In this document: positions 1-38,703 of the stretch, piece by piece
Layout: every line of letters starts with the position of its first letter
Position numbering within the stretch: position 1 is the first letter of the stretch
DNA from: a virus
Lineage: Duplodnaviria > Heunggongvirae > Uroviricota > Caudoviricetes
IMG/VR virus record: IMGVR_UViG_2724679538_000007
Coordinates: 1-38,703 of that record
Length of the DNA: 38,703 nt
Strand: one strand, 5' to 3'
Program-made: the position numbers and the translations under genes
The notes under the pieces: generated by a model
Seen by the model: the letters and a program-made list of their open reading frames with translations, nothing else
What the model was told of the DNA's origin: nothing
Database searches by the model: none

Positions 1-1071
1 TTATTTGATTTCAATTTTGTCCCACTCCCTGCCTCTGTCATCACGATACTGTGATGCCATGGTGTCCGACTTATGCCCGAGAAGATGTTGAGCAAATTTA
101 TCGCTTATCTGCTTCTCATAGAGTCTTGCAGACAAACTGCGCAACTCGTGAAAGGTAGGCGGATCCCCTTCGAAGGAAAGACCTGATGCTTTTCGTGCGC
201 GCATAAAATACCTTGATACTGTGCCGGATGAAAGCGGTTCACGACGAGTAGATGCAATTATGGTTTCTCCGCCAAGAATCTCTTTGCATTTATCAAGTGT
301 TTCCTTCATTGATATCCCGAGGGCATCAACATGCAATGCTGTTGGGATGGCAATTTTTACGCCTGTTTTGCTTTGCTCGACATAAAGATATCCATCTACG
401 ATATCAGACCACTTCATTTCGCATAAATCACCAACTCGCTGCCCGGTAACAACAGCCAGTTCCATTGCAAGTCTGAGCCAACATGGTGATGATTCTGCTG
501 CTTGATAAATTTTCAGGTATTCGTCAGCCGTAAGTCTTGATCTCCTTACCTCTGATTTTGCTGCGCGAGTGGCAGCGACCGGGTTTGTTGTTATATGGCC
601 TTCAGCTATTGCCTCTCGGAATGCATCGCTCAGTGTTGATCTGATTAACTTGGCTGACGCCGCCTTGCCCTCGTCTATGTATCCATTGAGCATTGCCGCA
701 ATTTCTTTTGTGGTGATGTTTTCAAGTGGAGCATCAGGCAGACCCCTCCTTATTGCTTTAATTTTGCTCATGTAATTTATGAGTGTCTTCTGCTTGATTC
801 CTCTGCTGGCGAGGATTTTTTCGTAGCGATCAAGCCATGAATGTAACGTAACAGAATTATCACTGTTGATTCTTGCTGTCAGAGGCTTGTGTTTGTGTCC
901 TGAAAATAACTCAATGTTGGCCTGTATAGCTTCAGTGATTGCTATCCTCCTGTCTCGGCCTAATCCAAACTCTTTACCCGTCCTTGGGTCCCTGTAGCAG
1001 TAATATCCATTGTTTCTTATATAAAGGTTAGGGGGTAAATCCCGGCGCTCATGACTTCGCCTTCTTCCCAT
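1..1071 (-). CDS. int: Tyrosine integrase, lambda Int type (356 aa)
   Basis: Translation matches phage lambda Int over its full length as I recall it (MGRRRSHERRDLPPNLYIRNNGYYCYRDPRTGKEFGLG ... HELRSLSARLYEKQ ... GHKSDTMASQYRDD). Confidence 0.97.
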   Translation of the reverse strand: MGRRRSHERRDLPPNLYIRNNGYYCYRDPRTGKEFGLGRDRRIAITEAIQANIELFSGHKHKPLTARINSDNSVTLHSWLDRYEKILASRGIKQKTLINYMSKIKAIRRGLPDAPLENITTKEIAAMLNGYIDEGKAASAKLIRSTLSDAFREAIAEGHITTNPVAATRAAKSEVRRSRLTADEYLKIYQAAESSPCWLRLAMELAVVTGQRVGDLCEMKWSDIVDGYLYVEQSKTGVKIAIPTALHVDALGISMKETLDKCKEILGGETIIASTRREPLSSGTVSRYFMRARKASGLSFEGDPPTFHELRSLSARLYEKQISDKFAQHLLGHKSDTMASQYRDDRGREWDKIEIK

Positions 1072-1267
1072 TTCTGATCCTCTTCAAAAGGCTACCTGTT
1101 ACTGGTCGATTTAAGTCAACCTTTACCGCTGATTCGTGGAACAGATACTCTCTTCCATCCTTAACCGGAGGAGGGAATATCCTGCATTCGCGCACCCATC
1201 GACGAACTGTTTCAAGGCTTCTTGGGCGTCGCTGGCGAGCGTTCCACTCCTGAAGTGTCAAGTACAT
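1049..1267 (-). CDS. xis: Excisionase (72 aa); the 102-aa track ORF carries a spurious N-terminal extension
   Basis: MYLTLQEWNARQRRPRSLETVRRWVRECRIFPPPVKDGREYLFHESAVKVDLNRP matches lambda Xis; overlaps the int start as in lambda. Confidence 0.9.
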   Translation of the reverse strand: MYLTLQEWNARQRRPRSLETVRRWVRECRIFPPPVKDGREYLFHESAVKVDLNRPVTGSLLKRIRNGKKAKS

Positions 1268-1459
1268 CGCAAAGTCTCCGCAATTACACGCAAGAAAAAG
1301 CCGCATTGATGCGGCGATGGTAGGTCTGGATATCATTGAGCAATGAACAGGCCTCATCGAGTGTGAGGCGGGTTAGTCCTTGCGTAGCTCGCTAATTCTT
1401 CTGTAAGTCTCTGGTGCTTTGCTATCTCACGCAGTGCCTGATAGTCAATCTTGCTCATG

Positions 1460-1759
1460 TCACATCACCCTGAATCCGTTGCATTTACGTAAGAAATCGC
1501 AGATATAGCCCTTCATTTTTTCATGCCAATCTCGATCATTCCCATTGCACCAACCATCAGGTGGAGTCCAGTTTTCTATCAGAGCAGCCATTTTCTTTGC
1601 TTTCGCCGGAGTAGCTGTTGCGGTATCGCAGTAATGACGAGTGTCAACCAACGCATCCATACCATCGATATCAAGTACGCAAAACCATGTGTGATTCGGC
1701 ATTCCAACAGATGGTATTTGTTGCCCACGTCGGCGTTTATCAATGAGATATACACTCAC
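1460..1759 (-). CDS. Hypothetical protein (99 aa), int-proximal early-left accessory gene
   Basis: GTG start preceded by AGGAGG at 7 nt; start overlaps the stop of the upstream gene (GTGA), implying translational coupling; no family recognised. Confidence 0.55.
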   Translation of the reverse strand: MSVYLIDKRRRGQQIPSVGMPNHTWFCVLDIDGMDALVDTRHYCDTATATPAKAKKMAALIENWTPPDGWCNGNDRDWHEKMKGYICDFLRKCNGFRVM

Positions 1760-2205
1760 TGGTTACCTCCTTTGCGAAGCTCTGCGGCGAACTCGTTAAG
1801 TGATATGTAGCAATCTCCAAATGTTAACGAACCGCTCGACTGCATATGCTCCATAGCCATATCCACGCCCTGCGCCCGTACTTCAGCCAGGAAAGCATCG
1901 GTGGCTGGGGTTTCAGTAACATCATCTTCCCATTCGCTAAACTCCTCACGACAAAAGTCATTAAATTCCTTCTCAGATTGCTTAAGCGAGGTATTTTCAG
2001 CAGCCATCTTCGCGCATTTAGCCTCAAGGTTATCAATCGTGATTCCAGCAGAACGACACTCCCGCAACGCCGTTTCTAGTTTTGATTCAAGTTCACCGAA
2101 CTTACGCACCAGATATTCAGCGTTTGTTTCGTTAACCTTTAAATCTCGGGGGATGCATTTACCTTTCAGAAAACCATCCATCTCAATTAGTGACATTTGT
2201 TTCAT
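1756..2205 (-). CDS. Hypothetical acidic protein (about 149 aa; track ORF extends to a GTG at 2223)
   Basis: Long ORF co-oriented with the PL operon, stop overlaps the next gene start; start codon ambiguous (ATG 2205 or GTG 2223). Confidence 0.5.
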
Positions 2206-2362
2206 TTCTTCCCACTCCGCCACATCGCATTCAGATATTTGTTGTCATTAACAGAACCGAAACTATTTCTTTTAAGCAATTCCTCTCTCGATGGCATTGG
2301 CTTTACGCGTTGGCGAATAATCATTTCTGCCGGAAGAATGCCGGGATTGTATGCAAGTCCTC

Positions 2363-2653
2363 TCATGATTTACTCTCCACGAACTGGTCAACAGCCATGC
2401 TAAGTGACACACCTAAAGTCTCGATATGTTGCTGAATATCCTGTAGCGTCTGCGCCTGAGATAACAGGATTTCACGGTTGCATAACTCTTTAACCAGATG
2501 CTCAAACTTGCTGTAATAACCGATACGACTTAGTGTTTCTTTGCCTGCATTCTCGCCTTCTTTGATAATTCCTCTTTCGCTAAGAATCAGATCGTGTTTG
2601 GTTCCGGTAATAACGTATTTTCCGAGGTCGATGTTTAGCTTCATTGTTTTCAT
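2363..2653 (-). CDS. Hypothetical protein (96 aa)
   Basis: ATG at 2653 with GAGGAA RBS 7 nt upstream, immediately after the stop of the 2664..2960 gene; the longer track ORF (to 2806) would overlap that gene. Confidence 0.45.
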
Positions 2654-2663
2654 TGTTAATTCC

Positions 2664-2960
2664 TCAGTCATTACTGATAGCGCCATAGCGTGAGCGGTAA
2701 TTACGCAGGCGCGGGTCGATATATTCAGGAAAGTGGGTATATGTGGCTTTGCGGAATGGTCGGATTGATGTCTGGTAAATTCGCTCGCGTTCTTCTTTCT
2801 CTGCAAGCCATATACAGTGGCGAAATTCCTTTTCCTCTTTCGCTTCCTGCGGTAGAGACATTATCCGGTCGTAGTTTTTTCTGAATTTATCCAGCACCTC
2901 CGATACGGAATTGCCGGAACAGCGGCGCGGGTCATCCGCACCATACAGAGGCGCTGGCAT
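2664..2960 (-). CDS. Hypothetical protein (98 aa)
   Basis: ATG with AAGGA RBS; sits between the SSB-like gene and downstream unknowns in the same operon. Confidence 0.5.
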   Translation of the reverse strand: MPAPLYGADDPRRCSGNSVSEVLDKFRKNYDRIMSLPQEAKEEKEFRHCIWLAEKEERERIYQTSIRPFRKATYTHFPEYIDPRLRNYRSRYGAISND

Positions 2961-2983
2961 GATGGAATCCTTATGTTGCTACT

Positions 2984-3367
2984 TTAGAAGGGAATTGAAT
3001 CGTCGTATACAGGAGTGTTCTGCTGGTTACTACTTTGCTGCTGCGGGCCATTTCCTGAAGCTGCAAATCCAATCTTTGCATTCAGTAATTCAAGAGTGAT
3101 TGATTGACCATTTTGCCCCTGATAAACATCAACCCTGATGTTTTCTCCGGTAATTTCTACAATGCCACCTTCAACAAGAACACTACGGTAGTAATCCGCT
3201 TGCGCTCCCGGCTTGGCAAATACAACGGCGCTGTAGTTTGTCCATTCTTTCTTTTTTGTCTGGCGATCGTAATACTGAACGCCAGCACGGATGTTGAATC
3301 CGATATTTTCCCCGGCCTGAAACTCTCTTGCGGGCTTGTTTAGTCTTACAGTAATCGAATGTGCCAT
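2984..3367 (-). CDS. Single-stranded DNA-binding protein-like (127 aa)
   Basis: C-terminal acidic tail ...PVYDDSIPF resembles the SSB C-terminal protein-interaction motif (DDDIPF); Gln/Gly-rich linker; directly downstream of erf. Confidence 0.6.
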   Translation of the reverse strand: MAHSITVRLNKPAREFQAGENIGFNIRAGVQYYDRQTKKKEWTNYSAVVFAKPGAQADYYRSVLVEGGIVEITGENIRVDVYQGQNGQSITLELLNAKIGFAASGNGPQQQSSNQQNTPVYDDSIPF

Positions 3368-3972
3368 TAAGCAGCCGCTCCTTCTAATTCGTCTCGTCTG
3401 ATGTTGTAAACGTCCTGCGCTTTGTGCTGCTCAGGTGTGCCTTCGAGCATCTTCCACGCTTTGGCGAACGCCTGTTTAAGCTCTTCTAAGGTGTTTTTCT
3501 GCATTGCTGCGTCAGTGAATGCTTTTAGAACCTGTTCAGGTGTAGGTGATAGTTTTGATTGCTTTGCTGCTGCGTTCTGCTGATGTTTATGCTCGTCGGT
3601 ATCTGCATCTTTCGCATCATCAATGCCGAACAAACCATTGAGGCAATACTTGCGTGCATAAGAGCTTGTAGCTCCCGTAACTTGTGCAGAATCCATTCCT
3701 TTCTTGCTTTCTTCCTCTCGTGCAAGAGCAGTTGCCGTATGACTGTTTTCGCCATCGGTAATAGTTGCCGTGGCTTTCACGTAATACCGATCACCAATCA
3801 ACACAACTTCATCGCTGATTGATAAAAACAGGCCATTCAGTAACGGCTTAACGCCTTCAAGAATGTCTTCGCAGCTTCTGTATTTATATTTACCGAATGA
3901 GTTGTACTGATTCTTTGGCGCGTTCAGATTCTCCTGAATAGCTGCCAGTCTTGCGTAAAATTCTTTGCTCAT
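3367..3972 (-). CDS. erf: Erf family single-strand annealing recombinase (P22 Erf-like, about 201 aa)
   Basis: MSKEFYARLAAIQENLNAPKNQYNSFGKYKYRSCEDILEGVKPLL ... YYVKATATITDGENSH ... YARKYCLNGLFGIDD matches P22 Erf as I recall it; genuine ATG at 3972 (track ORF starts at an upstream TTG). Confidence 0.9.
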   Translation of the reverse strand: MSKEFYARLAAIQENLNAPKNQYNSFGKYKYRSCEDILEGVKPLLNGLFLSISDEVVLIGDRYYVKATATITDGENSHTATALAREEESKKGMDSAQVTGATSSYARKYCLNGLFGIDDAKDADTDEHKHQQNAAAKQSKLSPTPEQVLKAFTDAAMQKNTLEELKQAFAKAWKMLEGTPEQHKAQDVYNIRRDELEGAAA

Positions 3973-4073
3973 ATGATTGTTCTCAGAATGGACACGGCCC
4001 AAGGAAATAACGCTGATTTAATACTTCGACTCGGGACAAGTTAAGGCATACCCGCATTCCTTCGCGGTCACCA

Positions 4074-4232
4074 TTATGGCGATACCAGAGAGCTTTCTGC
4101 GTGTACATGCGTCTCTGTAACTTGCTCTCCTTCACTGTGGTTGCAAGTGACATGAATATCTCCTTCGTTACCGATTAATTCTTTCATCTGACGAATGAAT
4201 TCTTCGTCTGACCAGTTATCCGTAAAACTCAT
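4074..4232 (-). CDS. Hypothetical small protein (52 aa) in the kil/arf position
   Basis: ATG at 4232 with AAGG RBS, overlapping the stop of the cIII-like ORF; between cIII-like and erf where P22 carries kil/arf; no recognisable similarity. Confidence 0.4.
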   Translation of the reverse strand: MSFTDNWSDEEFIRQMKELIGNEGDIHVTCNHSEGEQVTETHVHAESSLVSP

Positions 4233-4399
4233 GGACGGCCTTGTTGTTTCAAAATATCCCAAAGCTTTTCGAGCAAACTTTTCATTCTTGGTTGTTTAAA
4301 GTCTGCTCCGGTTAAAATATTTTTTCGTGAATGCTGTACCGATAAAATCGGGTTGAAAGGGCGAACCGATGCCGCCCCTGCAATAGCGAACTGTTGCAT
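4229..4399 (-). CDS. Possible CIII-like small regulator (56 aa)
   Basis: MQQFAIAGA... resembles the lambda CIII N-terminus (MQYAIAGW...); AAGGAG RBS 6 nt upstream; right size and position for cIII; similarity is weak. Confidence 0.4.
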   Translation of the reverse strand: MQQFAIAGAASVRPFNPILSVQHSRKNILTGADFKQPRMKSLLEKLWDILKQQGRP

Positions 4400-4585
4400 A
4401 GGATGCTCCTTCTGTTTGATTGCATAACGAAAACGCCTCGAGTGAAGCGTTATTGGTATGCATATAAAAAGGCCCCCACATCGGAGGGCAAAGAAGATTT
4501 CCAATAATCAGAACAAGTCGGCTCCTGTTTAGTTACGAGCGACATTGCTCACATAGCAGACTCGTAAATCTGCTATAGGCGCTTA

Positions 4586-4741
4586 TTCGCATCGCATGAC
4601 AACATCAAATTTTTCGAGATTACTTTGTCGCAACAATCCTTCTTCTACTCGGTCAGCTTTTCTATAATTATCAAATTCGAAATGTTTAATTACTTCTTTT
4701 GTTTCTCGCTCTATAACTTCAACGATGTATCTCTTATTCAT
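4586..4741 (-). CDS. Hypothetical small protein (51 aa)
   Basis: ATG overlaps the TAA stop of the upstream gene (TAATG coupling); not in the ORF track because it is under 60 aa. Confidence 0.3.
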
Positions 4742-5010
4742 TACTCATCACCTAGGGCTTTTTTGATAGCTTCGCGAGCCTTATTAACAGCTCCATACCA
4801 TTCTGGATATGTTGTCGTTGTTCTATTTTCGGCTTGCTTAAGTAATAACTGAAGTGCTTCAAGTAAATCCGGTGCAGCCATAGCCAACCTTCCATTTGCT
4901 ACGGCCTCTTCTGTTTCTTTACCGGATAGGGCCATTCCCGGGTGTGAAAATAAAATTAAGCCTGCAAAATTGGCTTCTCGCCAATTTTTCCTAGTACCTT
5001 TAAATTCCAT
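4741..5010 (-). CDS. Hypothetical protein (89 aa)
   Basis: ATG at 5010 with GAGG RBS (track ORF begins at an upstream TTG); PL operon orientation. Confidence 0.5.
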   Translation of the reverse strand: MEFKGTRKNWREANFAGLILFSHPGMALSGKETEEAVANGRLAMAAPDLLEALQLLLKQAENRTTTTYPEWYGAVNKAREAIKKALGDE

Positions 5011-5049
5011 GTTAGCCTCTGTTGTTTGTGCCAAAAATAAAGGCCACCA

Positions 5050-5301
5050 TCAGGCAGCCTTGTTGTAAATGTTGCAGGTATCAAGTAAGTAATTAGATGG
5101 AGCGCCATAAATTATGAATTCATCGTTTGTCGGGTCCATCTCCATCTCTTGGCCTATTGCCATTCTTGCGTCAGTGTCATCAGAGGCGAAGCATAAAACA
5201 GCCCACGCACCCATTGTTTTAAAAAGAACTGCAATTGGCTGTGGTTTTACTGAATTTGCGTTAGCGCGAAAATCACAAATCGCACTTTCATGAAACTCCA
5301 T
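5050..5301 (-). CDS. Hypothetical protein (83 aa)
   Basis: ATG with GAGGT RBS; PL operon orientation. Confidence 0.55.
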   Translation of the reverse strand: MEFHESAICDFRANANSVKPQPIAVLFKTMGAWAVLCFASDDTDARMAIGQEMEMDPTNDEFIIYGAPSNYLLDTCNIYNKAA

Positions 5302-5355
5302 ATATCACCTCAAATAAGTGGTTTGCTGCGAAAGTAAATACGCTTAAGTTACCTG

Positions 5356-5493
5356 TTATTTATCCCACCAAGTTCCGTATCTATCTATCCAGTTACACCA
5401 ATCATCGACACTCCATTTTGTTGTGTCGCATTTTGGCAACTGGCATGAATATCTACCTTCTTTGTAAAGTCGGCGTTTGACTTTCTTGAGCAT
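5356..5493 (-). CDS. Hypothetical small Cys/Trp-rich protein (45 aa)
   Basis: ATG with GAGGTG RBS 4 nt upstream; MLKKVKRRLYKEGRYSCQLPKCDTTKWSVDDWCNWIDRYGTWWDK; under 60 aa so absent from the track. Confidence 0.35.
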   Translation of the reverse strand: MLKKVKRRLYKEGRYSCQLPKCDTTKWSVDDWCNWIDRYGTWWDK

Positions 5494-5679
5494 GGCTCAC
5501 CTCAATCGTAATAAGCTGGAATTGATTTTCCGCGTTGCTTCTGGCGGCCTGAGCAAGTCACACCCATTTCACTGCGTGGCTTGCGGTAGTAAAGATTGTG
5601 CCTGTCTTTTAACCACATCAGGCTCGGTGGTTCTCGTGTACCCCTACAGCGAGGAAAATAGTAAAATCCTCTCACCCCC

Positions 5680-6042
5680 TTATTTTGTCAGGGGGATATC
5701 TCCTTCAGTTCTGACCATTCGCCTTAATACTTTCCTTAAGTCGATGTAAAGTTGAAGGTCTCCATTTGCTGCGGCATCAGCCATTTTTTGCCTGACAAGC
5801 AGTAATGTTTCATACGGCTCAATAAGAATATCGTCATGAGTAATTAGGTGAAGCGTTGCCGCATCAACTATTCCTAGAGCTGCGCCAAGTATCAAAAATT
5901 CCCTGCTATTTTTGTCGCATGAGGAGATAAGCGTATTTAGCGCATACCTAATATTCTTTATAGCTGTTGTTAATGCTGCAATTTCTTCTATGGCGTCCTC
6001 TTCAATGAGCTTTTTAAGCTCATATTTTTCTTCCTGACCCAT
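5680..6042 (-). CDS. Hypothetical protein (120 aa), first gene downstream of N
   Basis: ATG at 6042 with GAGGT RBS, 2 nt after the N stop; the track ORF (148 aa) would overlap N. Confidence 0.55.
   Translation of the reverse strand: MGQEEKYELKKLIEEDAIEEIAALTTAIKNIRYALNTLISSCDKNSREFLILGAALGIVDAATLHLITHDDILIEPYETLLLVRQKMADAAANGDLQLYIDLRKVLRRMVRTEGDIPLTK
5684..5712 (-). terminator. Hairpin plus U-rich stretch after the first gene downstream of N (tL1-like)
   Basis: Minus strand reads CCCCCT-GACAAAATA-AGGGGG followed by TGAGAGGATTTTACTATTTT. Confidence 0.4.
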
Positions 6043-6044
6043 AA

Positions 6045-6317
6045 TTACCTCGCCGTCAATTGTTTTGATTTCCGGTAGCCTGCCGCGTAAACGGCTACGT
6101 TTGGCAGGCAAATACTTCCACTGCATTCATCTGCCTTCTTGTAGCGAAGGCTTCCGAGTGATGCTGCTTTATCTGCTCTGACGCAACCAGAGAGCTTTAG
6201 CGCAATTTTTCGCGCCAGTCGCTGCTCTTGCATTGCCTGTTCACGTTGAGCCTGTCTGCGTGCTCTGCGGCGATTTCTGGCGTTATCGTCAGCCAGATAT
6301 GTAATGACTACTGTCAT
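6045..6317 (-). CDS. N-type transcription antiterminator (P22 gp24-like, 90 aa)
   Basis: N-terminal arginine-rich motif NARNRRRARRQAQREQ; C-terminus LPNVAVYAAGYRKSKQLTAR resembles P22 gp24; GGAGG RBS; nutL just upstream. Confidence 0.85.
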   Translation of the reverse strand: MTVVITYLADDNARNRRRARRQAQREQAMQEQRLARKIALKLSGCVRADKAASLGSLRYKKADECSGSICLPNVAVYAAGYRKSKQLTAR

Positions 6318-6423
6318 GTTGACCTCCGATGATTGACTTTGGCGGTGACGCGCCGGGTGCTTATCTTCCGGTTGCCGTCGTGCAGCTGCACTTCACGTCA
6401 CCCCAAAGCCAATTACTCTTTGG

Positions 6424-6466
6424 TTCCCGCATTTCGGCGGGACAATCCCATCAATGTTAAAGAGCC
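6424..6466 (-). promoter_or_regulatory. nutL (boxA GGCTCTTTAA plus boxB hairpin UCCCGC-CGAAAU-GCGGGA)
   Basis: Same boxB stem-loop sequence recurs on the plus strand downstream of cro (nutR); boxA matches the CGCTCTTTA consensus. Confidence 0.7.
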
Positions 6467-6511
6467 TGCCAATCTTTTCCGTTTGGCTTCCAGCTTCCTG
6501 CTGATGGCTAA

Positions 6512-6598
6512 AGAATACTGTAGGTATTTTATTGTGTAAATACCCAAGGTATTTATTTTTGATGAAATAATGATAAGCAAATGAATACAAAGGATATT
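6512..6598 (-). promoter_or_regulatory. PL promoter with OL operator repeats
   Basis: Three 15-bp near-palindromes, AATACTGTAGGTATT (6514-6528), AATACCCAAGGTATT (6539-6553), AATACAAAGGATATT (6584-6598); minus-strand -35 TTTACA and -10 TATTCT separated by 17 nt and overlapped by the first two sites. Confidence 0.55.
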
Positions 6599-6684
6599 TA
6601 TTTTTTCGGTGTCTGCTTGTTCAGTGCTTTTTATGCGGGATATGTGAAGTGGATCCCGATAGCTATTGCTGCCGGGATTATAGG

Positions 6685-7053
6685 TTAGTCAGCGAAGGTT
6701 AAGACGAGAATTACCTTAATGATGTCTGCTACAACAGACACGGCCATAGATAAACCAAAGACGATCCAAGCCACAGTGATGTCTTCACTACCATCGTATA
6801 GAGTTCCGTAATCACTGGTGTAAGGCGTAAATGTCGCGCCTTGATACAATAGGTATAAGCTTGATCCATAGAGGATAAATGCAGATATCCCTTGTATTGC
6901 TATGATCACCAGAATCATGAAACGAGCTGATCTATGCGCCCAAGCCTGGCTTATTTTTTCTGATAGAGATTTCGCAATAAAAGCATGCGCTAAGCCGTAA
7001 ATTGTCGAGATTGCCAACATCCCAAAAAAGCTTGCTATAGCGGTTCCAACCAT
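6685..7053 (-). CDS. Small polytopic membrane protein (122 aa) co-transcribed with cI; candidate exclusion/abortive-infection factor
   Basis: ATG 18 nt after the cI stop with AAGGGGG RBS; three hydrophobic helices predicted by eye; occupies the rexA/rexB position. Confidence 0.6.
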   Translation of the reverse strand: MVGTAIASFFGMLAISTIYGLAHAFIAKSLSEKISQAWAHRSARFMILVIIAIQGISAFILYGSSLYLLYQGATFTPYTSDYGTLYDGSEDITVAWIVFGLSMAVSVVADIIKVILVLTFAD

Positions 7054-7071
7054 AAGCGCCCCCTTGCGTGA

Positions 7072-7788
7072 TCAAACCAGTCTGAGTTTTGTCTCAATTG
7101 CAACGCCTATAATCTTGCAGTTTCCATTGATTGGCACGAGAGGCCATGCAGGATTAAGTCCCTTGAGGTATTTATTTCCGCCGTCGATTATCAGCTTCTT
7201 GAATGTTGCTTCGTTAGAGTCAGAAAGTTTTGCTATGACCAAGCTGCCGTTGATCGCCTCCCTTCCGGTATCGAAAAGAACGAATGTTCCCTCTGGAATG
7301 CTTAACCCAACCGGTGCCGTCATTGAATCACCTTCCACTTTAAGCCAGAACGCATTACCTTGAATATGCGCGTCAGACTCAAGCCAAACATCTATGTCTT
7401 TAATGGTGTATGGTTCGCATGCTTCACACCACGAGCCAGCCTGGATACTGCTTAACACCGGATACCTCTTTCCTGCTCTGTATTCCCCTGCATACCTTAC
7501 GTTGGCATCGCTCTTAAGGCTTTCTGCCTGTTCTGCAACCTTGGCAGCAATTGACTGGCTAAAATCAGCAATTGAGACTTGCAACAATCGTGCAAAACCA
7601 GATGCAACCTCAACGTTTAGCGCATTTCTGCCATTAAGATAATGCCCTACCGCTCCTTGGGTGATACCCAGTTCATCAGCGATTGAGTATTGGGTTATTC
7701 CCAATTCTTTCTTTTTTGACTCATACAAAGCCTTAAGCCGCTTAGCGTCTTCCAGCTGTTCTGTCGTCAGTGATTTTTTATTTTCCAT
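7072..7788 (-). CDS. cI: CI-type prophage repressor (HTH N-domain plus LexA/S24-like autocleavage C-domain, 238 aa)
   Basis: LTTEQLEDAKRLKALYESKKKELGITQ and FWLKVEGDSMTAP ... FKKLI ... LNP parallel lambda CI ([47 protein letters not shown]). Confidence 0.93.
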   Translation of the reverse strand: MENKKSLTTEQLEDAKRLKALYESKKKELGITQYSIADELGITQGAVGHYLNGRNALNVEVASGFARLLQVSIADFSQSIAAKVAEQAESLKSDANVRYAGEYRAGKRYPVLSSIQAGSWCEACEPYTIKDIDVWLESDAHIQGNAFWLKVEGDSMTAPVGLSIPEGTFVLFDTGREAINGSLVIAKLSDSNEATFKKLIIDGGNKYLKGLNPAWPLVPINGNCKIIGVAIETKLRLV

Positions 7789-7823
7789 AGCTTAATTCTA
7801 ATAGCTAAGGTACTTAAACTAAA

Positions 7824-7865
7824 AATACCCTAAGTATTGATTGCTTTGAATACCTGTAGTATTCT
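7824..7865 (+). promoter_or_regulatory. OR operators and PR promoter
   Basis: AATACCCTAAGTATT (7824-7838) and AATACCTGTAGTATT (7849-7863) share the OL consensus; candidate PR -35 TTGATT (7837-7842) and -10 TATTCT (7860-7865) with 17-bp spacer. Confidence 0.5.
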
Positions 7866-7894
7866 TTGTTCATGGTTAATAACGGAGAGTGCAT

Positions 7895-8089
7895 ATGATT
7901 CGAATGACACTTGCCGATTACGCCAAAATCCATGGACAGGCTAAAGCAGCCAGTGACTTTGGTGTAATCCAGTGCGCTATCAGCAAGGCCATTCTGGCAG
8001 GCCGTAACATTATGGTTACGGTAAAGCCTGATGGCAGTGTGATTGGAGAGGAAGTTCGTCCTTTCCCAAGCAACAAGAAAAACAAATAG
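7895..8089 (+). CDS. cro: Cro repressor (64 aa)
   Basis: [62 protein letters not shown] parallels lambda Cro; GGAGAG RBS; track ORF starts at an upstream GTG. Confidence 0.9.
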
Positions 8090-8095
8090 TAACAC

Positions 8096-8140
8096 CGCTC
8101 TTTAACAGTCATGGTCCTCATTCCCGCCGAAATGCGGGAA
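8096..8140 (+). promoter_or_regulatory. nutR (boxA CGCTCTTTA plus boxB hairpin TTCCCGC-CGAAAT-GCGGGAA)
   Basis: BoxB stem-loop identical in sequence to the nutL copy; located between cro and cII. Confidence 0.7.
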
Positions 8141-8197
8141 TACAACGCGCATAAGTTGATGCGCATAACTTCTTATTAGTTAAGGAAATACTTACAT

Positions 8198-8476
8198 ATG
8201 CAACTTACAAGTACTCGCAAGAAAGCGAATGCAATTACAAGCAACATCCTGAATCGAATTGCTGTACGTGGTCAGCGAAAGGTTGCCGACGCGTTAGGGA
8301 TTAATGAATCGCAAATTTCGCGATGGAAAGACAGCTTCATCCCAAAAATGGGAATGCTTCTGGCTGTTCTTGAATGGGGTGTTGAAGACGAGGAGTTGGC
8401 GGAACTGGCTAAGAAAGTAGCAAGAATGCTGACAAAAGAAAAAGCCCCGAAGAACGGCGAATTCTTCGAGGCCTGA
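8198..8476 (+). CDS. cII: CII transcriptional activator (92 aa)
   Basis: [57 protein letters not shown] parallels lambda CII ([49 protein letters not shown]). Confidence 0.9.
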
Positions 8477-8510
8477 TGTAGAAAGACTGGATCAATCCAC
8501 AGGAGTAATT

Positions 8511-8657
8511 ATGACAAAACAACTCAGTCCTTACCAGGACAAAATTCACAAACACATACTACGTGATCGCTTCCTGTCCAGCTTCAAGCAGCCTGGTCGA
8601 TTCCGGGCTGAGTTGGAAAAAGTGAAGCTGATGCAGAAGGAGAAAGGTCATGAGTAA
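8511..8657 (+). CDS. Hypothetical small ORF (48 aa) between cII and O
   Basis: ATG with AGGAG RBS; its stop overlaps the O start; not in track (under 60 aa). Confidence 0.3.
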
Positions 8658-9510
8658 TCTTGCAACCGTAACACATTTAAGGCCTTCACAACGGCCTGTG
8701 GAGCGTCGTGTGGCAGAAGTTGAAGATGGTTATACCCGTCTTGCAAATGCCCTGTATGAAGAGCTTATCGGCGCAGATTTAACGAAAAATCAGAGCAAGG
8801 TTGCCCACGCCATATGCCGTAAAACATACGGCTACGGTAAAAAGATGGATCGCATCTCTGATAGTCAGTTAGCTCAAATTACCAGGCTGCCAAGACAGAA
8901 GGTAAACAAGGCCAAGAATGAGCTTATCGCGATGAAGGTTATCCTTCGCGAAGGCCAGCAAATCGGGCCTAACAAGAACATCGAGGAATGGCAAATCGAA
9001 GGGTGTCACTACTCTGGTGATAATGTCACTGCATTGGTGACAAAAAGTGTCACCAAAACGGTGACAGCGCTGTCACCAAAACAGGGACACACAAAAGAAA
9101 CTATTACAAAAGAAAAAAGAAATAATAAAAACACTATGTCCGAAAGTGTTCGGACGGAGTGTGAAAAATCACCTGACCGTCACGAAGAAACCGACAAGGC
9201 ATTCGAGGAAATATTCTGGTGTGCAGGCATGCGGAAAGCCGGGAAGAAAAACGCAGCTTCGGCATTCAGAACACAGTTCAGGGAATGGCGTAAAACTACC
9301 AGGGGTACGGCAAGCGAGTTTGCCACGATGTTGGCAGAAGACATCGCATGCAGGAATGGTAAGCAGTTCGGATTCGACAGGTTGTTACCATCGAGCTACC
9401 TGAACGGTCAACGCTGGAACGACGAAAAGCCAGAAACCATTCAACCACAATCCAAACCATCATCCGCAATCACCGTATCGAAAACTGGCTACGTGTTTTT
9501 CGACAGGTGA
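8650..9510 (+). CDS. Replication initiator, lambda O family (286 aa)
   Basis: N-terminal domain parallels lambda O (DGY.RL...GADLTK.Q.KV...RKTYG..K.MDRI.DSQL..IT.LP ... GPNKNI.EW); contains the ori iterons internally. Confidence 0.9.
9003..9135 (+). repeat. Origin of replication: inverted/direct iterons (GTGACA/TGTCACC units) followed by an AT-rich tract
   Basis: ggtgacaaaaagtgtcaccaaaacggtgacagcgctgtcaccaaaacagggacac followed by acaaaagaaactattacaaaagaaaaaagaaataataaaaacac; same layout as ori-lambda inside O. Confidence 0.6.
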
Positions 9511-9513
9511 ACC

Positions 9514-9621
9514 ATGAAATCAAAAATCAAATCGCTACTGGTCGCTGGTTATAACCACGGCTGGTTAAGTATTTCATTTGTCGATTTCTGGTTTAAAAAT
9601 CTCAATCTGAGGGAATCATGA
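9514..9621 (+). CDS. Hypothetical small ORF (35 aa) between O and the helicase gene
   Basis: ATG 4 nt after the O stop; TGA overlaps the helicase ATG (ATGA); no clear RBS. Confidence 0.25.
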   Translation: MKSKIKSLLVAGYNHGWLSISFVDFWFKNLNLRES

Positions 9622-11498
9622 CGCCAAGTGAACTTAGCGACCTGCTTTGGGCGCAGGTTGACAGGGTGGCTCCGCACCTGTTGCCAAACGGCAAGAAAGA
9701 GGGGCATGAGTGGGTTGCCGGTAACGTCAACGGCGACAAGGGAAACAGCCTTAAGGTCAACCTTAGCGGCAAGAAAAAATGGGCTGATTTCGCCGAGGGA
9801 GACGGCGGTGACATGCTTGATTTGTGGATGGCATGTCGTGGAATTAACCTGCATCAGGCTATGCAGGAAGCGAAAGCATTTCTCGGTATCAAGGATGACG
9901 ATCACCATTTCGATGCCAAACGTGAGAAAAAATTCTCCAGACCTGATCGCAAGAAAATCGCCCGCTACGTTACCAGAACAGAATCCCATCTTGAGTACCT
10001 GCAATCGCGTGGCATATCGCCAGAAATCGTAAAGCGCTACGAGGTTGTCAGCGGCAAGGTGTGGAATGGAGAGCGGGAACTGGATGCTCTGGTGATTCCG
10101 TACAAACGCGATGGTGAGTTGTTGCAGGTCAAGCGAATCAGCACTGAGCGCCCGGACGGGAAGAAAGTCATTATGGCAGAAGGTGATTGCGAACCTTGTC
10201 TGTTCGGATGGCAGGCTCTGGACGCTGGCGTGAGGGCGGTTGTACTTTGCGAAGGCGAAATTGATTGTATGAGCTATGCGCAATACGGCATCTCGGCGTT
10301 ATCCGTGCCGTTTGGTGGCGGGAAAGGCGCTAAGCAACAGTGGATTGAGTTTGAGTATCACAACCTCGACAGGTTTGAGGAAATATTCATCTCGATGGAT
10401 GTTGATGATGTTGGTCGTGAAGCCGCAAGGGAAATCGCAAGCCGACTCGGTGAACATCGTTGCCGTCTTGTTACTCTGCCGTACAAAGACATCAACGAAT
10501 GCCTGATGAACGGTGTTACCGAGGATGAAATCTGGCAGTACATCGGCACGGCATCCTACTTCGATCCTGAAGAACTCTACAGCGCGCGAGAGTTTTACCA
10601 GGACACTATCAACGCTTTCTACGGCAAGCAGCAGTATCTGTTTAATCCACCGTGGGAATCTCTGGCAGATAAATTCCAGTTCCGTGAGGCCGAGTTGACG
10701 CTGGTCAATGGTGTGAACGGTCACGGAAAAACGGAGGTTGTCGGGCATATGGCACTTGAGGCAATGCGTCAGGGTGTGAAGACGTGCATCGCGTCACTTG
10801 AGCTGAAGCCAGGCATTCTCCTTAAGCGACTTACCCGTCAGGCGACGTGCTGCAAGATGCCGCCAGTGCTGGAAATTGACTCTGCATTTAAATTTTATGA
10901 CGAAAGACTTTGGGTGTTTGGCCTGACCGGAACGGCGAAAGCCGACAGGCTGATCGAAATATTCGACTACGCTCGCCGCCGATACGGCATCCAGTTATTC
11001 ATCATCGACAGCCTGATGAAATGTGGCATAGGCGACGATGACTATAACGGGCAGAAGGCGTTTGTTGACTCGATTTGCGATTTCAAAAACAAAACAAACT
11101 CCCACGTCATTCTCGTTACTCACTCGCGAAAAGGTGACAGCGAAGAAAAACCAACCGGGAAAATGGACGTAAAAGGCTCTGGAGCGATAACAGACCTGAC
11201 AGACAACCTTTTCATCATCTGGCGTAACAAGGCTCGCGAGAGAGCGTTACAGAGAGTTCAGAGTGGTGAAAAGATGTCAGAGAAGGACGAACAGCTACTG
11301 GCATCTCCGGCATCTGTTTTGATGCTTGAAAAACAACGTAACGGCGAAGGTTGGGAAGGTGGTGTCCCGTTGTTCCTTGACGAGCAATCGCACCAGTTCC
11401 TGCAACTTGAATCAGGATCGCCATATAGCTACATCGCCAATATGCCGAAATCGGAATATGACGAGGCGTGGCGACAGGAAAACGTGACGGAGTATTAA
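9618..11498 (+). CDS. Replicative primase-helicase-like protein (626 aa) in the lambda P position
   Basis: Walker A TLVNGVNGHGKTEVV and Walker B-like LFIIDSLMK in the C-terminal half; N-terminal half with primase/TOPRIM-like acidic motifs (VVLCEGEIDCMSY, ISMDVDDVG); GAGGG RBS. Confidence 0.8.
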   Translation: MTPSELSDLLWAQVDRVAPHLLPNGKKEGHEWVAGNVNGDKGNSLKVNLSGKKKWADFAEGDGGDMLDLWMACRGINLHQAMQEAKAFLGIKDDDHHFDAKREKKFSRPDRKKIARYVTRTESHLEYLQSRGISPEIVKRYEVVSGKVWNGERELDALVIPYKRDGELLQVKRISTERPDGKKVIMAEGDCEPCLFGWQALDAGVRAVVLCEGEIDCMSYAQYGISALSVPFGGGKGAKQQWIEFEYHNLDRFEEIFISMDVDDVGREAAREIASRLGEHRCRLVTLPYKDINECLMNGVTEDEIWQYIGTASYFDPEELYSAREFYQDTINAFYGKQQYLFNPPWESLADKFQFREAELTLVNGVNGHGKTEVVGHMALEAMRQGVKTCIASLELKPGILLKRLTRQATCCKMPPVLEIDSAFKFYDERLWVFGLTGTAKADRLIEIFDYARRRYGIQLFIIDSLMKCGIGDDDYNGQKAFVDSICDFKNKTNSHVILVTHSRKGDSEEKPTGKMDVKGSGAITDLTDNLFIIWRNKARERALQRVQSGEKMSEKDEQLLASPASVLMLEKQRNGEGWEGGVPLFLDEQSHQFLQLESGSPYSYIANMPKSEYDEAWRQENVTEY

Positions 11499-11526
11499 AT
11501 GACCATCTACATCACTGAGCTAATAA

Positions 11527-11559
11527 CAGGCCTGCTGGTAATCGCAGGCCTTTTTATTT
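11527..11559 (+). terminator. Rho-independent terminator (tR2-like) after the replication genes
   Basis: CAGGCCTGC-tggtaatc-GCAGGCCT followed by TTTTTATTT. Confidence 0.65.
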
Positions 11560-11575
11560 GGGGGAGAGGGAAGTC

Positions 11576-12016
11576 ATGAAAAAACTAACCTTTGAAATTC
11601 GATCTCCAGCACATCAGCAAAACGCTATTCACGCGGTACAGCAAATTCTTCCAGACCCAACCAAACCAATCGTAGTAACCATTCAGGAACGCAACCGCAG
11701 CTTAGACCAGAATCGAAAGCTTTGGGCTTGCCTTGGTGACGTCTCTCGTCAGGTTGAATGGCATGGTCGCTGGCTGGATGCAGAAAGCTGGAAGTGTGTG
11801 TTTACCGCAGCATTAAAGCAGCAGGACGTTGTTCCTAACCTTGCCGGGAATGGCTTTGTGGTAATAGGCCAGTCAACCAGCAGGATGCGTGTAGGCGAAT
11901 TTGCGGAGCTATTAGAGCTTATACAGGCATTCGGTACAGAGCGTGGCGTTAAGTGGTCAGACGAAGCGCGACTGGCTCTGGAGTGGAAAGCAAGATGGGG
12001 AGACAGGGCGGCATGA
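11576..12016 (+). CDS. ninB: NinB (Orf-family recombination mediator, 146 aa)
   Basis: [76 protein letters not shown] matches lambda NinB as I recall it. Confidence 0.9.
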
Positions 12017-12195
12017 GGCGACAGCGACGAAGTATCACCGACATCATCTGCGAAAACTGCAAATACCTTCCAACGAAGCGCTCCAGAAATAAACGCAAGC
12101 CAATCCCAAAAGAATCTGACGTAAAAACATTCAACTACACGGATCACCTGTGGGATATCCGGTGGCTAAGACATCGTGCGAGGAATACAAGGTGA
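12013..12195 (+). CDS. Nin-region small protein (lambda NinD/NinE-type, CxxC-containing, about 60 aa)
   Basis: [51 protein letters not shown] resembles a lambda nin-region protein; ATG overlaps the ninB stop (ATGA); which nin letter is uncertain. Confidence 0.7.
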
Positions 12196-12362
12196 TTGAC
12201 CCAAATCGAAGTTACGAACAAGAAAGCGTCGAGCGGGCTTTAACGTGCGCTAACTGCGGTCAGAAGCTGCATGTGCTGGAAGTTCACGTGTGTGAGCACT
12301 GCTGCGCAGAGCTGATGAGCGATCCGAATAGCTCAATGTACGAGGAAGAAGACGATGAGTGA
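12192..12362 (+). CDS. Nin-region small Cys-rich protein (lambda NinE/NinF-type, about 56 aa; track ORF starts further upstream at 12150)
   Basis: [47 protein letters not shown] resembles a lambda nin-region protein; GTG overlapping the previous stop with an AGGA RBS is the most parsimonious start. Confidence 0.6.
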
Positions 12363-13077
12363 GTTAATAAATGGCAATGCCATCAAAATGACAAGCATTG
12401 AAATCGCTGAGTTGGTTGGTAAGCGTCATGACAATGTGAAACGTACCATCGAAACGCTGGCTAAAAATGGTGTTATCCGGCTTCCTCAAATTGAGGTTTC
12501 CGAAAGAATCAATAACTTAGGGTTCAATGTTCAGTACGAGCATTACGTCTTCGAAGGCGAACAAGGTAAGCGAGACAGTATTGTCGTTGTTGCCCAGTTG
12601 TCGCCAGAGTTCACCGCTCGCCTTGTTGACCGTTGGCGAGAGCTTGAAGAATCTGCGGTTAATATCCCAAAAACACTACCGGAAGCGTTGCGCCTTGCTG
12701 CTGATCTTGCTGAGCAGAAAATTCAACTGGAAAACCAGCTCGCAATTGCCGCACCTAAAGTTGAGTTTGCCGATCGCGTTGGCGAGGCCAGCGGAATTTT
12801 GATTGGAAACTTTGCAAAGGTTGTCGGTATTGGTCCGAACAAACTGTTTGCGTGGATGCGTGATCACAAAATCCTTATTGCTTCAGGTTCCCGGCGAAAT
12901 GTGCCAATGCAGGAATATATGGATCGCGGCTATTTCACCGTAAAAGAAACAGCGGTCAACACAAATCACGGAATACAGATATCGTTCACCACAAAAATCA
13001 CCGGGCGTGGTCAACAGTGGCTGACCAGAAAGCTGCTCGATAACGGAATGCTGAAAGTAACAGGGGAGGCTGCTTAA
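12355..13077 (+). CDS. Rha-family regulator / antirepressor (N-terminal Rha-like domain, C-terminal KilA-C/Ant-like domain, 240 aa)
   Basis: N-terminus (MTSIEIAELVGKRHDNVKRTIETL) looks like a Rha-type phage regulator; C-terminal half resembles antirepressor KilAC domains; family assignment from memory. Confidence 0.65.
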   Translation: MSELINGNAIKMTSIEIAELVGKRHDNVKRTIETLAKNGVIRLPQIEVSERINNLGFNVQYEHYVFEGEQGKRDSIVVVAQLSPEFTARLVDRWRELEESAVNIPKTLPEALRLAADLAEQKIQLENQLAIAAPKVEFADRVGEASGILIGNFAKVVGIGPNKLFAWMRDHKILIASGSRRNVPMQEYMDRGYFTVKETAVNTNHGIQISFTTKITGRGQQWLTRKLLDNGMLKVTGEAA

Positions 13078-13367
13078 TGGCTAACCTACGCAAAGAAGCG
13101 CGCGGCAGAGAATGCCAGGTACGTATTTACGGCGTATGCAATGGTAATCCTGAAACCACAGTTCTGGCACATTACCGGATGGCTGGAATTTGCGGAACGG
13201 GAATGAAGCCTGACGACCTGATCGGCGCATGGGCTTGTAGCGCGTGTCACGATGAAATCGACCGACGCACCCATAACCTCGACAACAAAGACGCCAGACT
13301 TTACCACCTCGAAGGCGTAATCAGGACGCAGGCGATACTGCTGAAGGAGGGGAAGATTAAGCCATGA
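13077..13367 (+). CDS. Nin-region Cys-rich protein (putative zinc-binding, 96 aa)
   Basis: CQVRIYGVC ... CSACHDE; GGGGAGG RBS; between the antirepressor and rusA. Confidence 0.55.
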   Translation: MANLRKEARGRECQVRIYGVCNGNPETTVLAHYRMAGICGTGMKPDDLIGAWACSACHDEIDRRTHNLDNKDARLYHLEGVIRTQAILLKEGKIKP

Positions 13368-13726
13368 ACGAATATCAGTTTGTACTTCCATACCCGCCGT
13401 CGGTGAATACCTACTGGCGAAGACGGGGAAGCCAATACTACATCAGCGATAAAGGCCAGAAATACCGAAAAGACGTTCAGCAAATCATCCGCCAACTTAA
13501 GTTAGACATTTTCACCAAATCACGACTCCGCATCAAAGTCATCGCAGACGTTCCAGACTCCCGCCGCCGCGACCTCGACAACATCCTGAAAGGTTTACTC
13601 GACTCCCTTATCCACGCCGGATTTGCGGAAGACGACGAGCAATTCGATGACATTCGCGTAATTCGTGGCGTGAAAGTACCAGGCGGAAGGCTTGGAATAA
13701 AAATCACCGAACTGGAGAACGCATGA
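13364..13726 (+). CDS. rusA: RusA-type Holliday junction resolvase (120 aa)
   Basis: YPPSVNTYWRRRG ... VPDSRRRDLDNILKGLLDSLIHAGFAEDDEQFDDIRV ... GGRLGIKITEL parallels E. coli RusA (PWPPSNNRYYR ... MPDRRRRDLDNLQKA ... GGRLELTITEM). Confidence 0.9.
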   Translation: MNEYQFVLPYPPSVNTYWRRRGSQYYISDKGQKYRKDVQQIIRQLKLDIFTKSRLRIKVIADVPDSRRRDLDNILKGLLDSLIHAGFAEDDEQFDDIRVIRGVKVPGGRLGIKITELENA

Positions 13727-13911
13727 ACGCCACAATTCAAACGATACCAGAGCTTCTTATCCAGACACGAGGCAATCAGACCGAAGTGGCAAGGATGCTT
13801 TCCTGCGCAAGAGGAACAGTGCTCAAGTACAACCGAGACAGCAAAGGCGAGCGTCACGTAATAGTTAACGGCGTCCTGATGGTCAAACAGGGCAAAAGGG
13901 GAAGGCCATGA
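13723..13911 (+). CDS. ninH: NinH-like small DNA-binding protein (62 aa)
   Basis: GNQTEVARMLSCARGTVLKYNRDSKGERHVIVNGVLMV parallels lambda NinH (GNQTEVARRLKCSRGTVRKY...). Confidence 0.7.
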   Translation: MNATIQTIPELLIQTRGNQTEVARMLSCARGTVLKYNRDSKGERHVIVNGVLMVKQGKRGRP

Positions 13912-14531
13912 GACTCGAAAGCGTAGCTAAATTTCATTCGCCAAAAAGCCCGATGATGAGCGACTCACCACGGGCCACGGCTTCTGACTCTCTTTCCGGT
14001 ACTGATGTGATGGCTGCTATGGGGATGGCGCAATCACAAGCCGGATTCGGAATGGCTGCATTCTGTGGTAAGCACGAACTCAGCCAGAATGACAAACAAA
14101 AGGCTATCAACTATCTGATGCAATTTGCACACAAGGTATCGGGGAAATACCGTGGCGTTGCAAAGCTTGAAGGAAATACTAAGGCAAAGGTACTGCAAGT
14201 GCTCGCAACATTCGCTTATGCGGATTATTGCCGTAGTGCCGCGACGCCGGGCGCAAGATGCAGAGATTGCCACGGTACAGGCCGTGCGGTTGATATAGCC
14301 AAAACAGAGCAGTGGGGGAGAGTTGTTGAGAAAGAGTGCGGAAGATGCAAAGGTGTCGGCTATTCAAGAATGCCAGCAAGCGCCGCATATCGCGCTGTAA
14401 CGATGCTAATCCCAAACCTTACTCAACCCACCTGGTCACGCACTGTTAAGCCGCTGTATGACGCTCTGGTGGTGCAATGCCACAAAGAAGAGTCAATCGC
14501 AGACAACATTTTGAATGCGGTCACACGTTAG
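13908..14531 (+). CDS. Q: Late-gene antiterminator Q, lambda type (207 aa)
   Basis: MRLESVAKFHSPKSPMMSDSPRATASDSLSGTDVMAAMGMAQSQAGFGMAAFCGKHELSQNDKQKAINYLMQF... matches lambda Q essentially throughout as I recall it. Confidence 0.95.
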   Translation: MRLESVAKFHSPKSPMMSDSPRATASDSLSGTDVMAAMGMAQSQAGFGMAAFCGKHELSQNDKQKAINYLMQFAHKVSGKYRGVAKLEGNTKAKVLQVLATFAYADYCRSAATPGARCRDCHGTGRAVDIAKTEQWGRVVEKECGRCKGVGYSRMPASAAYRAVTMLIPNLTQPTWSRTVKPLYDALVVQCHKEESIADNILNAVTR

Positions 14532-14574
14532 CAGCATGATTGCCACGGATGGCAACATATTAACGGCATGATAT

Positions 14575-14610
14575 TGACTTATTGAATAAAATTGGGTAAA
14601 TTTGACTCAA
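14575..14610 (+). promoter_or_regulatory. Late promoter PR' with overlapping qut site
   Basis: TTGACTtattgaataaaattgggTAAATTtgactc is the lambda PR' sequence (-35 TTGACT, -10 TAAATT) as I recall it, directly downstream of Q. Confidence 0.75.
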
Positions 14611-14637
14611 CGATGGATAAATGCACTCGTTAAATAA

Positions 14638-14673
14638 AGCCCTGAGTTAATAGCTCGGGGCTTTTTGCGTTTT
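14638..14673 (+). terminator. Short hairpin plus T-tract about 30-65 nt downstream of the PR' start (possible early terminator of a short leader RNA)
   Basis: AGCCCTGAG-ttaatag-CTCGGGGCT followed by TTTTTGCGTTTT. Confidence 0.4.
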
Positions 14674-14809
14674 AAGCACGGCCTTTCTGAAAGCACATCA
14701 AACCAAATACCAGACAGACAAAAATAATCACCTTATCCGCTGTGGCTACGGTGCGGTGTGCTTTGCATAAAAGAAAACCAGCTCAATGGCTGGCTTCGTG
14801 AAAGCGGGT

Positions 14810-14845
14810 GGCAAGAGGTTGCGCTAACAACCTCCTGCCGTTTTG
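14810..14845 (+). terminator. tR'-like terminator of the 6S-type late leader transcript
   Basis: GGCAAGAGGTTG-cgctaa-CAACCTCCTGCC followed by GTTTT; near-identical to the lambda tR' hairpin as I recall it. Confidence 0.6.
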
Positions 14846-14966
14846 CCCGTGCATATCGGTCACGAACAAATCTGATTACTAAACACAGTAGCCTGGATTT
14901 GTTCTATCAGTAATCGACCTTATTCCTAATTAAATAGAGCAAATCCCCTCAATGAAGGGGTAGAGC

Positions 14967-15170
14967 ATGTACCGTATGGACAAAATCAGAGAATGGTTCA
15001 GTTACAGCTTCGGAGGACTGACTGCGATGGGTGGCATTCTCTCCCTGAATGACTGGGCTGTCATCATTGGTATTCTTTGTACTGTCGGCACATTTGGCAT
15101 CAACTGGTACTACAAGCGCAAAGAGCGCGAGGACAGATTGAATGGCAATGTCACCGGCACTACGAAATAG
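14967..15170 (+). CDS. Holin, small two-TMD class (pinholin-like, 67 aa) with dual-start motif
   Basis: MYRMDK... has Met1 and Met4 separated by a basic residue (holin/antiholin dual start); Gly/Ala-rich TMD1, second TMD, charged C-terminus KRKEREDR; RBS overlaps a hairpin (cccctcaatgaagggg); first gene after tR'. Confidence 0.75.
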
Positions 15171-15645
15171 CGTAATAGCGGCGATAAGTGGCGGGGCTAT
15201 TGCTATAGCATCTGTGTTAATCACTGGACCAAGTGGTAACGATGGTCTGGAAGGTGTGAGACATAATCCTTACAAAGACATAGTTGGTGTATGGACTGTA
15301 TGTTACGGGCATACAGGAAAAGACATCATTCCCGGTAAAACGTATACCGAAGCAGAATGCAAAGCCCTCCTGAATAAAGACCTTGCCACGGTAGCCAGAC
15401 AAATTAACCCGTACATCAAAGTCGATATACCGGAAACAACGCGCGGCGCTCTTTACTCGTTCGTCTACAACGTGGGTGCTGGCAATTTCAGAACATCGAC
15501 GCTTCTTCGCAAAATAAACCAGGGCGATATCAAAGGCGCATGTGACCAGCTACGTCGTTGGACATATGCTGGCGGTAAGCAATGGAAAGGGCTGATGACT
15601 CGCCGTGAGATTGAGCGTGAAGTCTGTTTGTGGGGGCAACAATGA
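15142..15645 (+). CDS. SAR endolysin (T4-lysozyme-like muramidase with N-terminal signal-anchor-release domain, 167 aa)
   Basis: N-terminal Gly/Ala-rich weakly hydrophobic segment [20 protein letters not shown] followed by a lysozyme catalytic region ([22 protein letters not shown]) as in phage 21/P1 SAR endolysins. Confidence 0.9.
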
Positions 15646-16079
15646 ACAGAGTAACCGCGATTATCTCCGCTCTGGTTATCTGCATCATCGTCTGCCTGTC
15701 ATGGGCTGTTAATCATTACCGTGATAACGCCATTACCTACAAAGAGCAGCGTGATAAAGCCACATCCATCATCGCTGATATGCATAAGCGTCAACGTGAT
15801 GTAGCAGAACTTGATGCCAGATATACAAAGGAGCTTGCTGATGCTAACGCGACTATCGAAAGTCTCCGTGCTGATGTTTCTGCTGGTCGTAAGCGCCTGC
15901 AAGTCGCCGCCACCTGTGCAAAGTCAACGACCGGAGCCAGCAGCATGGGCGATGGAGAAGGCCCAAGACTTACAGCAGATGCTGAACTCAATTATTACCG
16001 TCTCCGAAGTGGAATCGACAGGATAACCGCGCAGGTTAACTACCTGCAGGAATACATCAGGACGCAATGCCTGAAATGA
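15642..16079 (+). CDS. Rz: i-spanin Rz (145 aa)
   Basis: [34 protein letters not shown] matches the lambda Rz N-terminus; coiled-coil remainder. Confidence 0.9.
15841..16026 (+). CDS. Rz1: o-spanin Rz1 (lipoprotein, about 61 aa) embedded in the +1 frame of Rz
   Basis: [20 protein letters not shown] lipobox followed by a proline-rich segment; AAGGAG RBS 7 nt upstream; embedded architecture as in lambda. Confidence 0.75.
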
Positions 16080-16115
16080 TCGGGCGATGAAAACCAAAAA
16101 AAACAGGAGCAATAC

Positions 16116-16391
16116 ATGACTAAGCTTTATCACCGCATCTCAACTTTTCTCTCTGGTTGCTGGGCGTTTATCACGTCTATTTCGTTCGCCATCTTTAGTT
16201 TCGGTAGCACAGCGTGCTCGCTTAGTCGGGGTCTGTGGCGTGCTATTTCAGCACTAGCGCCGAAATTTTTACCTGAAAAGGCTGTTTGGCGAATTGTAGA
16301 GCGAATGTGTAGTGAGAGCGTTCGCGAGAAGATTAACGTATTTGGACGTCATCCTCGAAATACAGGCGCATTGTGCAGTCCGTTACTGTAG
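16116..16391 (+). CDS. Hypothetical protein (91 aa) with one hydrophobic segment, in the lysis-terminase gap
   Basis: AGGAG RBS; region where lambdoid phages carry morons; no family recognised. Confidence 0.45.
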   Translation: MTKLYHRISTFLSGCWAFITSISFAIFSFGSTACSLSRGLWRAISALAPKFLPEKAVWRIVERMCSESVREKINVFGRHPRNTGALCSPLL

Positions 16392-16399
16392 TCATTACA

Positions 16400-16421
16400 A
16401 AGCCCATCTACGGGTGGGCTT
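16400..16421 (+). repeat. Stem-loop element 1 (AAGCCCA-tctacggg-TGGGCTT, followed by GATAATG)
   Basis: Perfect 7-bp stem immediately after the stop of the 16116..16391 ORF; paralogous to the element at 16697..16722. Confidence 0.45.
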
Positions 16422-16696
16422 GATAATGAAACCAGAATTTATTCTGGGAAACCAGTTACGGCAGTACAGCGAAACAACCCAAGCCAGTAAGTGGGGAAAT
16501 AACACTGGCAGCCACTGAAAGATGAACCTCCTGCCTTATGGCAAAAAAGATTCTTTGTGGTGGCGGACTGATGGAAAGACATCCTAATTTCAGCCAAACA
16601 TTGAAGGAGTTGTTATGTCAGCAGAAGGTTTCAATAACCCATCAAAATTCCGGGATGAGTGGGATAGCAGCGTAAAGAGTAAGTGATGCCATCACA

Positions 16697-16722
16697 AAAG
16701 CCATTCCCTACAGAGTGGCTTT
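16697..16722 (+). repeat. Stem-loop element 2 (AAAGCCA-ttccctacagag-TGGCTTT, followed by GATAATG)
   Basis: Same stem sequence class, related loop core (CTACAG vs CTACGG) and identical 3' GATAATG as element 1. Confidence 0.45.
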
Positions 16723-16791
16723 GATAATGGCTTATACCCTACACGGGATAACTTAACTGATATCCCTTTTAACGGATAAACGGAGCCAACA

Positions 16792-17034
16792 ATGGCAGAG
16801 ATTATTCCCATGACTGAAGAACAGAAATTCCAGCTAGAGATTTACAAACTGGTCATGAACCAGAACGCAGCCGCAGAGGAAGCATTTCAGTTCATTGGCA
16901 CTGACGAGCTGAAGCTTGAGCTATTCAAAATTCACTTCCAGTCAGGCGGCGCTAATTCGGATATCACGACCCGAACTATCGAAGCGGTGCGTAAATCGAA
17001 GGAAGCGTTAGACCTGTTCACCACCGGAGCATGA
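16792..17034 (+). CDS. Hypothetical protein (80 aa) upstream of the terminase genes
   Basis: ORF with a plausible RBS, co-oriented and tightly packed with terS. Confidence 0.5.
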   Translation: MAEIIPMTEEQKFQLEIYKLVMNQNAAAEEAFQFIGTDELKLELFKIHFQSGGANSDITTRTIEAVRKSKEALDLFTTGA

Positions 17035-17035
17035 T

Positions 17036-17230
17036 GTGAGCCGCGTAATCAATTTGGGTAAGGAGAAGAAATTCCCAATTACTCAAGAGCTATACGAGAG
17101 GCTGGAAAGCGTCATCCATGATTACGATGGCGAAATCAGTTTATGCGAGGCGATTGGCACACTCGAATTGCTGAAGCAGTCATTGATTGAAAGCATGAAG
17201 AGCCAACGACCTGAAATAACAAATAAGTGA
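17036..17230 (+). CDS. Hypothetical protein (64 aa)
   Basis: Starts 2 nt after the previous stop; tightly packed upstream of terS. Confidence 0.5.
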
Positions 17231-17231
17231 G

Positions 17232-17726
17232 ATGAATATGGCAGCACCAAAGGGCAACCGATTTTGGGAGGCCCGCAGTAGTCATGGGCGAAATCCTAAA
17301 TTCGAATCGCCTGAGGCGCTGTGGGCTGCTTGTTGTGAATACTTCGAGTGGGTAGAAGCTAACCCGCTATGGGAGATGAAGGCGTTCTCGTATCAGGGGG
17401 AAGTGATACAAGAGCCTATCGCCAAGATGCGAGCGATGACCATTACCGGCCTCACTCTGTTCATTGATGTGACGCTTGAAACATGGCGCACATATCGCCT
17501 GCGAGAAGATTTATCTGAAGTCGTTACGCGAGCAGAGCAGGTCATCTACGACCAGAAATTCTCTGGCGCAGCCGCTGACCTTCTCAACGCTAACATCATC
17601 GCCCGTGATTTGGGCCTCAAAGAGCAGTCGCAAGTTGAAGACGTGACACCTGATAAGGGAGATCGCGATAAGCGGCGCTCTCGTATCAAGGAGCTATTCA
17701 ACCGTGGAACTGGACGCGATTCTTGA
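17232..17726 (+). CDS. Terminase small subunit, P22 gp3-like (164 aa)
   Basis: [38 protein letters not shown] resembles P22 gp3 as I recall it; precedes and overlaps terL. Confidence 0.8.
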
Positions 17727-19203
17727 TAACCTGAGCGACGAAGAGCAAATAGAATTGCTCGAGCTACTCGAAGAAGAAGAGAACTACCGTAACACACACC
17801 TGCTATATGAATTTACGCCATACAGCAAACAGCGTGAGTTCATCGACGCCGGACATGACTATCCAGAGCGATGTTTTATGGCTGGTAACCAGCTTGGTAA
17901 GTCATTTACTGGTGCTGCTGAAGTCGCGTTTCACCTTACAGGGCGTTATCCGGGAACAAAAGGCTATCCGGCTGATGGTAAATATGGGGGAGAGTGGAAA
18001 GGTAAGCGTTTCTATGAGCCGGTTGTCTTCTGGATTGGCGGCGAGACAAACGAGACGGTAACCAAAACGACTCAACGCATCCTGTGCGGTCGTATTGAAG
18101 AGAATGATGAACCGGGCTACGGTTCAATACCGAAAGAAGACATCATTAGCTGGAAGAAGTCTCCTTTCTTTCCGAATCTTGTTGATCATCTTCTGGTTAA
18201 GCATCACACGGCTGATGGCGTTGAAGATGGCATTTCAATCTGCTACTTCAAGCCATACTCGCAAGGCCGCGCTCGCTGGCAGGGTGACACAATCCACGGT
18301 GTGTGGTTTGACGAAGAGCCACCATACAGCATTTATGGCGAAGGTCTTACCCGTACCAACAAATACGGGCAATTCTCAATTCTGACGTTTACCCCTCTGA
18401 TGGGGATGTCTGACGTTGTTACCAAGTTCCTGAAGAACCCCAGCAAGTCGCAGAAAGTGGTCAACATGACCATCTATGACGCTGAGCACTATACCGACGA
18501 GCAGAAAGAGCAAATCATCGCATCCTATCCCGAACATGAGAGAGAGGCGCGTGCTCGCGGTATTCCTACGATGGGTAGTGGTCGAATCTTCCAGATACCG
18601 GAAGAGACGATTAAGTGTCAGCCGTTCGAGTGTCCTGATCACTTCTACGTAATTGGCGGGATGGATTTCGGATGGGATCACCCACAGGCGCAGGTTCAGC
18701 TTTGGTGGGATAAGGACGCAGACACAATCTACGTTTCACGCGTGTGGAAGGCGAAAGAAAAAACAGCGGTTCAGGCATGGGGAGCCGTTAAATCTTGGGC
18801 GCATAAAGTGCCAACCGCATGGCCTCATGACGGAAACCAGCACGAGAAGGGCGGCGGTGAGCAGCTTAAAGGGCAGTACGCGGACGCTGGTTTTATGATG
18901 TTGCAGGAGCATGCGACATGGCCTGATGGCGGTAATGCTGTTGAGCCTGGAATCACTGAATTGCGCGACATGATGCTTGATGGTCGCTTCAAAGTATTCA
19001 ACACCTGTGAGCCATTCTTTGAGGAGTTTCGCCTCTATCACCGTGATGAAAACGGGAAGATCGTCAAGCTTAACGACGACGTTCTCTCAGCCGTTCGCTA
19101 TGCATACATGATGCGCCGCTTCGCCAAAATGATGCGCGACATCAAAAAACCAAAAGAGAAGAAGATACCAGCCCCAATCAGGCCCATCGCACGGAGAACT
19201 TAA
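17704..19203 (+). CDS. Terminase large subunit, P22 gp2-like (499 aa)
   Basis: Same length as P22 gp2; ATPase motif region ([13 protein letters not shown]) and a C-terminal nuclease-like region. Confidence 0.92.
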
Positions 19204-21369
19204 ATGGCCGACGAAAACAGACTCAATTCCATTCTGTGTAAGTTTGACGCGGACTGGATGGCGAGCGATGAAGCCAGAACCGAGGCGACAAATGACCTGT
19301 ATTTTAGCCGAGTGTCGCAATGGGATGACTGGCTATCAAACTACACCACCCTGCAATATCGCGGACAATTCGATGTTGTTCGCCCGGTGGTCAGGAAACT
19401 GGTCGCAGAGATGCGCCGGAACCCTATCGACGTTCTCTTCCGACCCAAAGACGGCGCTAATCCTGATGCAGCCGATGTGTTGATGGGGATGTATCGTACT
19501 GATATGCGCCATAACACGGCAAAGATTGCCGTTAACGTTGGCGTTCGTGAGCAGATAGAGTCCGGCGTTGGTGCATGGCGTTTGGTCACACAGTACGAAG
19601 ACAACGATCCAACAAGCAATAATCAGGTAATCAGACGCCTGCCAATCCATGAAGCCTGCTCACACGTCATATGGGACGCCAACAGCAAGCAGATGGATAA
19701 GAGCGACGCTAAGCACTGCACGGTGATTAACGCTTTGTCACGCAATGGCTGGAAAGAGTTCGCAGAGGATTACGGTATTGATCCTGACACCTTGCCATCT
19801 TTCCAGAATCCTAACGATACATGGCTATTCCCGTGGGTGTCGAATGATGTCGTCTACGTCGCTGAGTATTACGAGGTAGAAGAGAAGAAGGAGAGAGTCT
19901 TCATCTACCGCGACCCGCTTACAGGTGAGCCGGTCAGCTATTACCAGCAGGATATCAAAGACGTCATCGACGACCTGGCTAATCGTGGATTCATTAAGGT
20001 AGCAGAGCGCAAGGTGAAGCGGCGGCGTGTGTATAAGTCGATCATCACCTGCACGCAGATACTGAAAGACCGCGAGAAGATAGCCGGAGAGCATATTCCA
20101 ATCGTTCCAGTGTATGGTGAATGGTCATTCGCTGGTGACAAGGAGTGCTACGAAGGAGTGGTAAGGCTGACGAAGGACGGTCAGCGCCTTCGTAACATGA
20201 TCATGTCATTCAACGCCGATATTGTTGCTCGTTCACCGAAGAAGAAACCGACCTTCTTCCCTGAGCAAATCGAAGGCTACGAATACATGTACGGTGGAAA
20301 TGATGACTATCCGTACTATCTGCAGAACAAGACCGATGAAAACGGTAACGACCTGCCGATTGGTCCAATCTCCTACATGGAAAACCCTGAAGTGCCGCAA
20401 GCCAACGCTTACATGCTTGAGGCTGCCACCAACGCAGTGAAAGAGGTGGCTAGTCTTGGCGTGGATGCGCAGGCGGCAAATGGTCAGGTCGCTTTCGATA
20501 CCGTCAATCAACTGAACATGCGGGCAGACCTTGAGACATACGTGTTTCAGGATAACCTGGCTACCGCAATGCGACGTGATGGCGAGATTTATGCCTCAAT
20601 GGTCAACGATATTTATGACGTTCCTCGTCATGTAACGCTGACACTTGAAGATGGTAGCGAGAAAGACGTTCAACTCTACGCGCAAGTTGTCGATTATCAG
20701 TCCGGCAATGTGGTCACACTCAACGACATTCGCGGTCGCTATGAGTGCTATACAGACGTTGGGCCATCCTTCCAGAGCATGAAGGAACAGAACCGCGCAG
20801 AGATTCAGGAATTGCTCACTAAGGTTCCGCAAGGTACTCCAGAGTTCCAGATGCTGATGCTGCAATACTTCACGCTGCTTGACGGTAAAGGCGTCGAGAT
20901 GATGCGAGAGTACGCGAACAAGCAACTGGTGATGATGGGGCTGAAGAAACCAGAAACACCTGAAGAGATGGAGATGGTACAGCAGGCACAACAACAGCCG
21001 CAGCAGCCATCAGCAGAGCAAATTCAGGCGCAGGGTATCCTTCTGCAAGGTCAGGCTGAATTGCTCAAGGCAGAGAACCAACAGGCGCAGATTCAGGTTG
21101 AAGCCGCCAAGGTTGAAGCCCAAAACCAACTCAACGCCGCGAAGATTGCAGAAATCTTCAACAATATGGACCTCGACAAGCAGGCAGAACTGCGTGAGTA
21201 CCTCAAGCTCGTAGGTCAATTCCAGCAACAGCGCAGTAAAGATGCTCGTGCTAACGCTGAGCTGCTTCTTAAAGATGCAGACCAGACTCATTCACAACGC
21301 ATGGATTTCGCGAATCTTATGCGTCAAGTTCAAATCCCCTCCGGCGGAGTAGCCGAGACACCTCAATAA
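19204..21369 (+). CDS. Portal protein, P22 gp1-like (721 aa)
   Basis: Long stretches match P22 portal as I recall it ([32 protein letters not shown] ... [26 protein letters not shown] ... [16 protein letters not shown]). Confidence 0.93.
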
Positions 21370-21382
21370 GAGAGAGTTAATC

Positions 21383-22294
21383 ATGGACCAAACCACCGAC
21401 ATTCAGGCTTCTGAAGAATTAACCCTGCCCGGCAATCATGCAGCGGCATCTGCTGATGGCTTAGTTGTCGATAATGCCAACGACAACGCAGGTCAGGAAG
21501 AAGGCTTCGAGATTGTCCTGAAAGACGATGAGAAACCAAAACAAGACCCGGCAACTAATGCTGAATTTGCCCGTCGCCGCATCGAACGCAAACGCCAGCG
21601 TGAGCTTGAGCAGCAGATGGAAGCGGTTAAGCGTGGAGAGTTGCCGGAGCACCTGCGGGTGAACCCTGAGTTACCAAAACAACCAGACCCTAACGATTAT
21701 CTTTCCGAAGACGCACTGGCTAAGTACGACTATGACCAGAGCCGCGCACTGGCTGCCTTCCAGCAGGCAAACAGTGAATGGCAGATCAAGGCTATGGACG
21801 CACGAAGCCAGGCTGTAGCCGAGCAGGGCCGCAAAACTCAGGAGTTCACCCAGCAATCAGCGCAATACGTCGAGGCAGCCCGTAAGCACTACGACGCAGC
21901 GGAAAAGCTCAATATCCCTGACTATCAGGAGAAAGAGGATGCATTCATGCAACTGGTGCCGCCAGCAGTCGGTGCCGACATCATGCGCCTCTTCCCGGAG
22001 AAATCCGCTGCTCTCATGTATCACCTTGGTGCTAATCCTGAGAAAACACGCCAGTTGCTGGCGATGGACGGGCAATCCGCGCTGATTGAACTCACTCGAC
22101 TGTCAGAACGTTTAACTCTCAAGCCTCGAGCCAAGCCTGTTTCAGAAGCCCCGTTACCTGATGAACCCATTCAGGGACACGCTGTTGCTGCAAATATCTC
22201 TGCGATTGAAAAGCAGATGGAAGCGGCAGCAAACAAAGGGGATGTAGAGACATACCGCAAGCTCAAGGCGCAACTGAATAAAGGAATTCGATAA
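21383..22294 (+). CDS. Scaffolding protein, P22 gp8-like (303 aa)
   Basis: Same length as P22 gp8 with conserved blocks ([31 protein letters not shown] ... [33 protein letters not shown]). Confidence 0.9.
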
Positions 22295-23589
22295 TGGCAT
22301 TAAATGAAGGTCAACTGGTCACGTATGCTCTGGATGAAATCATCGAAACCGTCCAGAACCTGACGCCAATGGCGTCTAAAGTGACAAAATACACCCCTCC
22401 GGCAGAATCCATGCAGCGTTCAAGCAACACCGTGTGGATGCCTGTCGAGCAGGAAGCGCCAACCCAGACTGGCTGGGATTTAACTGGCAACGCAACCGGG
22501 ATTCTGGAACTCTCCGTGAAATGCAACATGGGCGATCCGGATAACGATTTCTTCGAGCTTCGTGCAGATGACCTGCGTGATGAGCGTTCTTACCGTCGCC
22601 GCATCCAGGCATCCGCTAAAAAACTGGCGAATAACATTGAGTCAGCAATTGCCAAACAGGCAACTGAAATGGGCTCACTTGTTGTTCACGATACCAGAGC
22701 AATTGGTCCATCTACTGGCCTGTCTGGCTGGGATTTTGTGTCTGATGCAGAGCGCCTGATGTTCTCCCGTGAGCTAAACCGCGATATGGGCATCAGTTAC
22801 TTCCTGAACCCTGACGATTACCGCAAAGCAGGCCGCAACCTGGTAGATGGTGACATCTTCGGGCGCGTTCCTGAAGAAGCGTATCGCAACGGTACTATTC
22901 AGCGTCAGATTGCTGGCTTTGATGAAATTCTTCGCTCACCGAAACTTCCGGCAGTTACCAAGTCAACCGCTACTGGTGTAACTGTTTCTGGTGCGCAGAA
23001 GTTTAAGCCGCAGGCATACACTCTTGATACCGATGGTAACAAAGAGAACGTCGACAACCGTGTTGCAACGGTGACCGTATCCTCCACCACCGGATTTAAG
23101 CGCGGCGACAAAATCAGCTTCACTGGCGTGAAATTCCTGTCTCAGATGGCGAAGAACGTGCTGACTGATGACGCGACTTTCTCAATCACCCGTGTGATCG
23201 ATGGTACTCACATCGAAATCACGCCGAAGCCGATTGCACTGGATGACGCGTCACTGACAAAAGAAGAGAAGGCTTACGCTAACGTAAACACCTCTCTTGC
23301 TGATACCACTCCGGTAAACGTTCTGAACGTGGCAACAACCACCGCTAACGTGTTCTGGGCTGATGACTCAATCCGTCTGCTGTCTCAGCCGATCCCGGTA
23401 ACCCATGAGCTGTTTGCTGGCATGAAAACGTCTTCCTTCAGCATTCCTGGTATTGGTGTTAACGGCATCTTCGCAACGCAGGGTGATATCAACACTCTGT
23501 CTGGTAAGTGCCGTATTGCTGTGTGGTATTCAGCATGTGCTGTACGACCAGAGGCAATTGGTGTTGGTCTGCCTAACCAGACCGCGTGA
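22294..23589 (+). CDS. Major capsid (coat) protein, P22 gp5-like (431 aa)
   Basis: [20 protein letters not shown] ... [29 protein letters not shown] ... [16 protein letters not shown] parallels P22 coat. Confidence 0.93.
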
Positions 23590-23596
23590 TAACCAG

Positions 23597-23620
23597 AGGG
23601 AGCTTCGGCTCCCTTTTTTA
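23597..23620 (+). terminator. Hairpin plus T-tract after the coat gene
   Basis: AGGGAGC-ttcg-GCTCCCT followed by TTTTTTA. Confidence 0.5.
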
Positions 23621-23633
23621 TCTGGAGACAAGC

Positions 23634-23876
23634 ATGACACACATGATCTTTCGTCATGGCGACATGAAGAAGTGGAAAGGCGTTGGCTACGACTTTGAAA
23701 TCGTGAAAGCCGAAGAGCTTCAGGAATATCTGGATGCTGGCTGGTTTTCACATCCTGATGACCTTTTGAAGGATGTTGCAGAGCCAGAGCCAGAGCCAGA
23801 GCCAGAAGAAAAACAGCGTAAAAAGCCTGGTCGAAAACCTAAGGCGGCAGCAGATGAACCTGACAACGAAGGGTGA
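23634..23876 (+). CDS. Hypothetical protein (80 aa) with an EPEPEPEPE acidic repeat and a basic C-terminus
   Basis: ATG with GGAG RBS after the coat terminator; (GAGCCA)x4 coding repeat at 23781-23804; its stop overlaps the gp4 start. Confidence 0.5.
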
Positions 23877-24354
23877 TTTAGTCCTTGCAGCATTACGTAA
23901 GCTCGGTGTTGCATCAAATGCCACGTTAACCGATGTCGAACCGCAGTCTATGGAAGACGGGGTCAACGACCTTGAAATGATGATGGCTGAATGGCTTGGC
24001 GGTGATGTGTCACCTGGTATCAACGTTGGCTACATTTTTGCTGATGCAGATGTTGCTCCGGATCCTGGCGATGAGCACGGCTTATCAAATAACGCTATAA
24101 ATGCCGTCATTTTCAACCTTGCCTGCCGCATTGCTCCAGATTATGCGCTGGAAGCGCCAGCAAAACTTATAACCACTGCCAGATACGGGAAAGAGCGACT
24201 CGTCAAACTGTCTGCAATGGACAGAGCAAAAGCCGCTAAATGTAAGTCCGGTTATCCAAACCGTATGCCTGTTGGTAGCGGTAACCAGTTGGCGAAGTGG
24301 AACGGTTGGAATTACTTCCAGCGAAAGGAACCTTGCGATAACGGGAGCGAATAA
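23854..24354 (+). CDS. Head-tail adaptor (tail accessory factor), P22 gp4-like (166 aa)
   Basis: [43 protein letters not shown] ... [13 protein letters not shown] parallels P22 gp4; track ORF carries an upstream extension in this frame. Confidence 0.85.
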
Positions 24355-24450
24355 TGCCGATTCAGCAACTTCCGCTTATGAAAGGTGTCGGCAAAGACTT
24401 TAGAAACGCTGACTATATCGACTATCTGCCAGTGAATATGCTGGCAATTT
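24355..24450 (+). pseudogene. Remnant 5' fragment of gene 10 (31 gp10-like codons, then a premature stop)
   Basis: [31 protein letters not shown] matches the P22 gp10 N-terminus and starts directly after the gp4 stop; reading frame ends with ...ILI-stop; the intact gene 10 resumes about 670 bp downstream. Confidence 0.65.
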
Positions 24451-24494
24451 TGATATAATAAGTACATGAAAAATCGAAACTTTAAGGAGTAGAT

Positions 24495-25079
24495 ATGCTT
24501 TCTGAGAATGCTAAAGATATACCTGGATTTGAAGGTGTTTATGCCGTAACAGAAGATGGCAGGGTGTATTCTCACTCACGTGTTGTTAAGGCTGCGCATG
24601 GCAGCACGCAACTCAGAAAGGGGCGCTGGTTAAAGCCTAAAATAAATCAGGGAAGGGTGCTTTATAATATCGGAGCAAAATGGACTTTTGCCCATCGAAT
24701 CGTTGCAATGACATTCCTGCCAAATCCTGAAAACAAGCCTCAGGTAAATCATATTGATGGCAATCCACTCAATAATAACGTCAATAATCTTGAGTGGTGC
24801 ACTCAAAGCGAAAACATCAAACATGCATACGCCACAGGATTAAAGAAACCAATCAAGTTTTTCGGAACCAAGCACCCAAAACACAAGTTGAGTGATGACG
24901 ATGTTCTTGCAATCAAGTCATCAAAAGAAAGCTTGTCAGTAATTGCGGCTAAGTACGGGATATCTAAGACTTGGGCAAGTAGGCTAAAGCGTGATGCTAA
25001 CTGGGTTCATATAAAGGTTGATTCCAATGGCAATACAACAACTACCACTAATGAAGGGATTAGGGAAAAGTGCGGTTAA
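24495..25079 (+). CDS. HNH homing endonuclease (NUMOD4-like N-terminus, HNH core, C-terminal DNA-binding motif; 194 aa)
   Basis: GFEGVYAVTEDGRVYS (NUMOD4-like) and HRIVAMTFLPNPENKPQVNHIDGNPLNNNVNNLEWCTQSENIKHA (HNH); AAGGAG RBS; local AT-rich composition; splits gene 10. Confidence 0.85.
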   Translation: MLSENAKDIPGFEGVYAVTEDGRVYSHSRVVKAAHGSTQLRKGRWLKPKINQGRVLYNIGAKWTFAHRIVAMTFLPNPENKPQVNHIDGNPLNNNVNNLEWCTQSENIKHAYATGLKKPIKFFGTKHPKHKLSDDDVLAIKSSKESLSVIAAKYGISKTWASRLKRDANWVHIKVDSNGNTTTTTNEGIREKCG

Positions 25080-26445
25080 TGCTGATTATATAGACCAACT
25101 TCCAGTCAATCTTTTAGCTACGCCCAAGGAGGTGTTGAATTCATCGGGATATCTTCGCTCATTCCCGGGCATTGCCAAACGCTCTGATGTAAACGGCGTA
25201 TCTCGCGGCGTCGAGTACAACATGGCGCAGAATGCTGTTTATCGTGTGTGTGGTGGCAAGCTGTACAAAGGAGAAAGTGAAGTCGGTGACGTTGCCGGAA
25301 GTGGTCGCGTATCAATGGCACATGGTCGTATATCACAGGCGGTAGGGGTTAACGGGAAACTGGTCGAGTATCGCTATGATGGCACGATTAAAACCGTCTC
25401 AAACTGGCCTACAGACAGCGGATTCACGCAGTATGAGTTAGGCTCAGTCCGCGACATTACGCGCTTACGTGGGCGTTATGCGTGGTCAAAAGACGGCACT
25501 GATTCATGGTTTATCACTGATCTTGAAGACGAATCGCATCCTGACCGTTACAGCGCACAATATCGTGCCGAGTCTCAGCCGGACGGCATCATCGGTATCG
25601 GGACATGGCGAGACTTCATCGTCTGCTTTGGTTCATCGACTATTGAATATTTCTCCCTGACTGGCGCAACCACCGTTGGTGCTGCTTTGTATGTCGCACA
25701 GCCATCACTGATGGTGCAAAAAGGCATTGCCGGGACTTACTGCAAAACGCCATTCGCTGATTCTTATGCGTTCATCAGCAATCCTGCAACAGGTGCTCCG
25801 TCTGTATACATCATCGGCTCCGGTCAGGTATCACCAATCGCCAGCGCGAGCATTGAGAAAATACTACGCTCCTACACTGCTGATGAACTGGCTGATGGCG
25901 TGATGGAATCGTTGCGGTTTGATGCTCATGAGTTGCTGATTATTCACCTGCCGCGCCATGTTCTCGTGTACGACGCATCTTCAAGCGCCAATGGTCCGCA
26001 ATGGTGTGTGTTGAAAACTGGCTTGTATGACGATGTGTACCGCGCTATCGACTTCATTTACGAAGGCAATCAGATAACGTGCGGCGATAAGCTGGAGTCC
26101 ATGACCGGGAAATTGCAGTTCGACATCAGCAGCCAGTATGGGCTACAGCAAGAACACCTGCTGTTTACTCCACTCTTCAAAGCAGATAACGCCAGAGTTT
26201 TCGACCTTGAAGTTGAATCTTCAACTGGCGTAGCTCAGTACGCCGACCGCCTGTTCCTCTCTGCAACCACTGACGGCATAAATTATGGGCGTGAGCAGAT
26301 GATTGAGCAGAATGAACCGTTCGTTTACGACAAACGCGTTTTGTGGAAACGAGTAGGGCGCATCAGGAAAAACATTGGTTTCAAATTGCGCGTTATCACG
26401 AAGTCACCTGTCACTCTGTCTGGCTGCCAGATAAGGATTGAGTAA
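25027..26445 (+). CDS. Tail accessory/head completion protein, P22 gp10-like (about 473 aa; track ORF begins at a TTG at 25018)
   Basis: [49 protein letters not shown] ... parallels P22 gp10 through to the C-terminus; start overlaps the 3' end of the HNH gene. Confidence 0.9.
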
Positions 26446-27293
26446 TGGCGGATTCGAATCTCAATGTGCCGGTAATCATTCAGGCTACACGGCTAGACAC
26501 ATCAGTCCTTCCACGCAATATCTTCTCGCAGTCGTATCTGCTTTACGTTATCGCACAGGGCACTGATGTTGGTAACGTGGCTAACAAAGCCAACGAGGCC
26601 GGACAGGGCGCTTATGACGCACAAGTCAGGAACGATGAGCAGGATGTGATTCTGGTCGATCACGAAATTCGACTGGCATCGGCTGAATCGAAGATACAGG
26701 ACCACGAAACAAGGATCACTAACGCAGAAGCGGCGATAGTCGGCCTTGATTCTCGATTAACGACAGCAGAAAACGATATTGATTATCTGACGAATGAAGT
26801 TATCGCCATTCAAAACACGCTTTCAGACCATGAAACTCGCATTGATGCTCTGGAGTATGCAACCACGCGCAAGAAGTCAGAGGTTGTTTACTCTGGCATA
26901 TCAGTAACCATTCCGACAGCGCCGACCAACCTTGTTAGCCTGCTGAAAACGCTCACGCCGTCATCCGGCACGTTAGCACCATTCTTCGACACCGTTAACA
27001 ACAAGATGGTTGTGTTCAACGAGAACAAAACCTTGTTCTTCAAGCTGTCGATCGTCGGGACGTGGCCCAGCGGAACCGCCAACAGGTCAATGCAGCTAAC
27101 CTTTTCCGGCTCTGTTCCTGACACACTGGTAAGCAGTCGCAACTCGGCGACAACAACCGATAACATCTTGTTAGCTACGTTCTTCAGCGTGGATAAAGAC
27201 GGCTTTCTTGCCACAAATGGCAGTACGTTAACCATTCAGTCGAATGGTGCGGCGTTTACCGCCACAACCATCAAAATCATTGCGGAGCAGTGA
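26445..27293 (+). CDS. Tail needle protein (gp26 family) with an extended C-terminal knob-like domain (282 aa)
   Basis: N-terminus [43 protein letters not shown] matches the P22 gp26 N-terminal domain; about 50 aa longer than P22 gp26, with a different C-terminus, as in Sf6-type needles. Confidence 0.85.
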
Positions 27294-27760
27294 TGGAAAT
27301 AAAGCTCATCGATAATCCGGTGAAGCTTGCAGAATTCCTCAACAACCCGGCAAACACGGGGAATATCGTAGACAGTGGAGATAAATACTACATCAAGCCT
27401 GATGCGGTATATCTCGGCATCTACGAAGGATTAGTGCTGGCTGGAGTTCATGAAGTGCGTAACTTCTGGCATAGCGTTGTTGAATGCCATGCGGTGTATG
27501 ACCCCGGATTCCGTGGTGAATATGCACTGCAAGGGCATCGATTATTCTGCAAATGGCTTCTCGAAAACTCACCATTCCTTAACAGCATCACCATGGTTCC
27601 TGACACAACGAAATACGGACGGTCAATTATCCGTTTGCTTGGCGCTACCCGTGTTGGTCACCTTGATGATGCGTACATGAGTAACGGAAAACCGGTTGGA
27701 ATCACCCTCTATCAATTACCTCGTTCGAAATATGAGGAGCTATTAAATGTTAGTACTTAG
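27290..27760 (+). CDS. Virion assembly/ejection-associated protein in the P22 gene 14 position (156 aa)
   Basis: Synteny only (between the needle gene and the first ejection protein); similarity to P22 gp14 not verified. Confidence 0.6.
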
Positions 27761-28427
27761 CGAAAGCTTCAAGAATAAATTGCTTCCCATGAATGGGTAT
27801 ATGAAAGGCGGCAGCGACTCCGGCTCTAAAGCCCAGGCACGCGCAACTGAAAAGGGTATCGAATTGCAGCGCGAAATGTGGCAGACGAACATGCAGAACC
27901 TTGCACCGTTCACACCACTCGCTCAGCAGTACGTATCACAGTTGCAGAATCTTTCCTCTCTTCAGGGGCAAGGTCAGGCTCTTAACCAGTATTACAACTC
28001 TCAGCAGTACAAAGACCTTGCAGGTCAGGCGCGCTATCAGAGTCTGGCAGCAGCAGAGGCAACGGGTGGATTAGGCTCTACAGCAACAGGAAACCAGTTA
28101 GCAGCAATCGCACCTACACTCGGTCAAAACTGGCTGTCAGGTCAGATGAACAACTACAACAATCTGGCAAACATTGGCCTTGGTGCTCTTACAGGTCAGG
28201 CAAACGCCGGGCAGAACTACGCTAACAACGTCAGCCAATTGTATCAACAGCAGGCGGCAGCATCTGCGGCGAATGCTAACCGACCATCAGGATTGCAATC
28301 AGCTTTGGGCGGTGCCATGAGCGGTGCGGCATCAGGGGCGATGATTGGCTCTGTGGTGCCTGGAATAGGTACAGCTGTTGGCGCTATTGGTGGCGGCATT
28401 ATCGGTGGTCTTGGATCATTGTTTTAA
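27747..28427 (+). CDS. Ejection (internal virion) protein, P22 gp7-like (226 aa)
   Basis: Gln/Ala/Gly-rich low-complexity protein with a Gly-rich hydrophobic C-terminus; GAGGAG RBS; synteny with P22 gene 7. Confidence 0.7.
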   Translation: MLVLSESFKNKLLPMNGYMKGGSDSGSKAQARATEKGIELQREMWQTNMQNLAPFTPLAQQYVSQLQNLSSLQGQGQALNQYYNSQQYKDLAGQARYQSLAAAEATGGLGSTATGNQLAAIAPTLGQNWLSGQMNNYNNLANIGLGALTGQANAGQNYANNVSQLYQQQAAASAANANRPSGLQSALGGAMSGAASGAMIGSVVPGIGTAVGAIGGGIIGGLGSLF

Positions 28428-28436
28428 GGTGGGAAT

Positions 28437-29909
28437 ATGGCTACTTGGCAACAAGGAATCAACTCAGGCGGTTTTCTTGCTGGTATCGGTGGGCAAAACT
28501 CAAATGCGCCAAAGGCAAGTGATGTAAGTGAGGCGTTGGCCTATATTCGCCAGAACAACGAAATGGAGCGTTCAGGGCGCAATAACATCGGCCTTCAGGC
28601 ATTGCAGGGACTTGGTAGTGTCGCTCAAACATATCAAGCCGCAAAGCAACAGGAAGCGGATGCTGCATTCCAAAAAGAATATGCGGCAGCCATCCAGTCC
28701 GGTGATCGACAGCAGGTTCGAGATCTGATGACCAAATATCCTGGTCAATTAGAGAAGATTCAGTCTGGTATGAAGTGGGCAGACGAAGACCAGCGCAATT
28801 CTATCGGCACCTTAGCGGCAGGCGCACGCCTTGCGGCCTCGTCTCCAGAAGCAATGCAATCATGGCTGCAAAACAACGCCAAGGAACTGGCGCGCGTCGG
28901 TGTTGACCCTAACAACGTTGCTCAGATGTATCAGCAGAATCCTTCAGGATTTGGTGAGTTTGTTGATCACCTTGGAATGGCTGCTCTTGGTCCGATTGAC
29001 TACTTCAATGTTCAGGACAAGATGGCAGGTCGTGAGATTGACCGAGGCAGGCTGGCAGAGACAATCCGCAGCAATCAGGCTGGCGAGGCACTTCAGGCGA
29101 GAGGGCAGGATATTAGCAGAGCAAATGCGTTAACGTCAGCATATGCACCAACAGCCGCAATGCAGAATTACAATCAGTACGCGCAAATGTTAAAGGCGGA
29201 TCCAGATGGTGCAGCGGCATTTGCGGCAGCGGCGGGAATTAATCCCAATGCTAAGAAATTACTTAAGGTTGAAACCAATCCTGATGGCTCGGTAACTAAG
29301 TATTACACCGATGGCAGCGAGGAAGCCGGAAAACTAAACCAACCTATATCTGGTGATGGCATTAAACCAATTAGTTTGCCACAAGCGCAAAGCATCATAG
29401 ATAAGGCTAATGAGGGTTCCAAGAAGGCGGCAGGATTTGCTTTGCGATTAAAAGATTCAATGGACTCAATGAATCAGCTTAGTAAAAGCATTGACCCTAA
29501 GCGAGTTGCATTAATAAATCGCTCTCTTGGTGATGGGACTATTGCAAATTTAAGCCTATCACCAGCGGAGCAGCAATATATGGTAAATGCGAGAGACGCC
29601 TTGTATGCAATTTTGCGCCCAGAAACAGGTGCAGCAATTACTCTGCCAGAGATGCAGGAGTATTCCAAAATGTACCTGCCTCAGCCTGGTGATTCCAAGG
29701 CTGCTACTGAAACAAAAATGCGAAAAATGCAGGGCCAATATAACTCATTACGTGGTCAGTCTGGTCGCGTTTATGATGCTTTGGTGGTTTCAAGTGCTGC
29801 AAATAGTCAACAACAGAGCAATAGCCAACAACCGACAAATACCCAACAGCAGCAGAGTCAATCCGGATCATATACCTCAAAATCAGGCATTCAATTTACG
29901 GTGGAATGA
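28437..29909 (+). CDS. Ejection protein, P22 gp20-like (490 aa)
   Basis: Synteny and size; AAGGTGG RBS. Confidence 0.75.
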
Positions 29910-31753
29910 TGAAAGTAACTGCAAACGGTAAGACATTTACCTTCCCTGATGGTACGAGCACGGAAGATATTGGCACCGCCATTGATGAGTATTTTGCTGG
30001 TCAGGCTGTTCAGCAACAAACAGTTAATCAGGTCAATAATGAACCAGCACGTGAAGAACCATCATTGATGCAACAAGCTGGCGATTGGCTCACAGGTGGT
30101 CAAAGTGCAGGGCAAATTGCAGAGCAGGCTGGTCGTGGTCTGGTAAACATACCATTTGACGTATTGCAGGGTGGCGCAAGTCTGATTAATGCAATCAGCC
30201 AGGGGCTTGGTGGCCCCAAGGTTTTGGACGATGTCTATCGTCCAGTAGATCGACCAACAGACCCTTATGCGCAAGCTGGAGAAACAATTGGCGGGTATTT
30301 AGTTCCAGGAGTTGGAACGGCAGGAAGCATGGCTATTGGATCACTGGCAGAGGCCGCAAATCAGAAAGGCGATTTCGCACAAAATGCAGCTAAAAATGCC
30401 GGAGTTAACCTTGCCGCTCAGGGTGTTCTTTCCGCAGCAGCAAAGGGAATAGGGCGTGGAATAACGGCTATAAAAGGTGATATTGCGCCAGAAGTGGCGA
30501 AGAAAATTGCCACATCAGAATCGATGGGCGTGACACCAATGACATCTGATGTTATCCCGCCGAAAAATGCTTTCACTCGCGGACTTACTCAGGATGCTGA
30601 GGGGGCTTTGCTCGGGACAGGCTCAAAGCGAGCGGAGCAATATGCAACGCGTAGTAAGCTGGTAAGCAATTATTTTGACCGTTTTGGTGAGTACAACCCT
30701 GATGATGTGGTGAAATCTCTTACCACCACGTTAAGGGGGCGGAAGGATGCCGCTGGCGCTGTTATCAATGACGTCACCAATAAAATGGGTAATGCCGCAG
30801 TTGATACCACAAATACCATGAATGCTCTGAATACAGCGATCGCAAGACAGGAACGGCTTGGGACGTCTGCCAATCAAAGCCTGCTTACATCCTTGCGTAA
30901 CCTACGTGAAGAATTAGCAAACCCTGCAACTGATTTGGATGTTACGTTTGATCTCTTGCGTCAGCACAGAACAGCATTTAGATCTAATGTTCAGGGAGAT
31001 GCTATGGTCTTCCCCAACCAGGCAAAAGCAGCTACCAATATGGTAGAGAATGCAATGTCAAAAGACCTTCGTAACGCAGTTGCTAAAAACCTCGGTGCAT
31101 CAGACGCAGCAAAATACCTTAAAGCAAATTCCGATTATGCAAACGTTTATAATAAGGTGCTTAATAAAAACATTGCCAACAAGCTCAACAAGGCAAGCAG
31201 TGAAGCCAGTCCTGAACTTATAAATACCGTTGTATTAAGCAGAAAACCATCTGACGTGAAACGAATCTGGAGCGCACTGGATGATAAGGGGAAAGATGCT
31301 ATGCGTGCAGCTTACGTCAGCAAAATAGCGGAAAAGGCCGGGGACTCTCCAGCCAAGTTCATCACTGAAGTTAATAAGCTGAAATCTCAGTCAGGCGGTG
31401 AAATTTACAACACTATTTTTTCTGGAAAGCACATGAAAGAGCTTGATGCTCTTCATGAAGTTCTACAGCAAACAGCAAGGTCAGACACCGCAAATGTAGT
31501 AACTCAGACGGGGCAATCGCAAGCCAACAGGATAAGGACGATTGGCGCAACTGCGACCCTTGGCGTATCAATGGGGCTTGAGGCTGGTTTTGGTGCAATG
31601 ATGCGCTTGTATGAGTCCAAAGCAGCAAGGAATGCTCTCTTACGTCTGGCAAACACTAAAACTGGAACGCCAGCTTATGAAAGAGCGCTAAATAATGCTG
31701 CAAATGCGATACGCCCTATACTTTCAAGCCAAATTACAGCAGAACAGCAATAA
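29906..31753 (+). CDS. Ejection protein, P22 gp16-like (615 aa)
   Basis: Synteny and size (P22 gp16 is about 609 aa); start overlaps the gp20 stop. Confidence 0.75.
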
Positions 31754-31767
31754 AAGATAAGATATAA

Positions 31768-32253
31768 CTACCTGATATTACTGCTACTGTTGCATGTTAC
31801 CGTGTTTCCAAATCCTGAATTGCAGTTTGTATATGTGTCAACGCGTGTTGGGTAAGGTTGAGTTATAACAGGCTGGCGCGCTTTTTGCTCGATCGCTTGC
31901 ATTGTGTTTACAGCCTGATAATTCAATAAAGCCTGCTGGAATGCTTGGCTTTGTGCTATTTGTTGGGCTTGTTCTTGGCTTTGTAATTGAACATAAAGAT
32001 TCTGAAGCTCAAGTCTTGCCTGTGCGTCACTTATCTTGCCTTCATCGACACCTTGCCCGAGCATCTTTGCAGCAAGGACATACAGCTTAGGTGTTGGTGC
32101 TGATGCCATGCGTGAGTCGTTCTTCACACTGGCATCAAGGCAATTAGCCATATCGCTAAGCTTTTGATAGCGTTGTTCGCAACTTGCTTGATAGTCACTT
32201 ACTTTTGCGCATCCAACCAGAAGAAGCGGGATAATTAACAGTGATTTTTTCAT
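31768..32253 (-). CDS. Lipoprotein (161 aa), antisense to the late operon; candidate superinfection-exclusion factor
   Basis: Signal peptide plus lipobox MKKSLLIIPLLLVGC; AAGGAG RBS; occupies the P22 sieA/immI position between gene 16 and the tailspike. Confidence 0.7.
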   Translation of the reverse strand: MKKSLLIIPLLLVGCAKVSDYQASCEQRYQKLSDMANCLDASVKNDSRMASAPTPKLYVLAAKMLGQGVDEGKISDAQARLELQNLYVQLQSQEQAQQIAQSQAFQQALLNYQAVNTMQAIEQKARQPVITQPYPTRVDTYTNCNSGFGNTVTCNSSSNIR

Positions 32254-32287
32254 ATAATTAACTCTCCTTAGTTTTTAGCAGGATACC

Positions 32288-32653
32288 ATGAAAAAAGTTA
32301 ACATTGGAAACGTACCAAAGATGCTCGTTCCGCTCTTTGAGAGCGGTACAATTGTGTTTTGTAGAGACTTTCCAGAATGGCAACGCCTGCATCAAAAACT
32401 TGGTGTGGACGTGCATGACTCGGACGCCAACGGAGCGTCTCATACAATGAGTAGCGAGAATGGTGTTTTGCATGTGATAGGCGTGTTCAATGGCAAACTA
32501 TCTACCATTGCCCATGAGTGCGCTCACATGGCATTCGATATCTGCTCAAGGGTAGGTGTTGATGTTGAACCAGGAAGAGCCAACGAGACTTACTGCTACT
32601 TAATGAGCAGGCTTGTTGAGTTCTGCGAGCGACATATCAAAAAGCCGGAGTGA
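32288..32653 (+). CDS. Small HExxH-motif protein (121 aa), possible zinc metallopeptidase-like regulator
   Basis: Motif IAHECAHMAFD (HExxH); ATG with AGGA RBS; diverges from the lipoprotein gene with only 34 bp between start codons. Confidence 0.5.
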   Translation: MKKVNIGNVPKMLVPLFESGTIVFCRDFPEWQRLHQKLGVDVHDSDANGASHTMSSENGVLHVIGVFNGKLSTIAHECAHMAFDICSRVGVDVEPGRANETYCYLMSRLVEFCERHIKKPE

Positions 32654-32666
32654 CCCGGCTTGATTA

Positions 32667-32846
32667 TTACTTTTTGCTGTCTGGAGTTCGCTTATCCAAT
32701 ACCCAGCCATGACCTGGCTTTGTTGTTGGTGGAAGCCTTTCGTTGTCCTTGACGGTTGCAAAATTGTCTTTCTTACCGCCGCGTGGGCCAACTTCTTGGT
32801 ATATTCCGCCGTTTTTTCCAGTGTTTTCACCTGGTTTTTTCGCCAT
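32667..32846 (-). CDS. YjzC-like small protein (59 aa)
   Basis: MAKKPGENTGKNGGIYQEVGPRGG resembles the YjzC-family motif (PGE..NG.Y.E.G..G) from memory; GAGGT RBS; track ORF is longer (32667..32861). Confidence 0.5.
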   Translation of the reverse strand: MAKKPGENTGKNGGIYQEVGPRGGKKDNFATVKDNERLPPTTKPGHGWVLDKRTPDSKK

Positions 32847-33007
32847 GATATACCTCAACATACACCCGTTATTGGGCGATTAAATATTGATCTCATTTTA
32901 TAAGTAGTCAATATGGTCTTGGTAATGTCAAAAATTAACCAATCGTCATCTGGGGTATCCGTAAAAACTCTTCAGTACATAACTACTGACAGATAACCAA
33001 CGCAAAG

Positions 33008-33032
33008 ACCCAGCTTCGGCTGGGTTTTTTTA
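33008..33032 (+). terminator. Hairpin plus T-tract upstream of the tailspike gene
   Basis: ACCCAGC-ttcg-GCTGGGT followed by TTTTTTTAT. Confidence 0.5.
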
Positions 33033-33089
33033 TGCCCAAAATTCACCGTAGCCATGCTGCGGCGATTCCTTGTATCTGGAGCAAATTAA

Positions 33090-34991
33090 ATGACAGATTC
33101 AATAAATGCCAATGTTGTAGTGAGTATGCCTTCGCAACTCTTCACTATGGCTCGTTCTTTTAAAGCCGTAGCCAATGGCAAAATTTATATCGGGAAAATT
33201 GACACTGATCCGGTAAATCCTGAAAACCGGATTCAGGTTTATGTAGAGAACGAAGACGGCTCTCACGTTCCTGTTTCTCAACCAATCATCATTAACGCTG
33301 CTGGTTATCCGGTATATAACGGACAGATTGCTAAATTCGTAACTGTGCAAGGCCATTCCATGGCTGTTTATGATGCGTATGGTGCACAGCAATTCTATTT
33401 TCCTAATGTGCTGAAGTATGACCCTGACCAGTTCAAACCTGAACTACAAGGTGCCAATGGAGCAAGCTTAATTGGTACTAATCATCGCGGCACCTTAAAG
33501 GCTGACTTAGATCGCATTGACAATAGAACGTCGGGACAGTCCATCGCAGATTTAAAGTCTAATACTGGTGATATTGTTATCGACTCCTCTGTTACGGACG
33601 CAATCACCCCAATTTCAGGCAGCGAGATATCTGGGGCGAGTAACGGGGAACATGTCACCGCTAAGGGTACTGTCGGGATTACTATAAATGATAGCAGGGT
33701 TAAGGTTGATAACTTGCTAATGCGCGGCGACGGCACTGTAGACTACACGGACACCTCACCGACATATAATGCCATTATCTATGGCTCGGACGTTGTTGTG
33801 TCCCGTTCATACGCTAAAGACACGACAATGGGGTACGACTTGGCCGCCGGTGCTTCCAACGTTAAGCTAATTGGTAATACAAGTGAAAATATGACGTCGC
33901 ACCCCGCCGTTGGTACACCACCTGTTTCAGCCGGTGGCTATGGTGTGCTTCTGGGAACTAACGAGGACGTATTAATCCTGGGCCATTCTGCTAAGGGCAC
34001 AAACCCTGCTGACCGCCACGCAGTATACCTATCAAATACGAACAACACTGACCAGAACAAAGATGTTCGGGTAATCGGCTTACGTGCGGATTACAGCGCA
34101 GGTCCATCCGCGGGGGATAAGCCGGAGCGGTCATCACCTATGATATTCGCCCGCGGCAACAACGGCGTCATTATCAGTTCTTCCCAACTCCGTGGCGGCG
34201 GAGCCGGTATAAATTTCACAGATGAGCGCGTAGGATACAGTTCAATAACCTTGAGTGATTTGCAATTACTGGATATTCGTAAGAATACCGCGGATGAGTC
34301 ATGGGGTATCGCACTCAACCACGCGTCTGCTAACGCTTCCAATGTCAACACCCAGAATATTATTAACGGCGTTAATATAGTAATGGCGCCCGGGAGCACA
34401 TCTGCCGACAGGTCGAATCAGTACCCTATACACCTTAATTCACAGCGGTATGTAAATATTGATAATGCCATCATAGCATCGTCGGGGTTGGCGTACGGAA
34501 TACGCCTGATAGCTACAAGTTACTGTAATATCAGTAATGTAGTAGGGTTTACTAACGATGGGACATCTGCCGCGGCGGCCGTGGCGTTCTTCCAGTTTCA
34601 GAACGGAAGCAGTAATATTAAATTAAGCAATATAAACGTCCAATCAAGAAATACAATGTTCGCAGGGCTGGATAATGTAACCGACTTGCAAGTGGATTGG
34701 GTGCGTAAAGTTCGCATTAACGTTGTATCTGGAGCGGCTACAGTATCAGGGGATATATGGGAACTAGTTAGCGGCGTAACCGTCACTGGGGCGAGTATAG
34801 CTGTTCAACTTAAGGGCCATGTAACACAAACCGCTGCTGATGGCGCTATCGTAAGGCCGGCTAGTGCTAATCAATTTATTGTTGCTGGCACTGACTCTAA
34901 AAGGATTACAATTTCTGTATATAACGTTAATGGCACTGGTGTTGTGCCAAACACTGGTACTTATTCGTTCGATATTGTGCTATATAAATAG
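33090..34991 (+). CDS. Tailspike protein (P22 gp9-like N-terminal head-binding domain, divergent receptor-binding domain; 633 aa)
   Basis: N-terminal about 120 aa parallel P22 tailspike (ANVVVS ... [22 protein letters not shown] ... [12 protein letters not shown] ... NVLKYDPDQ); the rest is unrelated by eye and Gly/Asn/Ser-rich, consistent with a beta-helix. Confidence 0.88.
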
Positions 34992-35015
34992 GGCATCATT
35001 GCCCTATTTATTGTT
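34991..35015. terminator. Hairpin between the convergent tailspike and gtrC-like genes
   Basis: AGGGCA-tcat-TGCCCT followed by ATTTATTGTT. Confidence 0.4.
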
Positions 35016-35050
35016 ATCCATGGATCACTTCTTGGTAAGGTGGTCTTTAA

Positions 35051-36499
35051 CTATCGACATTTGTTGAAGTCAAATATCATTGTGTCATTATGAATAAGTG
35101 TGGTGTAGATACTATTACTTCTGTATGGTTTTTTGCACGATGATGCCAATGCAGATGGTAAGTTTATCTTAGAATCATAATCTACTTTTATTCCCATGCT
35201 GTTAAAAATAAATGCCCCAAACATCCAGTCTGATCTGATATATGATGGAGTAATCATGCCAATGATTCCGATTTTTTCATTAGCGTTTTGTACTGGTTGA
35301 GGAAATGAAGTTAACCCATTAAATCTTATTTTAGTTATATTTTGGCTTGATGTTATGTCCTTAGCCATAGAATAAAATAAAAATTCCTCTTTGCTCTTCT
35401 GTGCTTGTAAGGAATTCCCATACATGTAACTAACAATAAAGCACGAGAAAATTAAAGGGATAGGTGTGAAAAACGTCCATCTATTGGCGCTTGAAGATAT
35501 AATATAAACTGAAAAAAACATGAGACCAGAAAATCCTACTAATACCCTGGGATATACAACAGGTTCATCTAGAATAAAAAGAACGCCAATAACAGATAAT
35601 AATACGCCAAATATGCATATTAATGTAGCTATTGTCGTGTTAATTGTTTTTCTTTGAAATGCATTTGTGAATGACATTGCTATTGCTATTGATAATGTTA
35701 TAGCAAATATACCCCCCAGAAATCCCGAAAGAGCCTTTAATATCATACTTGTGTAAATTTTGTAATTTTCTGATACATTAAATGCAAGACCTTTTACATT
35801 TAATGCTAATTGAGCATGGTTTGTGCTATATGCGCCAGAAACATAAATGCTAGCAATTAGTAGTTTATAAATAATAAGTGCGGCAGTTAATGCCAGTATA
35901 TATACTGAAATATTCTTAAGAAGTGTTGTTATATTATCTGTTGATTTTAAAATAATACAATTCAAACAAGTGAGAGCAATAAATATGTTTACTGATGATT
36001 GATACAGGCTTAAAGTAAAAACCAACAGAATGATCGATGTCGCGAAATTTATAAAACTTTTGTTTTTTAAAAGAAGTGCGGCGGACACAACAGATAATGA
36101 CACAGAGAGTGACATTGTAAATACGTCAAATTTGTAAGACAAATTTTGAAGATAAAAAGGTGATACAATCAAAGATAGTGAAATTAATACTACCCTAAAT
36201 TTTCCTTCGAGTTTGGTTATGAAACAATAATAATAACAAGAGGTTATCATTGTTAACATTGATAGCAAAAGAGGCATTGGTGATATGTTGATAACCTTAC
36301 CACCAAATGACATACCTTTAATTATCCATTCTGCAAGCGGTCTACCATTGTCTGCCCATCTTGCATATCCAGCAATATTTCTTGATATGTCGTCAATGTA
36401 GAAAACATTGCCAATAATCAATGGTAATGAGTATAGAATAGCAAGTGTAATGGCATAGGTATATCCATTACGTTTTAAATACATTATAAATGAGTTCAT
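35051..36499 (-). CDS. Serotype-specific O-antigen glucosyltransferase, GtrC-type polytopic membrane protein (482 aa)
   Basis: Third gene of a gtrA-gtrB-X operon; many predicted TM helices; strongly AT-rich relative to the rest of the prophage; GtrC-type proteins are typically this divergent. Confidence 0.7.
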
Positions 36500-37416
36500 T
36501 GTGTTTTACCTTTTATTATATAACGAGGTCTCATCTTTGTTTCTGTGTAAATTCTTCCAATGTATTCACCTAGCACACCAATACCTATCAATTGGACGCC
36601 GCCAAGGAACAGAATAGACACGAGCAATGAAGGATAACCACGAACAGGGTTTCCAAACACCAGTGTGTCAAGAATCATCAACGCACCGTAAATAAATGCC
36701 ATACTGGCAACAAAAAGCCCGATATAAGTCCACATGCGTAGTGGGAATGTTGAGAAACTTGTTATTCCCTCAAGGGCTAAATTCCACAACTTCCATCCGT
36801 TAAATTTCGTGCTCCCTGCTACACGTTCGGCGCGAACATATTCTACAACATCAGTCTTTCCGCCAACCCAACTCAGTATACCCTTCATGAATAGGTTGCG
36901 TTCTTGCATGAGCTTAATATTTTCTACAACTTCACGGCTCATTAACCGGAAATCACCAACATTTTCCTCAATCTTTGGATTACTTATTTTGTTGTGTAGC
37001 TTATAGAACCACTCAGCAGTTTTGCGCTTCAGACGACCATCAGTAGATCGATCTGATCGTTTGGCAAGAACCATATCAGCGCCTGCCTGCCACTTTTCTA
37101 TAAGATGAGGAATAACCTCAATCGGGTCTTGCAGGTCAACATCAATTGGAATCACGGCATCGCCAGTTGCATGGTCTAACCCTGCAAACAATGCTGGTTC
37201 TTTACCAAAGTTGCGTGTAAATGACAGCGGAACAACTAGCGGATCAGAAACAGCCAGAGCGTTAATGATTGACTCCGTAGCGTCTTTGCTTCCGTCATTT
37301 ATGAAAACAATTTCTACTTCATATGACTTCAACTCTTCGAATTCACGTACCGTTTTATAGAAAATTGGTATCGCTTCTTCTTCATTGAAGACAGGAACGA
37401 CCAGAGATATCTTCAT
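36496..37416 (-). CDS. gtrB: Bactoprenol glucosyltransferase GtrB (GT2 family, 306 aa)
   Basis: [19 protein letters not shown] ... INDGSKD ... two C-terminal TM helices; typical GtrB organisation. Confidence 0.92.
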
Positions 37417-37775
37417 TTCGCATCCCTAAAGACAATGAACTTTGAATAGACGAAACCGCACACCAGGCTGATGGCGGAGAAAGTGATAAGGGTGACCATC
37501 GGGGGAAGTGCGCATCTATCAGCAGCCCACCCGACGACAACACTCAAGGTTCCCATGAATCCCACGTATAACAAGTAACGCATCGTTGTAGTCGATGCTT
37601 TGAATGTGAATCTTGCATTCGCGAAGAAGCTAAAGCTCACAGCTACTATGAAACCTGCGAAGTTTGCCATAGCTTGATTTGTATGCGCTGCATAGATACA
37701 TACACCAAAAACCACCCAGTGTATAAGTGTGTTCAGCACACCAATTGAGGTGTACTTTGCAAATAGCTTTAACAT
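37413..37775 (-). CDS. gtrA: GtrA-type flippase (small four-TM protein, 120 aa)
   Basis: Size, hydrophobicity and position as the first gene of the gtr operon, overlapping the gtrB start. Confidence 0.88.
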
Positions 37776-37929
37776 TTATTTAATCAATGAGTTCTGAAGG
37801 GCATGAAGTCTATCATCCAAGTCTCAATCGATCGATACTTGGTGTGGTTGATGGGGCAAAACTGAGACACAAAAAGCTTTGCACTGAATTGCAAGGCTTA
37901 GTGCATTCTCTGGAGTGCGATATGTTCTG

Positions 37930-37975
37930 ATGACAAAAAATTAGCGCAAGAAGACAAAAAATCACCTTGCGCTAA
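37930..37975 (-). terminator. Perfect 10-bp inverted repeat plus U-tract between host ybhB and the gtr operon (minus strand)
   Basis: Plus strand TTAGCGCAAG-aagacaaaaaatcac-CTTGCGCTAA; on the minus strand the hairpin is followed by ATTTTTTGT. Confidence 0.5.
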
Positions 37976-37977
37976 TG

Positions 37978-38136
37978 CTCTGTCTCAGGTCACTAATACT
38001 ATCTAAGTAGTTGATTCATAGTGACTGCACATGCTGTGTTTTGCAGTATTATGTAGTCTATTATTTAGACAAAAATCTTCATAACGCATTGATATTAATG
38101 TTTTTTACTGTTTCTTGTTCAGCTTTTTTATACTAA
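37978..38136 (+). other. attR: lambda-type P arm with Int arm-type sites, ending in the 15-bp core GCTTTTTTATACTAA (38122-38136)
   Basis: caggtcactaatactatctaagtagttgattcatagtgactgca...cagcttttttatactaacttgagcgaaacggg parallels the lambda attP P arm and the core/attB B' junction as I recall them. Confidence 0.8.
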
Positions 38137-38226
38137 CTTGAGCGAAACGGGAAGGTAAAAAGACAAAAAGTTGTTTTTAATACCTTTAAGTGATACCAGA
38201 TGGCATTGCGCCATCTGGTTGAGCAA

Positions 38227-38703
38227 TTAACTAAACATCGCAGTAATCGAGGCGCTTGCCAGAGAGTGGAAATGGACGTTAAACCCGACCATCGCGCCAC
38301 TGGCACCTTCATCGACATCAATACGTTCTACATCCAGCGCGTGAACGGTAAAAATGTAGCGATGAGTTTCGCCCTTCGGCGGCGCTGCGCCATCGTACCC
38401 AGTTTTACCAAAGTCAGTTCGCGTCTGCAAAACGCCGTCTGGCATTGCTACCAGACCAGAGCCAAACCCTTGCGGTAATACGCGGGTATCAGCGGGTAAG
38501 TTAACAACTACCCAGTGCCACCAGCCAGAGCCAGTTGGCGCATCCGGGTCGTAGCAGGTGACGACAAAACTTTTGGTTCCCGCAGGAACATCATCCCATG
38601 CCAGATGCGGCGAAATATTATCGCCATCGTAACCCATGCCGTTAAAGACATGGCGATGCGGCAGCTTATCGCCATCGCGCAGATCATTACTAATGAGTTT
38701 CAT
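38227..38703 (-). CDS. ybhB: Host PEBP-family protein YbhB (158 aa), adjacent to lambda attB
   Basis: MKLISNDLRDGDKLPHRHVFNGMGYDGDNISPHLAWDDVPAGTKSFVVTCYDPDAP matches E. coli YbhB as I recall it; its start codon is at the window edge. Confidence 0.9.
   Translation of the reverse strand: MKLISNDLRDGDKLPHRHVFNGMGYDGDNISPHLAWDDVPAGTKSFVVTCYDPDAPTGSGWWHWVVVNLPADTRVLPQGFGSGLVAMPDGVLQTRTDFGKTGYDGAAPPKGETHRYIFTVHALDVERIDVDEGASGAMVGFNVHFHSLASASITAMFS

Follow-up and report, generated by a model that had tools for sequence, protein, structure and literature searches.

Conserved RNA hairpins in the lysis-terminase gap of P22/lambda-like phages and their likeness to T7 RNase III sites

The gap between the lysis genes and the terminase genes of this phage contained two hairpins, e1 and e2, that are members of a real, widespread and unannotated family of conserved RNA hairpins of P22/lambda-like late operons. 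By analogy with phage T7, the hairpins are probably RNase III-type intercistronic processing and stability signals, which would also act as recombination linkers. Evidence bearing on this reading came from structure, strand, covariation, distribution, coincidence with mosaic junctions, and likeness to the T7 sites and to the RNase III determinants described in the literature.

Structure of the hairpins

The window (i.e., the whole 38,703-nt stretch of phage DNA that was analyzed) contained e1 at positions 16392-16429 and e2 at positions 16689-16730, both on the plus strand and both defined by RNA fold and by a match to a hairpin covariance model. Hairpin e1 was comprised of a lower stem, UCAUUA (16392-16397) with UAAUGA (16424-16429); an internal loop, CA (16398-16399) opposite GA (16422-16423); a 9-bp upper stem, AAGCCCAUC (16400-16408) with GGUGGGCUU (16413-16421); and a UACG tetraloop (16409-16412). 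Hairpin e2 had a lower stem of CCAUCA (16689-16694) and UAAUGG (16725-16730) with one C.A mismatch, the same CA (16695-16696) and GA (16723-16724) internal loop, a 10-bp upper stem of AAAGCCAUUC (16697-16706) and GAGUGGCUUU (16713-16722), and the apical loop CCUACA (16707-16712). From base to apex, the family architecture consisted of 6 bp of lower stem (CCAUUA/UAAUGG), an internal loop of 2x2 nt (CA/GA), an upper stem of 9-10 bp and a variable apical loop. Lower stem, internal loop and upper stem together formed a quasi-continuous helix of about 17-18 stacked pairs.

The e1 region (16390-16435) folded at -21.8 kcal/mol (z -6.25), which 0 of 200 shuffles matched, and the e2 region (16688-16735) at -21.1 kcal/mol (z -5.93). 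A repeat search recovered the inverted repeats 16392-16406/16415-16429 (e1) and 16688-16706/16713-16731 (e2), as well as a 3' segment, GTGG(G/C)(C/T)TTGATAATG, common to both hairpins. The covariance model, built from related phages, matched e1 at 58.3 bits (E 3e-14) and e2 at 47.6 bits (E 4e-11), and gave no other match below E 0.1 in the whole 38.7-kb window. The presence of e1 and e2, far from chance, was confirmed.

Two stem-loops had been reported here in a preliminary description, and fold z-scores, inverted-repeat search and covariance model each found both of them; the model also placed them in one family, in agreement with the term paralogous that had been applied to them. The hairpins of that description were real but drawn too small, the lower stem having been missed, and the upper stems were 9 bp (e1) and 10 bp (e2) rather than 7 bp. 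The sequence GATAATG, which had been taken for an identical 3' flank, was indeed shared but was structural, part internal loop and part lower stem: GA formed the 3' half of the internal loop and UAAUG paired with the upstream CAUUA/CAUCA. The coincidence with mosaic junctions and the resemblance to T7 sites had likewise been overlooked. Each hairpin followed a stop codon, as had been stated, with TAG (16389-16391) directly adjoining e1 and TGA (16684-16686) lying 2 nt upstream of e2.

Distribution and covariation

The family was found in P22, HK620, Sf6, HK022, HK140, ES18 and Stx phages, in Klebsiella, Enterobacter and Aeromonas phages, and in E. coli prophages, where about a quarter of the complete genomes (1356 of 5426) carried it. 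There were one or two copies per genome, and in the divergent phages sampled most lay in the interval from Rz/Rz1 to the terminase small subunit. The hairpins were co-directional with the late genes in every case, and at 91 related loci every significant match (E below 1e-6) was on the gene strand.

The 29 distinct variants were 97% paired, compared with 33-52% in slid controls, and both sides changed in 13 of 16 pairs. Apical loops varied freely (UACG, UACA, UGCU, AAU, CCUACA and others). The plus strand alone accommodated the G.U pairs and the C-to-U changes that create G.U, and the opposite strand scored far lower (at most 19.6 vs 39-59 bits). The G.U fit to the plus strand only, together with covariation of the upper stem, indicates selection on a single-stranded plus-strand fold, which is most simply the late RNA. 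A search of related phages for conservation and covariation had been suggested beforehand, and it returned a widespread family whose upper stems covaried strongly. Read as a site on DNA, the earlier proposal of a binding site for a phage protein fits neither the G.U-specific covariation nor the freely varying upper stems and loops.

As a selection-independent test, viral sequences were scanned with a motif that specified nothing but the lower stem and the internal loop (CCATTACAG...CGATAATGG). This gave 38 viral matches, 21 of which had upper stems of 6-10 bp, several with previously unseen stem sequences. A control motif lacking the first upper-stem pair (CCATTACA...GATAATGG) was scanned in arbitrary bacterial and archaeal genomes, where a stem was present in 1 of the 120 matches listed; the others were chance matches.

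A cmscan of positions 14000-18500 against Rfam 15, with E up to 10, returned only a chance NsiR1 match at 14615-14669, and the hairpins were not annotated as RNA in the phage records examined. The P22 record has a doubtful ORF, orf25, annotated across the hairpin, and the GenBank record of phage Ayreon labels the e2 homologue "terminator". Literature searches, including searches by hairpin sequence, returned nothing on these elements beyond chance matches; searches for reports of RNase III sites in the late mRNA of temperate phages were likewise negative, and papers on the pid locus do not mention the hairpins.

Sequences around the hairpins

Upstream of e1 and downstream of Rz was an accessory ORF of 91 aa (16116-16391, plus strand), the TAG of which adjoins e1. 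This ORF was also present in HK140 and N7, and other phages carried unrelated genes in its place. On the 3' side of e1, a small hairpin, CCAGAA-UUUA-UUCUGG (16432-16447, plus strand; -6.9 kcal/mol, z -3.1), was indicated by weak evidence and was replaced in HK620 and Sf6 by a 75-nt insert. A perfect palindrome had been placed at about 16431-16446; the sequence CCAGAATTTATTCTGG, at 16432-16447, is instead imperfect, with two arms of 6 bp separated by TTTA.

A conserved non-coding stretch between e1 and e2 (segment E; 16451-16583, plus strand) was 96-98% identical in P22, HK620, Sf6, HK140 and N7, with mosaic flanks, and was too conserved to show covariation. A small-protein gene was considered for segment E and rejected: frameshifting A6/A7 indels and the loss of both candidate starts among 40 variants argue against coding. 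The predicted 23-codon ORF described previously was recovered at 16615-16686 (plus strand) with its GGAG ribosome-binding site at 16606-16609 and its stop 2 nt before e2. It belonged to a 129-bp cassette (16584-16712) confined to a subset of the phages.

A conserved leader (16727-16791, plus strand) lay between e2/e3 and orf80. Within it were two small hairpins that exclude each other, GGGAUA (16745-16750) with UAUCCC (16761-16766) and UAUCC with GGAUA, as well as the mini-ORF MAYTLHGIT* (16727-16756). The Shine-Dalgarno sequence (SD) and AUG (16792) of orf80 followed the leader, which accompanied the hairpin even in phages with a different downstream gene (2851 and Ayreon).

Mosaic junctions

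Homology to HK620, Sf6, HK140, N7 and P22 broke at positions 16388/16392, 16433, 16691 and 16713. At least 12 different left flanks adjoined e1 and 7 adjoined e2. The hairpins thus fit the definition of a lambdoid boundary or linker sequence, which is descriptive rather than a mechanism and is compatible with an RNA function. Boundary sequences of lambdoid mosaics were reportedly described for HK620 by Clark and colleagues in 2001. Like the hairpins, they are short conserved junction sequences that could guide homologous exchange; unlike generic linkers, the hairpins showed RNA-type covariation. In the part of the Sf6 record that covers both copies, the only annotated bsq feature was bsq7, inside gene 63, and neither hairpin was annotated as one.

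Resemblance to T7 RNase III sites

The T7 sites R0.3, R0.5, R1, R1.1, R1.3, R4.7 and R18.5 were placed by cleavage coordinates attributed to Dunn and Studier (1983). These were checked for consistency alone: each lay 3 nt beyond the point where the upper stem ends. The feature tables returned for two T7 records listed no RNase III sites, so the identities of the sites rest on these coordinates and, for R1.1, also on the sequence used in published constructs. In the folds of R0.3, R0.5, R1.1, R1.3 and R18.5, an internal loop separated the lower stem from an upper stem of 9-10 bp (13 bp in R1.3), and R1 and R4.7 gave an upper stem only or a less clear fold.

Individual hairpins had close T7 counterparts. 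Hairpin e1 shared its architecture with R0.3 and R1. Its sequence AAGCCCAUC-UACG-GGUGGGCUU resembled R0.3, AAGGGUAUC-GCAA-GGUGCCCUU, and the e1 of HK022 had 14 consecutive nucleotides in common with R1 (UCAUCUGCGGGUGG). The arms of e2 (AAAGCCAUUC...GAGUGGCUUU) and R1.1 (AAGGUCAUUC...GAGUGGCCUU), compared by eye, agreed at 8/10 and 9/10 positions and had the same U-A/U.G pairs beside the loop. When the hairpin covariance model was run on the whole T7 genome, the top five matches included R1.1 (E 0.009), R1 (E 0.041), R0.5 (E 0.19) and R1.3 (E 0.84). In the opposite direction, a model built only from the seven T7 sites ranked e1 second (18.9 bits, E 0.007) and e2 third (18.8 bits, E 0.008) in the window; its top match was a terminator-like hairpin at 5034-5065 on the minus strand, and e2 scored equally on the minus strand. 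The similarity to bona fide T7 sites was therefore detectable by model in both directions, at individual E-values (0.007-0.8) that were modest.

In both systems, irregular hairpins that are paralogs of one another separate the cistrons of a long polycistronic phage mRNA, and an internal loop divides each hairpin into a lower stem and an upper stem of 9-10 bp capped by a loop of free sequence. The upper-stem consensus was near-identical, AAGNNCAU(U)C...G(A)GUGNNCUU, with U.G (and U-A) beside the loop and A-U, A-U and G-C at the foot. Stop codons lay at or inside the lower stem in T7 R0.5 and R18.5, as in the lambdoid hairpins. The differences were as follows. The internal loop was a symmetric 2x2 CA/GA in the lambdoid hairpins and ACUC/UAUGA in T7; the lambdoid lower stem was 6 bp, compared with 7-10 bp in T7, and its conserved sequence (CCAUUA/UAAUGG) differed from that of T7. 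The lambdoid carriers are temperate and, unlike the T7 sites, their hairpins are transcribed by the host polymerase from a late promoter. Copies were fewer than in T7, and their cleavage by RNase III is predicted from the analogy.

According to published work (PMC1540722), RNase III substrates have a helix of 11 bp whose loop sequence does not matter, a distal box of U-A and U.G where the helix meets the loop, and a proximal box beside the scissile bond of G-C, then A-U/U-A, A-U and A-U/U-A. Internal loops lead to cleavage of a single strand, the resulting 3' hairpins are stability determinants, and the T7 early precursor of about 7000 nt has five such signals (PMC3867540). Positions were counted from the foot of the upper stem in 61 unique hairpins. 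Position 8 was U.G in 51 of the 61, and position 9 was U-A in 32 and C-G in 25. At the foot, position 1 was A-U in 35 and G-C in 25, position 2 was A-U in 55, and position 3 was G-C in 39. The distal box was present in e2, with U.G (position 8) followed by U-A (position 9), and in e1 as U.G at position 8 with a closing C-G, as in T7 R0.3 and R1. The fit to the proximal box was imperfect. The e1 foot was A-U, A-U, G-C, like that of T7 R1.1; the e2 foot was A-U, A-U, A-U, G-C, shifted by one; and the e3 foot was G-C. In e2 the counterpart of proximal-box position 1 was A-U and not G-C, and in e3 the counterpart of position 3 was G-C and not A-U. Signals of this type are expected to have 11 bp or more from loop to scissile bond and roughly two helical turns in total; here, the upper stem was 9-10 bp and led through the non-canonical 2x2 loop into the 6-bp lower stem (about 17-18 stacked pairs). 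The upper stems of the natural T7 sites were also 9-10 bp (13 bp in R1.3), but with longer lower stems. The folds of e1 and e2, the pair counts of the 29 variants and the variable loops were those of an irregular hairpin of T7 type, and its intercistronic position was on the transcribed strand of a phage polycistron.

Proposed mechanism

Processing or stability of RNA was one of three functions offered in the preliminary description, and it is the one favored here, narrowed to probable T7-type RNase III signals. According to this proposal, the plus strand of the late transcript would fold into the quasi-continuous helix of about 17-18 bp, in which host RNase III would read the foot pairs A-U, A-U and G-C as the proximal box and the loop-adjacent U.G/U-A pairs as the distal box. 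Because of the internal loop, RNase III would nick one strand, on the 3' side only. From the T7 analogy, the cut would be about 3 nt past the upper stem (GAU|AAUG), predicted after about 16424 in e1 and after about 16725 in e2. The upstream RNA (lysis genes and accessory cassette) would then carry at its end a stable hairpin as a block to 3' exonucleases, and the downstream RNA would begin with a 5' monophosphate. The late mRNA would in this way be divided at cassette boundaries, with the lysis genes on one side and the terminase and virion genes on the other. At the DNA level, a conserved element of about 38 nt placed after the stop codons of many unrelated genes would offer short homology for recombination, which would explain the mosaic junctions at the hairpin edges.

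Host RNase III also sets mRNA stability by acting on lambdoid transcript hairpins at the lambda sites, namely the sib retroregulator, the N leader and the late-RNA leader sites. Those sites are long nearly perfect helices at other positions and with other sequences, and not of the bipartite T7 type; none is known to have been described in the lysis-terminase gap. Intercistronic REP/BIME elements are palindromes of enterobacterial chromosomes that occur in hundreds of copies. Like the hairpins, they are imperfect, repeated, portable and located just after stop codons, and REPs stabilize upstream mRNA; they differ in having no sequence relation, and no RAYT-type transposase was linked to the hairpins.

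Cutting by RNase III does not by itself account for the AUG-containing and nearly invariant lower stem, or for the strongly preferred stop codon (usually TAG) exactly at the 5' edge. In a broader scheme to which we give a low probability, the hairpins would form a plug-in slot for accessory genes, each being an RNase III-cut insulator and 3' end as well as a crossover point, with segment E released as a functional RNA of about 300 nt. Cassettes would then end in a stop codon (usually UAG) plus a hairpin, in a manner resembling integrons but without an integrase.

Alternative explanations

It is unlikely that the hairpins work without RNase III, as a plain barrier to 3' exonucleases of the REP kind or as the target of another RNA-binding protein of host or phage. 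Such a role would suit stable hairpins at the 3' ends of cistrons, and conservation of the foot (lower stem and CA/GA loop) beneath a variable apex is what recognition at the base of the hairpin would give; however, a plain barrier requires neither a conserved internal loop nor conserved U.G/U-A pairs, no candidate binding protein co-occurred, the flanking genes being unrelated between phages, and the T7 cross-matches would be left unexplained. Slightly more doubtful is translational coupling or start masking, in which the lower stem would hide the AUG of GAUAAUG until a ribosome stopping at the adjoining stop codon melts the stem and restarts. This would carry ribosomes across the gap or set the structures downstream. 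The AUG in the lower stem was nearly invariant, the upstream stop directly adjoined the hairpin (0 nt) in 21 of 38 distinct contexts and lay no more than 3 nt away in 27, and the mini-ORF after e2/e3 enters one arm of the two small hairpins that exclude each other shortly upstream of the orf80 SD, all of which would suit coupling. Yet the ORFs starting at this AUG ranged from 3 to 30 codons, differed in sequence and had no SD: MKP* in HK620/Sf6, MKPELISGH* in HK022, MEKQ* in CobraSix, 30 codons in the present phage, and MAYTLHGIT* after e2/e3. A CAAUAG variant loses the AUG and keeps the pair (U.G to U-A), some copies run straight into the SD and start of a normal gene, and coupling would explain neither the conserved upper-stem positions 7-9 nor the T7 resemblance. 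Conserved micro-ORFs were rejected on their differing length and sequence, the missing Shine-Dalgarno and the variant without AUG, and the translational control of micro-ORFs suggested in the preliminary description was not borne out.

A purely DNA-level element without RNA function, whether a recombination linker ("boundary sequence") or a relic of a mobile element that recognizes hairpins, is improbable. Homology between phages did start and stop within a few nucleotides of the hairpin edges, e1 followed at least 12 unrelated genes, Stx phage 2851 had e1 joined directly to the right flank of e2/e3, Ayreon had CATTACAAA duplicated around a 42-bp insert, and the hairpin was often preceded by GTAG, as REP elements are. 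Junction coincidence is expected anyway of any conserved element between variable cassettes, though, and compensatory changes with one-strand G.U intermediates indicate that the transcribed strand is selected for its single-stranded fold; with one or two copies per genome, there was also no linked transposase or recombinase. Least probable of all, and by a wide measure improbable, are weak intrinsic terminators of moron transcripts that Q/gp23-modified polymerase would read through. The hairpins do resemble moron-closing terminators in being GC-rich and at the 3' end of an accessory gene, and the Ayreon record annotates one as such, but they had no T-tract, as had been observed before, the stems being followed by GAUAAUGA and GAUAAUGG and not by a U tract. 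A terminator scan of 14500-18000 found 10 sites, neither hairpin among them; four different cassettes carried terminators with a GC stem and T5-7 immediately before e2; and termination makes no use of a lower stem or an internal loop. The earlier statement that these are not simple terminators holds on the same grounds.

Several other candidates were rejected. A sigma-70 promoter with GATAAT as its -10 had no acceptable -35 or extended -10, and a promoter scan found none there. Known phage sRNAs lie elsewhere: PreS/LPR1 between ea10 and ral, LPR2 and 6S near each other at another place in the late operon (the 6S region adjoins pR'), and sar, sas and StxS at other locations. P22-like phages package by pac and HK97/HK022-like phages by cos; the occurrence of the hairpin in both makes a packaging signal an improbable role.

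Implications

The element occurs in the classic model phages P22, HK620, Sf6 and HK022, yet it is absent from Rfam. A compact insulator in engineered operons is one possible use. If the hairpins are RNase III signals, the late mRNA of temperate lambdoid phages is partitioned in much the way that the early mRNA of T7 is, and lysis and accessory genes would have an expression and a stability independent of those of the packaging and virion genes. The element would also give a concrete basis for the lysis-terminase gap as a favored landing place for cargo (pid, rha, kilA-like genes and others), and would also account for the sharpness of the junctions in this gap.

The Late Operon and the Structure of Its Hairpins

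The window genome is P22-like (Lederbergvirus), near Sf6, HK620, and N7. Its late operon lies on the plus strand and was ordered as follows: holin, lysozyme (15142-15645), Rz (15630-16079), a 91-aa ORF (16116-16391), the hairpin region, orf80 (a DUF2560 gene, 16792-17034), a small ORF (17036-17230), terminase small subunit (17232-17726), and terminase large subunit (17704-19203). Upstream of the holin gene, a strong terminator-like hairpin of 13 pairs with a T-run (14636-14664, +) presumably serves as the tR'-like terminator of the late leader, bypassed with the help of the Q/gp23 antiterminator.

Both stem-loops proposed in the preliminary description, e1 (16392-16429, +) and e2 (16689-16730, +), were present and were stronger than first described, with RNA folding energies of -21.8 and -21.1 kcal/mol, respectively, and z-scores of about -6 against dinucleotide shuffles. 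Both hairpins were bipartite: a lower stem led through a symmetric internal loop (in each case CA on the 5' side and GA on the 3' side) to an upper stem closed by an apical loop. The lower stem was UCAUUA/UAAUGA in e1 and CCAUCA/UAAUGG in e2; the upper stem was 9 bp and 10 bp, and the apical loop UACG and CCUACA. Given this bipartite fold, the GATAATG sequence, present as claimed, is no mere 3' flank and belongs to the structure itself. The originally reported stop codons were correct, as was the 23-codon ORF preceded by GGAG; the supposed perfect palindrome is really a 6-bp hairpin (16432-16447). A third variant, e3 (UUAUUG-CA-GAGGCCAUUC-AAU-GAGUGGUCUC-GA-CAAUGG), occupied the place of e2 in the five related loci read: HK620, HK140, N7, HK022, and P22. 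The annotated P22 orf25 (locus L001 1650-1727; NC_002371 40329-40406) starts at an AUG in the e3 apical loop and spans the hairpin, so it is probably an annotation artefact.

Distribution and Covariation of the Hairpin Family

Short BLAST searches found the two elements in 147 and 134 phage records, including P22, HK620, Sf6, HK022, HK140, ES18, and Stx phages, as well as Klebsiella, Enterobacter, and Aeromonas phages. A BLAST search with e1 alone matched 1356 of the 5426 complete E. coli genomes. None of the 40 E. coli records listed carried an RNA annotation of e1, Rfam gave no match to the hairpins, and a literature search by sequence found no paper mentioning them; as far as could be determined, the family is previously undescribed.

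Compensatory changes could be followed by eye: the upper stem had G-C in P22, G.U in HK620, and A-U in HK140, and the innermost pair of the lower stem occurred as A-U, G-C, or G.U. All 114 matches of a structure-only scanner applied to 550 kb were on the gene strand. Among 29 distinct aligned variants 97.2% of cells were paired and 13 of 16 pairs changed on both sides, and pairing fell to 33-52% when the partner was slid by 1-3 columns; these variants were gathered with a scanner demanding pairing, which biases the figure. A bias-free viral-contig scan, anchored on the lower stem and internal loop only, returned 38 matches, 21 with upper stems of 6-10 bp and the remainder with 1-2 chance pairs. 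Stem sequences new to the set among the 21 included GCAGGCAUUC/GAGUGCCUGC, GAGGCUGUU/AGCAGCUUC, and GAAGCUCUUC/GAGGGGCUUC. In arbitrary bacterial and archaeal genomes a stem occurred in 1 of the 120 matches listed, using a control motif similar to the viral one without its fixed first upper-stem pair.

A covariance model built from the lambdoid hairpins (model R1, distinct from the T7 site R1) gave exactly two significant matches in the window, e1 and e2, and about 140 in 91 related loci (E < 1e-6), all on the gene strand. A further family member was located in phage N7 upstream of the holin gene, outside the lysis-terminase gap (L005 74-111; 23 bits, E 0.006), with an unrelated upper stem (GGAUGCAUU-UAUG-AGUGCAUCC) and a CA/AU internal loop. 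Klebsiella phage ST13-OXA48phi12.5 (L010 2894-2931) carried a hairpin of the family's architecture: a lower stem of 6 bp, a CA/GA loop, an upper stem of 9 bp, and a loop of 4 nt. Its sequence differed from end to end, and it lacked both the AUG and the U.G distal box. Its homology to the family is uncertain, and its score is not independent evidence, as it was in the seed alignment of the model.

Cassette Junctions and Flanking Segments

In pairwise comparisons, homology to other phages began or ended at the hairpin edges (16388/16392, 16433, 16691, and 16713). At least 12 unrelated sequences preceded e1 and seven preceded e2, while e3 was always preceded by segment E (16451-16583), which lies between e1 and e2 in the window. 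Stx phage 2851 had one e1 joined straight to the e2/e3 right flank. In Ayreon, CATTACAAA was duplicated around a 42-bp insert holding a terminator, an arrangement reminiscent of target-site duplication or of crossing over between two hairpins. Cassettes before e2 in Ayreon (L008 1950-2047) and three other loci (L015, L033, and L069, ~2870-2939) ended in canonical terminators, followed by TTTTTATTG and then CCAT(T/C)ACA. In more distant phages the hairpins followed Rz/Rz1 or accessory genes and preceded the terminase small subunit; one followed a Big_2-bearing structural gene, probably a tail gene.

In 21 of 38 distinct contexts the upstream ORF's stop codon directly adjoined the hairpin, and in 27 it was no more than 3 nt away; before e1 of the window this codon occupies 16389-16391. 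Among 11 independent gene families, about 8 had TAG as the upstream stop, compared with 16% of the window's long ORFs (P ~5e-5), and the stop often took the form GTAG or TAAG.

Although its flanks are mosaic, segment E (133 nt) was 96-98% identical in P22, HK620, Sf6, HK140, and N7, leaving too little variation to test for covariation. Its variants (n = 40) included A6/A7 frameshifts, a 1-nt deletion, and loss of both candidate start codons, which rules out small ORFs and marks the segment as non-coding. It holds an anti-SD-like ACCUCCU. Just before the orf80 SD, the conserved leader after e2/e3 (16727-16791) can form either of two hairpins (GGGAUA/UAUCCC or UAUCC/GGAUA) but not both, and a 9-codon mini-ORF in the leader, MAYTLHGIT*, extends into one arm of these, a layout that looks like an attenuator. 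The leader stayed with the hairpin where the downstream gene differed (phages 2851 and Ayreon).

Comparison With the RNase III Sites of T7

The similar hairpin architecture prompted folding of T7 around its RNase III sites, the early processing signals reportedly mapped by Dunn and Studier in 1983. The cleavage coordinates, which we take to be 890, 1468, 3138, 5887, 6448, 13892, and 36856, each equaled the upper-stem end plus 3; this regularity supports the assumed values and puts cleavage 3 nt beyond the 3' end of the upper stem. Sites R0.3, R0.5, R1.1, R1.3, and R18.5 folded with an upper stem of 9-10 bp (13 bp in R1.3) above an internal loop (ACUC/UAUGA, smaller in R1.3) and a lower stem, while R1 and R4.7 showed an upper stem only or a less clear architecture. 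The upper stems are strikingly alike: R0.3 (AAGGGUAUC-GCAA-GGUGCCCUU) and lambdoid e1 (AAGCCCAUC-UACG-GGUGGGCUU); R1 (AGGUCAUC-UGCG-GGUGGCCU) and HK022 e1 (AAGCUCAUC-UGCG-GGUGGGCUU), with 14 nt identical; R1.1 (AAGGUCAUUC-GCAA-GAGUGGCCUU) and e2 (AAAGCCAUUC-CCUACA-GAGUGGCUUU); R18.5 (AAGGCCACUA-CAGA-UAGUGGUCUU) and e3 (GAGGCCAUUC-AAU-GAGUGGUCUC). The R18.5 apex (L131 36834-36849), CCACUA-CAGA-UAGUGG, also mimics the lambdoid lower stem and CA/GA loop (CCAUUA-CA...GA-UAAUGG), which may be coincidence.

With filters off, model R1 placed R1.1, R1, R0.5, and R1.3 among its five best matches on the whole T7 genome (E 0.009-0.84). Such cross-detection is very unlikely by chance, at ~1e-9 by an estimate for ten ~40-nt sites in an 80-kb search space. 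Conversely, a model built from the seven T7 sites only (model R2, alignment A2) ranked e1 second and e2 third in the window (E 0.007 and 0.008). Its best match was a terminator-like hairpin (5034-5065, -) and it scored e2 equally on the minus strand, so model R2 alone is not very specific. That hairpin, AAGGCUGCC-UGAU-GGUGGCCUU followed by UAUUUUU, belongs to the leftward early operon and has the look of an intrinsic terminator; a second one there (4548-4579, -) comes after a 52-aa ORF's stop codon.

Reactivity epitopes of E. coli RNase III were defined by Pertzev and Nicholson (PMC1540722): a distal box in which U-A and U.G are optimal, a proximal box of G-C, A-U/U-A, A-U, and A-U/U-A, and an 11-bp helix from loop to cut, with no required loop sequence. 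Numbering pairs from the upper-stem foot in 61 unique hairpins, position 8 was U.G in 51 and position 9 was U-A in 32 or a closing C-G in 25, the latter being the 9-bp type, as in T7 R0.3 and R1. Position 7 was A-U in 46, position 2 A-U in 55, and position 3 G-C in 39; the internal loop was CA/GA in 57. These determinants would explain the otherwise odd conservation of a single wobble pair together with free loop variation. Differences were a short lower stem, an internal loop unlike that of T7, and one deviating proximal-box position each in e2 and e3. Nicholson's review (PMC3867540) holds that internal loops limit cleavage to one strand, that the 3' hairpins left by cleavage are stability determinants, and that T7 uses five such signals to process its ~7000-nt early precursor.

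Alternative Identities and Interpretation

Intrinsic termination is ruled out by the lack of a U tract, and is further opposed by a canonical terminator (GC stem and T5-7) directly upstream of e2 in at least four different cassettes. A promoter scan excluded sigma-70 promoters. Translational control of micro-ORFs, one option raised initially, was not supported: ORFs from the AUG in GAUAAUG varied (MKP*, MEKQ*, MKPELISGH*, MAYTLHGIT*, and 30 codons in the window), and the AUG was lost in one variant through a base-pair-preserving change. A DNA operator is unlikely, since sequence conservation is confined to the structure's foot and the pairs elsewhere covary, passing through G.U on a single strand; the same observations leave the proposed phage-protein binding site unsupported. 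The remaining option, RNA processing or stability, was supported and narrowed to a T7-type RNase III signal.

The suggestion of paralogous stem-loops in the lysis-terminase gap is confirmed and extends to a family. Its best explanation, on balance a fairly probable one, would be a T7-type RNase III processing and stability signal in late mRNA with a second role as a recombination linker, RNase III being predicted to cleave the hairpins. This RNase III reading leaves the exact stop-codon abutment and TAG bias unexplained; T7 R0.5 and R18.5 likewise have a stop codon inside the lower stem. Speculatively, cutting both hairpins would release an RNA of ~300 nt spanning segment E. The preferred reading of the hairpins is that they are conserved, functional RNA signals marking where cassettes end, and that their conservation makes them crossover points as well.

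Follow-up and report, generated by a model that had tools for sequence, protein, structure and literature searches.

The ORF at 26445..27293 (plus strand) of the window, by which we mean the whole 38,703-nucleotide stretch of viral DNA analyzed here, is a tail needle gene, the orthologue of Sf6 gene 9 and P22 gene 26. Its product is almost certainly a needle of the already characterized Sf6/HS1 "knob" type, from a temperate P22-like (Lederbergvirus-type) phage or prophage of E. coli. By its sequence, the needle is built of three modules: an N-terminal domain, a coiled-coil shaft and a C-terminal knob of the PF16532 family. The ORF is intact, with an ATG start, 282 codons and a TGA stop. Its start codon overlaps the stop codon of the preceding gene, gp10 (TAATG), and its stop codon overlaps the ATG of the downstream gene (TGATG). 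Overlaps of this kind couple neighbouring genes tightly, as is typical of the virion operons of phages.

We searched the predicted protein for matches to the PHROGs and Pfam collections and to the sequence databases. The full length of the needle (residues 1-282) matched PHROG 1030 (phrog_1030), "tail needle knob", with E = 2e-133. The only significant Pfam family was PF16532 Phage_tail_NK, described as "Sf6-type phage tail needle knob", which covers residues 109-282 with a score of 364 bits (E = 1.1e-109), the cut-off being 27. Weak Pfam matches to coiled-coil families, including ATG16, tropomyosin, XhlA and SlyX, fell below the curated cut-offs and were dismissed as generic heptad composition. 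Over all 282 amino acids the protein is 100% identical to WP_046082881.1, a "tail needle knob protein" encoded by the E. coli PapM-32-1 prophage and others. No aspect of the needle is new: even an identical protein under the right name is already in the databases. The find therefore carries little weight beyond correct annotation, for which "tail needle protein, Sf6-type knob" would be a fitting label.

Close relatives of the needle are common. The identical protein, WP_046082881.1, occurs on 20 contigs, and the 120 homologues listed are all at least 98% identical to the needle. At the DNA level the gene has matches in 914 of 5426 complete E. coli genomes, in 316 of which a match covers at least 80% of the gene. 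Another 16 matches are to phage records, among them Sf6, N7, Louie, Kapi1 and Gally. The knob domain also has homologues in myoviruses, both Vi01-like and T4-like, and in phages of Aeromonas and Edwardsiella, a wider spread that was noted before by Leavitt et al. (PMC3741392).

The N-terminal domain (residues 1-60; 26445..26624, plus strand) would serve in virion binding and as the plug of the tail-hub (gp10) channel, a role taken from published work (PMC3741392, PMC9728967). It is identical to Sf6 gp9 at all 60 positions and to P22 gp26 at 49 of the 60, and it matches PDB 8eap_B, a 62-residue N-terminal fragment of gp26, with E = 1.7e-27. The preliminary description of this sequence had called the first 60 residues gp26-like, which is correct, and the similarity in fact reaches further. 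In PDB searches it continues past residue 60 and through the coiled coil to approximately residues 137-153, with residues 1-153 matching the P22 and HK620 needles (2POH, 3C9I, 4LIN, 5BU5).

The shaft (residues 61-140; 26625..26864, plus strand) is predicted to be an alpha-helical trimeric coiled coil of 11 heptads, on the basis of its heptad register and its alignment to the gp26 helical core. The 11 heptads run unbroken from residue 63 to residue 139 in a single register, with I, L or V at 10 of 10 consecutive "a" positions between residues 70 and 133, and the register of Sf6 is identical. The published number of heptads for the Sf6 and P22 needles is also 11 (PMC3741392). An AlphaFold2 single-sequence model shows one helix over residues 74-139, with pLDDT values of 84-92 at residues 81-130.

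Within the shaft, a segment comprising residues 71-126 (26655..26822, plus strand) diverges from its counterpart in Sf6 gp9, itself a protein of 282 amino acids. Identity to Sf6 gp9 is 70/70 in residues 1-70, 18/56 (32%) in residues 71-126 and 154/156 in residues 127-282. The DNA follows the same course: identity to Sf6 is 48-77% across nucleotides 181-420 of the needle gene and 92-100% in the flanks of the gene, except for a final 9-nucleotide fragment (8/9), and the megablast match of the gene to Sf6 falls into two pieces. By these alignments, the needle is a mosaic of Sf6-like ends and a different shaft allele. This allele is present in E. coli prophages as well, with 318 records that match the needle gene in one place over at least 80% of its length. 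It fits the recombinational mosaicism typical of the P22-like phage group. Because the swapped shaft keeps both the number of heptads and their register, the length of the needle is unchanged with respect to Sf6. A published case of Sf6-like ends with a divergent shaft is the HS1 needle (PMC3741392). The needle described here has just one feature of its own, the mosaic shaft, and this repeats the HS1 pattern; it adds one example to the known P22-like arrangement of conserved ends and an exchangeable shaft.

The C-terminal knob (residues 141-282; 26865..27290, plus strand) is assigned as a TNF-like jelly-roll trimer from PF16532 and from the crystal structures 3RWN, of the Sf6 gp9 knob, and 4K6B, of the HS1 knob. 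The former is reportedly that of Bhardwaj and colleagues, from 2011. In PDB searches, residues 131-282 of the needle matched 3RWN with E = 2e-90 and 4K6B with E = 6e-90, each at 149 of 152 positions. One of the three differences is at position 131, which is T in the needle and in native Sf6 gp9, and S in both PDB chains; since native Sf6 gp9 has T131, the S in the Sf6 crystal construct is non-native. Over the knob itself the needle is identical to Sf6 gp9 at 140 of 142 residues and to HS1 at 141 of 142. The likeness to an Sf6-like distal knob that had been suggested from the sequence is therefore more than a resemblance. The description of a 282-amino acid protein with a Thr/Ser/Asn-rich C-terminus was likewise accurate, residues 141-282 being 16% Thr, 12% Ser and 7% Asn.

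In the AlphaFold2 single-sequence model of the full protein (mean pLDDT 54.6) the shaft helix alone is confident; strands are predicted in the knob, mostly with pLDDT below 50, which speaks neither for nor against its fold. We infer a globular, TNF-like fold from the 98-99% identity of the knob to two crystal structures, a basis that is firmer than prediction. The same two crystals answer the question, raised in the preliminary description, of whether the C-terminal domain is globular. In the published structures, three L-glutamates lie where the subunits of the knob meet, and its tip carries a phosphate (PMC3741392, PMC9728967). The L-glutamate contacts listed for the knob (PMC3741392), namely E146, K200, S248, D250, L255 and K277, are all present in the needle at the same positions as in Sf6, and the phosphate triad of the same list, S231-R232-N233, is present too.

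The order of genes around the needle is gp4 (PF11650), an HNH insert, gp10, needle, DUF2824, gp7, gp20 and an ORF of 615 amino acids. The virion gene order round the needle, which stands directly after gp10, agrees with the annotation of Sf6 and with that of an annotated E. coli prophage; a P22-type portal and a P22-type coat are also encoded in the window. Gene gp10, encoding the tail hub whose channel is plugged by the needle, occupies 25027..26445 (plus strand; PF11134 Phage_stabilise, E = 1e-295). Its ORF opens at a TTG at 25018, and alignment to Sf6 gene 8 indicates the ATG at 25027 as the likely start. Downstream of the needle is a DUF2824 protein gene (27293..27760, plus strand; PF11039), in the position of P22 gp14, and after it come the ejection-protein genes gp7 (PF25688), gp20 (PF16928) and gp16, which extend up to 31753. 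The 615-amino acid ORF in the gp16 position had no match in Pfam; it is assigned through its annotated counterparts: in Sf6 this is gene 13, described as similar to P22 gene 16, and in PapM-32-1 it is a protein with a lytic transglycosylase domain.

The 5' end of gene 10 (region 24355-25079) contains an inserted HNH/NUMOD4 endonuclease ORF of 194 amino acids (24495-25079). Positions 24355-24445 are about 98% identical to gene 10 of HK620, IME10 and JEP4 over roughly its first 28 codons, and they match the start of Sf6 gene 8 as well; the gene 10 fragment that begins here then meets stop codons. Full gene 10 restarts at the ATG at 25027, where these codons are repeated in a diverged, recoded form that overlaps the end of the HNH ORF. 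The insert has the look of a free-standing homing-endonuclease cassette, one that carries an altered target site along with it, and a cassette 96.7% identical to it is found in Salmonella phage UPF_BP1. In gp4, the tail accessory factor gene, the longest ORF starts 27 codons upstream of the part matched by Pfam, and these codons encode a QSQSQSQSQ dipeptide repeat (23773-23853). The true start of gp4 is probably an internal ATG (M28, at about 23854), and the short tandem repeat would therefore sit in the intergenic region between coat and gp4.

Positions 31768-32653, after the last ejection-protein gene and before the tailspike, hold two divergent ORFs of 161 amino acids (minus strand) and 121 amino acids (plus strand), neither of which had a Pfam match at E <= 1e-4. 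In P22-like phages the immI/ant-type region lies at this place. The tailspike gene (33090-34991, plus strand) encodes a P22 head-binding domain and a receptor-binding body that had no Pfam match. It is followed by an O-antigen glucosylation operon on the minus strand, consisting of a GtrII-type gene (35051-36499), gtrB (36496-37416) and gtrA (37413-37775). A lambda-type integrase is encoded at 1-1071 (minus strand), and the window looks like a complete serotype-converting temperate phage. Over positions 18000-38703, the half of the window with the late genes, the best coverage by a phage record in megablast searches was at most 52%, the top match being Escherichia phage Louie at 95.7% identity. 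As a whole, the genome combines known P22-like modules into a new mosaic.

Published work on Sf6, HS1 and P22, taken together with the near-identity of the sequences, suggests how the needle may act. It would form a homotrimer, whose N-terminal tip would enter and plug the channel of the gp10 tail hub after DNA packaging, the DNA then staying in the head. The shaft would reach out farther than the six tailspikes, with the TNF-like jelly-roll knob as the distal tip, presumably the first part of the particle to touch the outer membrane. Once the tailspikes have digested the O-antigen and the particle has reoriented, the needle would be lost, which would leave the channel open for the ejection proteins (gp7, gp20 and gp16) and the DNA. 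A trimeric needle that plugs the channel and is released at infection is known for P22 and Sf6 (PMC3741392, PMC9728967, PMC9400499). By the same analogy, the knob would be no determinant of host specificity in the laboratory and would influence the rate of DNA delivery.

A C-terminus of this kind had been taken in the preliminary description to imply a different membrane-penetration or secondary-receptor interaction, and the knob might accordingly be a receptor-binding domain for a secondary (protein) receptor in the outer membrane that sets host range. Its TNF-like fold is like that of the knobs with which adenovirus fibre and PRD1 P5 bind their receptors, and the knob lies at the distal tip, the expected site of first membrane contact (PMC3741392, PMC9728967); as of 2013, moreover, the Sf6-type knob was present in none of the 48 known Salmonella P22-like phages (PMC3741392). 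However, P22 chimeras carrying the Sf6 knob and shaft, or the HS1 knob alone, gave normal yields and infected Salmonella normally. Their sole change, seen with some constructs only, was in the time course of K+ release, taken as a proxy for DNA delivery, and the authors concluded that species specificity is not conferred by the knob (PMC3741392). Mutations that expand the host range of Sf6 fall exclusively in the tailspike gene, and the OmpC-binding region was placed by the authors at the Sf6 tailspike's distal tip (PMC9400499). A different penetration or secondary-receptor interaction thus finds no support in published work. The tally of 2013 has also been overtaken. Salmonella Typhimurium phage S9-5 (Lederbergvirus; MW722521.1, 17866-18732) encodes a needle of 288 amino acids whose knob matches PF16532 (E = 1.8e-84). 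This protein, which bears no annotation beyond "hypothetical protein", is 62% identical to the window needle over its full length; phage vB_SalP_ABTNLsp11242 gives the same match. The absence of the knob from Salmonella P22-like phages therefore no longer holds as a taxonomic restriction, and we consider it unlikely that the knob sets host range through a secondary receptor. It is a doubtful conjecture, to which we give little credence, that in natural E. coli hosts the knob senses a specific outer-membrane component, perhaps through its buried L-glutamate sites or distal face, with shaft residues 71-126 under diversifying or recombinational selection that tunes needle release. If this were true, needle alleles would add to host range or to the evasion of exclusion in a way invisible to P22 chimeras. 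The present copy makes no easier test for the role of the knob and its bound glutamates, as it is near-identical to the two knobs already studied.

Two further readings concern the identity and integrity of the gene. The integrase on this element, the close copies of the gene in E. coli chromosomes and the HNH endonuclease cassette a short way upstream, inserted into the 5' end of gene 10, could point to a prophage relic in which the needle gene is a pseudogene and has lost its function as a needle. The ORF is, however, of full length, equal in length to Sf6 gp9, and overlaps both neighbouring genes at its start and stop codons; the ligand and core residues are all kept in a protein that recurs unchanged on 20 contigs, and the neighbouring virion genes are all intact. 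Decay of the gene is thus highly improbable. The alignment of residues 1-153 to P22 gp26 chains might also suggest a P22-type needle, gp26 proper, in which the C-terminus is merely a diverged P22 tip. None of the gp26 chains in the PDB aligns past residue 153, however, so that residues 154-282 are without a match among them and show no homology to gp26 residues 141-233; the C-terminus matches PF16532 (E = 1e-109) and the crystallized knobs of Sf6 and HS1. A P22-type tip was rejected on these grounds, its probability being negligible, and the earlier statement that the C-terminus is unrelated to that of P22 gp26 is upheld.

As a needle of the Sf6/HS1 knob type, the window protein can be compared with known systems at several removes. 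According to the published Sf6 and HS1 structures, the adenovirus fibre knob, the PRD1 P5 knob and the TNF family share the same class of trimeric jelly-roll fold (PMC3741392, PMC9728967); no sequence similarity was found between these knobs and the window needle. The adenovirus and PRD1 knobs are proven receptor binders, whereas receptor binding is not established for the Sf6-type knob (PMC3741392). The needles of P22 (gp26) and HK620 (2POH, 3C9I, 5BU5) have a homologous N-terminal plug domain and shaft, the same role and the same gene position. These P22-type needles differ in their length of 233 amino acids and in a different, non-knob tip that has no detectable similarity to residues 154-282 of the window needle.

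The nearest relatives are those that carry the knob. Sf6 gp9, of a Shigella phage, shares with the window needle its length of 282 amino acids, its three-module plan, its 11-heptad register, its ligand contacts and its gene position. It differs in the shaft, where only 18 of 56 residues (71-126) are identical, and at two positions of the knob, having V in place of I152 and S in place of A270. The needle of HS1, the E. coli HS prophage (EcHS_A0316), whose knob structure 4K6B was described by Leavitt et al. in 2013 (PMC3741392), is closer in the knob, where 141 of 142 residues are identical and A270 is the HS1-type residue, and it likewise combines Sf6-like ends with a divergent shaft. It is, however, a longer protein of 317 amino acids and 16 heptads (PMC3741392), against 282 amino acids and 11 heptads in the window. 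Closest of all is the prophage gene for WP_046082881.1, whose DNA is 98.6% identical to that of the window needle, whose flanking genes are the same, and whose protein shows no difference.

Follow-up and report, generated by a model that had tools for sequence, protein, structure and literature searches.

The lipoproteins Llp of phage T5 and Cor of phages phi80, N15 and HK022 inactivate FhuA and hence exclude phages, acting on the entry step of infection, and they are encoded near genes for host recognition or entry. Ltp of Streptococcus phage TP-J34, a surface-exposed lipoprotein in a Gram-positive host, excludes through the tape measure protein. Lipoproteins of the bacterial envelope also serve other ends (e.g., lambda Bor and plasmid TraT are serum-resistance lipoproteins, and the o-spanins are small outer-membrane lipoproteins with conserved Cys residues). 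In phage P22, exclusion has been demonstrated for SieA, a polytopic inner-membrane protein with 3-4 transmembrane helices and a cytoplasmic FxRYPxEAxxFNK motif. A single chromosomal copy of sieA together with 85 bp of upstream DNA is enough for full exclusion (PMC10883804, Leavitt et al. 2024), and roughly two thirds of the sequenced P22-like phages lack sieA (PMC10883804). Villafane et al. 2008 (PMC2629481) named the region that surrounds the gene the 'ant moron'. Amongst prophage lipoproteins, the mEpimmI lipoproteins Lpp021 and Lpp010 exclude phages that use OmpA or LamB (PMC11893012).

The DNA analysed here (38,703 nt, referred to as the window) is a complete P22-like prophage, and a gene for a predicted lipoprotein lies at the position that sieA takes in P22 (Table 1). 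Gene 16, which is the final late-operon gene ahead of this slot and whose product is 75% identical to P22 gp16 and 82% identical to ST160 gp16, is convergent with the lipoprotein gene, and their stop codons are 14 nt apart; in P22, sieA follows gene 16 after 23 nt and lies, like the lipoprotein gene, on the minus strand. An antisense gene between gene 16 and the tailspike gene, in the P22 sieA position, had been proposed in a preliminary description of this DNA, and the matches of the flanking genes agree with that placement. The same description had mentioned that this interval houses the immI genes in P22; in the window itself, mnt, arc and ant have no tblastn match. Of the immI region, the window retains, as does HK620, only an hkcC homolog and an orf59a-like ORF, together with terminators. 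The hkcC homolog is divergent from the lipoprotein gene, and the HK620 counterpart of the hairpin that separates it from the orf59a-like ORF is annotated as the bidirectional terminator tORF59A. As a predicted terminator, this hairpin would shield the slot promoter from transcription entering from the right side.

Table 1. Features of the window around and beyond the lipoprotein gene (positions in nt; residues refer to the 161-aa prolipoprotein).
Feature	Position	Strand	Basis or remark
Integrase	1..1071	-	Prophage gene map
Repressor	7072..7788	-	Prophage gene map
Q-like antiterminator	13908..14531		Prophage gene map
Endolysin and Rz-like spanin	15142..16079	Other strand from lipoprotein gene	~16 kb from lipoprotein gene
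Ejection proteins gp7, gp20, gp16	27747..31753		
Gene 16 (ejection/DNA-transfer protein)	29906..31753	+	phrog_770 'DNA transfer protein', E 4e-280
Lipoprotein gene, 161-aa prolipoprotein	31768..32253	-	ORF listing, ATG start
C-terminal beta-hairpin (residues 139-159), motif TNCxxxGNxxxC	31777..31839	-	AF2 strands 139-146 and 152-159
Gln-rich extension of helix 76-125 (residues 97-125)	31879..31965	-	AF2; most length-variable part of the family
Conserved N-terminal helical head, four-helix-bundle-like (residues 18-96; strong conservation about 16-90)	31966..32202	-	Alignments and AF2
Predicted signal peptide (residues 1-14), lipobox LVGC (residues 12-15), Cys15	32209..32253	-	Sequence read
Shine-Dalgarno sequence AAGGAGAG	32262..32269	-	8-10 nt ahead of ATG
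Extended -10-like element TGgTATCCT	32280..32288	-	~10 nt upstream of Shine-Dalgarno sequence; upstream-region comparison
31-nt P_sieA as annotated in P22, TTGGTACGTTTCCAATGTTAACTTTTTTCAT	32288..32318	-	Exact string match
hkcC homolog (121 aa, HExxH motif)	32288..32653	+	phrog_1365; HK620 annotation
Bidirectional terminator-like hairpin, hkcC / orf59a-like ORF	32642..32661	Both	Terminator scan
Tailspike	33090..34991	+	Pfam Head_binding, E 1e-64
gtrCBA	35051..37775	-	

The DNA upstream of the lipoprotein gene is shared with P22 sieA. The copy of P_sieA overlaps the first hkcC codons, so that the 5' end of the hkcC homolog holds the promoter sequence on its opposite strand. In pairwise alignment, 77 of 79 nt of the 85-bp sieA fragment are identical to P22 through the Shine-Dalgarno sequence, and identity continues further upstream in the hkcC block (470/479 nt). 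Given this identity, the lipoprotein gene lies behind regulatory DNA that is sufficient for prophage-expressed exclusion. The gene had also been credited with its own ribosome-binding site, which corresponds to AAGGAGAG at 32269..32262. The TAAGGAG core of this site is common to the window, P22 sieA, HK620 hkcB and an ORF of ST160 in the DNA alignment, and a mosaic junction lies directly 3' of it: the four upstream regions are near-identical before the core and unrelated after it. Within the upstream DNA, the extended -10-like element is a candidate promoter element, and O26:H11 retains a TGaTATCCT form of it within an otherwise different upstream sequence. A simple consensus promoter scan called neither a promoter upstream of the lipoprotein gene nor the TGgTATCCT element, and the promoter assignment therefore rests on identity to the P_sieA annotated in P22, which is itself termed only 'putative' in the literature.

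Because the window ceases to resemble P22, HK620 and ST160 directly behind TAAGGAG, the sieA slot can be regarded, on the strength of these alignments, as a cassette site. Four occupants of the slot are recognized (SieA, HkcB, an unannotated 109-aa ORF of ST160, and the lipoprotein of the window); there is no pairwise similarity among them, and each opens with a membrane-targeting hydrophobic segment. Amongst 186 phage records with a P22-type tailspike N-domain, tblastn recovered SieA type A in 41, an HkcB-type occupant in 8, and the lipoprotein in 5. When the phage collection was searched by tblastn with the lipoprotein, only five records matched, all of them P22-like. We know of no earlier study of the slot content in P22-like phages without sieA. 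The view of the slot as a home of exclusion genes rests on SieA, the sole functionally characterized occupant of the four.

Across the prophages and phages surveyed, the position of the gene is constant. It abuts the 3' end of gene 16 in convergent orientation, between gene 16 and the tailspike gene, at 13 of 13 prophage or phage loci (the window, Gally, E. coli O26, Proteus phage Brookers, Morganella, Yersinia ruckeri, Serratia marcescens, Serratia fonticola, Citrobacter, two Tatumella species, Providencia, and a MAG), including the degraded prophage remnant that forms the Serratia marcescens locus. A scan of genome contigs gave 5 loci in a collection with one genome per species, for which reason the positional statistics rest on 13 loci and not on hundreds. 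Conservation of position holds down to about 30% identity: the same slot of the P22-like prophage of Serratia fonticola holds a very divergent member, ~30% identical to the distant relative P0100, that was found only with the distant-member profile. The lipoprotein gene is alone in the interval between gene 16 and the tailspike gene in Morganella and Yersinia, and in 7 loci a gene of the Arc/Mnt family (mnt) lies upstream on the same strand, with a gap of 70 nt in O26 and 17 nt in Brookers. Mnt is a repressor that maintains lysogeny. No homolog of P22 SieA was found by tblastn in the 12 loci searched. The lipoproteins of the window and of Gally are 97.5% identical and their gp16 proteins only 34% identical, which indicates that cassette and ejection proteins move separately; overall, the lipoprotein gene adjoins at least five gp16 types. 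Such independence fits an accessory function rather than a virion function. No co-variation of the lipoprotein or its C-terminal module with the gp16/gp20 type was seen, a result that speaks against a lipoprotein adapted to the ejection proteins of the same phage and is neutral on ejection proteins as targets.

The ORF is not a mere product of chance, as judged from its match to phrog_6067 (E 1.6e-110), in which residues 1-161 span all 161 positions of the profile, its 94 homolog clusters, the conservation of its lipobox, and a dN/dS of 0.04 at a dS of 0.27 between the window gene and the copy of phage Gally. The lipoprotein gene is under strong purifying selection; in more distant pairs, dS is saturated and dN ranges from 0.13 to 0.46. 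The N-terminus, MKKSLLIIPLLLVGC followed by AKV, has a basic n-region ahead of a hydrophobic core, which leads into the lipobox L-V-G-C. The window protein thereby shows the sequence features expected of an Lgt/LspA/Lnt substrate (n-region, h-region and [LVI][ASTVI][GAS]C within ~25 residues), and a lipobox was found in 82/88 close and 116/133 distant relatives. An alignment of 36 homologs shows no substitution of Cys15 (codon at nt 32211..32209) and at least 90% conservation of Gly14. The features of a 161-aa lipoprotein with a signal peptide and an LLVGC lipobox, as first described, are thus borne out by Cys15, by Ala at the +2 position and by their conservation in the family. Cleavage ahead of Cys15 is predicted to give a mature form of 146 aa. 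Lipoprotein sorting in Enterobacteriaceae follows the +2 rule, which for a protein with Ala in that place predicts delivery to the outer membrane by the Lol system. Asp at +2, the Lol-avoidance signal, is absent in the window protein and in all relatives scanned; the +2 residue is A, V or T among close members and mostly A, T, S or V among distant ones.

The structure prediction and fold search that had been suggested for the protein gave an AF2 model (m9b5761b66013; 80 sequences, mean pLDDT 86) and no fold neighbour in the PDB or BFVD. The head, with pLDDT values of 80-88 in one model and 93-98 in another, is predicted to contain helices at residues 18-28, 32-45, 47-51 and 53-70, and is followed by a single continuous helix (residues 76-125), a linker and the C-terminal hairpin. 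Cys144 and Cys154 bracket the hairpin and are predicted to form a disulfide. Cys15, Cys25, Cys38 and Cys154 are invariant in the alignments, Cys144 is nearly so in the wider alignment, and a C-terminal Cx5-12C motif is present in 76/83 close and 91/119 distant relatives. Evolution of the hairpin runs at 2-3 times the pace of that of the head (dN of 0.53-0.58 for the C-part versus 0.20-0.23 for the N-part), and alignments show the C-terminal module swapped between otherwise near-identical family members. A fast-evolving, module-swapped hairpin is the pattern expected of an arms-race surface. The signal peptide (residues 3-21) is the only hydrophobic segment of the window protein. Profile searches with the protein returned no Pfam family at E<=0.1, no NCBIfam model for the protein or its family, and no family of the PADLOC-DB defence profiles at E<=1, and sequence-profile searches of the PDB yielded coiled-coil noise and the Llp signal peptide only. 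A match to the NCBIfam model GspK (18.9 bits versus a cut-off of 130) is an artefact of Gln-rich low complexity and the likely source of the stray 'GspK' label that one Cronobacter homolog bears.

The protein belongs to a wider, unnamed lipoprotein family. The homolog clusters are 48-99% identical, and those with named organisms all come from Enterobacterales; an exhaustive HMM search extended the family to about 250 cluster representatives (at 50% identity), 96 of them with E<1e-10. Most of these relatives are lipoproteins of ~130 aa with the same head and hairpin and a shorter helix, sharing the lipobox, a helical domain with the pattern YQxxCE...CL...KLY, and the TNCxxxGNxxxC hairpin; the Gln-rich helix is about 25 residues longer in the members from P22-like phages. 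Distant relatives have no Pfam match, and phrog_6067 (function unassigned) is the sole profile that they matched. Some are carried by two small integrase islands with a DUF3987 or AAA_25 gene; a second ORF of 129 aa on one of these islands (L026) was checked as a possible paralog and is not one. Another distant relative adjoins a Panacea-type toxin-antitoxin gene, and an orphan member in Pectobacterium lies beside a holE-like gene, in a locus that is probably a prophage remnant. One distant relative is found in an ordinary chromosomal neighbourhood (uvrC, UDG, earP), which means that the family may have begun with a role outside phage biology. A literature search for the protein, its accession, hkcB, and lipoproteins in P22-like phages found no description of it.

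Compared with P22 SieA, the window lipoprotein takes the same slot on the same strand, falls in the same size class (164 versus 161 aa), and is preceded by near-identical promoter and Shine-Dalgarno DNA. Both are envelope proteins of P22-like prophages (the lipoprotein by prediction), and they are mutually exclusive in the slot. However, P22 SieA has about three hydrophobic regions (residues 4-32, 78-111 and 109-148), whereas the window protein has a cleavable signal only and, unlike SieA, is predicted to be anchored in the outer membrane and to reside in the periplasm. BLASTP against P22 SieA, the one representative of SieA types A-C that was compared directly, gave no alignment at E<=100, and the FxRYPxEAxxFNK motif is absent from the window protein. 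The other occupants, HkcB of HK620 (gp14 in epsilon34) and the ST160 ORF, share both the slot and the promoter and Shine-Dalgarno block that precedes it, and they are likewise N-terminally membrane-anchored and largely helical. HkcB and the ST160 ORF differ from the lipoprotein in having an uncleaved N-terminal anchor and no lipobox, and they are unrelated to it and to each other.

Llp and Cor share with the window protein a phage origin, a lipobox, a predicted outer-membrane site, a disulfide (predicted here), and a gene position near functions of host recognition or entry. The mature window protein is nonetheless about twice as long (146 aa) and consists of a helical head, a stalk and a hairpin, and it is carried by a podovirus that uses O-antigen as its receptor and has no known link to FhuA. 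The match to Llp is confined to the signal peptide (8a60_B, residues 1-30, E 0.29), and there is no match to the Cor family phrog_1119; profile, PDB and fold searches are in accord with the preliminary description, which had noted no obvious similarity to Llp or Cor. Lpp021, Lpp010 and Ltp are also prophage lipoproteins encoded within or beside structural gene clusters, but they are unrelated to the window protein in sequence and are carried by siphoviruses; no similarity of sequence or fold to Ltp was found. Membership in the lambda Bor/Iss or TraT families was rejected for want of a Pfam match, and membership among the o-spanins (Rz1-like) was rejected as the lysis cassette (15142..16079) lies ~16 kb away on the other strand. 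These comparisons place the window protein outside the SieA, Llp/Cor, Bor/TraT and spanin families; if it works like SieA, Llp/Cor or Bor/TraT, it would be a functional analogue with a new fold, as modelled.

Position, promoter and predicted localization together suggest that the gene is a prophage accessory ('moron') cassette in the 'ant moron' sieA slot and that its product confers superinfection exclusion from the outer-membrane side, a reading to which we assign a probability of roughly 0.45. The idea of exclusion is strengthened by the upstream DNA, in which the lipoprotein gene shares its promoter and Shine-Dalgarno sequence with sieA. In a lysogen, transcription would run leftward from the sieA-type promoter, against a silent late operon, and in other phages the gene lies downstream of mnt, a gene expressed in lysogeny. 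Sec would export the product, Cys15 would receive the lipid, and Lol would then carry the protein to the outer membrane, into its inner leaflet, as predicted from Ala at +2. There, the helical head would lie under the outer membrane, and the long helix would project the disulfide-locked hairpin into the periplasm. Incoming P22-like phages may then be hindered in assembling their gp7/gp20/gp16 conduit, or the target may be an outer-membrane protein on which they depend after binding to the O-antigen; for most P22-like phages, we know of no protein receptor. During lytic growth, antiterminated late transcription would pass antisense through the gene and dampen its expression. The presence of family members as cargo on integrase islands and beside a toxin-antitoxin gene was counted for exclusion, and unrelated prophage exclusion lipoproteins directed at OmpA, LamB or FhuA were counted as precedent. 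Counted against it were the lack of a PADLOC match, the lack of likeness to SieA, Llp, Cor or Ltp, the chromosomal relative, the 'putative' status of P_sieA, the reliance on one characterized slot occupant, and the want of a known protein receptor for most P22-like phages. In a bolder form, which we hold to be doubtful, the sieA slot would be a fixed promoter and Shine-Dalgarno 'socket' for unrelated envelope cassettes, and the lipoprotein would found a new class of outer-membrane exclusion proteins (~250 clusters), captured repeatedly by temperate phages and small islands, that block the podovirus ejection conduit or an unrecognized co-receptor from the periplasmic face with a specificity set by the hairpin.

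A rather unlikely alternative to exclusion, though the closest to it, is that the gene encodes a lysogenic-conversion factor that benefits the host apart from phages, as a lipoprotein of the outer membrane through which envelope properties change (e.g., resistance to serum or complement, adhesion, tolerance of stress or antimicrobials). Bor and TraT are the models for such a role, which is consistent with the prophage-type expression signals and the predicted envelope location, but neither these nor any other Pfam family is matched by the protein. The distribution of the gene also speaks for conversion: it is found in 186/5426 complete E. coli genomes, always annotated as 'hypothetical protein' (e.g., E. 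coli O26:H11 str. 11368, locus ECO26_RS17405), and several of the closest E. coli matches listed are O26 or O26:H11. The gene is moreover retained in the degraded Serratia remnant and as the Pectobacterium orphan near a probable remnant, and the distant relative in a normal chromosomal context suggests a cellular role. Conversion leaves unexplained, however, the strict linkage to the junction of ejection gene and tailspike and to the sieA promoter in many genera, and the C-terminus, with its fast evolution and module swaps, is more in keeping with antagonism. Antagonism of another kind would be involved if the protein were an orphan periplasmic immunity protein, its head binding and neutralizing a toxin that acts in the periplasm (such as a type VI effector or a domain of a colicin or bacteriocin) to the benefit of the lysogen in bacterial competition, which we consider improbable.

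A role in the lytic cycle or the virion, whether as an o-spanin-like lysis lipoprotein or as a helper for the ejection proteins or the tailspike, would account for a gene inside the late structural region that adjoins gene 16 and lies near gene 9, and the o-spanins do resemble the window protein in small size, in outer-membrane lipidation (predicted for the window protein) and in conserved Cys. Such a role is nevertheless very hard to reconcile with a gene on the strand opposite to the late operon, in a window that has its own endolysin and Rz spanin ~16 kb away (15142..16079). It is made still less credible by the 97.5% identical lipoprotein beside a 34% identical gp16, by the association with at least five gp16 types, and by the presence of the gene in only 5/186 records with the P22-type tailspike N-domain.

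What is new in these data is an unrelated lipoprotein gene wired to the sieA promoter and ribosome-binding site, and the prediction of exclusion can be tested cheaply with the published single-copy SieA assay. If the prediction is true, the protein would be, as far as we know, the first exclusion factor of short-tailed phages to act from the outer-membrane side, and it would offer a second, independent probe of the gp7/gp20/gp16 conduit that crosses the envelope, with a bearing on the prediction of host range in phage therapy. It would also give a function to a broad lipoprotein family of the Enterobacterales, including that of Shiga-toxigenic E. coli O26:H11. If the function is not exclusion, the protein would still be a conserved lysogenic-conversion lipoprotein of pathogens and worth characterizing, and the finding is informative on the exchange of cassettes among P22-like phages.

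The promoter/Shine-Dalgarno (SD) block upstream of the lipoprotein gene (window 32262..32340, minus strand) was compared with those of P22 (L004), HK620 (L002) and ST160 (L014). Four unrelated genes lie behind one such block, namely sieA, hkcB, an unannotated ST160 ORF and the lipoprotein gene, and all are joined to it at one and the same position, directly 3' of TAAGGAG. All four slot proteins (SieA, HkcB, the ST160 product and the lipoprotein) have a predicted N-terminal membrane-targeting segment. This putative promoter/SD block may serve as a fixed "socket" for exchangeable genes.

On the opposite strand, the P_sieA sequence, annotated in P22 as a putative promoter, overlaps the first ~10 codons of the hkcC homolog, so the 34 nt of intergenic DNA between this gene and the divergent lipoprotein gene are common to both. 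The hkcC homolog contains an HExxH motif (as HECAH) and marginally matches the thermolysin active-site region (E 0.09). The adjacent immI region (window 32667..33089) is degenerate, as it is in HK620; tblastn found no mnt, arc or ant homologs in the window, and the remainder consists of two predicted terminators and one 64-aa ORF, which is orf59a/hkcD-like (weak, below-threshold YjzC-like Pfam match). On the other side of the lipoprotein gene, the Proteus (L003) and Morganella (L005) phages carry a hairpin and T run between this gene and the convergent gene 16; no hairpin occurs there in the window or the E. coli O26:H11 locus, where the gap is only 14 nt.

Features of the lipoprotein locus and of comparison loci
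Feature	Locus	Position	Strand	Remark
hkcC homolog, 121 aa	window	32288..32653	+	phrog_1365 (unknown function)
Bidirectional terminator (predicted)	window	32642..32661	both	
t_ant-like terminator (predicted)	window	33008..33025		
GC-rich hairpin, then T run	L003 (Proteus phage)	4478..4500		GAAGGGCTATTGCCCTTC-TTTT
GC-rich hairpin, then T run	L005 (Morganella phage)	6481..6500		GAAGGGCTATTGCCCTTC-TTTT
109-aa ORF, unannotated	L014 (ST160)	2668..2997	minus	slot gene behind promoter/SD block
Second exported protein (predicted), 129 aa	L026 (island)	5644..6033	+	also L028

The lipoprotein gene also persists outside intact prophages. In Serratia marcescens (L009/L010/L011), a degraded P22-like remnant, adjoined by unrelated PolA and SNF2 genes, retains the tailspike, a Bro-N antirepressor-like gene, the lipoprotein gene and a 5'-truncated gene 16 (490 aa in L010/L011); the repeated TTGTCAAC and TTTGCAAAATTTTGCAAA motifs upstream of its lipoprotein gene look like operators. 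A holE-like gene (DNA polymerase III theta-subunit) is found repeatedly close to the tailspike/integrase end of P22-like prophages, as in Proteus phage Brookers (L003) and Morganella (L005/L006), and also adjoins the orphan lipoprotein gene of Pectobacterium peruviense (L025), which suggests that this locus marks a remnant prophage end. In the small integrase and DUF3987 island (L026, L028), the 129-aa protein is encoded near a distant lipoprotein relative (one 69-aa ORF intervenes in L026) and contains three CxxxAWRHxxDGGLGxTxGQAxxLC repeats; it was rejected as a lipoprotein paralog, as BLASTP returned no alignment.

For one homolog, from Cronobacter dublinensis (P0023), NCBI gives the name "general secretion pathway protein GspK", probably a mis-annotation due to the Gln-rich helix; the window protein scores 18.9 bits against the NCBIfam GspK cut-off of 130. 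In the alignment of the homologs (A1), proteins whose N-terminal domains are nearly the same end in one of two kinds of hairpin, …TNCNSGFGNTVTCNSSSNIR or …TTNCTTYGNQTRCQSY (e.g., P0025 versus window residues 127-161), a pattern that indicates recombination inside the lipoprotein gene.

What the first reader, a model, noticed from the sequence alone, without database searches (positions are those of the whole stretch)
32288..32653. Divergently transcribed HExxH mini-protein facing the lipoprotein gene
A 121-aa ORF with a credible RBS carries an HExxH zinc-binding signature (IAHECAHMAFD) of the kind seen in ImmA/IrrE-type and SprT-type metallopeptidases. It starts only 34 bp from the lipoprotein start codon on the other strand, so each gene's promoter must lie inside or very close to the other, implying coupled or mutually exclusive expression. 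In the immI-equivalent region this could be a protease-type antirepressor or the switch component of a two-gene exclusion module. This is speculative; the HExxH could be coincidental.
Basis: inference. Interest (0 to 1): 0.62.

Follow-up and report, generated by a model that had tools for sequence, protein, structure and literature searches.

The report
Conserved phage mini zinc-protease gene hkcC
The ORF is a real, conserved phage gene (hkcC of phages P22 and HK620, function unknown) that most likely encodes a very small zinc protease. It is not tied to the neighbouring lipoprotein gene; its constant partner is a small gene on its other side.

Summary
A 121-aa ORF lies at 32288-32653 (+), with HECAH at residues 76-80, 34 bp from the lipoprotein start codon. 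It is the known gene hkcC (HK620, P22), listed as 'unknown function'.

The motif is not coincidental. H76, E77 and E100 are invariant and H80 nearly so in 102 distant homologues. 27 of 30 variable sites are at third codon positions. A confident model (pLDDT 91) has a minimal gluzincin layout, but matches to solved zincins are weak and no Pfam family fits.

The interpretation mostly fails.
- The window has no mnt, arc, ant or sieA.
- The lipoprotein is one of 12 unrelated, mostly envelope-type cargo genes fused behind the same ribosome-binding site in otherwise identical loci.
- There is no ImmA/IrrE or SprT membership.

The conserved partner is the convergent 59-aa YjzC-like gene orf59a (32667-32846, -). 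The pair travels together into other prophage types. hkcC always points with lytic operons and has no promoter of its own that I could find; orf59a has its own conserved promoter.

My best reading is a lytic-phase mini-metalloprotease paired with a prophage-phase small protein. The substrate is unknown. Interest is modest.

The parts
32288..32653 (+). hkcC homologue, 121 aa, predicted minimal gluzincin-type metallopeptidase
   Evidence: ORF. 99.2% aa identity to HK620 HkcC and to the same ORF in P22. phrog_1365 at E=1.7e-39. Purifying selection. AF2 pLDDT 91.
32513..32527 (+). HExxH codons (H76 E77 C78 A79 H80) in predicted helix 71-89
   Evidence: H76 and E77 are invariant and H80 at least 90% conserved in 102 distant homologues. 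Helix assignment.
32582..32587 (+). N99-E100, candidate third zinc ligand at the start of predicted helix 100-115, 20 residues after H80
   Evidence: E100 is invariant in A4. N99 and E100 are invariant in A3. Helix.
32254..32287 (.). 34-bp spacer. It carries the hkcC RBS (AGGA, 32280-32283, + strand) and the cargo gene's Shine-Dalgarno (AAGGAG on the - strand, 32264-32269).
   Evidence: Nearly invariant across 83 loci apart from a 2-nt variable spot at 32276-32277. Shared SD-start junction.
32288..32318 (-). Putative PsieA-equivalent promoter for the divergent cargo gene, inside hkcC codons 1-10
   Evidence: By homology to the P22 annotation (PsieA = P22 13861-13891 = hkcC nt 1-31). The sequence is conserved. 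It was not picked up by the consensus scan, so it is weak or non-canonical.
31768..32253 (-). Lipoprotein cargo gene (161 aa, lipobox LLVGC, phrog_6067), one of 12 alternative cargo families at this position
32642..32661 (.). Bidirectional terminator-like hairpin that overlaps the hkcC stop codon and encodes its C-terminal K-P-E-stop
   Evidence: Annotated as the bidirectional terminator tORF59A in HK620. An identical hairpin occurs in a Xenorhabdus prophage.
32667..32846 (-). orf59a/hkcD homologue, 59 aa from the conserved Met (the ORF could extend to 32861). YjzC-family small beta protein and the conserved convergent partner of hkcC.
   Evidence: YjzC, E=0.0017; phrog_3202.
32883..32911 (-). 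Sigma-70 promoter-like site (TTGACT-17-AATATT) just upstream of orf59a
   Evidence: The same hexamers sit upstream of the orf59a homologue in Xenorhabdus, and a similar site in Klebsiella.
32847..33089 (.). Remnants of the P22 immI region after deletion of mnt-arc-ant
   Evidence: blastn of P22 immI DNA matches only its two ends. HK620 annotates the tMNT and tANT remnants.

Best explanation
The ORF is the hkcC gene of P22-like phages. It is a real, translated gene for a roughly 120-aa stand-alone protein.

Predicted fold (inferred from the model): two short strands, a backing helix, a beta-hairpin, an active-site helix carrying HExxH, and a following helix that starts with an invariant Asn-Glu 20 residues after the second His. 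That is the minimal scaffold of a gluzincin zinc metallopeptidase.

Relation to neighbours (shown):
- It is not functionally tied to the lipoprotein. The lipoprotein is one of a dozen interchangeable, mostly envelope-targeted cargo genes.
- All of these cargo genes are fused to the same ribosome-binding site and start codon, and are presumably driven by the PsieA-type promoter that lies inside hkcC's first codons.
- Its evolutionarily constant partner is the convergent orf59a gene, which encodes a YjzC-family 59-aa beta protein. The pair shares a bidirectional terminator and moves as a unit between unrelated positions in different prophage types.

Expression and function (inferred):
- hkcC has no promoter of its own that I could find and always points with the surrounding lytic operon, in two contexts directly behind a terminator. 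It is therefore probably made only from antiterminated lytic (here late) transcripts.
- orf59a has its own promoter, or rides on the mnt transcript in P22, and is probably made in the lysogen.
- The most likely working model is a lytic-phase mini-protease that cleaves one specific target. The adjacent Orf59a protein, or whatever it acts on, is the first candidate. The substrate is not known.
For: Gene identity:
- 95-97% nt and 99.2% aa identity to HK620 hkcC and to P22.
- The literature lists hkcC and 59a as 'two genes of unknown function' (PMC2629481; PMC4837284).

Real coding gene:
- 27 of 30 variable sites are at codon position 3.
- 278 homologues and 552 clusters at 50% identity, nearly all 110-140 aa.

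Metal site:
- H76, E77 and E100 invariant, H80 at least 90% conserved.

Fold:
- pLDDT 91 with the topology described.
- A profile search of the PDB returns zinc metallopeptidases as 9 of its 10 hits (the 10th is a viral RNA polymerase), with HExxH aligned in the printed alignments (myroilysin E=0.015, astacins, peptidyl-Lys endopeptidase).
- BFVD fold matches at E down to 4.5e-10 to many uncharacterised phage proteins, a few of them named SprT-like, Metalloprotease or IrrE.

Independence from the lipoprotein:
- 12 cargo families at the same junction.
- The lipoprotein occurs without hkcC.

Pairing with orf59a:
- A convergent orf59a homologue lies 11-25 nt downstream in P22-like, Klebsiella, Xenorhabdus, Proteus, Serratia and Pasteurellaceae prophages, with HkcC down to 40% identity.
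- 52 of 52 isolated P22-like phages carry both genes.
- The association follows a clade in the tree.

Expression logic:
- No + strand promoter was found upstream.
- A terminator lies directly upstream of hkcC in L088 and L090.
- The orf59a promoter is conserved.
- The region lies 'inside the late operon' (PMC8022706).
Against: - No Pfam, NCBIfam or PADLOC family matches.
- Zinc binding and proteolysis are untested.
- Expression timing is inferred from gene order and consensus scans only. [quoted passage not shown]
- The orf129-type paralogues lack orf59a, and orf59a homologues occur without hkcC, so the pair is not obligatory.
- A complex prediction could not be run.
Confidence: 0.5

Rival explanations
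1. HkcC is an ImmA/IrrE- or SprT-type protease acting as an antirepressor, or as the switch of a two-gene exclusion module with the lipoprotein in the immI-equivalent region.
For: - The motif is a real zincin motif.
- In several phages the hkcC-orf59a pair sits beside mnt-type (RHH) and ant-type genes.
- The cargo promoter lies in hkcC's 5' end.
Against: - The window lacks mnt, arc, ant and sieA, yet hkcC is intact and under purifying selection.
- There are 12 unrelated cargo partners.
- No Peptidase_M78 or SprT Pfam match.
- No third His and no adjacent HTH repressor.
- Fold relatives occur in strictly lytic phages such as N4-like phCDa.
Confidence: 0.06
2. HkcC is an anti-defence, or host-takeover, protease made during lytic growth. 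It cleaves a host immunity protein, and Orf59a is an unrelated neighbouring moron.
For: - The family is widespread in temperate and lytic phages.
- It always sits in lytic operons at typical accessory-gene spots: between lysis genes and terminase, inside tail clusters, and after gene 16.
- The paralogue clade lacks orf59a.
Against: - The tight convergent linkage with orf59a across very different genomes is then unexplained.
- No target is known.
- No hit in the PADLOC defence-protein models (that library does not cover anti-defence proteins) or in the literature.
Confidence: 0.2
3. hkcC-orf59a is a toxin-antidote-like or abortive-infection pair. HkcC is a harmful protease held in check by prophage-expressed Orf59a.
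For: - In the hkcC clade the protease gene almost never occurs without orf59a, whereas orf59a occurs alone, and one locus has a decayed hkcC remnant next to an intact orf59a.
- The pair is convergent with a shared terminator.
- Orf59a is the better conserved of the two.
Against: - orf129-type paralogues exist without any orf59a.
- No hit in PADLOC.
- Separate, convergent transcription is unusual for protein-protein toxin-antitoxin pairs (own knowledge).
- There are no toxicity data.
Confidence: 0.14
4. The ORF is conserved as DNA, serving as a promoter for the cargo gene and as a homologous flank for cassette exchange, and its protein is irrelevant. Alternatively, the HExxH site has a non-proteolytic, purely structural metal role.
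For: - 98-100% nt identity next to hypervariable flanks.
- The promoter is annotated inside the ORF.
Against: - The third-position bias of substitutions.
- Homologues at 25-45% identity in unrelated genomic contexts keep H, E, H and E.
- The catalytic Glu77 is invariant, which a purely structural metal site would not require (own knowledge of zincin mechanism).
Confidence: 0.05

Closest known systems
HkcC of coliphage HK620 (AAK28904.1) and hkcC of Salmonella phage P22; PHROG family phrog_1365
   Same: Same gene: 99.2% aa identity, the same position between gene 16 and gene 9, and the same downstream terminator and orf59a/hkcD.
   Different: Nothing substantive differs. The divergent neighbour here is a lipoprotein, instead of sieA (P22) or hkcB (HK620). 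The family has no assigned function, and several P22 records do not annotate the ORF at all.
Gluzincin metallopeptidases, in particular minimal ones (minigluzincins such as proabylysin and projannalysin; also thermolysin M4 and M1 enzymes, which carry HExxH plus an 'NE' glutamate about 19-20 residues later). These comparisons are from my own knowledge.
   Same: HExxH on a helix. An invariant Glu preceded by Asn 20 residues after the second His, at the start of the next helix. A small beta-sheet plus backing helix in front. Weak profile hits go almost only to zinc metallopeptidases (9 of 10).
   Different: No significant sequence or structure match to any solved zincin. There is no C-terminal subdomain beyond the glutamate helix. 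Activity is untested.
ImmA/IrrE (Peptidase_M78) anti-repressor proteases
   Different: No Pfam match. About half the size. Not in an operon with an HTH repressor. Present where no immunity genes remain and, by fold, in lytic phages.
SprT-like / Wss1 / Spartan proteases (PF10263)
   Same: Small HExxH domain. Two relatives give sub-threshold SprT-like Pfam hits (E=1e-4 and 0.014), and a few BFVD fold neighbours carry that name.
   Different: The SprT third ligand is a His shortly after HExxH (own knowledge). Here there is no such His and the conserved ligand is Glu100. The query has no hit to the family.
P22 PsieA-sieA superinfection-exclusion cassette
   Same: The lipoprotein gene occupies the sieA slot, behind the same conserved 5' region and in the same orientation. 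The promoter region is shared with hkcC's 5' end (PMC10883804).
   Different: The cargo is an unrelated lipoprotein, not the three-TM inner-membrane SieA. Its exclusion activity is untested.

Membership tests
HkcC / phrog_1365 | Full-length sequence match to the family profile and to the founding member | tested here: met
   phrog_1365 E=1.7e-39 over residues 1-121. 99.2% identity to HK620 HkcC.
Zincin/gluzincin metallopeptidase superfamily | HExxH motif on an alpha-helix, conserved across the family | tested here: met
   H76 and E77 invariant, H80 at least 90% conserved in 102 homologues. Helix 71-89 in a pLDDT-91 model.
Zincin/gluzincin metallopeptidase superfamily | Third zinc ligand Glu on a following 'glutamate helix' | tested here: met
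   E100 is invariant. It lies at the start of helix 100-115, 20 residues after H80. The side-chain geometry of the model could not be inspected.
Zincin/gluzincin metallopeptidase superfamily | Significant structural similarity to solved zincin catalytic domains | tested here: inconclusive
Zincin/gluzincin metallopeptidase superfamily | Zinc binding and peptide-bond hydrolysis | not testable with these tools
   Needs biochemistry.
ImmA/IrrE (Peptidase_M78) | Match to PF06114 or related models | tested here: not met
   No hit at E<=1 for the query. 0 of 102 homologues hit at E<=0.01.
ImmA/IrrE (Peptidase_M78) | Encoded next to, and usually co-transcribed with, its cognate HTH repressor substrate | tested here: not met
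   The neighbours are a lipoprotein cargo gene and the YjzC-like orf59a. No mnt, arc, ant or HTH gene is present in the region. The neighbours vary between loci.
SprT-like (PF10263) | Pfam match and a third His ligand soon after HExxH | tested here: not met
   No hit for the query. 1 of 102 homologues hits at E=1e-4. The sequence after H80 is MAFDICSRVGV, with no His.
Two-gene exclusion module with the lipoprotein | Consistent co-occurrence of the two genes | tested here: not met
   18 of 82 classified loci (83 examined; one cargo start unresolved) have the lipoprotein, and the rest have 11 other cargo families. The lipoprotein occurs without hkcC in phages Gally and Brookers.
hkcC-orf59a convergent pair (proposed here) | Consistent adjacency and orientation across divergent genomes | tested here: met
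   The pair is present in all members of the hkcC clade examined except one (Moraxella L104), in at least three kinds of genomic site. The numbers of isolated-phage records with a >=95%-identical copy of each gene are the same, 52 and 52. It is not obligatory for orf59a or for the orf129-type paralogues.
Known anti-phage defence systems (PADLOC) | Match to any defence-protein model | tested here: not met
   No hits for HkcC, the lipoprotein or Orf59a at E<=1.

The most novel reading that the evidence does not exclude
hkcC-orf59a is a previously unrecognised, mobile two-gene phage module whose two genes are expressed in opposite life-cycle phases. A YjzC-like mini beta-protein is made by the prophage. 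A minimal zinc protease is made only from antiterminated lytic transcripts and removes or antagonises that protein (or the reverse: the small protein restrains the protease). This would amount to a built-in on/off device for a prophage-conferred function. It would also assign a role to two of the last function-less genes of phage P22.
Probability: 0.2. Interest if true: 0.7.

Novelty: new member of a known kind. Interest (0 to 1): 0.4.

Why it matters
- P22 and HK620 are model phages, yet hkcC and orf59a have been carried as 'unknown' since 2001, and hkcC is missing from several P22 annotations.
- An invariant catalytic-type metal site, plus a partner gene that travels with hkcC, turns these into directly testable genes. 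The obvious first experiments are an E77A mutant, deletions and co-expression.
- The family is large (552 clusters at 50% identity) and has no Pfam model, so defining it would annotate many phage and prophage proteins.
- Separately, the fixed junction behind which a dozen envelope cargo genes are swapped is a compact natural hotspot for candidate superinfection-exclusion genes.

Tried and rejected
- Family libraries gave nothing usable for HkcC: Pfam, NCBIfam and PADLOC, and Pfam on 102 homologues and on 10 longer relatives. The longer relatives only add charged, low-complexity tails, so there is no informative domain fusion.
- Structure libraries: the afdb50 library was not available, and Foldseek against the PDB gave only noise.
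The proposed interaction is therefore untested.
- Locus searches: the search for related loci with the most diverse alignment failed for lack of a conserved block, and a scan with the Klebsiella-type protein found nothing in viral contigs.
- Literature: searches for hkcC, orf59a, orf129, YjzC and HExxH/anti-defence found no functional data. Hofer et al. 1995, which defined PsieA, is not held.
- Rfam on 31000-33500 gave only sub-threshold hits.
- The 139-aa ORF opposite the lipoprotein in phage Gally is not an HkcC relative.
- I considered a virion or ejection-protein role because of the position after gene 16. I rejected it because the P22 virion protein set is well defined and does not include HkcC (own knowledge).

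Full report
**What is there**

The window is a P22-like (Lederbergvirus) phage or prophage. The finding lies between the ejection-protein gene 16 (29906-31753, +) and the tailspike gene 9 (33090-34991, +). This is the slot that holds sieA and the immI genes in P22.

The ORF is exactly as described: 32288-32653 (+), 121 aa, with IAHECAHMAFD at residues 74-84. AGGA lies 4 nt before the ATG. A 34-bp spacer separates it from the divergent 161-aa lipoprotein ORF (31768-32253, -).

**Identity**

- The DNA from 32260 to about 33100 is 95% identical to HK620, and to about 32940 it is 97% identical to P22.
- In HK620 the ORF is annotated hkcC, 'unknown'.
- In P22-pbi it is not annotated at all. There the sieA promoter is annotated on what are the first 31 nt of the ORF.
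- The protein is 99.2% identical in 40-odd P22-like phages. It matches phrog_1365, 'unknown function', at E=1.7e-39.
[quoted passage not shown] A 2016 annotation repeats 'Unknown' (PMC4837284).
- I found no functional study.
- The 617-bp hkcC-orf59a segment occurs in 132 of 5426 complete E. coli genomes, annotated as two hypothetical proteins.

**Is the gene real, and is the motif meaningful?**

A HExxH in a 121-aa ORF of this composition is expected about 0.004 times. The whole window has 3 such motifs in six frames against 2.4 expected. The motif alone therefore proves little. Conservation is what counts.

- Among 83 copies (38 nucleotide alleles), 27 of 30 variable sites are third codon positions, and 25 variable codons are synonymous against 4 that change the amino acid. 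The reading frame is under purifying selection.
- Sensitive searches find 278 homologues and 552 clusters at 50% identity. Nearly all are stand-alone proteins of 110-140 aa.
- In an alignment of 102 members that are 23-44% identical to the query, the only invariant residues are G49, H76, E77 and E100, with H80 at least 90% conserved.
- In the closer set, N99-E100 is invariant.
- Longer relatives only add charged, low-complexity tails and keep HExxH...(N/S/R)E.

**Fold**

An AlphaFold2 model built on 76 sequences is confident (pLDDT 91, pTM 0.85). Its elements are strands 11-13 and 21-25, helix 28-37, hairpin 49-56/59-66, helix 71-89 carrying HExxH, and helix 100-115 starting at E100.

From my own knowledge of the families, this is the order of elements in the minimal gluzincin scaffold: sheet, backing helix, active-site helix, glutamate helix. 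The H-to-E spacing of 20 with a preceding Asn recalls the 'NE' of thermolysin-type and M1 enzymes.

Direct comparison is weak, however.

- Foldseek against the PDB is noise.
- A family profile against PDB sequences returns zinc metallopeptidases as 9 of its 10 hits, the last being a viral RNA polymerase. In the alignments that were printed the motif is aligned, but the best E-value is only 0.015.
- No Pfam, NCBIfam or PADLOC model matches. Only 1 of 102 homologues touches SprT-like.
- Against predicted viral structures there are 26 matches at E<=0.001. Most are uncharacterised phage proteins, including proteins of lytic phages; a few are labelled SprT-like, Metalloprotease or IrrE.

I conclude that this is an unclassified small family within the zincin/gluzincin kind. 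It is not a member of M78 (ImmA/IrrE) or of SprT.

**The lipoprotein is not its partner**

I examined 80 IMG/VR loci with 98-100% identical hkcC, plus P22, HK620 and the window. In these, the divergent gene starts at the same place but belongs to 12 unrelated families (one of the 83 loci could not be classified):

- the lipoprotein (18 loci);
- P22 SieA (13);
- a 129-aa secreted protein (12);
- HkcB-type (9);
- several small membrane proteins and others.

Eleven of the 12 families have an N-terminal hydrophobic segment.

In 64 of the 82 classified loci the conserved DNA runs up to a shared AAGGAGGTTGGT-GTG ribosome-binding site and start codon, or a one-base or duplicated variant of it. The lipoprotein class diverges just after AAGGAG. 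The lipoprotein also occurs without hkcC, in phage Gally and in Proteus phage Brookers, where it follows an Arc/Mnt-type gene.

So hkcC's 5' end plus the 34-bp spacer is a constant expression platform for swappable cargo. The P22 annotation places PsieA inside it. In P22, sieA with 85 bp of upstream DNA confers full exclusion (PMC10883804).

It does not support a specific two-gene module with the lipoprotein. My consensus scan did not find this promoter, so it is non-canonical and remains 'putative'.

**No immI here**

tblastn with P22 Mnt, Arc, Ant and SieA finds nothing in the window. P22 immI DNA matches only at its two ends (32847-32975 and 32970-33089), which is a clean deletion of mnt-arc-ant. 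HK620 shows the same remnants. hkcC is nevertheless intact and under selection, so an immI-switch or antirepressor role is very unlikely.

**The real partner**

Immediately downstream, and convergent, lies orf59a/hkcD (32667-32846 -, 59 aa from the conserved Met). It is a YjzC-family protein (Pfam E=0.0017, phrog_3202; UniRef names). Its predicted structure is a small three-stranded beta domain (pLDDT 87).

The two genes share a hairpin (32642-32661) that overlaps hkcC's stop codon and encodes its conserved C-terminal K-P-E. HK620 annotates this hairpin as a bidirectional terminator.

The same arrangement, with the two genes 11-25 nt apart, recurs where HkcC is only 40-65% identical to the window protein:

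- in siphovirus-type prophages of Klebsiella, Xenorhabdus, Proteus and others, inserted between the tail chaperone genes and the tape-measure gene;
- in a Pasteurellaceae prophage, after the replication genes;
- in a Serratia prophage;
- in Proteus/Providencia-type P22-like phages, next to an mnt-like gene.

In the isolated-phage collection, 52 records carry each gene at 95% identity or more. On a tree of HkcC sequences the association marks one clade. The exceptions are one locus in that clade without orf59a (Moraxella) and one pair in the other clade.

The other clade (orf129 of phages L and ST64T, gene 70 of epsilon34) sits between the lysis genes and dec or terminase, and has no orf59a. 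Conversely, orf59a homologues occur alone in other prophages, once next to a decayed hkcC fragment. The link is therefore strong but not obligatory.

**Expression logic (inference)**

- hkcC is always on the strand of the surrounding lytic operon. Here that is gene 16 to gene 9, a region described as 'inside the late operon' (PMC8022706).
- No + strand promoter is detectable upstream. The only DNA conserved upstream of hkcC is the 34-bp spacer, and the sequence beyond it differs between loci.
- In the Klebsiella and Pasteurellaceae loci a terminator sits 20-25 nt upstream of the start codon.
- orf59a has a sigma-70-like site (TTGACT-17-AATATT, 32911-32883) that is conserved in Xenorhabdus and similar in Klebsiella. 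In P22 it also lies on the mnt transcript.

The simplest reading is that hkcC is expressed only from antiterminated lytic transcripts, which then run antisense through the cargo gene upstream and through orf59a downstream. The cargo gene and orf59a would be prophage-expressed.

**Mechanism and confidence**

- I am confident (about 0.85) that this is a real protein with a functional zincin-type metal site.
- I am moderately confident (about 0.5) that it is a lytic-phase enzyme functionally linked to orf59a.
- What it cuts is unknown. The candidates are Orf59a itself, a host defence or other host factor, or an arrangement in which Orf59a restrains the protease.
- I could not run a complex prediction.

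**Verdict**

This is a known gene of unknown function, now placed as a new small family of a known enzyme kind. Interest is modest. The conserved hkcC-orf59a pair and the cargo-swap junction are the points worth following up.

Noticed in passing
window 31768-32287, and loci L008-L087: A fixed cassette junction. 12 unrelated cargo genes, 11 of them with an N-terminal signal or TM segment, are fused behind the same AAGGAGGTTGGT-GTG start region next to 98-100% identical hkcC. This looks like a natural hotspot for candidate superinfection-exclusion or lysogenic-conversion genes in P22-like prophages. The lipoprotein class diverges slightly earlier, within the Shine-Dalgarno sequence.
   Followed up: yes
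window 32276-32277: Within the otherwise invariant 34-bp spacer, two adjacent bases vary freely between loci (TA, GC, GT, TC, GA, AC and others). Unexplained. They could tune the cargo gene's 5' UTR or promoter.
   Followed up: no
window 32642-32661; L091 5352-5371: The terminator hairpin AAGCCGGAGTGACCCGGCTT contains the last codons and the stop codon of hkcC (K-P-E-stop). It is identical in a Xenorhabdus siphovirus-type prophage whose HkcC is only 63% identical. The conserved 'KKPE' C-terminus may therefore be constrained by the RNA structure rather than by the protein.
   Followed up: partly
window 32667-32861 (-): orf59a is a YjzC-family mini-protein, predicted as a three-stranded beta domain. 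Relatives occur in Gram-positive phages (Brochothrix NF5, Clostridium phiCT9441A, Streptococcus Clyde) and alone in other proteobacterial prophages. It is better conserved than HkcC across the pairs, for example 66% against 40% in Serratia.
   Followed up: partly
window 32847-33089: Clean deletion scar of the P22-type mnt-arc-ant immunity region. Only the two ends remain, as in HK620. Sub-threshold Rfam hits here (istR, STnc370) are probably terminator hairpins.
   Followed up: partly
L005 3001-3390 (phage L orf129); phages epsilon34, ST64T and ST104; mEp044 (L006): A paralogous HkcC clade (36-40% identity) sits in the late operon between the lysis genes and dec or terminase, without orf59a. 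Some P22-like phages (ST160, SE1, Phi75, UAB_Phi20) show two matching places and may carry both paralogues.
   Followed up: partly
window 31768-32253 (-); L004 2501-2977: The lipoprotein (lipobox LLVGC, Gln-rich central part, Cys-containing C-terminus) has 55% identical relatives in Proteus phage Brookers and Salmonella phage MS2 LVA. In Brookers it follows an Arc/Mnt-type gene on the same strand, consistent with prophage expression. Its function is untested.
   Followed up: partly
L145/L146 3218-3379 (-): A 54-aa fragment matching the HkcC profile lies convergent to an intact orf59a homologue in a metagenomic prophage. This looks like hkcC decay with the partner gene retained.
   Followed up: no

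Follow-up and report, generated by a model that had tools for sequence, protein, structure and literature searches.

The gp9 homologue encoded on the analysed 38,703-nucleotide stretch of DNA (the window) is, with a probability of about 80%, the four-module tailspike of an apparently intact P22-like prophage, in which a mobile receptor unit is paired with a gtr operon (Table 1). Its architecture and the link to gtr belong to the textbook picture of P22-like phages. Beyond the ordinary are a small uncharacterised receptor family, unusual invariant residues, clean recombination boundaries and a rare paired GtrC. The identical protein (P0001) was represented by one record, 'phage head-binding domain-containing protein [Escherichia fergusonii]', and was a singleton allele in the protein collection. 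It originated from contig JZWP02000001.1 of the Escherichia fergusonii assembly GCA_000968885.2.

The prophage comprised genes for terminase, portal, scaffold, coat, gp4, gp10, gp26, gp14, gp7, gp20 and gp16. Pfam domains of the neighbouring proteins were P22_CoatProtein, P22_Tail-4, Phage_stabilise, P22_gp7, Inj_translocase and Phage_P22_gp16. The tailspike gene came after the ejection-protein genes gp7, gp20 and gp16 at the end of the virion block, as does the gene for the P22 endorhamnosidase gp9, which follows gp16 at the end of the late region. Unlike in P22, the mnt/arc/ant region was missing upstream. The integrase was of the lambda type, a lambda att core was present at the right prophage end and the host flank beyond attR was ybhB-bioA-bioBFCD-uvrB. 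Altogether, this is apparently a complete-looking P22-like prophage inserted in Escherichia fergusonii at the lambda attachment site, using lambda-type int/att where P22 uses thrW.

Table 1. Features of the tailspike locus and the adjoining gtr operon, in window positions.
Feature	Position	Strand	Basis
Intrinsic-terminator-like hairpin, ACCCAGC-ttcg-GCTGGGT followed by T7	33008..33032	+	5' of the tailspike gene; read from the sequence
Shine-Dalgarno GGAG	33078..33081	+	8 nt 5' of the tailspike ATG; read from the sequence
Tailspike gene (gp9 homologue)	33090..34991	+	Open reading frame list; ATG start, 633 aa, TAG stop
Head-binding (tail-docking) domain, aa 1-115	33090..33434	+	Pfam PF09008; identity to P22 gp9 and Sf6 gp14
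Helical neck with family motif, aa 116-159	33435..33566	+	AlphaFold2 helices at 112-158
Right-handed parallel beta-helix, aa ~160-525	33567..34664	+	AlphaFold2 three-stranded coil
Invariant strip G282/Y284, R309-H310, Y313, R355 (candidate active site)	33939..34154	+	44 representatives and 26 relatives
C-terminal beta-sandwich, aa 526-633	34665..34988	+	AlphaFold2 strands at 530-631
10-bp inverted repeat, AAATAGGGCA-tcat-TGCCCTATTT	34986..35009	.	Overlaps the tailspike stop codon; read from the sequence
gtrC-type serotype-specific O-antigen glucosyltransferase, 482 aa	35051..36499	-	Pfam Glucos_trans_II PF14264, E 6e-34
gtrB, bactoprenol glucosyltransferase (GT2)	36496..37416	-	Pfam PF00535, E 3e-31
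gtrA, flippase-type small membrane protein	37413..37775	-	Pfam PF04138, E 7e-14
lambda att core GCTTTTTTATACTAA, right prophage end (attR)	38122..38136	+	One exact match, 0 expected

Sequence similarity to characterised tailspikes was confined to the N-terminal anchor. Head_binding PF09008 was the sole domain found in the Pfam search of the whole tailspike (residues 4-114, E 1.1e-64). BLASTP against P22 gp9 aligned residues 1-118 with 86/118 identities (73%) and gave no significant similarity past residue 118. The anchors of Sf6 gp14, HK620 gp9 and the CUS-3 endosialidase were nearer than that of P22, with 82-90% identity and about 90% for Sf6 gp14. Sequence matches in the PDB were Sf6 gp14 (residues 1-134) and P22 gp9 (residues 5-118), all ending at 118-134, and matches to HK620, Sf101, Sf6 and CUS-3 in the phage collection covered residues 1-119 to 1-148 only, at 81-90% identity. 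The original prediction that only the first about 120 residues parallel P22 gp9 was thus borne out by BLASTP, Pfam and PDB searches. The comparison it had proposed with the tailspikes of Sf6, HK620 and CUS-3 gave alignments ending by residue 119-148, with receptor domains unrelated in sequence. Full-length identity to a characterised tailspike was not found; in the phage collection, the best receptor-domain match was to unannotated or hypothetical proteins (27-31%).

The same boundary was seen in the DNA. Matches in 1,067 of the 5,426 complete E. coli genomes extended from nt 1 to 341-357 of the tailspike gene with 91-97% identity, and none of the 5,426 genomes matched the gene beyond nt 341-357. 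Homology of the late region to the coliphages Louie and APC_JM3.2 (95% identical) ended at window position ~33431. Together, these breaks place the end of homology at codon ~115, immediately behind the YDPDQF motif, which coincides with the published limit of the head-binding domain; P22-like tailspikes combine conserved head-binding residues 1-115 with unrelated C-terminal parts (PMC2629481). Phage epsilon34 and other P22-like prophages with gtrABC likewise carry the anchor of residues 1-115, an unrelated receptor domain and a serotype-specific gtrC (PMC2629481). Unlike in the epsilon34-type prophages, the receptor domain and GtrC types found here were absent from the phage collection and the complete E. 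coli genomes.

For the remainder of the protein a beta-helix had been predicted as likely, and both structure prediction and structural matches agreed with a tailspike/pectin-lyase fold. The AlphaFold2 monomer model, built with a 26-sequence alignment, reached a mean pLDDT of 86.7, and the majority of residues 150-633 scored above 90. The residues after ~120 are predicted with high confidence to adopt the standard right-handed parallel beta-helix fold of tailspikes and pectin lyases. The modelled order of anchor, neck, beta-helix and C-terminal cap follows the plan of P22 gp9, whose phage also carries gtrABC (PMC2629481). Residues ~160-525 are the predicted polysaccharide-binding and -cleaving module and the C-terminal beta-sandwich probably serves trimerisation or folding. 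Structural comparison with the tailspike model gave 35.3 for a GH87 alpha-1,3-glucanase, 33.6 for the K1-specific depolymerase of Klebsiella phage K64-1, 33.1 for the AlgE4 epimerase, 32.5 for the Det7 tailspike, 30.8 for the K1 lyase, 30.3 for the RbmB lyase and 29.9 for the K5 lyase. Foldseek matched the model to the tailspikes of Det7, HK620 and Sf6 with 10-13% identity and, in BFVD, only to generic viral proteins of the 'pectate lyase superfamily'. The beta-helix fold class is shared with the Sf6, HK620 and CUS-3 tailspikes, to which the structural alignments showed 9-13% identity. The fold by itself cannot tell a hydrolase from a lyase.

The unit of neck, helix and cap constitutes a small family without any characterised member. 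No match to the receptor domain (residues 115-633) was obtained in Pfam, PHROG and NCBIfam searches, and phmmer of the same residues against the PDB gave no meaningful match. The family profile was also searched against the PDB, but its matches were N-terminal anchor domains only, because the alignment had kept the anchors. When 1.84 billion cluster representatives were searched exhaustively with phmmer, only 50 reached E <= 1e-3, and the majority of these aligned across the whole neck-helix-cap unit. The helix-and-cap part (from aa 151) was absent from the 5,426 complete E. coli genomes, also when blastn was run in sensitive mode.

The nearest relative, P0002, was 84% identical overall and held the equivalent place in a P22-like prophage that carries the same operon. 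E. fergusonii, E. marmotae and E. coli supplied the 20 members of its 90%-identity cluster, and the tailspike subtype appears to occur only in E. fergusonii and E. marmotae, plus a few E. coli. A further group (P0003-P0006) was 60-63% identical to the receptor domain. Within it, P0004 had a Tail_spike_N anchor and occupied the tail-fibre slot of a P2-like myovirus, and P0003 was encoded beside tail genes in a siphovirus that has a family A polymerase. Two relatives with 27% identity to the receptor domain were found in the tailspike cluster of Agtrevirus EspM4VN and in a T7-like phage, a Kayfunavirus deposited as 'Staphylococcus phage MBBL139'. The named hosts of prophage members included Cronobacter, Proteus, Citrobacter and Candidatus Erwinia dacicola.

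Comparison of individual modules pointed to separate histories within the tailspike. P0010 was 100% identical in the anchor, 73% in the neck, 19% in the helix and 65% in the cap; the corresponding values for P0003 were 20%, 76%, 58% and 92%. The pattern was followed in the genes by codon-aligned nucleotide identity in 30-codon windows. The P0002 gene showed 92-100% identity up to aa 150 and 57-83% thereafter. The P0003 gene was unrelated up to aa 120, had 47-71% identity in the helix and 83-98% at aa 541-630. Identity to the P0010 gene was high to about aa 120-150 and then collapsed. From these sequence comparisons, the neck appears to be a second recombination joint and the C-terminal beta-sandwich separately exchangeable. 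Ten neck positions (T130, H132, R133, G134, L136, D139, L140, D144, R146 and G149) were invariant in the 26-sequence alignment (A1), and none of the ten was fully invariant in the broader set of 44 sequences (A2).

Window positions 32264-37904 were aligned with the P0002 prophage (L001). An island of 61-78% nucleotide identity with sharp edges extended from ~33540 to 34963 between flanks of 95-100%. Within the helix of this island, dN was only 0.115 and synonymous sites were saturated, which indicates strong purifying selection on the receptor domain. Low dN and saturated dS between near-identical flanks indicate that the receptor unit is an old, selectively maintained allele imported by recombination and not a fast-evolving copy. 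Bordered at either edge by conserved joints, the divergence island provides a clean natural example of specificity-cassette exchange. Published cases of exchange between phage genera at conserved joints concern E. coli O-antigen-specific tailspikes (PMC10408124) and Ackermannviridae (PMC8432352). The present tailspike resembles those of Ackermannviridae, Kayfunavirus and Lederbergvirus in that one receptor module occurs on different anchors (PMC10408124, PMC8432352). Unlike the swapped tailspikes that have been assigned to serogroups, this subtype belongs to a family in which no member has been characterised.

The gtr operon was located 59 bp downstream of the tailspike gene in convergent orientation. 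Adjacent genes among its three shared 4 bp (36496-36499 and 37413-37416) and had the same orientation, forming one operon, and the gtrC region was low in GC (29-34% in the GC profile). The neighbouring gtr operon had been proposed to tie receptor specificity to receptor modification at one locus. At the level of sequence analysis this held, as a complete gtrABC adjoins the tailspike gene and the GtrC type travels with the tailspike type. GtrC was 27-28% identical to P22-type GtrC and 99% identical to the GtrC adjoining the P0002 tailspike (L001), and the gtrC gene was absent from complete E. coli genomes. The GtrC cluster had 18 members and the P0002 tailspike cluster 20. Eight source-contig sizes (268095, 4584354, 4582934, 16373, 21828, 5856, 4374 and 4286) were common to both clusters, and in two cases the accessions of spike and GtrC were consecutive (MGL6662946/47 and MCR1076950/49). 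The common contigs and consecutive accessions indicate that this spike subtype and this GtrC type travel together in E. fergusonii and E. marmotae as well as in a few E. coli.

The distant family members P0007 and P0018, both from P22-like prophages, had no gtr operon beside the spike, so the linkage is confined to this subtype rather than shared by the whole family. Co-variation of tailspike and GtrC was also considered across the wider family and set aside, the distant P22-like members having no adjacent gtr or lying on short contigs. A Dam/OxyR phase-variation switch was not apparent in the 365 bp upstream of gtrA (window 37776-38140), which contained one GATC only; the gtr switch of P22 has four GATC sites. 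Clusters of gtrABC are carried by P22, epsilon34 and P22-like prophages (PMC2629481). The layout of tailspike plus gtr is therefore the standard one of P22 and epsilon34 (PMC2629481) and represents no new link.

Residues 1-115 would dock the presumably trimeric spike, modelled here as a monomer, onto the tail hub; tailspikes of the gp9 family are homotrimers, with six copies per virion. Residues ~160-525 would recognise and most likely cleave a repeating polysaccharide of the host surface, most probably the O-antigen, and cleavage would let the virion work down to the outer membrane. The convergent gtrABC would glucosylate the same polysaccharide in lysogens and thereby alter the receptor, which may protect lysogens against the same phage, as in P22, epsilon34 and the Shigella Sf phages (PMC2629481). 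The neck-helix-cap unit moves between podo-, myo- and siphoviruses through recombination at the joints of the modules. In the present prophage, everything between about aa 150 and the stop codon is a diverged allele within an otherwise nearly identical genome, and the functions of tailspike and gtrABC are inherited together.

The P22-like setting and the linkage to gtr point to the O-antigen as the putative receptor; a literature search for E. fergusonii O-antigen structures yielded nothing usable. A capsule or exopolysaccharide target (K antigen, colanic acid or similar), like those of the CUS-3 endosialidase and of Klebsiella depolymerases, is unlikely. Against it stands the tight co-inheritance of the spike with the gtr operon, an O-antigen modifier (PMC2629481). 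The relatives in Agtrevirus and Kayfunavirus also argue against a capsule target, since serogroup- or receptor-specific tailspike subtypes are described for Ackermannviridae and for eight genera that include Kayfunavirus (PMC10408124, PMC8432352).

Candidate active-site residues were identified by invariance among 44 representatives of the family, which share about 20-25% identity with one another. Besides the strip in Table 1, R520, R539, H577 and T579 were invariant in this set, located at the helix end and in the cap; R539, H577 and T579 were those of the cap. DSSP assignment of the model showed strand pairs joined by two-residue turns alternating with single strands. The PB1 strands of consecutive coils are predicted at 284-289, 310-315, 350-355 and 372-377, and in the model the invariant residues would form a strip on the substrate-groove face along the PB1 strands of three consecutive coils.

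Cleavage by hydrolysis is plausible, though somewhat short of an even chance, and we rate no higher its specific form in which the domain is a classical endoglycosidase like those of P22, Sf6 and HK620, acting through D378/E379, E346 or D293. No Asp or Glu of the helix was invariant in the 44 representatives or in the 26 relatives, which argues against a hydrolase; the invariant residues were Tyr, Arg, His, Tyr and Arg. The best-conserved acid of the helix, E379, was Gln in 5 of 26 sequences, and the counterpart of this exchange in HK620, E372Q, is an inactive mutant (PDB entries).

Lyase chemistry was hinted at by a weak profile match to the K1 lyase of Klebsiella phage NTUH-K2044-K1-1 (PDB 7W1C). 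This enzyme is metal-free and uses Tyr311, His373 and Arg397; Arg333 and His334 lie next to its -1 site (PMC8822698). Alignment of the family profile to the K1 lyase sequence with hhalign gave a sole local alignment, GWYGV...DVRHAIS with GGYGV...DRHAVYLS (E 0.55). The same register was obtained with a profile of eight K1-lyase relatives (score 44.3, E 1.7e-4, Prob 49%). In this weak match, Y284 is placed on the catalytic Y311 and R309-H310 on R333-H334. Reversed and column-shuffled controls scored <=20.4, but they lose the beta-helix periodicity and are therefore lenient, so that they cannot establish homology to the K1 lyase. With '-M first', the register moved by several coils (E 0.005), and His373 and Arg397 of the K1 lyase aligned to no conserved family residues. 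Anchors and C-terminal domains also differed from those of the K1 lyase and of K64-1 S2-4, and the K1 lyase targets capsule.

Metal-independent beta-elimination using Tyr284, His310 and Arg309/Arg355 is accordingly a serious candidate mechanism, though below even odds. A broader reading is more tentative and on balance doubtful. It would make the neck-helix-cap unit a new, small depolymerase family, with metal-independent Tyr/His/Arg beta-elimination, remote kinship to the K1 lyase, distribution over five kinds of tailed phage by way of conserved neck and C-terminal cassettes serving as recombination joints and, in E. fergusonii and E. marmotae, a dedicated GtrC that masks the same uronic-acid-containing O-antigen. 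Tailspike receptor domains set the host range of phages and are used as serotyping reagents and depolymerase enzymes. The present domain would add one new specificity, possibly with a new lyase-type active site, to this catalogue.

Of the modes of action considered for the receptor domain, binding only, or some other activity, is rather improbable. More specifically, the domain might bind glycan non-enzymatically, or the prophage might be defective and the gene no longer functional. The absence of a recognised catalytic motif or Pfam enzyme domain from the searches and the singleton status of the exact allele would fit this explanation, which we nevertheless consider very unlikely. The open reading frame was intact, had a good ribosome-binding site and was preceded by intact virion genes throughout. 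The purifying selection on the receptor domain (dN 0.115 with saturated dS) and the invariant polar strip along one helix face argue further against it.

Putative transcription signals were found on both sides of the tailspike gene. A terminator scan reported the stem of the upstream hairpin on the opposite strand. By analogy with P22, antitermination may let late transcripts pass this hairpin. The inverted repeat at the other end of the gene extends into the 59 bp that separate the tailspike gene from the convergent gtrC and may act as a bidirectional terminator.

A 34-aa remnant preceding the HNH_3/NUMOD4 endonuclease ORF was a copy of the N-terminus of gp10. With the intact gp10 homologue following, the endonuclease ORF lay between two gp10 N-termini, an arrangement resembling the trace that a homing endonuclease leaves on inserting (see table). 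A second HNH_3 gene was located on L012, the prophage locus carrying the receptor-domain relative P0007, where it abutted the tailspike gene. This finding suggests that tailspike module joints repeatedly have homing endonucleases nearby.

Features of the P22-like prophage (window) and of the related prophage locus L012
Feature	Location	Strand	Details
Integrase, lambda-type	window 1-1071	-	356 aa; Arm-DNA-bind_1 and Phage_integrase domains
Remnant plus endonuclease ORF	window 24354-25079		34-aa remnant
HNH_3/NUMOD4 endonuclease ORF	window 24495-25079		between gp10-like remnant and gp10 homologue
gp10 homologue	window 25027-26445		intact
Three ORFs replacing immI/sieA	window 31768-32861		161 aa, 121 aa and 64 aa
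Lambda-like P arm and att core	window 37900-38136		core exactly that of lambda
HNH_3 endonuclease gene	L012 5486-5974		directly upstream of P0007 tailspike gene

Between gp16 and the tailspike gene (window 31768-32861), the genes mnt, arc and ant, which form immI in P22, were missing, as was sieA. Of the three ORFs in this interval, the 161-aa product was lipoprotein-like and showed no similarity to P22 SieA, the 121-aa product was not assigned to a family and the 64-aa product was YjzC-like. The same trio was found in L001, the prophage with the closest tailspike relative, and in L011, another relative locus.

In the gtr operon, gtrC (window 35051-36499) had a GC content of 29-34%, far below the 41-52% of the tailspike gene and gtrA/gtrB, which suggests a foreign origin of this serotype-specific gene. 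The gtr operon of P22 is under a multi-GATC Dam/OxyR phase-variation switch. Such a switch was not evident upstream of gtrA, since the scanned region (window 37776-38140) held a single GATC site, at 37830.

The prophage was inserted in the lambda site of E. fergusonii, adjoining ybhB and the bio operon. Lambda-type integration functions were combined with P22-type virion genes in one phage.

Among the receptor-domain relatives, P0152 (515 aa) had a signal-peptide-like N-terminus (MERRFFLKALVTILALNQYSILKAAG) and was missing the phage anchor. This protein could represent a tailspike-derived enzyme that bacteria secrete, comparable with WceF of Pantoea. Two phage records with receptor-domain relatives carried implausible host labels: L006 (OR786095.1) was named 'Staphylococcus phage MBBL139', yet classified as Kayfunavirus, and H1 (MG065650.1), 'Campylobacter phage B15', was a 150-kb record without annotation.

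Follow-up and report, generated by a model that had tools for sequence, protein, structure and literature searches.

In temperate phages with a gtrABC operon for O-antigen glucosylation, the three genes always adjoin attP-int-xis, according to a published rule (PMC3636060). The conversion region of phage P22 is ordered attP - Pgtr - gtrA - gtrB - gtrC - t gtr - gene 9, and its promoter has the site GATC4 at -33, with the transcription start 33 bp downstream (PMC2909390). The Dam/OxyR phase-variable gtr operons of the P22 / Salmonella type have a signature ahead of the promoter, namely four GATC sites that lie as two pairs in a set of three OxyR half-sites (PMC2909390, PMC3688519). Phage lambda has another element beside attP, tI/sib, and the sib retroregulation of int is described in PMC5300877.

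Position and gene content of the region

The stretch of DNA that was analysed, the window, is 38,703 nucleotides long. It is very likely that the region described here is the right end of a P22-like Escherichia fergusonii prophage at the lambda attachment site beside ybhB, and that it holds two separate modules which are both known, gtrABC and tI/sib. Its sequence and gene content, the positions of its elements and their predicted folds were compared with the described systems, which gave the following features.

1-1315, minus strand: lambda-type int (1-1071) and xis, at the opposite prophage end; Int has 99% amino acid identity to that of lambda
34984-35011, no strand: perfect 12-bp stem with a 4-nt loop, ATAAATAGGGCA-TCAT-TGCCCTATTTAT, folding at -18.1 and -16.7 kcal/mol on the two strands
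35051-36499, minus strand: gtrC, 482 aa, type-specific polytopic glucosyltransferase, 31.4% GC, a rare allele
36496-37416, minus strand: gtrB, 306 aa, GT2 bactoprenol (undecaprenyl-phosphate) glucosyltransferase, 93% identity to SfII GtrB
37413-37775, minus strand: gtrA, small membrane protein of 120 aa, proposed Und-P-glucose flippase, 89% identity to SfII GtrA
37807-37835, minus strand: candidate gtr core promoter, -35 TCGATC, 17-nt spacer, -10 TG-n-TAGACT
37869-37904, minus strand: second conserved hairpin (14 consensus pairs), annotated in SfII as a putative rho-independent terminator
37927-37988, minus strand: extended stem from the predicted fold, in read-through RNA only, predicted equivalent of the sib RNase III site
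37935-37976, minus strand: tI/sib hairpin with U-tract, homologue of lambda 27538-27577
37977-38136, plus strand: lambda-type attR, P arm and 15-bp core GCTTTTTTATACTAA (38122-38136), with host B' sequence next
38195-38219, minus strand: host-side perfect 10-bp hairpin, 8 nt past the ybhB stop codon, without a U-tract
38227-38703, minus strand: ybhB (host)

The lambda att core occurs once in the window, with none expected, and the host B' sequence starts at 38137. At this prophage end, window 37868-38140 has 87.6% identity to lambda 27473-27742. At the other end, 353 of the 356 Int residues are the same as in lambda Int, and over 1315 bp the DNA of int-xis has 97.9% identity to lambda. The integration module is that of lambda, whereas P22 has one of the thrW type. 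The gtr-carrying prophages at lambda attB of E. coli, for example in strain 042, have the same arrangement as here, gtrC-gtrB-gtrA - hairpins - attR - ybhB - bioA, and out of 5,426 complete E. coli genomes, 98 contain the junction of gtrA and tI, which is 92-94% identical to that of the window; strain 042 is one of them, with the junction beside ybhB. Unlike the prophage studied here, the E. coli prophages that we inspected have late genes with tail fibres (long-tailed) and other types of gtrC, such as a DUF6056 protein, and at the megablast level none of them had the gtrC of the window.

The hairpin between ybhB and gtrA

A perfect-stem hairpin with a U-tract had been proposed between ybhB and gtrA in the initial annotation, and it is indeed there, with a stem of 11 bp, on the minus strand at 37935-37976. 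The arms ATTAGCGCAAG (37940-37950) and CTTGCGCTAAT (37966-37976) pair perfectly around a 15-nt loop, and on the minus strand the hairpin is directly followed by TTTTTTGT (six U). The stem of 11-12 bp, the core fold of -19.8 kcal/mol and the UUUUUUGU that follows are those of an intrinsic terminator, with a loop that is atypically long. It was only because loops were limited to 8 nt that a simple terminator scan missed it. If inverted repeats are required to be perfect, 10 bp or longer and closed by a 3-20 nt loop, the window has only three such loci, with 6 overlapping matches compared to a mean of 0.7 in shuffled sequences.

The hairpin is phage DNA and is found on the P-arm side of the lambda att core, 146 bp inward from it. 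Its arms are identical to lambda 27544-27553 and 27568-27577, the hairpin is identical to one annotated as terminator tI in the lambda derivative O276, and the homologous place in phage 434 is also annotated as a terminator. In 13 other loci the flanks vary, but the stem and the U-tract are always the same. The strand is that of int and the distance from the att core falls within the roughly 150-190 bp of tI/sib. Its position on the phage side, its identity to tI, the 13 invariant loci and the 99% lambda Int at the other prophage end together lead us to conclude that the hairpin is the tI/sib retroregulator of int. A search of 34900-38703 against Rfam, which lacks a tI/sib family, gave only a chance snoRNA match (E = 0.49) at a permissive threshold.

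A closer comparison with lambda tI/sib shows that the 11-bp stem, the U-tract, the strand and the distance to the att core are identical, that in both of them the outer stem coincides in part with the Int arm site P1, and that the cognate int-xis is 98% identical. The differences are small. The loop is 14 nt in lambda and 15 nt in the window (one A more), and the outer stem reads CUGUAAC in lambda but CUGAGAC in the window, which predicts a slightly longer extended helix in the latter. Furthermore, the next gene downstream of the hairpin is gtrA, as compared to the b-region genes of lambda, and for this reason the tI/sib of the window precedes a conversion operon in the prophage.

The 131-nt region around the hairpin folds at -44.9 kcal/mol (z = -5.7 against shuffles), and the 5' half of the extended stem overlaps P1, where the lambda site 'int 1' (27583-27602) corresponds to window 37981-38000. 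The outer part of this stem varies among the 13 loci without clean compensatory changes or convincing covariation, and it is therefore from the invariant inner part that we infer a conserved RNase III substrate. In the circular phage, tI/sib sits downstream of int, across attP, and would terminate the int transcripts from pI. In antiterminated read-through RNA from pL, the hairpin would extend into the longer stem and be cut by RNase III, and the int message would be destroyed by this retroregulation. Integration shifts tI/sib to the opposite prophage end, pointing from ybhB towards gtrA, where it could stop host read-through, but only incidentally.

It had been claimed that the hairpin is an insulator between host and prophage, shielding the gtr operon from transcription that enters from ybhB. 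The map of the prophage seems to fit this, with the hairpin on the ybhB-sense strand between ybhB and gtrA and with two terminator-like hairpins in series ahead of the gtr promoter. Read-through from ybhB is also conceivable, since its own downstream hairpin has no U-tract. However, the identical hairpin is present at an equal distance from attP in phages lambda, 434, HK106, phi80 and JEP4, whose annotated flanks, where examined, hold no gtr gene, and it is annotated as tI. The hairpin goes with the int/att module and not with gtr, SfII and P22 having the same gtr arrangement without it, and in the circular phage it faces transcription from int and not from a host gene. We find it unlikely that insulation is what the hairpin is for. 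Blocking of ybhB read-through in the prophage is physically plausible, but as a mere side effect at the most, one that would be common to every lambda lysogen, and it is not the element's function. There is hardly any chance that the hairpin is the host's own ybhB terminator. It does follow ybhB on the same strand, at a distance of about 250 bp, but the att core lies between the two and the hairpin is 146 bp past it, on the side of the phage P arm, with host B' sequence only from 38137; the stretch is also homologous to free phage genomes. One E. coli strain even has the same gtrA-hairpin junction beside torT instead of ybhB. With the hairpin taken as tI/sib, there is a trap here for annotation, in that a hairpin at a prophage end which looks like an insulator of the cargo genes against the host can belong to the integration module and owe its place to the integration event.

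The gtr operon and its third gene

The gtr module is a canonical and ordinary three-gene operon for O-antigen glucosylation, with a rare third gene. The genes gtrA, gtrB and gtrC are co-directional, lie head to tail with overlaps of 4 bp, and are found directly beside the attP/int-xis side of a temperate phage, as also in the Sf phages (PMC3636060). The Pfam families are Glycos_transf_2 (PF00535) for GtrB, GtrA_DPMS_TM (PF04138) for GtrA and Glucos_trans_II for GtrC (118 bits, cut-off 30); NCBIfam has no model for GtrC or GtrA.

In nucleotides, gtrAB has about 85% identity to SfI, SfII, SfIV, SfV and HF4s, and in the four Sf phages this level of DNA identity continues for about 90-125 bp upstream of gtrA. 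The homology to the Shigella Sf phages ends 25-50 bp inside the 3' end of gtrB, and the SfII GtrC, with 24% identity over only 162 aa, is essentially unrelated to that of the window. SfI, SfII, SfIV and SfV furthermore differ in having long-tailed virions and att at thrW, compared to the P22-like virion and the lambda attB here. P22 has the same gene order and the same orientation relative to tailspike and att, and in both there is a terminator hairpin between gtrC and the tailspike gene and a second hairpin between att and the promoter. This second hairpin is common to lambda, 434, P22, SfII and E. coli prophages, and the copy in the window is the weakest. The GtrC of P22 has only 27% identity to the one in the window.

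By a P22-type core promoter we mean a -35 hexamer with GATC4, a 17-nt spacer, a -10 hexamer and a start about 25 nt ahead of gtrA. The candidate in the window has TCGATC-17-TAGACT and the mapped promoter of P22 has TCGATC-17-TACACT, with 31 nt from the -10 to the gtrA ATG in both. The two promoters thus differ by a single base of the -10 and agree in the -35 hexamer, in spacer length and in the distance to the ATG. The candidate scores 7 of 12 against the consensus, and a scan for consensus promoters and terminators found no strong sigma-70 promoter and no gtr promoter; the proposal rests on positional homology with P22. From this we infer that gtrABC would be driven by a core promoter of its own, 31 nt ahead of gtrA. 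The only GATC in 37400-38300 is at 37830, inside the -35 TCGATC, and the upstream OxyR half-sites and GATC1-3 of P22 are missing. Phase variation of the Salmonella Dam/OxyR type was rejected on this single GATC instead of four, and expression that is uniform and not phase-variable is therefore to be expected. The hairpin at 34984-35011 includes part of the stop codon of the tailspike gene and is 40 bp away from that of gtrC. It resembles a bidirectional terminator and has the position of the annotated 't gtr' of P22, between gtrC and gene 9. The operon would end here, at a hairpin common to the convergent tailspike gene.

Most of what the initial annotation said about the three genes agrees with our results: gtrA and gtrB are conserved (89% and 93% amino acid identity to SfII), and the third gene, predicted to be AT-rich, polytopic and of GtrC type, has the lowest GC of any gene-sized stretch in the window, the Glucos_trans_II match and at least seven strongly hydrophobic segments. 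The GC content is 31.4% in gtrC (GC3 26%), 41.9% in gtrB and 45.2% in gtrA, compared to 47.6% in the rest of the prophage and 52.6% in ybhB. The 1449-bp window of lowest GC in the 38.7 kb begins exactly at 35051, and the lowest elsewhere is 41.1%. Horizontal shuffling of gtrC, also claimed, agrees with the end of the Sf-phage homology within gtrB and with an identical gtrC in the diverged prophage of another sample, where gtrC and its 59-bp 3' spacer are 100% identical in nucleotides, while gtrB is 92.6% and the tailspike gene 75.3% identical. The exchange is seen directly in these sequences, and gtrC is a rare, AT-rich cassette that moves among prophages independently of gtrAB and the tailspike gene.

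Outside its own cluster of 18 members in three Escherichia species, GtrC is at most 48% identical to anything, and to characterised relatives and phage GtrCs at most 28%. The paper on gtrIC (PMC4924310) has no link to E. fergusonii or ybhB. A search of PDB sequences with GtrC gave no match at E up to 1. The AlphaFold2 model of GtrC has a mean pLDDT of 87.9, and its best matches among solved structures are STT3, EmbB, ALG3, AglB and ArnT, all of them GT-C, with probabilities of 0.96-0.99 but weak E-values (0.02-0.1) and TM-scores of 0.3-0.43. GtrC is a polytopic protein and a rare allele, and as modelled it is an enzyme of the GT-C type.

It is conceivable, though very unlikely, that gtrC is a decaying or non-functional remnant which is AT-rich from relaxed selection and leaves the lysogen unconverted. 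No characterised relative exceeds 28% identity, NCBIfam lacks a model, and some Salmonella GtrC families gave no LPS shift (Davies et al., PMC3688519). On the other hand, where the initial annotation had allowed for a pseudogene, we find an intact and uninterrupted ORF of 482 codons, which in a comparison with 16 relatives aligns over its full length, end to end, with proteins of 477-488 aa. The residues D36, D37 and R40, invariant among the relatives, are kept, and the confidence of the model is good along its whole length, every residue having a pLDDT of at least 50. Identical gtrC nucleotides retained in a diverged prophage background, and a cluster of 18 members in three species, also speak against decay.

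Predicted O-antigen conversion and the tailspike

By family function, GtrB would make undecaprenyl-phosphate-glucose at the cytoplasmic face, GtrA would carry it across the membrane, and GtrC would then move the glucose onto one position of the O-antigen repeat. By analogy with the family, it is reasonable to expect an altered O-antigen in the lysogen and an effect on the receptor of the tailspike. In a set of 50,697 phage records, no relative of the receptor-binding part of the 633-aa tailspike exceeds 31% identity. It is possible, although we hold it only as a tentative idea, that this tailspike and the rare GtrC are a matched pair, defining a kind of O-antigen glucosylation in E. fergusonii and E. 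marmotae which is so far undescribed and prevents the phage's own tailspike from adsorbing. As gtrC is exchanged as one discrete unit, from the junction with gtrB to the bidirectional terminator, a swap of its specificity could also take place independently of the receptor-binding protein.

The current understanding of gtr operons and of lambda retroregulation is left unchanged by these results. The prophage does provide a clean natural instance of gtrC cassette exchange. For surveillance, it draws attention to a GtrC allele that is as yet uncharacterised, occurs in E. fergusonii, in E. marmotae and in a few E. coli, and may alter O-serotype and phage susceptibility.

The gtr operon and its AT-rich third gene

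The window is a P22-like prophage, nearest among sequenced phages to HZ41, APC_JM3.2, and IME10, which are P22-like phages of E. coli. At its left end is the stop codon of the integrase gene, whose product shares 353/356 residues with lambda Int, and its right end is inside host ybhB (38227-38703, minus; Pfam PBP). The Escherichia fergusonii assembly GCA_000968885.2 (contig JZWP02000001.1) matches the window at 100% over 9,653 bp. The three gtr genes, each overlapping its neighbour by 4 bp, come after the tailspike gene in the window:

33090-34991, plus: tailspike gene, 633 aa, with a P22 head-binding domain
34984-35011: 12-bp perfect stem, 4-nt loop, where the tailspike gene and gtrC converge
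35051-36499, minus: gtrC, 482 aa; Pfam Glucos_trans_II, 118 bits
36496-37416, minus: gtrB, GT2
37413-37775, minus: gtrA, GtrA_DPMS_TM
38195-38219: 10-bp perfect stem with a 5-nt loop, ACCAGATGGC / GCCATCTGGT, -18.3 kcal/mol

The initial annotation described a gtrABC operon with a markedly AT-rich, shuffled third gene, and this reading is correct. By family, the operon is predicted to glucosylate the O-antigen, which may alter the receptor of the tailspike. In addition to the Pfam assignments, identity to the Shigella flexneri serotype-converting phage SfII is 89% for GtrA and 93% for GtrB, whereas GtrC matches its SfII counterpart GtrII at just 24% over 162 residues. The gtrAB genes and up to ~125 bp upstream of gtrA are ~85% identical to SfI, SfII, SfIV, SfV, and HF4s, a homology that ends within gtrB, 25-50 bp before the 3' end of the gene. 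The AT-richness of gtrC is not marginal, 31.4% GC (GC3 26%) as compared to 41.9% for gtrB, 45.2% for gtrA, 47.6% for the remaining prophage, and 52.6% for ybhB. Of all windows of 1449 bp across the 38.7 kb, the one lowest in GC starts exactly at 35051; elsewhere the lowest value is 41.1%.

The gtrC gene is intact, since the protein aligns along its full length with relatives of 477-488 aa, has the invariant residues D36, D37, R40, G52, R53, Y166, and Q167, and gives a confident AlphaFold2 model (mean pLDDT 87.9, pTM 0.88). The best solved-structure matches of the model in Foldseek were STT3, EmbA/B, ALG3, AglB, and ArnT, all GT-C glycosyltransferases using polyprenyl-phosphate sugars, with probability 0.96-0.99 but weak by other scores (E-values 0.02-0.1, TM-scores 0.3-0.43). 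Cassette shuffling of gtrC is directly documented by L007, a contig from a different sample. There, gtrC with its 59-bp 3' spacer is 100% identical in nucleotides to the window, against 92.6% for gtrB and 75.3% for the tailspike gene. The cassette that moves includes the hairpin at 34984-35011 along with gtrC and the spacer (100% identical in L007).

The hairpin between ybhB and gtrA

A search of the whole window for perfect inverted repeats (stem 10 bp or longer, loop 3-20 nt) found three loci only; shuffles gave a mean of 0.7 hits. The stem at 34984-35011 overlaps the tailspike stop codon, is 40 bp from the gtrC stop codon, and is placed as the annotated "t gtr" of P22; it resembles a bidirectional terminator that would serve both converging operons, late and gtr. 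The stem at 38195-38219 belongs to the host side of attR, 8 nt past the stop codon of ybhB; it has no U-tract and is found in E. coli too. At the third locus, the perfectly paired arms are ATTAGCGCAAG (37940-37950) and CTTGCGCTAAT (37966-37976), separated by a loop of 15 nt, and TTTTTTGT comes next on the minus strand.

The initial annotation took this third hairpin to be an insulator between the host and gtrA. It is oriented from ybhB towards gtrA in the prophage, so it could stop host read-through, which is physically reasonable. Such blocking would be common to every lambda lysogen and unrelated to gtr, and P22 and SfII have an equal gtr layout but no such hairpin. The arms have exact counterparts in lambda at 27544-27553 and 27568-27577, exactly this place is annotated "Transcription terminator tI" in the lambda derivative O276, and in phage 434 it is also annotated as a terminator. 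The stem and U-tract do not vary across 13 further loci (from lambda, 434, HK106, phi80, JEP4, PhiR11, and E. coli prophages), but the loop and flanks do. Judged by sequence and position, the hairpin is the tI/sib element of lambda, part of the integration module.

The surroundings are those of a lambda integration site. A single copy of the 15-bp lambda att core, GCTTTTTTATACTAA, is present in the window, at 38122-38136 (expected 0). To its right is host B' DNA, the same sequence as in E. coli strains, and to its left 37868-38136 is ~88% identical to lambda 27473-27738, the end of the b region and the P arm of attP. Positions 1-1315, at the prophage end opposite the hairpin, are 97.9% identical to lambda int-xis. 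A 131-nt minus-strand RNA is predicted to fold into the terminator stem and 11 more pairs (-44.9 kcal/mol, z = -5.7). The 5' half of this extension overlaps Int arm site P1 as in lambda, where the annotated site, 27583-27602, corresponds to 37981-38000 here.

In circular lambda phage, int transcripts from pI end at tI and are stable, while antiterminated pL transcripts pass tI and form a longer duplex that is cut by RNase III, and the int message is degraded from its 3' end. On integration at attP, sib is parted from int and ends up at the far end of the prophage, just where the hairpin is in the window. The element here would likewise terminate pI-started int transcripts in the circular phage, and pL read-through RNA would become an RNase III substrate. 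Retroregulation of int by sib goes back to Schindler and Echols (1981), as cited by PMC5300877.

A candidate gtr promoter and a second hairpin

A consensus promoter scan found none for gtr. On the minus strand, TCGATC (37835-37830) is followed by 17 nt, TG-a-TAGACT (hexamer 37812-37807), and 31 nt to the gtrA ATG. P22 has TCGATC-17 nt-TACACT, again with 31 nt between the -10 and the ATG, and we take TCGATC-17-TAGACT to be a candidate homologue of the P22 gtr core promoter. The latter was mapped experimentally (PMC2909390): GATC4 is at -33, and transcription starts 33 bp downstream. The Salmonella phase-variation signature is four GATC sites within OxyR half-sites (PMC2909390, PMC3688519). The gtr upstream region here has a single GATC, and Broadbent et al. 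found constitutive activity of the P22 core promoter when GATC4 is its only GATC site, so uniform expression of the operon is predicted, as proposed for Shigella gtr operons (PMC3688519). A 26-bp near-palindrome at 37817-37842, CCAAGTCTCAATC / GATCGATACTTGG (11/13), is centred on the sole GATC, overlaps the -35 of the candidate promoter, and is conserved in SfII and an E. coli prophage; it could be a regulator binding site.

Between tI and the candidate promoter, downstream of attP in the int-sense direction, is a second hairpin (37869-37904, minus, ~36 nt), annotated in SfII as a putative terminator. It has 14 consensus pairs, two with compensatory changes, and is present in lambda, 434, P22, SfII, and E. 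coli prophages; compared loci that have it include L001 (1483-1540), L018 (453-510), and L003 (3803-3860). It is kept across three integration modules, those of lambda/434, P22/SfII (thrW), and a torT-site prophage. Its position coincides exactly with the overlap of the lambda-type and Sf-type homologies, so it might have a further role as a linker for recombination between modules. In E. coli 2017.17.01CC (L004 5282-5711, compared to 37868-37905) 21 nt of it are absent, apparently by deletion between the short direct repeats GCTTTG and GCTTAG, which makes the second hairpin dispensable in at least one prophage.

Distribution of the arrangement

PMC3636060 describes gtrABC as always adjoining attP-int-xis in glucosylating phages, and of 5,426 complete E. 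coli genomes, 98 have the gtrA-tI junction (92-94% identity), so the combination of gtrABC and tI is neither new nor rare. The gtrA gene adjoins ybhB in strains 042, 2017.17.01CC, and C41, and torT in SCU-485. The stretch beside torT (NZ_CP053245.1, 3687887-3688834) has the same junction, from gtrA through its upstream region to tI, which implies that the tI-like hairpin and the gtr module also occur with another attachment specificity.

No megablast-level match to gtrC was found in any of the 5,426 genomes. The GtrC cluster has 18 members, all nearly identical, which come from E. fergusonii, E. marmotae, and a few E. coli; the nearest relative outside it is 48% identical, and phage GtrCs are at most 28%. 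The N-terminal head-binding domain of the tailspike is ~81% identical to those of HK620 and Sf101. Its receptor-binding part has only 27-31% matches, none above 31% among 50,697 phage records, and a tailspike 82% identical in protein occurs alongside an identical gtrC in another sample. What is uncommon in this prophage is only the gtrC allele and the tailspike.

Follow-up and report, generated by a model that had tools for sequence, protein, structure and literature searches.

Evidence that a P22-like prophage of Escherichia fergusonii occupies the lambda attachment site between ybhC and ybhB with a lambda-homologous integration cassette

We analysed a stretch of phage DNA of 38,703 nucleotides (the window, taken at its full length) and conclude that it very probably represents nearly all of one 38.2-kb P22-like (Lederbergvirus-type) prophage, which sits between ybhC and ybhB at the attachment site of lambda, carries a lambda-homologous cassette for integration, and arose by ordinary lambdoid recombination. 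Positions 1–11071 of the window matched contig JZWP02000001.1 (GCA_000968885.2) of Escherichia fergusonii GTA-EF04 at 100.000% identity, and the prophage-specific GtrC mapped to this contig too. Given the 100.000% identity, JZWP02000001.1 belongs either to the source genome or to a clone of it. The JZWP prefix denotes E. fergusonii GTA-EF04, an isolate from chopped kale (PMC4832150). The host is E. fergusonii GTA-EF04 and not an E. coli K-12-like strain, which explains why the bacterial flank is just 93–96% identical to most E. coli. The features of the window are summarized in Table 1.

Table 1. Features located in the window, with the basis of each assignment.
Feature	Position	Strand	Basis
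int, lambda-type heterobivalent tyrosine integrase, 356 aa	1-1071	-	Pfam Arm-DNA-bind_1 (PF09003) and Phage_integrase (PF00589)
xis, lambda excisionase, 72 aa	1049-1267	-	Pfam Exc, E = 3.9e-41; 71/72 identical to lambda Xis
TTGCGTGTAATTGC, cII box of pI, shortly before the xis ATG	1280-1293	-	Exact pattern match, identical to lambda
cII-like activator	8198-8476	+	PHROG CII-like transcriptional activator, E = 2e-37
Second TTGC-N6-TTGC box, at the position of lambda pRE	8231-8244	-	Pattern match
P22-type packaging and virion module	17232-31753	+	Pfam, PHROGs, DNA similarity
gp4-like ORF	23773-24354	+	Position and DNA match to genes of relatives annotated 'head-tail adaptor Ad3'
Tailspike, P22-type N-terminal head-binding domain, divergent receptor-binding domain	33090-34991	+	Pfam Head_binding, residues 4-114, E = 1e-64
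gtrABC O-antigen glucosylation cassette, between tailspike and att	35051-37775	-	Pfam; adjoins attR as in P22
gtrC, serotype-specific	35051-36499	-	Pfam Glucos_trans_II
gtrB, GT2 bactoprenol glucosyltransferase	36496-37416	-	Pfam Glycos_transf_2
gtrA, GtrA flippase-like	37413-37775	-	Pfam GtrA_DPMS_TM
Lambda sib/tI retroregulation element	37868-37984	- (int-sense)	Lambda homology continuing upstream of P1
P arm, lambda-type, ending in the core	37985-38136	+	Sites mapped by alignment to lambda
P1 arm-type Int site	37985-37999	+	14/15 identical to lambda; CAGGTCACTAATAC motif identical
H1 IHF site	38000-38021	+	21/22 identical to lambda
P2 arm-type Int site, inverted orientation	38018-38029	+	12/12 identical to lambda
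X1 Xis site	38030-38042	+	11/13 identical to lambda
X1.5 Xis site	38043-38053	+	10/11 identical to lambda
X2/F, Xis site and overlapping Fis site	38050-38070	+	17/21 identical to lambda
H2 IHF site	38083-38110	+	21/28 identical to lambda; central ATTGATATT kept
B′ arm and ybhB 3′ intergenic region	38137-38226	+	About 85 bp after the core identical to the empty EC14 site
ybhB, PEBP-family 'kinase inhibitor', bacterial flank	38227-38703	-	158 aa, Pfam PBP

The 15-bp core GCTTTTTTATACTAA was found in the window as a single exact copy at 38122–38136 on the + strand, where only 0.13 chance matches were expected in the shuffled window even with two mismatches allowed. This core is the breakpoint between phage homology and bacterial homology. 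When window 37780–38703 was used as the query against 5,426 complete E. coli genomes, the alignments to empty sites began exactly at 38122 (query position 343), which is the first base of the core. Lambda attP (J02459 27473–27742) aligned to window 37868–38140 with 87.6% identity (E = 2e-84), and this alignment ended a few bases past the core. A three-way alignment of the window, lambda, and the unoccupied reference site of E. coli EC14, where ybhC and ybhB are adjacent, was lambda-like to the left of the core and bacterial (B′) to its right. The gene that follows the B′ region is annotated as ybhB in 5,419 E. coli genomes, and bioA-bioBFCD-uvrB lie downstream of it in the source contig. The alignments to lambda and to the empty site give the order P-O-B′. 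They bear out the sequence-only reading, which had taken this junction for an attR next to ybhB and had described a lambda-type P arm and a 15-bp core followed by the B′ sequence of attB: the core is exact, is identical to that of lambda on exact alignment, and is the place at which the homology switches.

The int stop codon marks the left edge of the window; attL and ybhC lie outside the window and were read from the source contig. The order there is ybhC, B arm, GCTTTTTTATACTAA, P′ arm, and int (B-O-P′). The core is separated from the int stop codon by 73 bp that hold the P′ arm (H′ and P′1–P′3) and are identical to lambda. From core to core, the prophage measures 38,209 bp. Among the contigs that encode this exact Int, all 10 that were examined carry ybhC, a 427-aa Pectinesterase-family gene, 134 bp beyond the int stop codon. 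The expected match of the flanks to the ybhC-ybhB locus was thus found on both sides, on the ybhB side in the window and on the ybhC side in the source contig.

The sub-sites of the P arm were assigned according to the established lambda map. The P1-to-core distance is 137 bp in both the window and lambda, with zero indels between, and the whole P arm is 87% identical to that of lambda (138/158). The substitutions in X1, X2/F, and H2 would be the only plausible place for functional differences. Beyond P1, 92 of 98 positions of the upstream sib stretch and 48 of 49 positions of the tI hairpin are identical to lambda. The tI hairpin and its U-run, at 37935–37984 on the minus strand, gave a folding energy of −27.9 kcal/mol (z = −6.6) and the same structure as that of lambda, and the homologous stretch in the HK97 record is annotated 'sib retroregulation site'. 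A simple promoter/terminator scan did not report tI, the loop of which is above the 8-nt limit of the scan, and the hairpin was found by direct folding. A search of 37700–38703 against Rfam gave two chance-level matches at E ~1 and no sib family.

At the other end of the window, the int and xis genes had been read as essentially those of lambda, which was confirmed. Int is identical to lambda Int at 353 of 356 residues, the changes being D118N, H164P, and I248V, and the catalytic residues R212, K235, H308, R311, H333, and Y342 are all present. At the DNA level, int is 97.9% identical to lambda and 99.4% identical to HK97. The xis gene overlaps the start of int by 23 bp, as in lambda. Upstream of xis lies TTGCGTGTAATTGC, which we take to be the cII recognition motif of pI known from lambda. 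Lambda homology stops at approximately 1315, beyond this box, and the sequence upstream of there is divergent. The cII-like gene encodes the regulator that is expected to drive pI. The second box of the same pattern would, from its pRE-like placement, be a candidate for a corresponding function.

Together, these elements form a lambda/HK97-homologous block of approximately 1.7 kb with the attP order sib/tI, P arm, core, P′ arm, int, xis, and pI. The derivation from lambda of the P arm and of int/xis, as initially proposed, holds for those parts, but the block is larger and extends from sib/tI (~37868) across att to pI (~1315). The lambda-type block stands where classic P22-like phages have cassettes of the thrW, argU, or argW type, and it is joined on one side to the P22-style gtrABC cassette and on the other side to the mosaic lambdoid early-left region. 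These comparisons support the earlier proposal of a module exchange, in the form of a lambda integration cassette on a P22-type genome.

By analogy with lambda, integration would proceed with Int and IHF bound to attP (P1, H1, H2, core, H′, and P′2-3), and recombination between attP and attB inside the 7-bp overlap would generate attL (B-O-P′) and attR (P-O-B′). Excision would likewise depend on Int, Xis, IHF, and Fis acting at P2, X1-X2/F, H2, H′, and P′1-2. During infection, the cII-activated pI promoter would provide Int without Xis, and in the infecting genome sib would bring about the destruction of the pL-derived int mRNA, again as in lambda. In the prophage, sib is located at the far end (attR), apart from int; because of this separation it would no longer degrade the int mRNA, and induction would give both Int and Xis. 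The sequence elements required by such a lambda-type scheme are all present, and the scheme itself is modelled on lambda.

The packaging and virion genes are arranged in the order TerS, TerL, portal, scaffold, coat, gp4-like, an HNH insert, gp10, tail needle, gp14, gp7, gp20, and gp16. Pfam assigned the portal to P22_portal (E = 1e-163), the coat protein to P22_CoatProtein (E = 3e-166), and the terminase to Terminase_6N/6C, and PHROG matches were obtained for TerS, scaffold, Hc3, gp10, the tail needle knob, gp14, and the ejection proteins gp7, gp20, and gp16. The virion DNA is approximately 95% identical to that of the E. coli P22-like phages Louie, Dewey, APC_JM3.2, and IME10, and the DNA identity to P22 is 81.6% over the conserved parts. 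The P22 Pfam families, the P22-type PHROGs, and the DNA similarity agree in supporting the initial description of the structural genes as P22-like. The gene content points to a short podovirus tail and to headful packaging from a pac site. Over residues 114–632 of the tailspike, no phage record exceeds approximately 31% identity. Typical lambdoid mosaicism marks the early region, which encodes Erf, a cI-like repressor, cII, an O-like initiator, a primase/helicase, Ant, and Q, and the genes of the window form one canonical set in the order int-xis-erf-N-cI-cro-cII-O-primase-nin-Q-lysis-terS...tailspike-gtr. From its domains and its position at att, gtrABC is predicted to be a serotype-conversion cassette.

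We weighed other explanations against that of one P22-like prophage with a lambda-homologous cassette. A lone 15-mer could in principle recur by chance, and the match to the lambda att site might then be a coincidence or mark a secondary site, with integration by some other route. This has practically no probability and is refuted by the 254 bp of P arm and sib that are homologous to lambda (E = 2e-84), by a homology breakpoint that falls exactly at the core, and by the reciprocal attL with its lambda-identical P′ arm at the other end. It is also very improbable that the window is a composite, in which a lambda-like remnant (int/xis/att) lies beside or around an unrelated P22-like prophage. 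Against this, the core is present once in the window, the ORF list of the whole window holds no second integrase, a single complete lambdoid gene set stands in canonical order, and the 38.2 kb from core to core correspond to one P22-like genome. The isolated, plaque-forming P22-like phage Huey has the same int together with a full lambda attP on a circular genome of 38.6 kb. Degraded mixed elements do occur at this locus, as in E. coli 2013C-4282, where an IS3-truncated lambda-type int and myovirus-type baseplate genes are found with gtr-attR-ybhB.

Less far-fetched, although still unlikely, is a fixed relic, in which the lambda-type att and int no longer work, for example because of the substitutions that X1, X2/F, and H2 carry in the P arm or because of a defect elsewhere. 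The P arm (87%) is clearly more diverged from lambda than int (98%), as this explanation would predict, but neither H1 nor any arm-type Int site is damaged, the spacing is exact, Int and Xis are intact, and each essential gene examined is a full-length ORF with an end-to-end profile match. None of the results speaks against reading the window as one P22-like prophage with a lambda-homologous cassette.

We compared this prophage with known phages. The lambda module (J02459 27473–29126), of which HK97 has a near-identical copy, shares with the window the core, the P-arm spacing, the P′ arm, the pI box, the sib/tI hairpin, and the ybhC/ybhB site. The carrier is a siphovirus in lambda, whereas here it is, judging from its genes, a short-tailed P22-type phage; beyond sib, lambda has the b region and the window has gtrABC. 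P22 (AF217253) shares the virion and packaging gene set and its order as well as the placement of tailspike, gtrCBA, att, int, and xis. In contrast, P22 has its own integrase and the tRNA site thrW (PMC2629481), whereas the prophage has the lambda cassette at an intergenic site, and the tailspike receptor domain and GtrC of P22 are unlike those of the window.

A P22-type integrase with a tRNA thrW site is absent from the prophage, the integrase being that of lambda and the site intergenic. The tRNA sites reported for P22-like phages are thrW for P22, ST64T, and ST104 and argU for epsilon34 (PMC2629481), and Kapi1 integrates at argW. The statement that P22-like phages usually use other integrases and tRNA sites is accordingly true of the classic ones. 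P22-like prophages of E. coli have been found at five different loci (PMC3603311), and the P22-like Gally of E. coli LF82 occupies the HK022 site between torS and torT (PMC9928086). Like the window, Gally uses a siphovirus-type, non-tRNA site, but with a different core specificity. A P22-type integrase or thrW site is no requirement for membership of the P22-like phages, and integration cassettes vary within the group, their exchange being well documented.

The same combination occurs in E. coli. The complete prophage of E. coli C41 (NZ_CP127252 2,142,9xx-2,184,0xx) shares the arrangement ybhC-attL-int-xis...P22-type virion genes-tailspike-gtrCBA-attR-ybhB and the same gtrA-to-sib spacer as the window; it differs in its Sf6/CUS-3-type head genes, an IS100 insertion, another tailspike and GtrC, and its E. 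coli host. A P22-type tailspike, gtr, and ybhB were found in one stretch in at least 13 complete E. coli genomes (C41 and at least 12 others). These 13 genomes, defined by a P22 head-binding tailspike together with gtr and ybhB, are the lower bound for P22-like lysogens. In 91 of the 5,426 E. coli genomes gtrA, attR, and ybhB are contiguous, but this number was rejected as a count of P22-like lysogens, as 2013C-4282 has myovirus-type baseplate genes beside this junction.

Among isolated phages, Huey (PQ850609), which comes from the BASEL study (PMC11990801), shares a P22-like virion module, lambda-type int/xis (98.3% DNA identity), and a complete lambda attP. The Lederbergvirus vB_EcoP-720R6 (ON470605) shares a P22-like virion module and lambda-type int/xis (97.4% DNA identity), and its record runs from the lambda-type int through attR into ybhB-bioABFCD-uvrB. 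Both differ from the window in having no gtrABC beside att, another head-gene subtype, and other tailspikes and early genes. For the P22-like phage phiHS3, whole-genome sequencing of the lysogen showed integration upstream of ybhC (2026 preprint, bioRxiv 10.64898/2026.05.19.726188). For phiHS3, attB and attL were demonstrated by PCR, and induction and lateral transduction were reported (bioRxiv 10.64898/2026.05.19.726188). According to its published description, phiHS3 has an O-antigen-ligase-like gene where the window has gtrABC.

A reconstituted gtrA-sib-attP-int query was compared by megablast with 50,697 phage records, and no isolated phage covered 80% or more of it. At the megablast level, no isolated phage in these 50,697 records had gtrA joined directly to lambda attP, so that chromosomes alone show the exact gtr-sib junction. 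The combination of a P22-like virion with lambda integration at ybhC/ybhB is already known; it recurs in phages and in chromosomes and is experimentally established for phiHS3. The combination is present in GenBank phages and many chromosomes, and the prophage opens no new question. It is a clean textbook case of modular lambdoid evolution, in which a self-contained block of approximately 1.7 kb would have moved onto a P22-type genome with its regulatory geometry intact. For annotators, it follows that a lambda-type virion should not be assumed where a lambda-type int is found at ybhC-ybhB.

In situ headful packaging before excision (lateral transduction) is known for P22, Gally (PMC9928086), and phiHS3 (bioRxiv 10.64898/2026.05.19.726188). 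Around attB, a patch of approximately 1.5 kb, extending between roughly −300 and +1,200 bp from the core, shows 99–100% identity over a background of 93–96%. GTA-EF04 has this patch in common with a small number of E. coli lineages. It is an improbable, though conceivable, proposition that a P22-like prophage at the lambda att site mobilises the ybhB-bio-uvrB side at high frequency, of which lambda is incapable, and that the 1.5-kb patch is a footprint of cross-species phage traffic. As a trace of lateral transduction the patch is weak evidence, because it is short, lies across attB, and gives way to a mosaic farther out. Of the 5,426 complete E. coli genomes, 1,913 (~35%) have the lambda att site occupied, with a lambda-type attR, and the present prophage indicates that this site is used in E. 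fergusonii too.

The tailspike of the GTA-EF04 prophage resembles those of known P22-like phages in its N-terminal head-binding domain alone. The best identity found for residues 114–632 among 50,697 phage records was approximately 31%, and a megablast comparison with 5,426 complete E. coli genomes gave no match for either this region or gtrC. Only four contigs across the whole assembly collection encoded a GtrC protein of exactly this sequence. Judged from these comparisons, the tailspike domain and GtrC probably constitute a rare O-antigen receptor/modification pair that is specific to E. fergusonii. In regards to expression of the glucosylation cassette, the gtr promoter should be located in the spacer between gtrA and sib, which includes ATCGATCGAT with a single GATC. 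The gtr operon of P22 is phase-variable through the action of Dam and OxyR at several GATC sites.

Coordinates of the features in the P22-like prophage
Feature	Position	Strand	Assignment
Ant-type anti-repressor, 240 aa	12355-13077	+	phrog_63, E = 3e-98
HNH endonuclease ORF, 194 aa	24495-25079	+	phrog_59, E = 4e-53
Tailspike	33090-34991		
gtrC	35051-36499		
gtrA-sib spacer	37776-37867		

A degraded element occupies the att-lambda site of E. coli 2013C-4282 (NZ_CP027579, 1,826,084-1,838,958). This element comprises a lambda-type int cut short by an IS3-family element, then Mu/SfV-like baseplate and tail-fibre genes, and finally gtrCBA-attR-ybhB. The junction of gtr with a lambda-type attR is thus not confined to P22-like prophages, because the 2013C-4282 element carries Mu/SfV-like genes. 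Lambda-type P-arm sequence also immediately adjoins ybhB in ECMA0423 and SCPM-O-B-8794, which are labelled E. coli but are separate GTDB species representatives, and E. albertii NBRC 107761 possesses a P-arm copy, together with sequence matching the initial ~300 bp of the int query, approximately 3 kb from ybhB. Since P-arm sequence lies near ybhB in these three genomes, the att-lambda site appears to be in use across several Escherichia species.

We compared the bacterial flanks of the GTA-EF04 site with E. coli. Between approximately −300 and +1,200 bp relative to attB, a patch that takes in window positions 38122-38703 and extends past them, GTA-EF04 was 99–100% identical to 11 complete E. 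coli genomes, including Z0117EC0005, the own site of which is empty, whereas the genes surrounding this patch exhibited 93–96% identity to E. coli. On the basis of these identities, the patch looks like a small segment of inter-species recombination centred on the phage hotspot. The left flank also differs in gene content; in the stretch of the source contig that bears the attL/ybhC side (L089, 12490-15673), ybhC is followed directly by pgl, and the E. coli genes ybhJ, ybhI, ybhH, and ybhD are missing. The pgl, ybhA, and modC genes of GTA-EF04 were only 79–83% identical to those of E. coli, far below the 93–96% of ybhC, ybhB, bio, and uvrB.

The HNH endonuclease ORF lies within the virion operon between a gp4-like gene and gp10, the start of which it overlaps, and is assigned to Pfam NUMOD4/HNH_3 in the annotation of the source contig. 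Salmonella phage UPF_BP1 possesses this ORF at 96% identity, annotated as an HNH endonuclease, whereas Louie, Dewey, CurroJimenez, and IME10 do not, and their matches are broken in two around it. This distribution suggests that the ORF is probably a homing-endonuclease insertion. The Ant-type anti-repressor gene is placed differently from the P22-style arrangement: it is located in the nin region and not in the immI region adjoining the tailspike.

The att-int match of MW057783.1, a 48,361-bp record named 'Campylobacter phage CJLB-4', had the same identity and span as that of lambda itself, and this record looks like phage lambda and not a Campylobacter phage.
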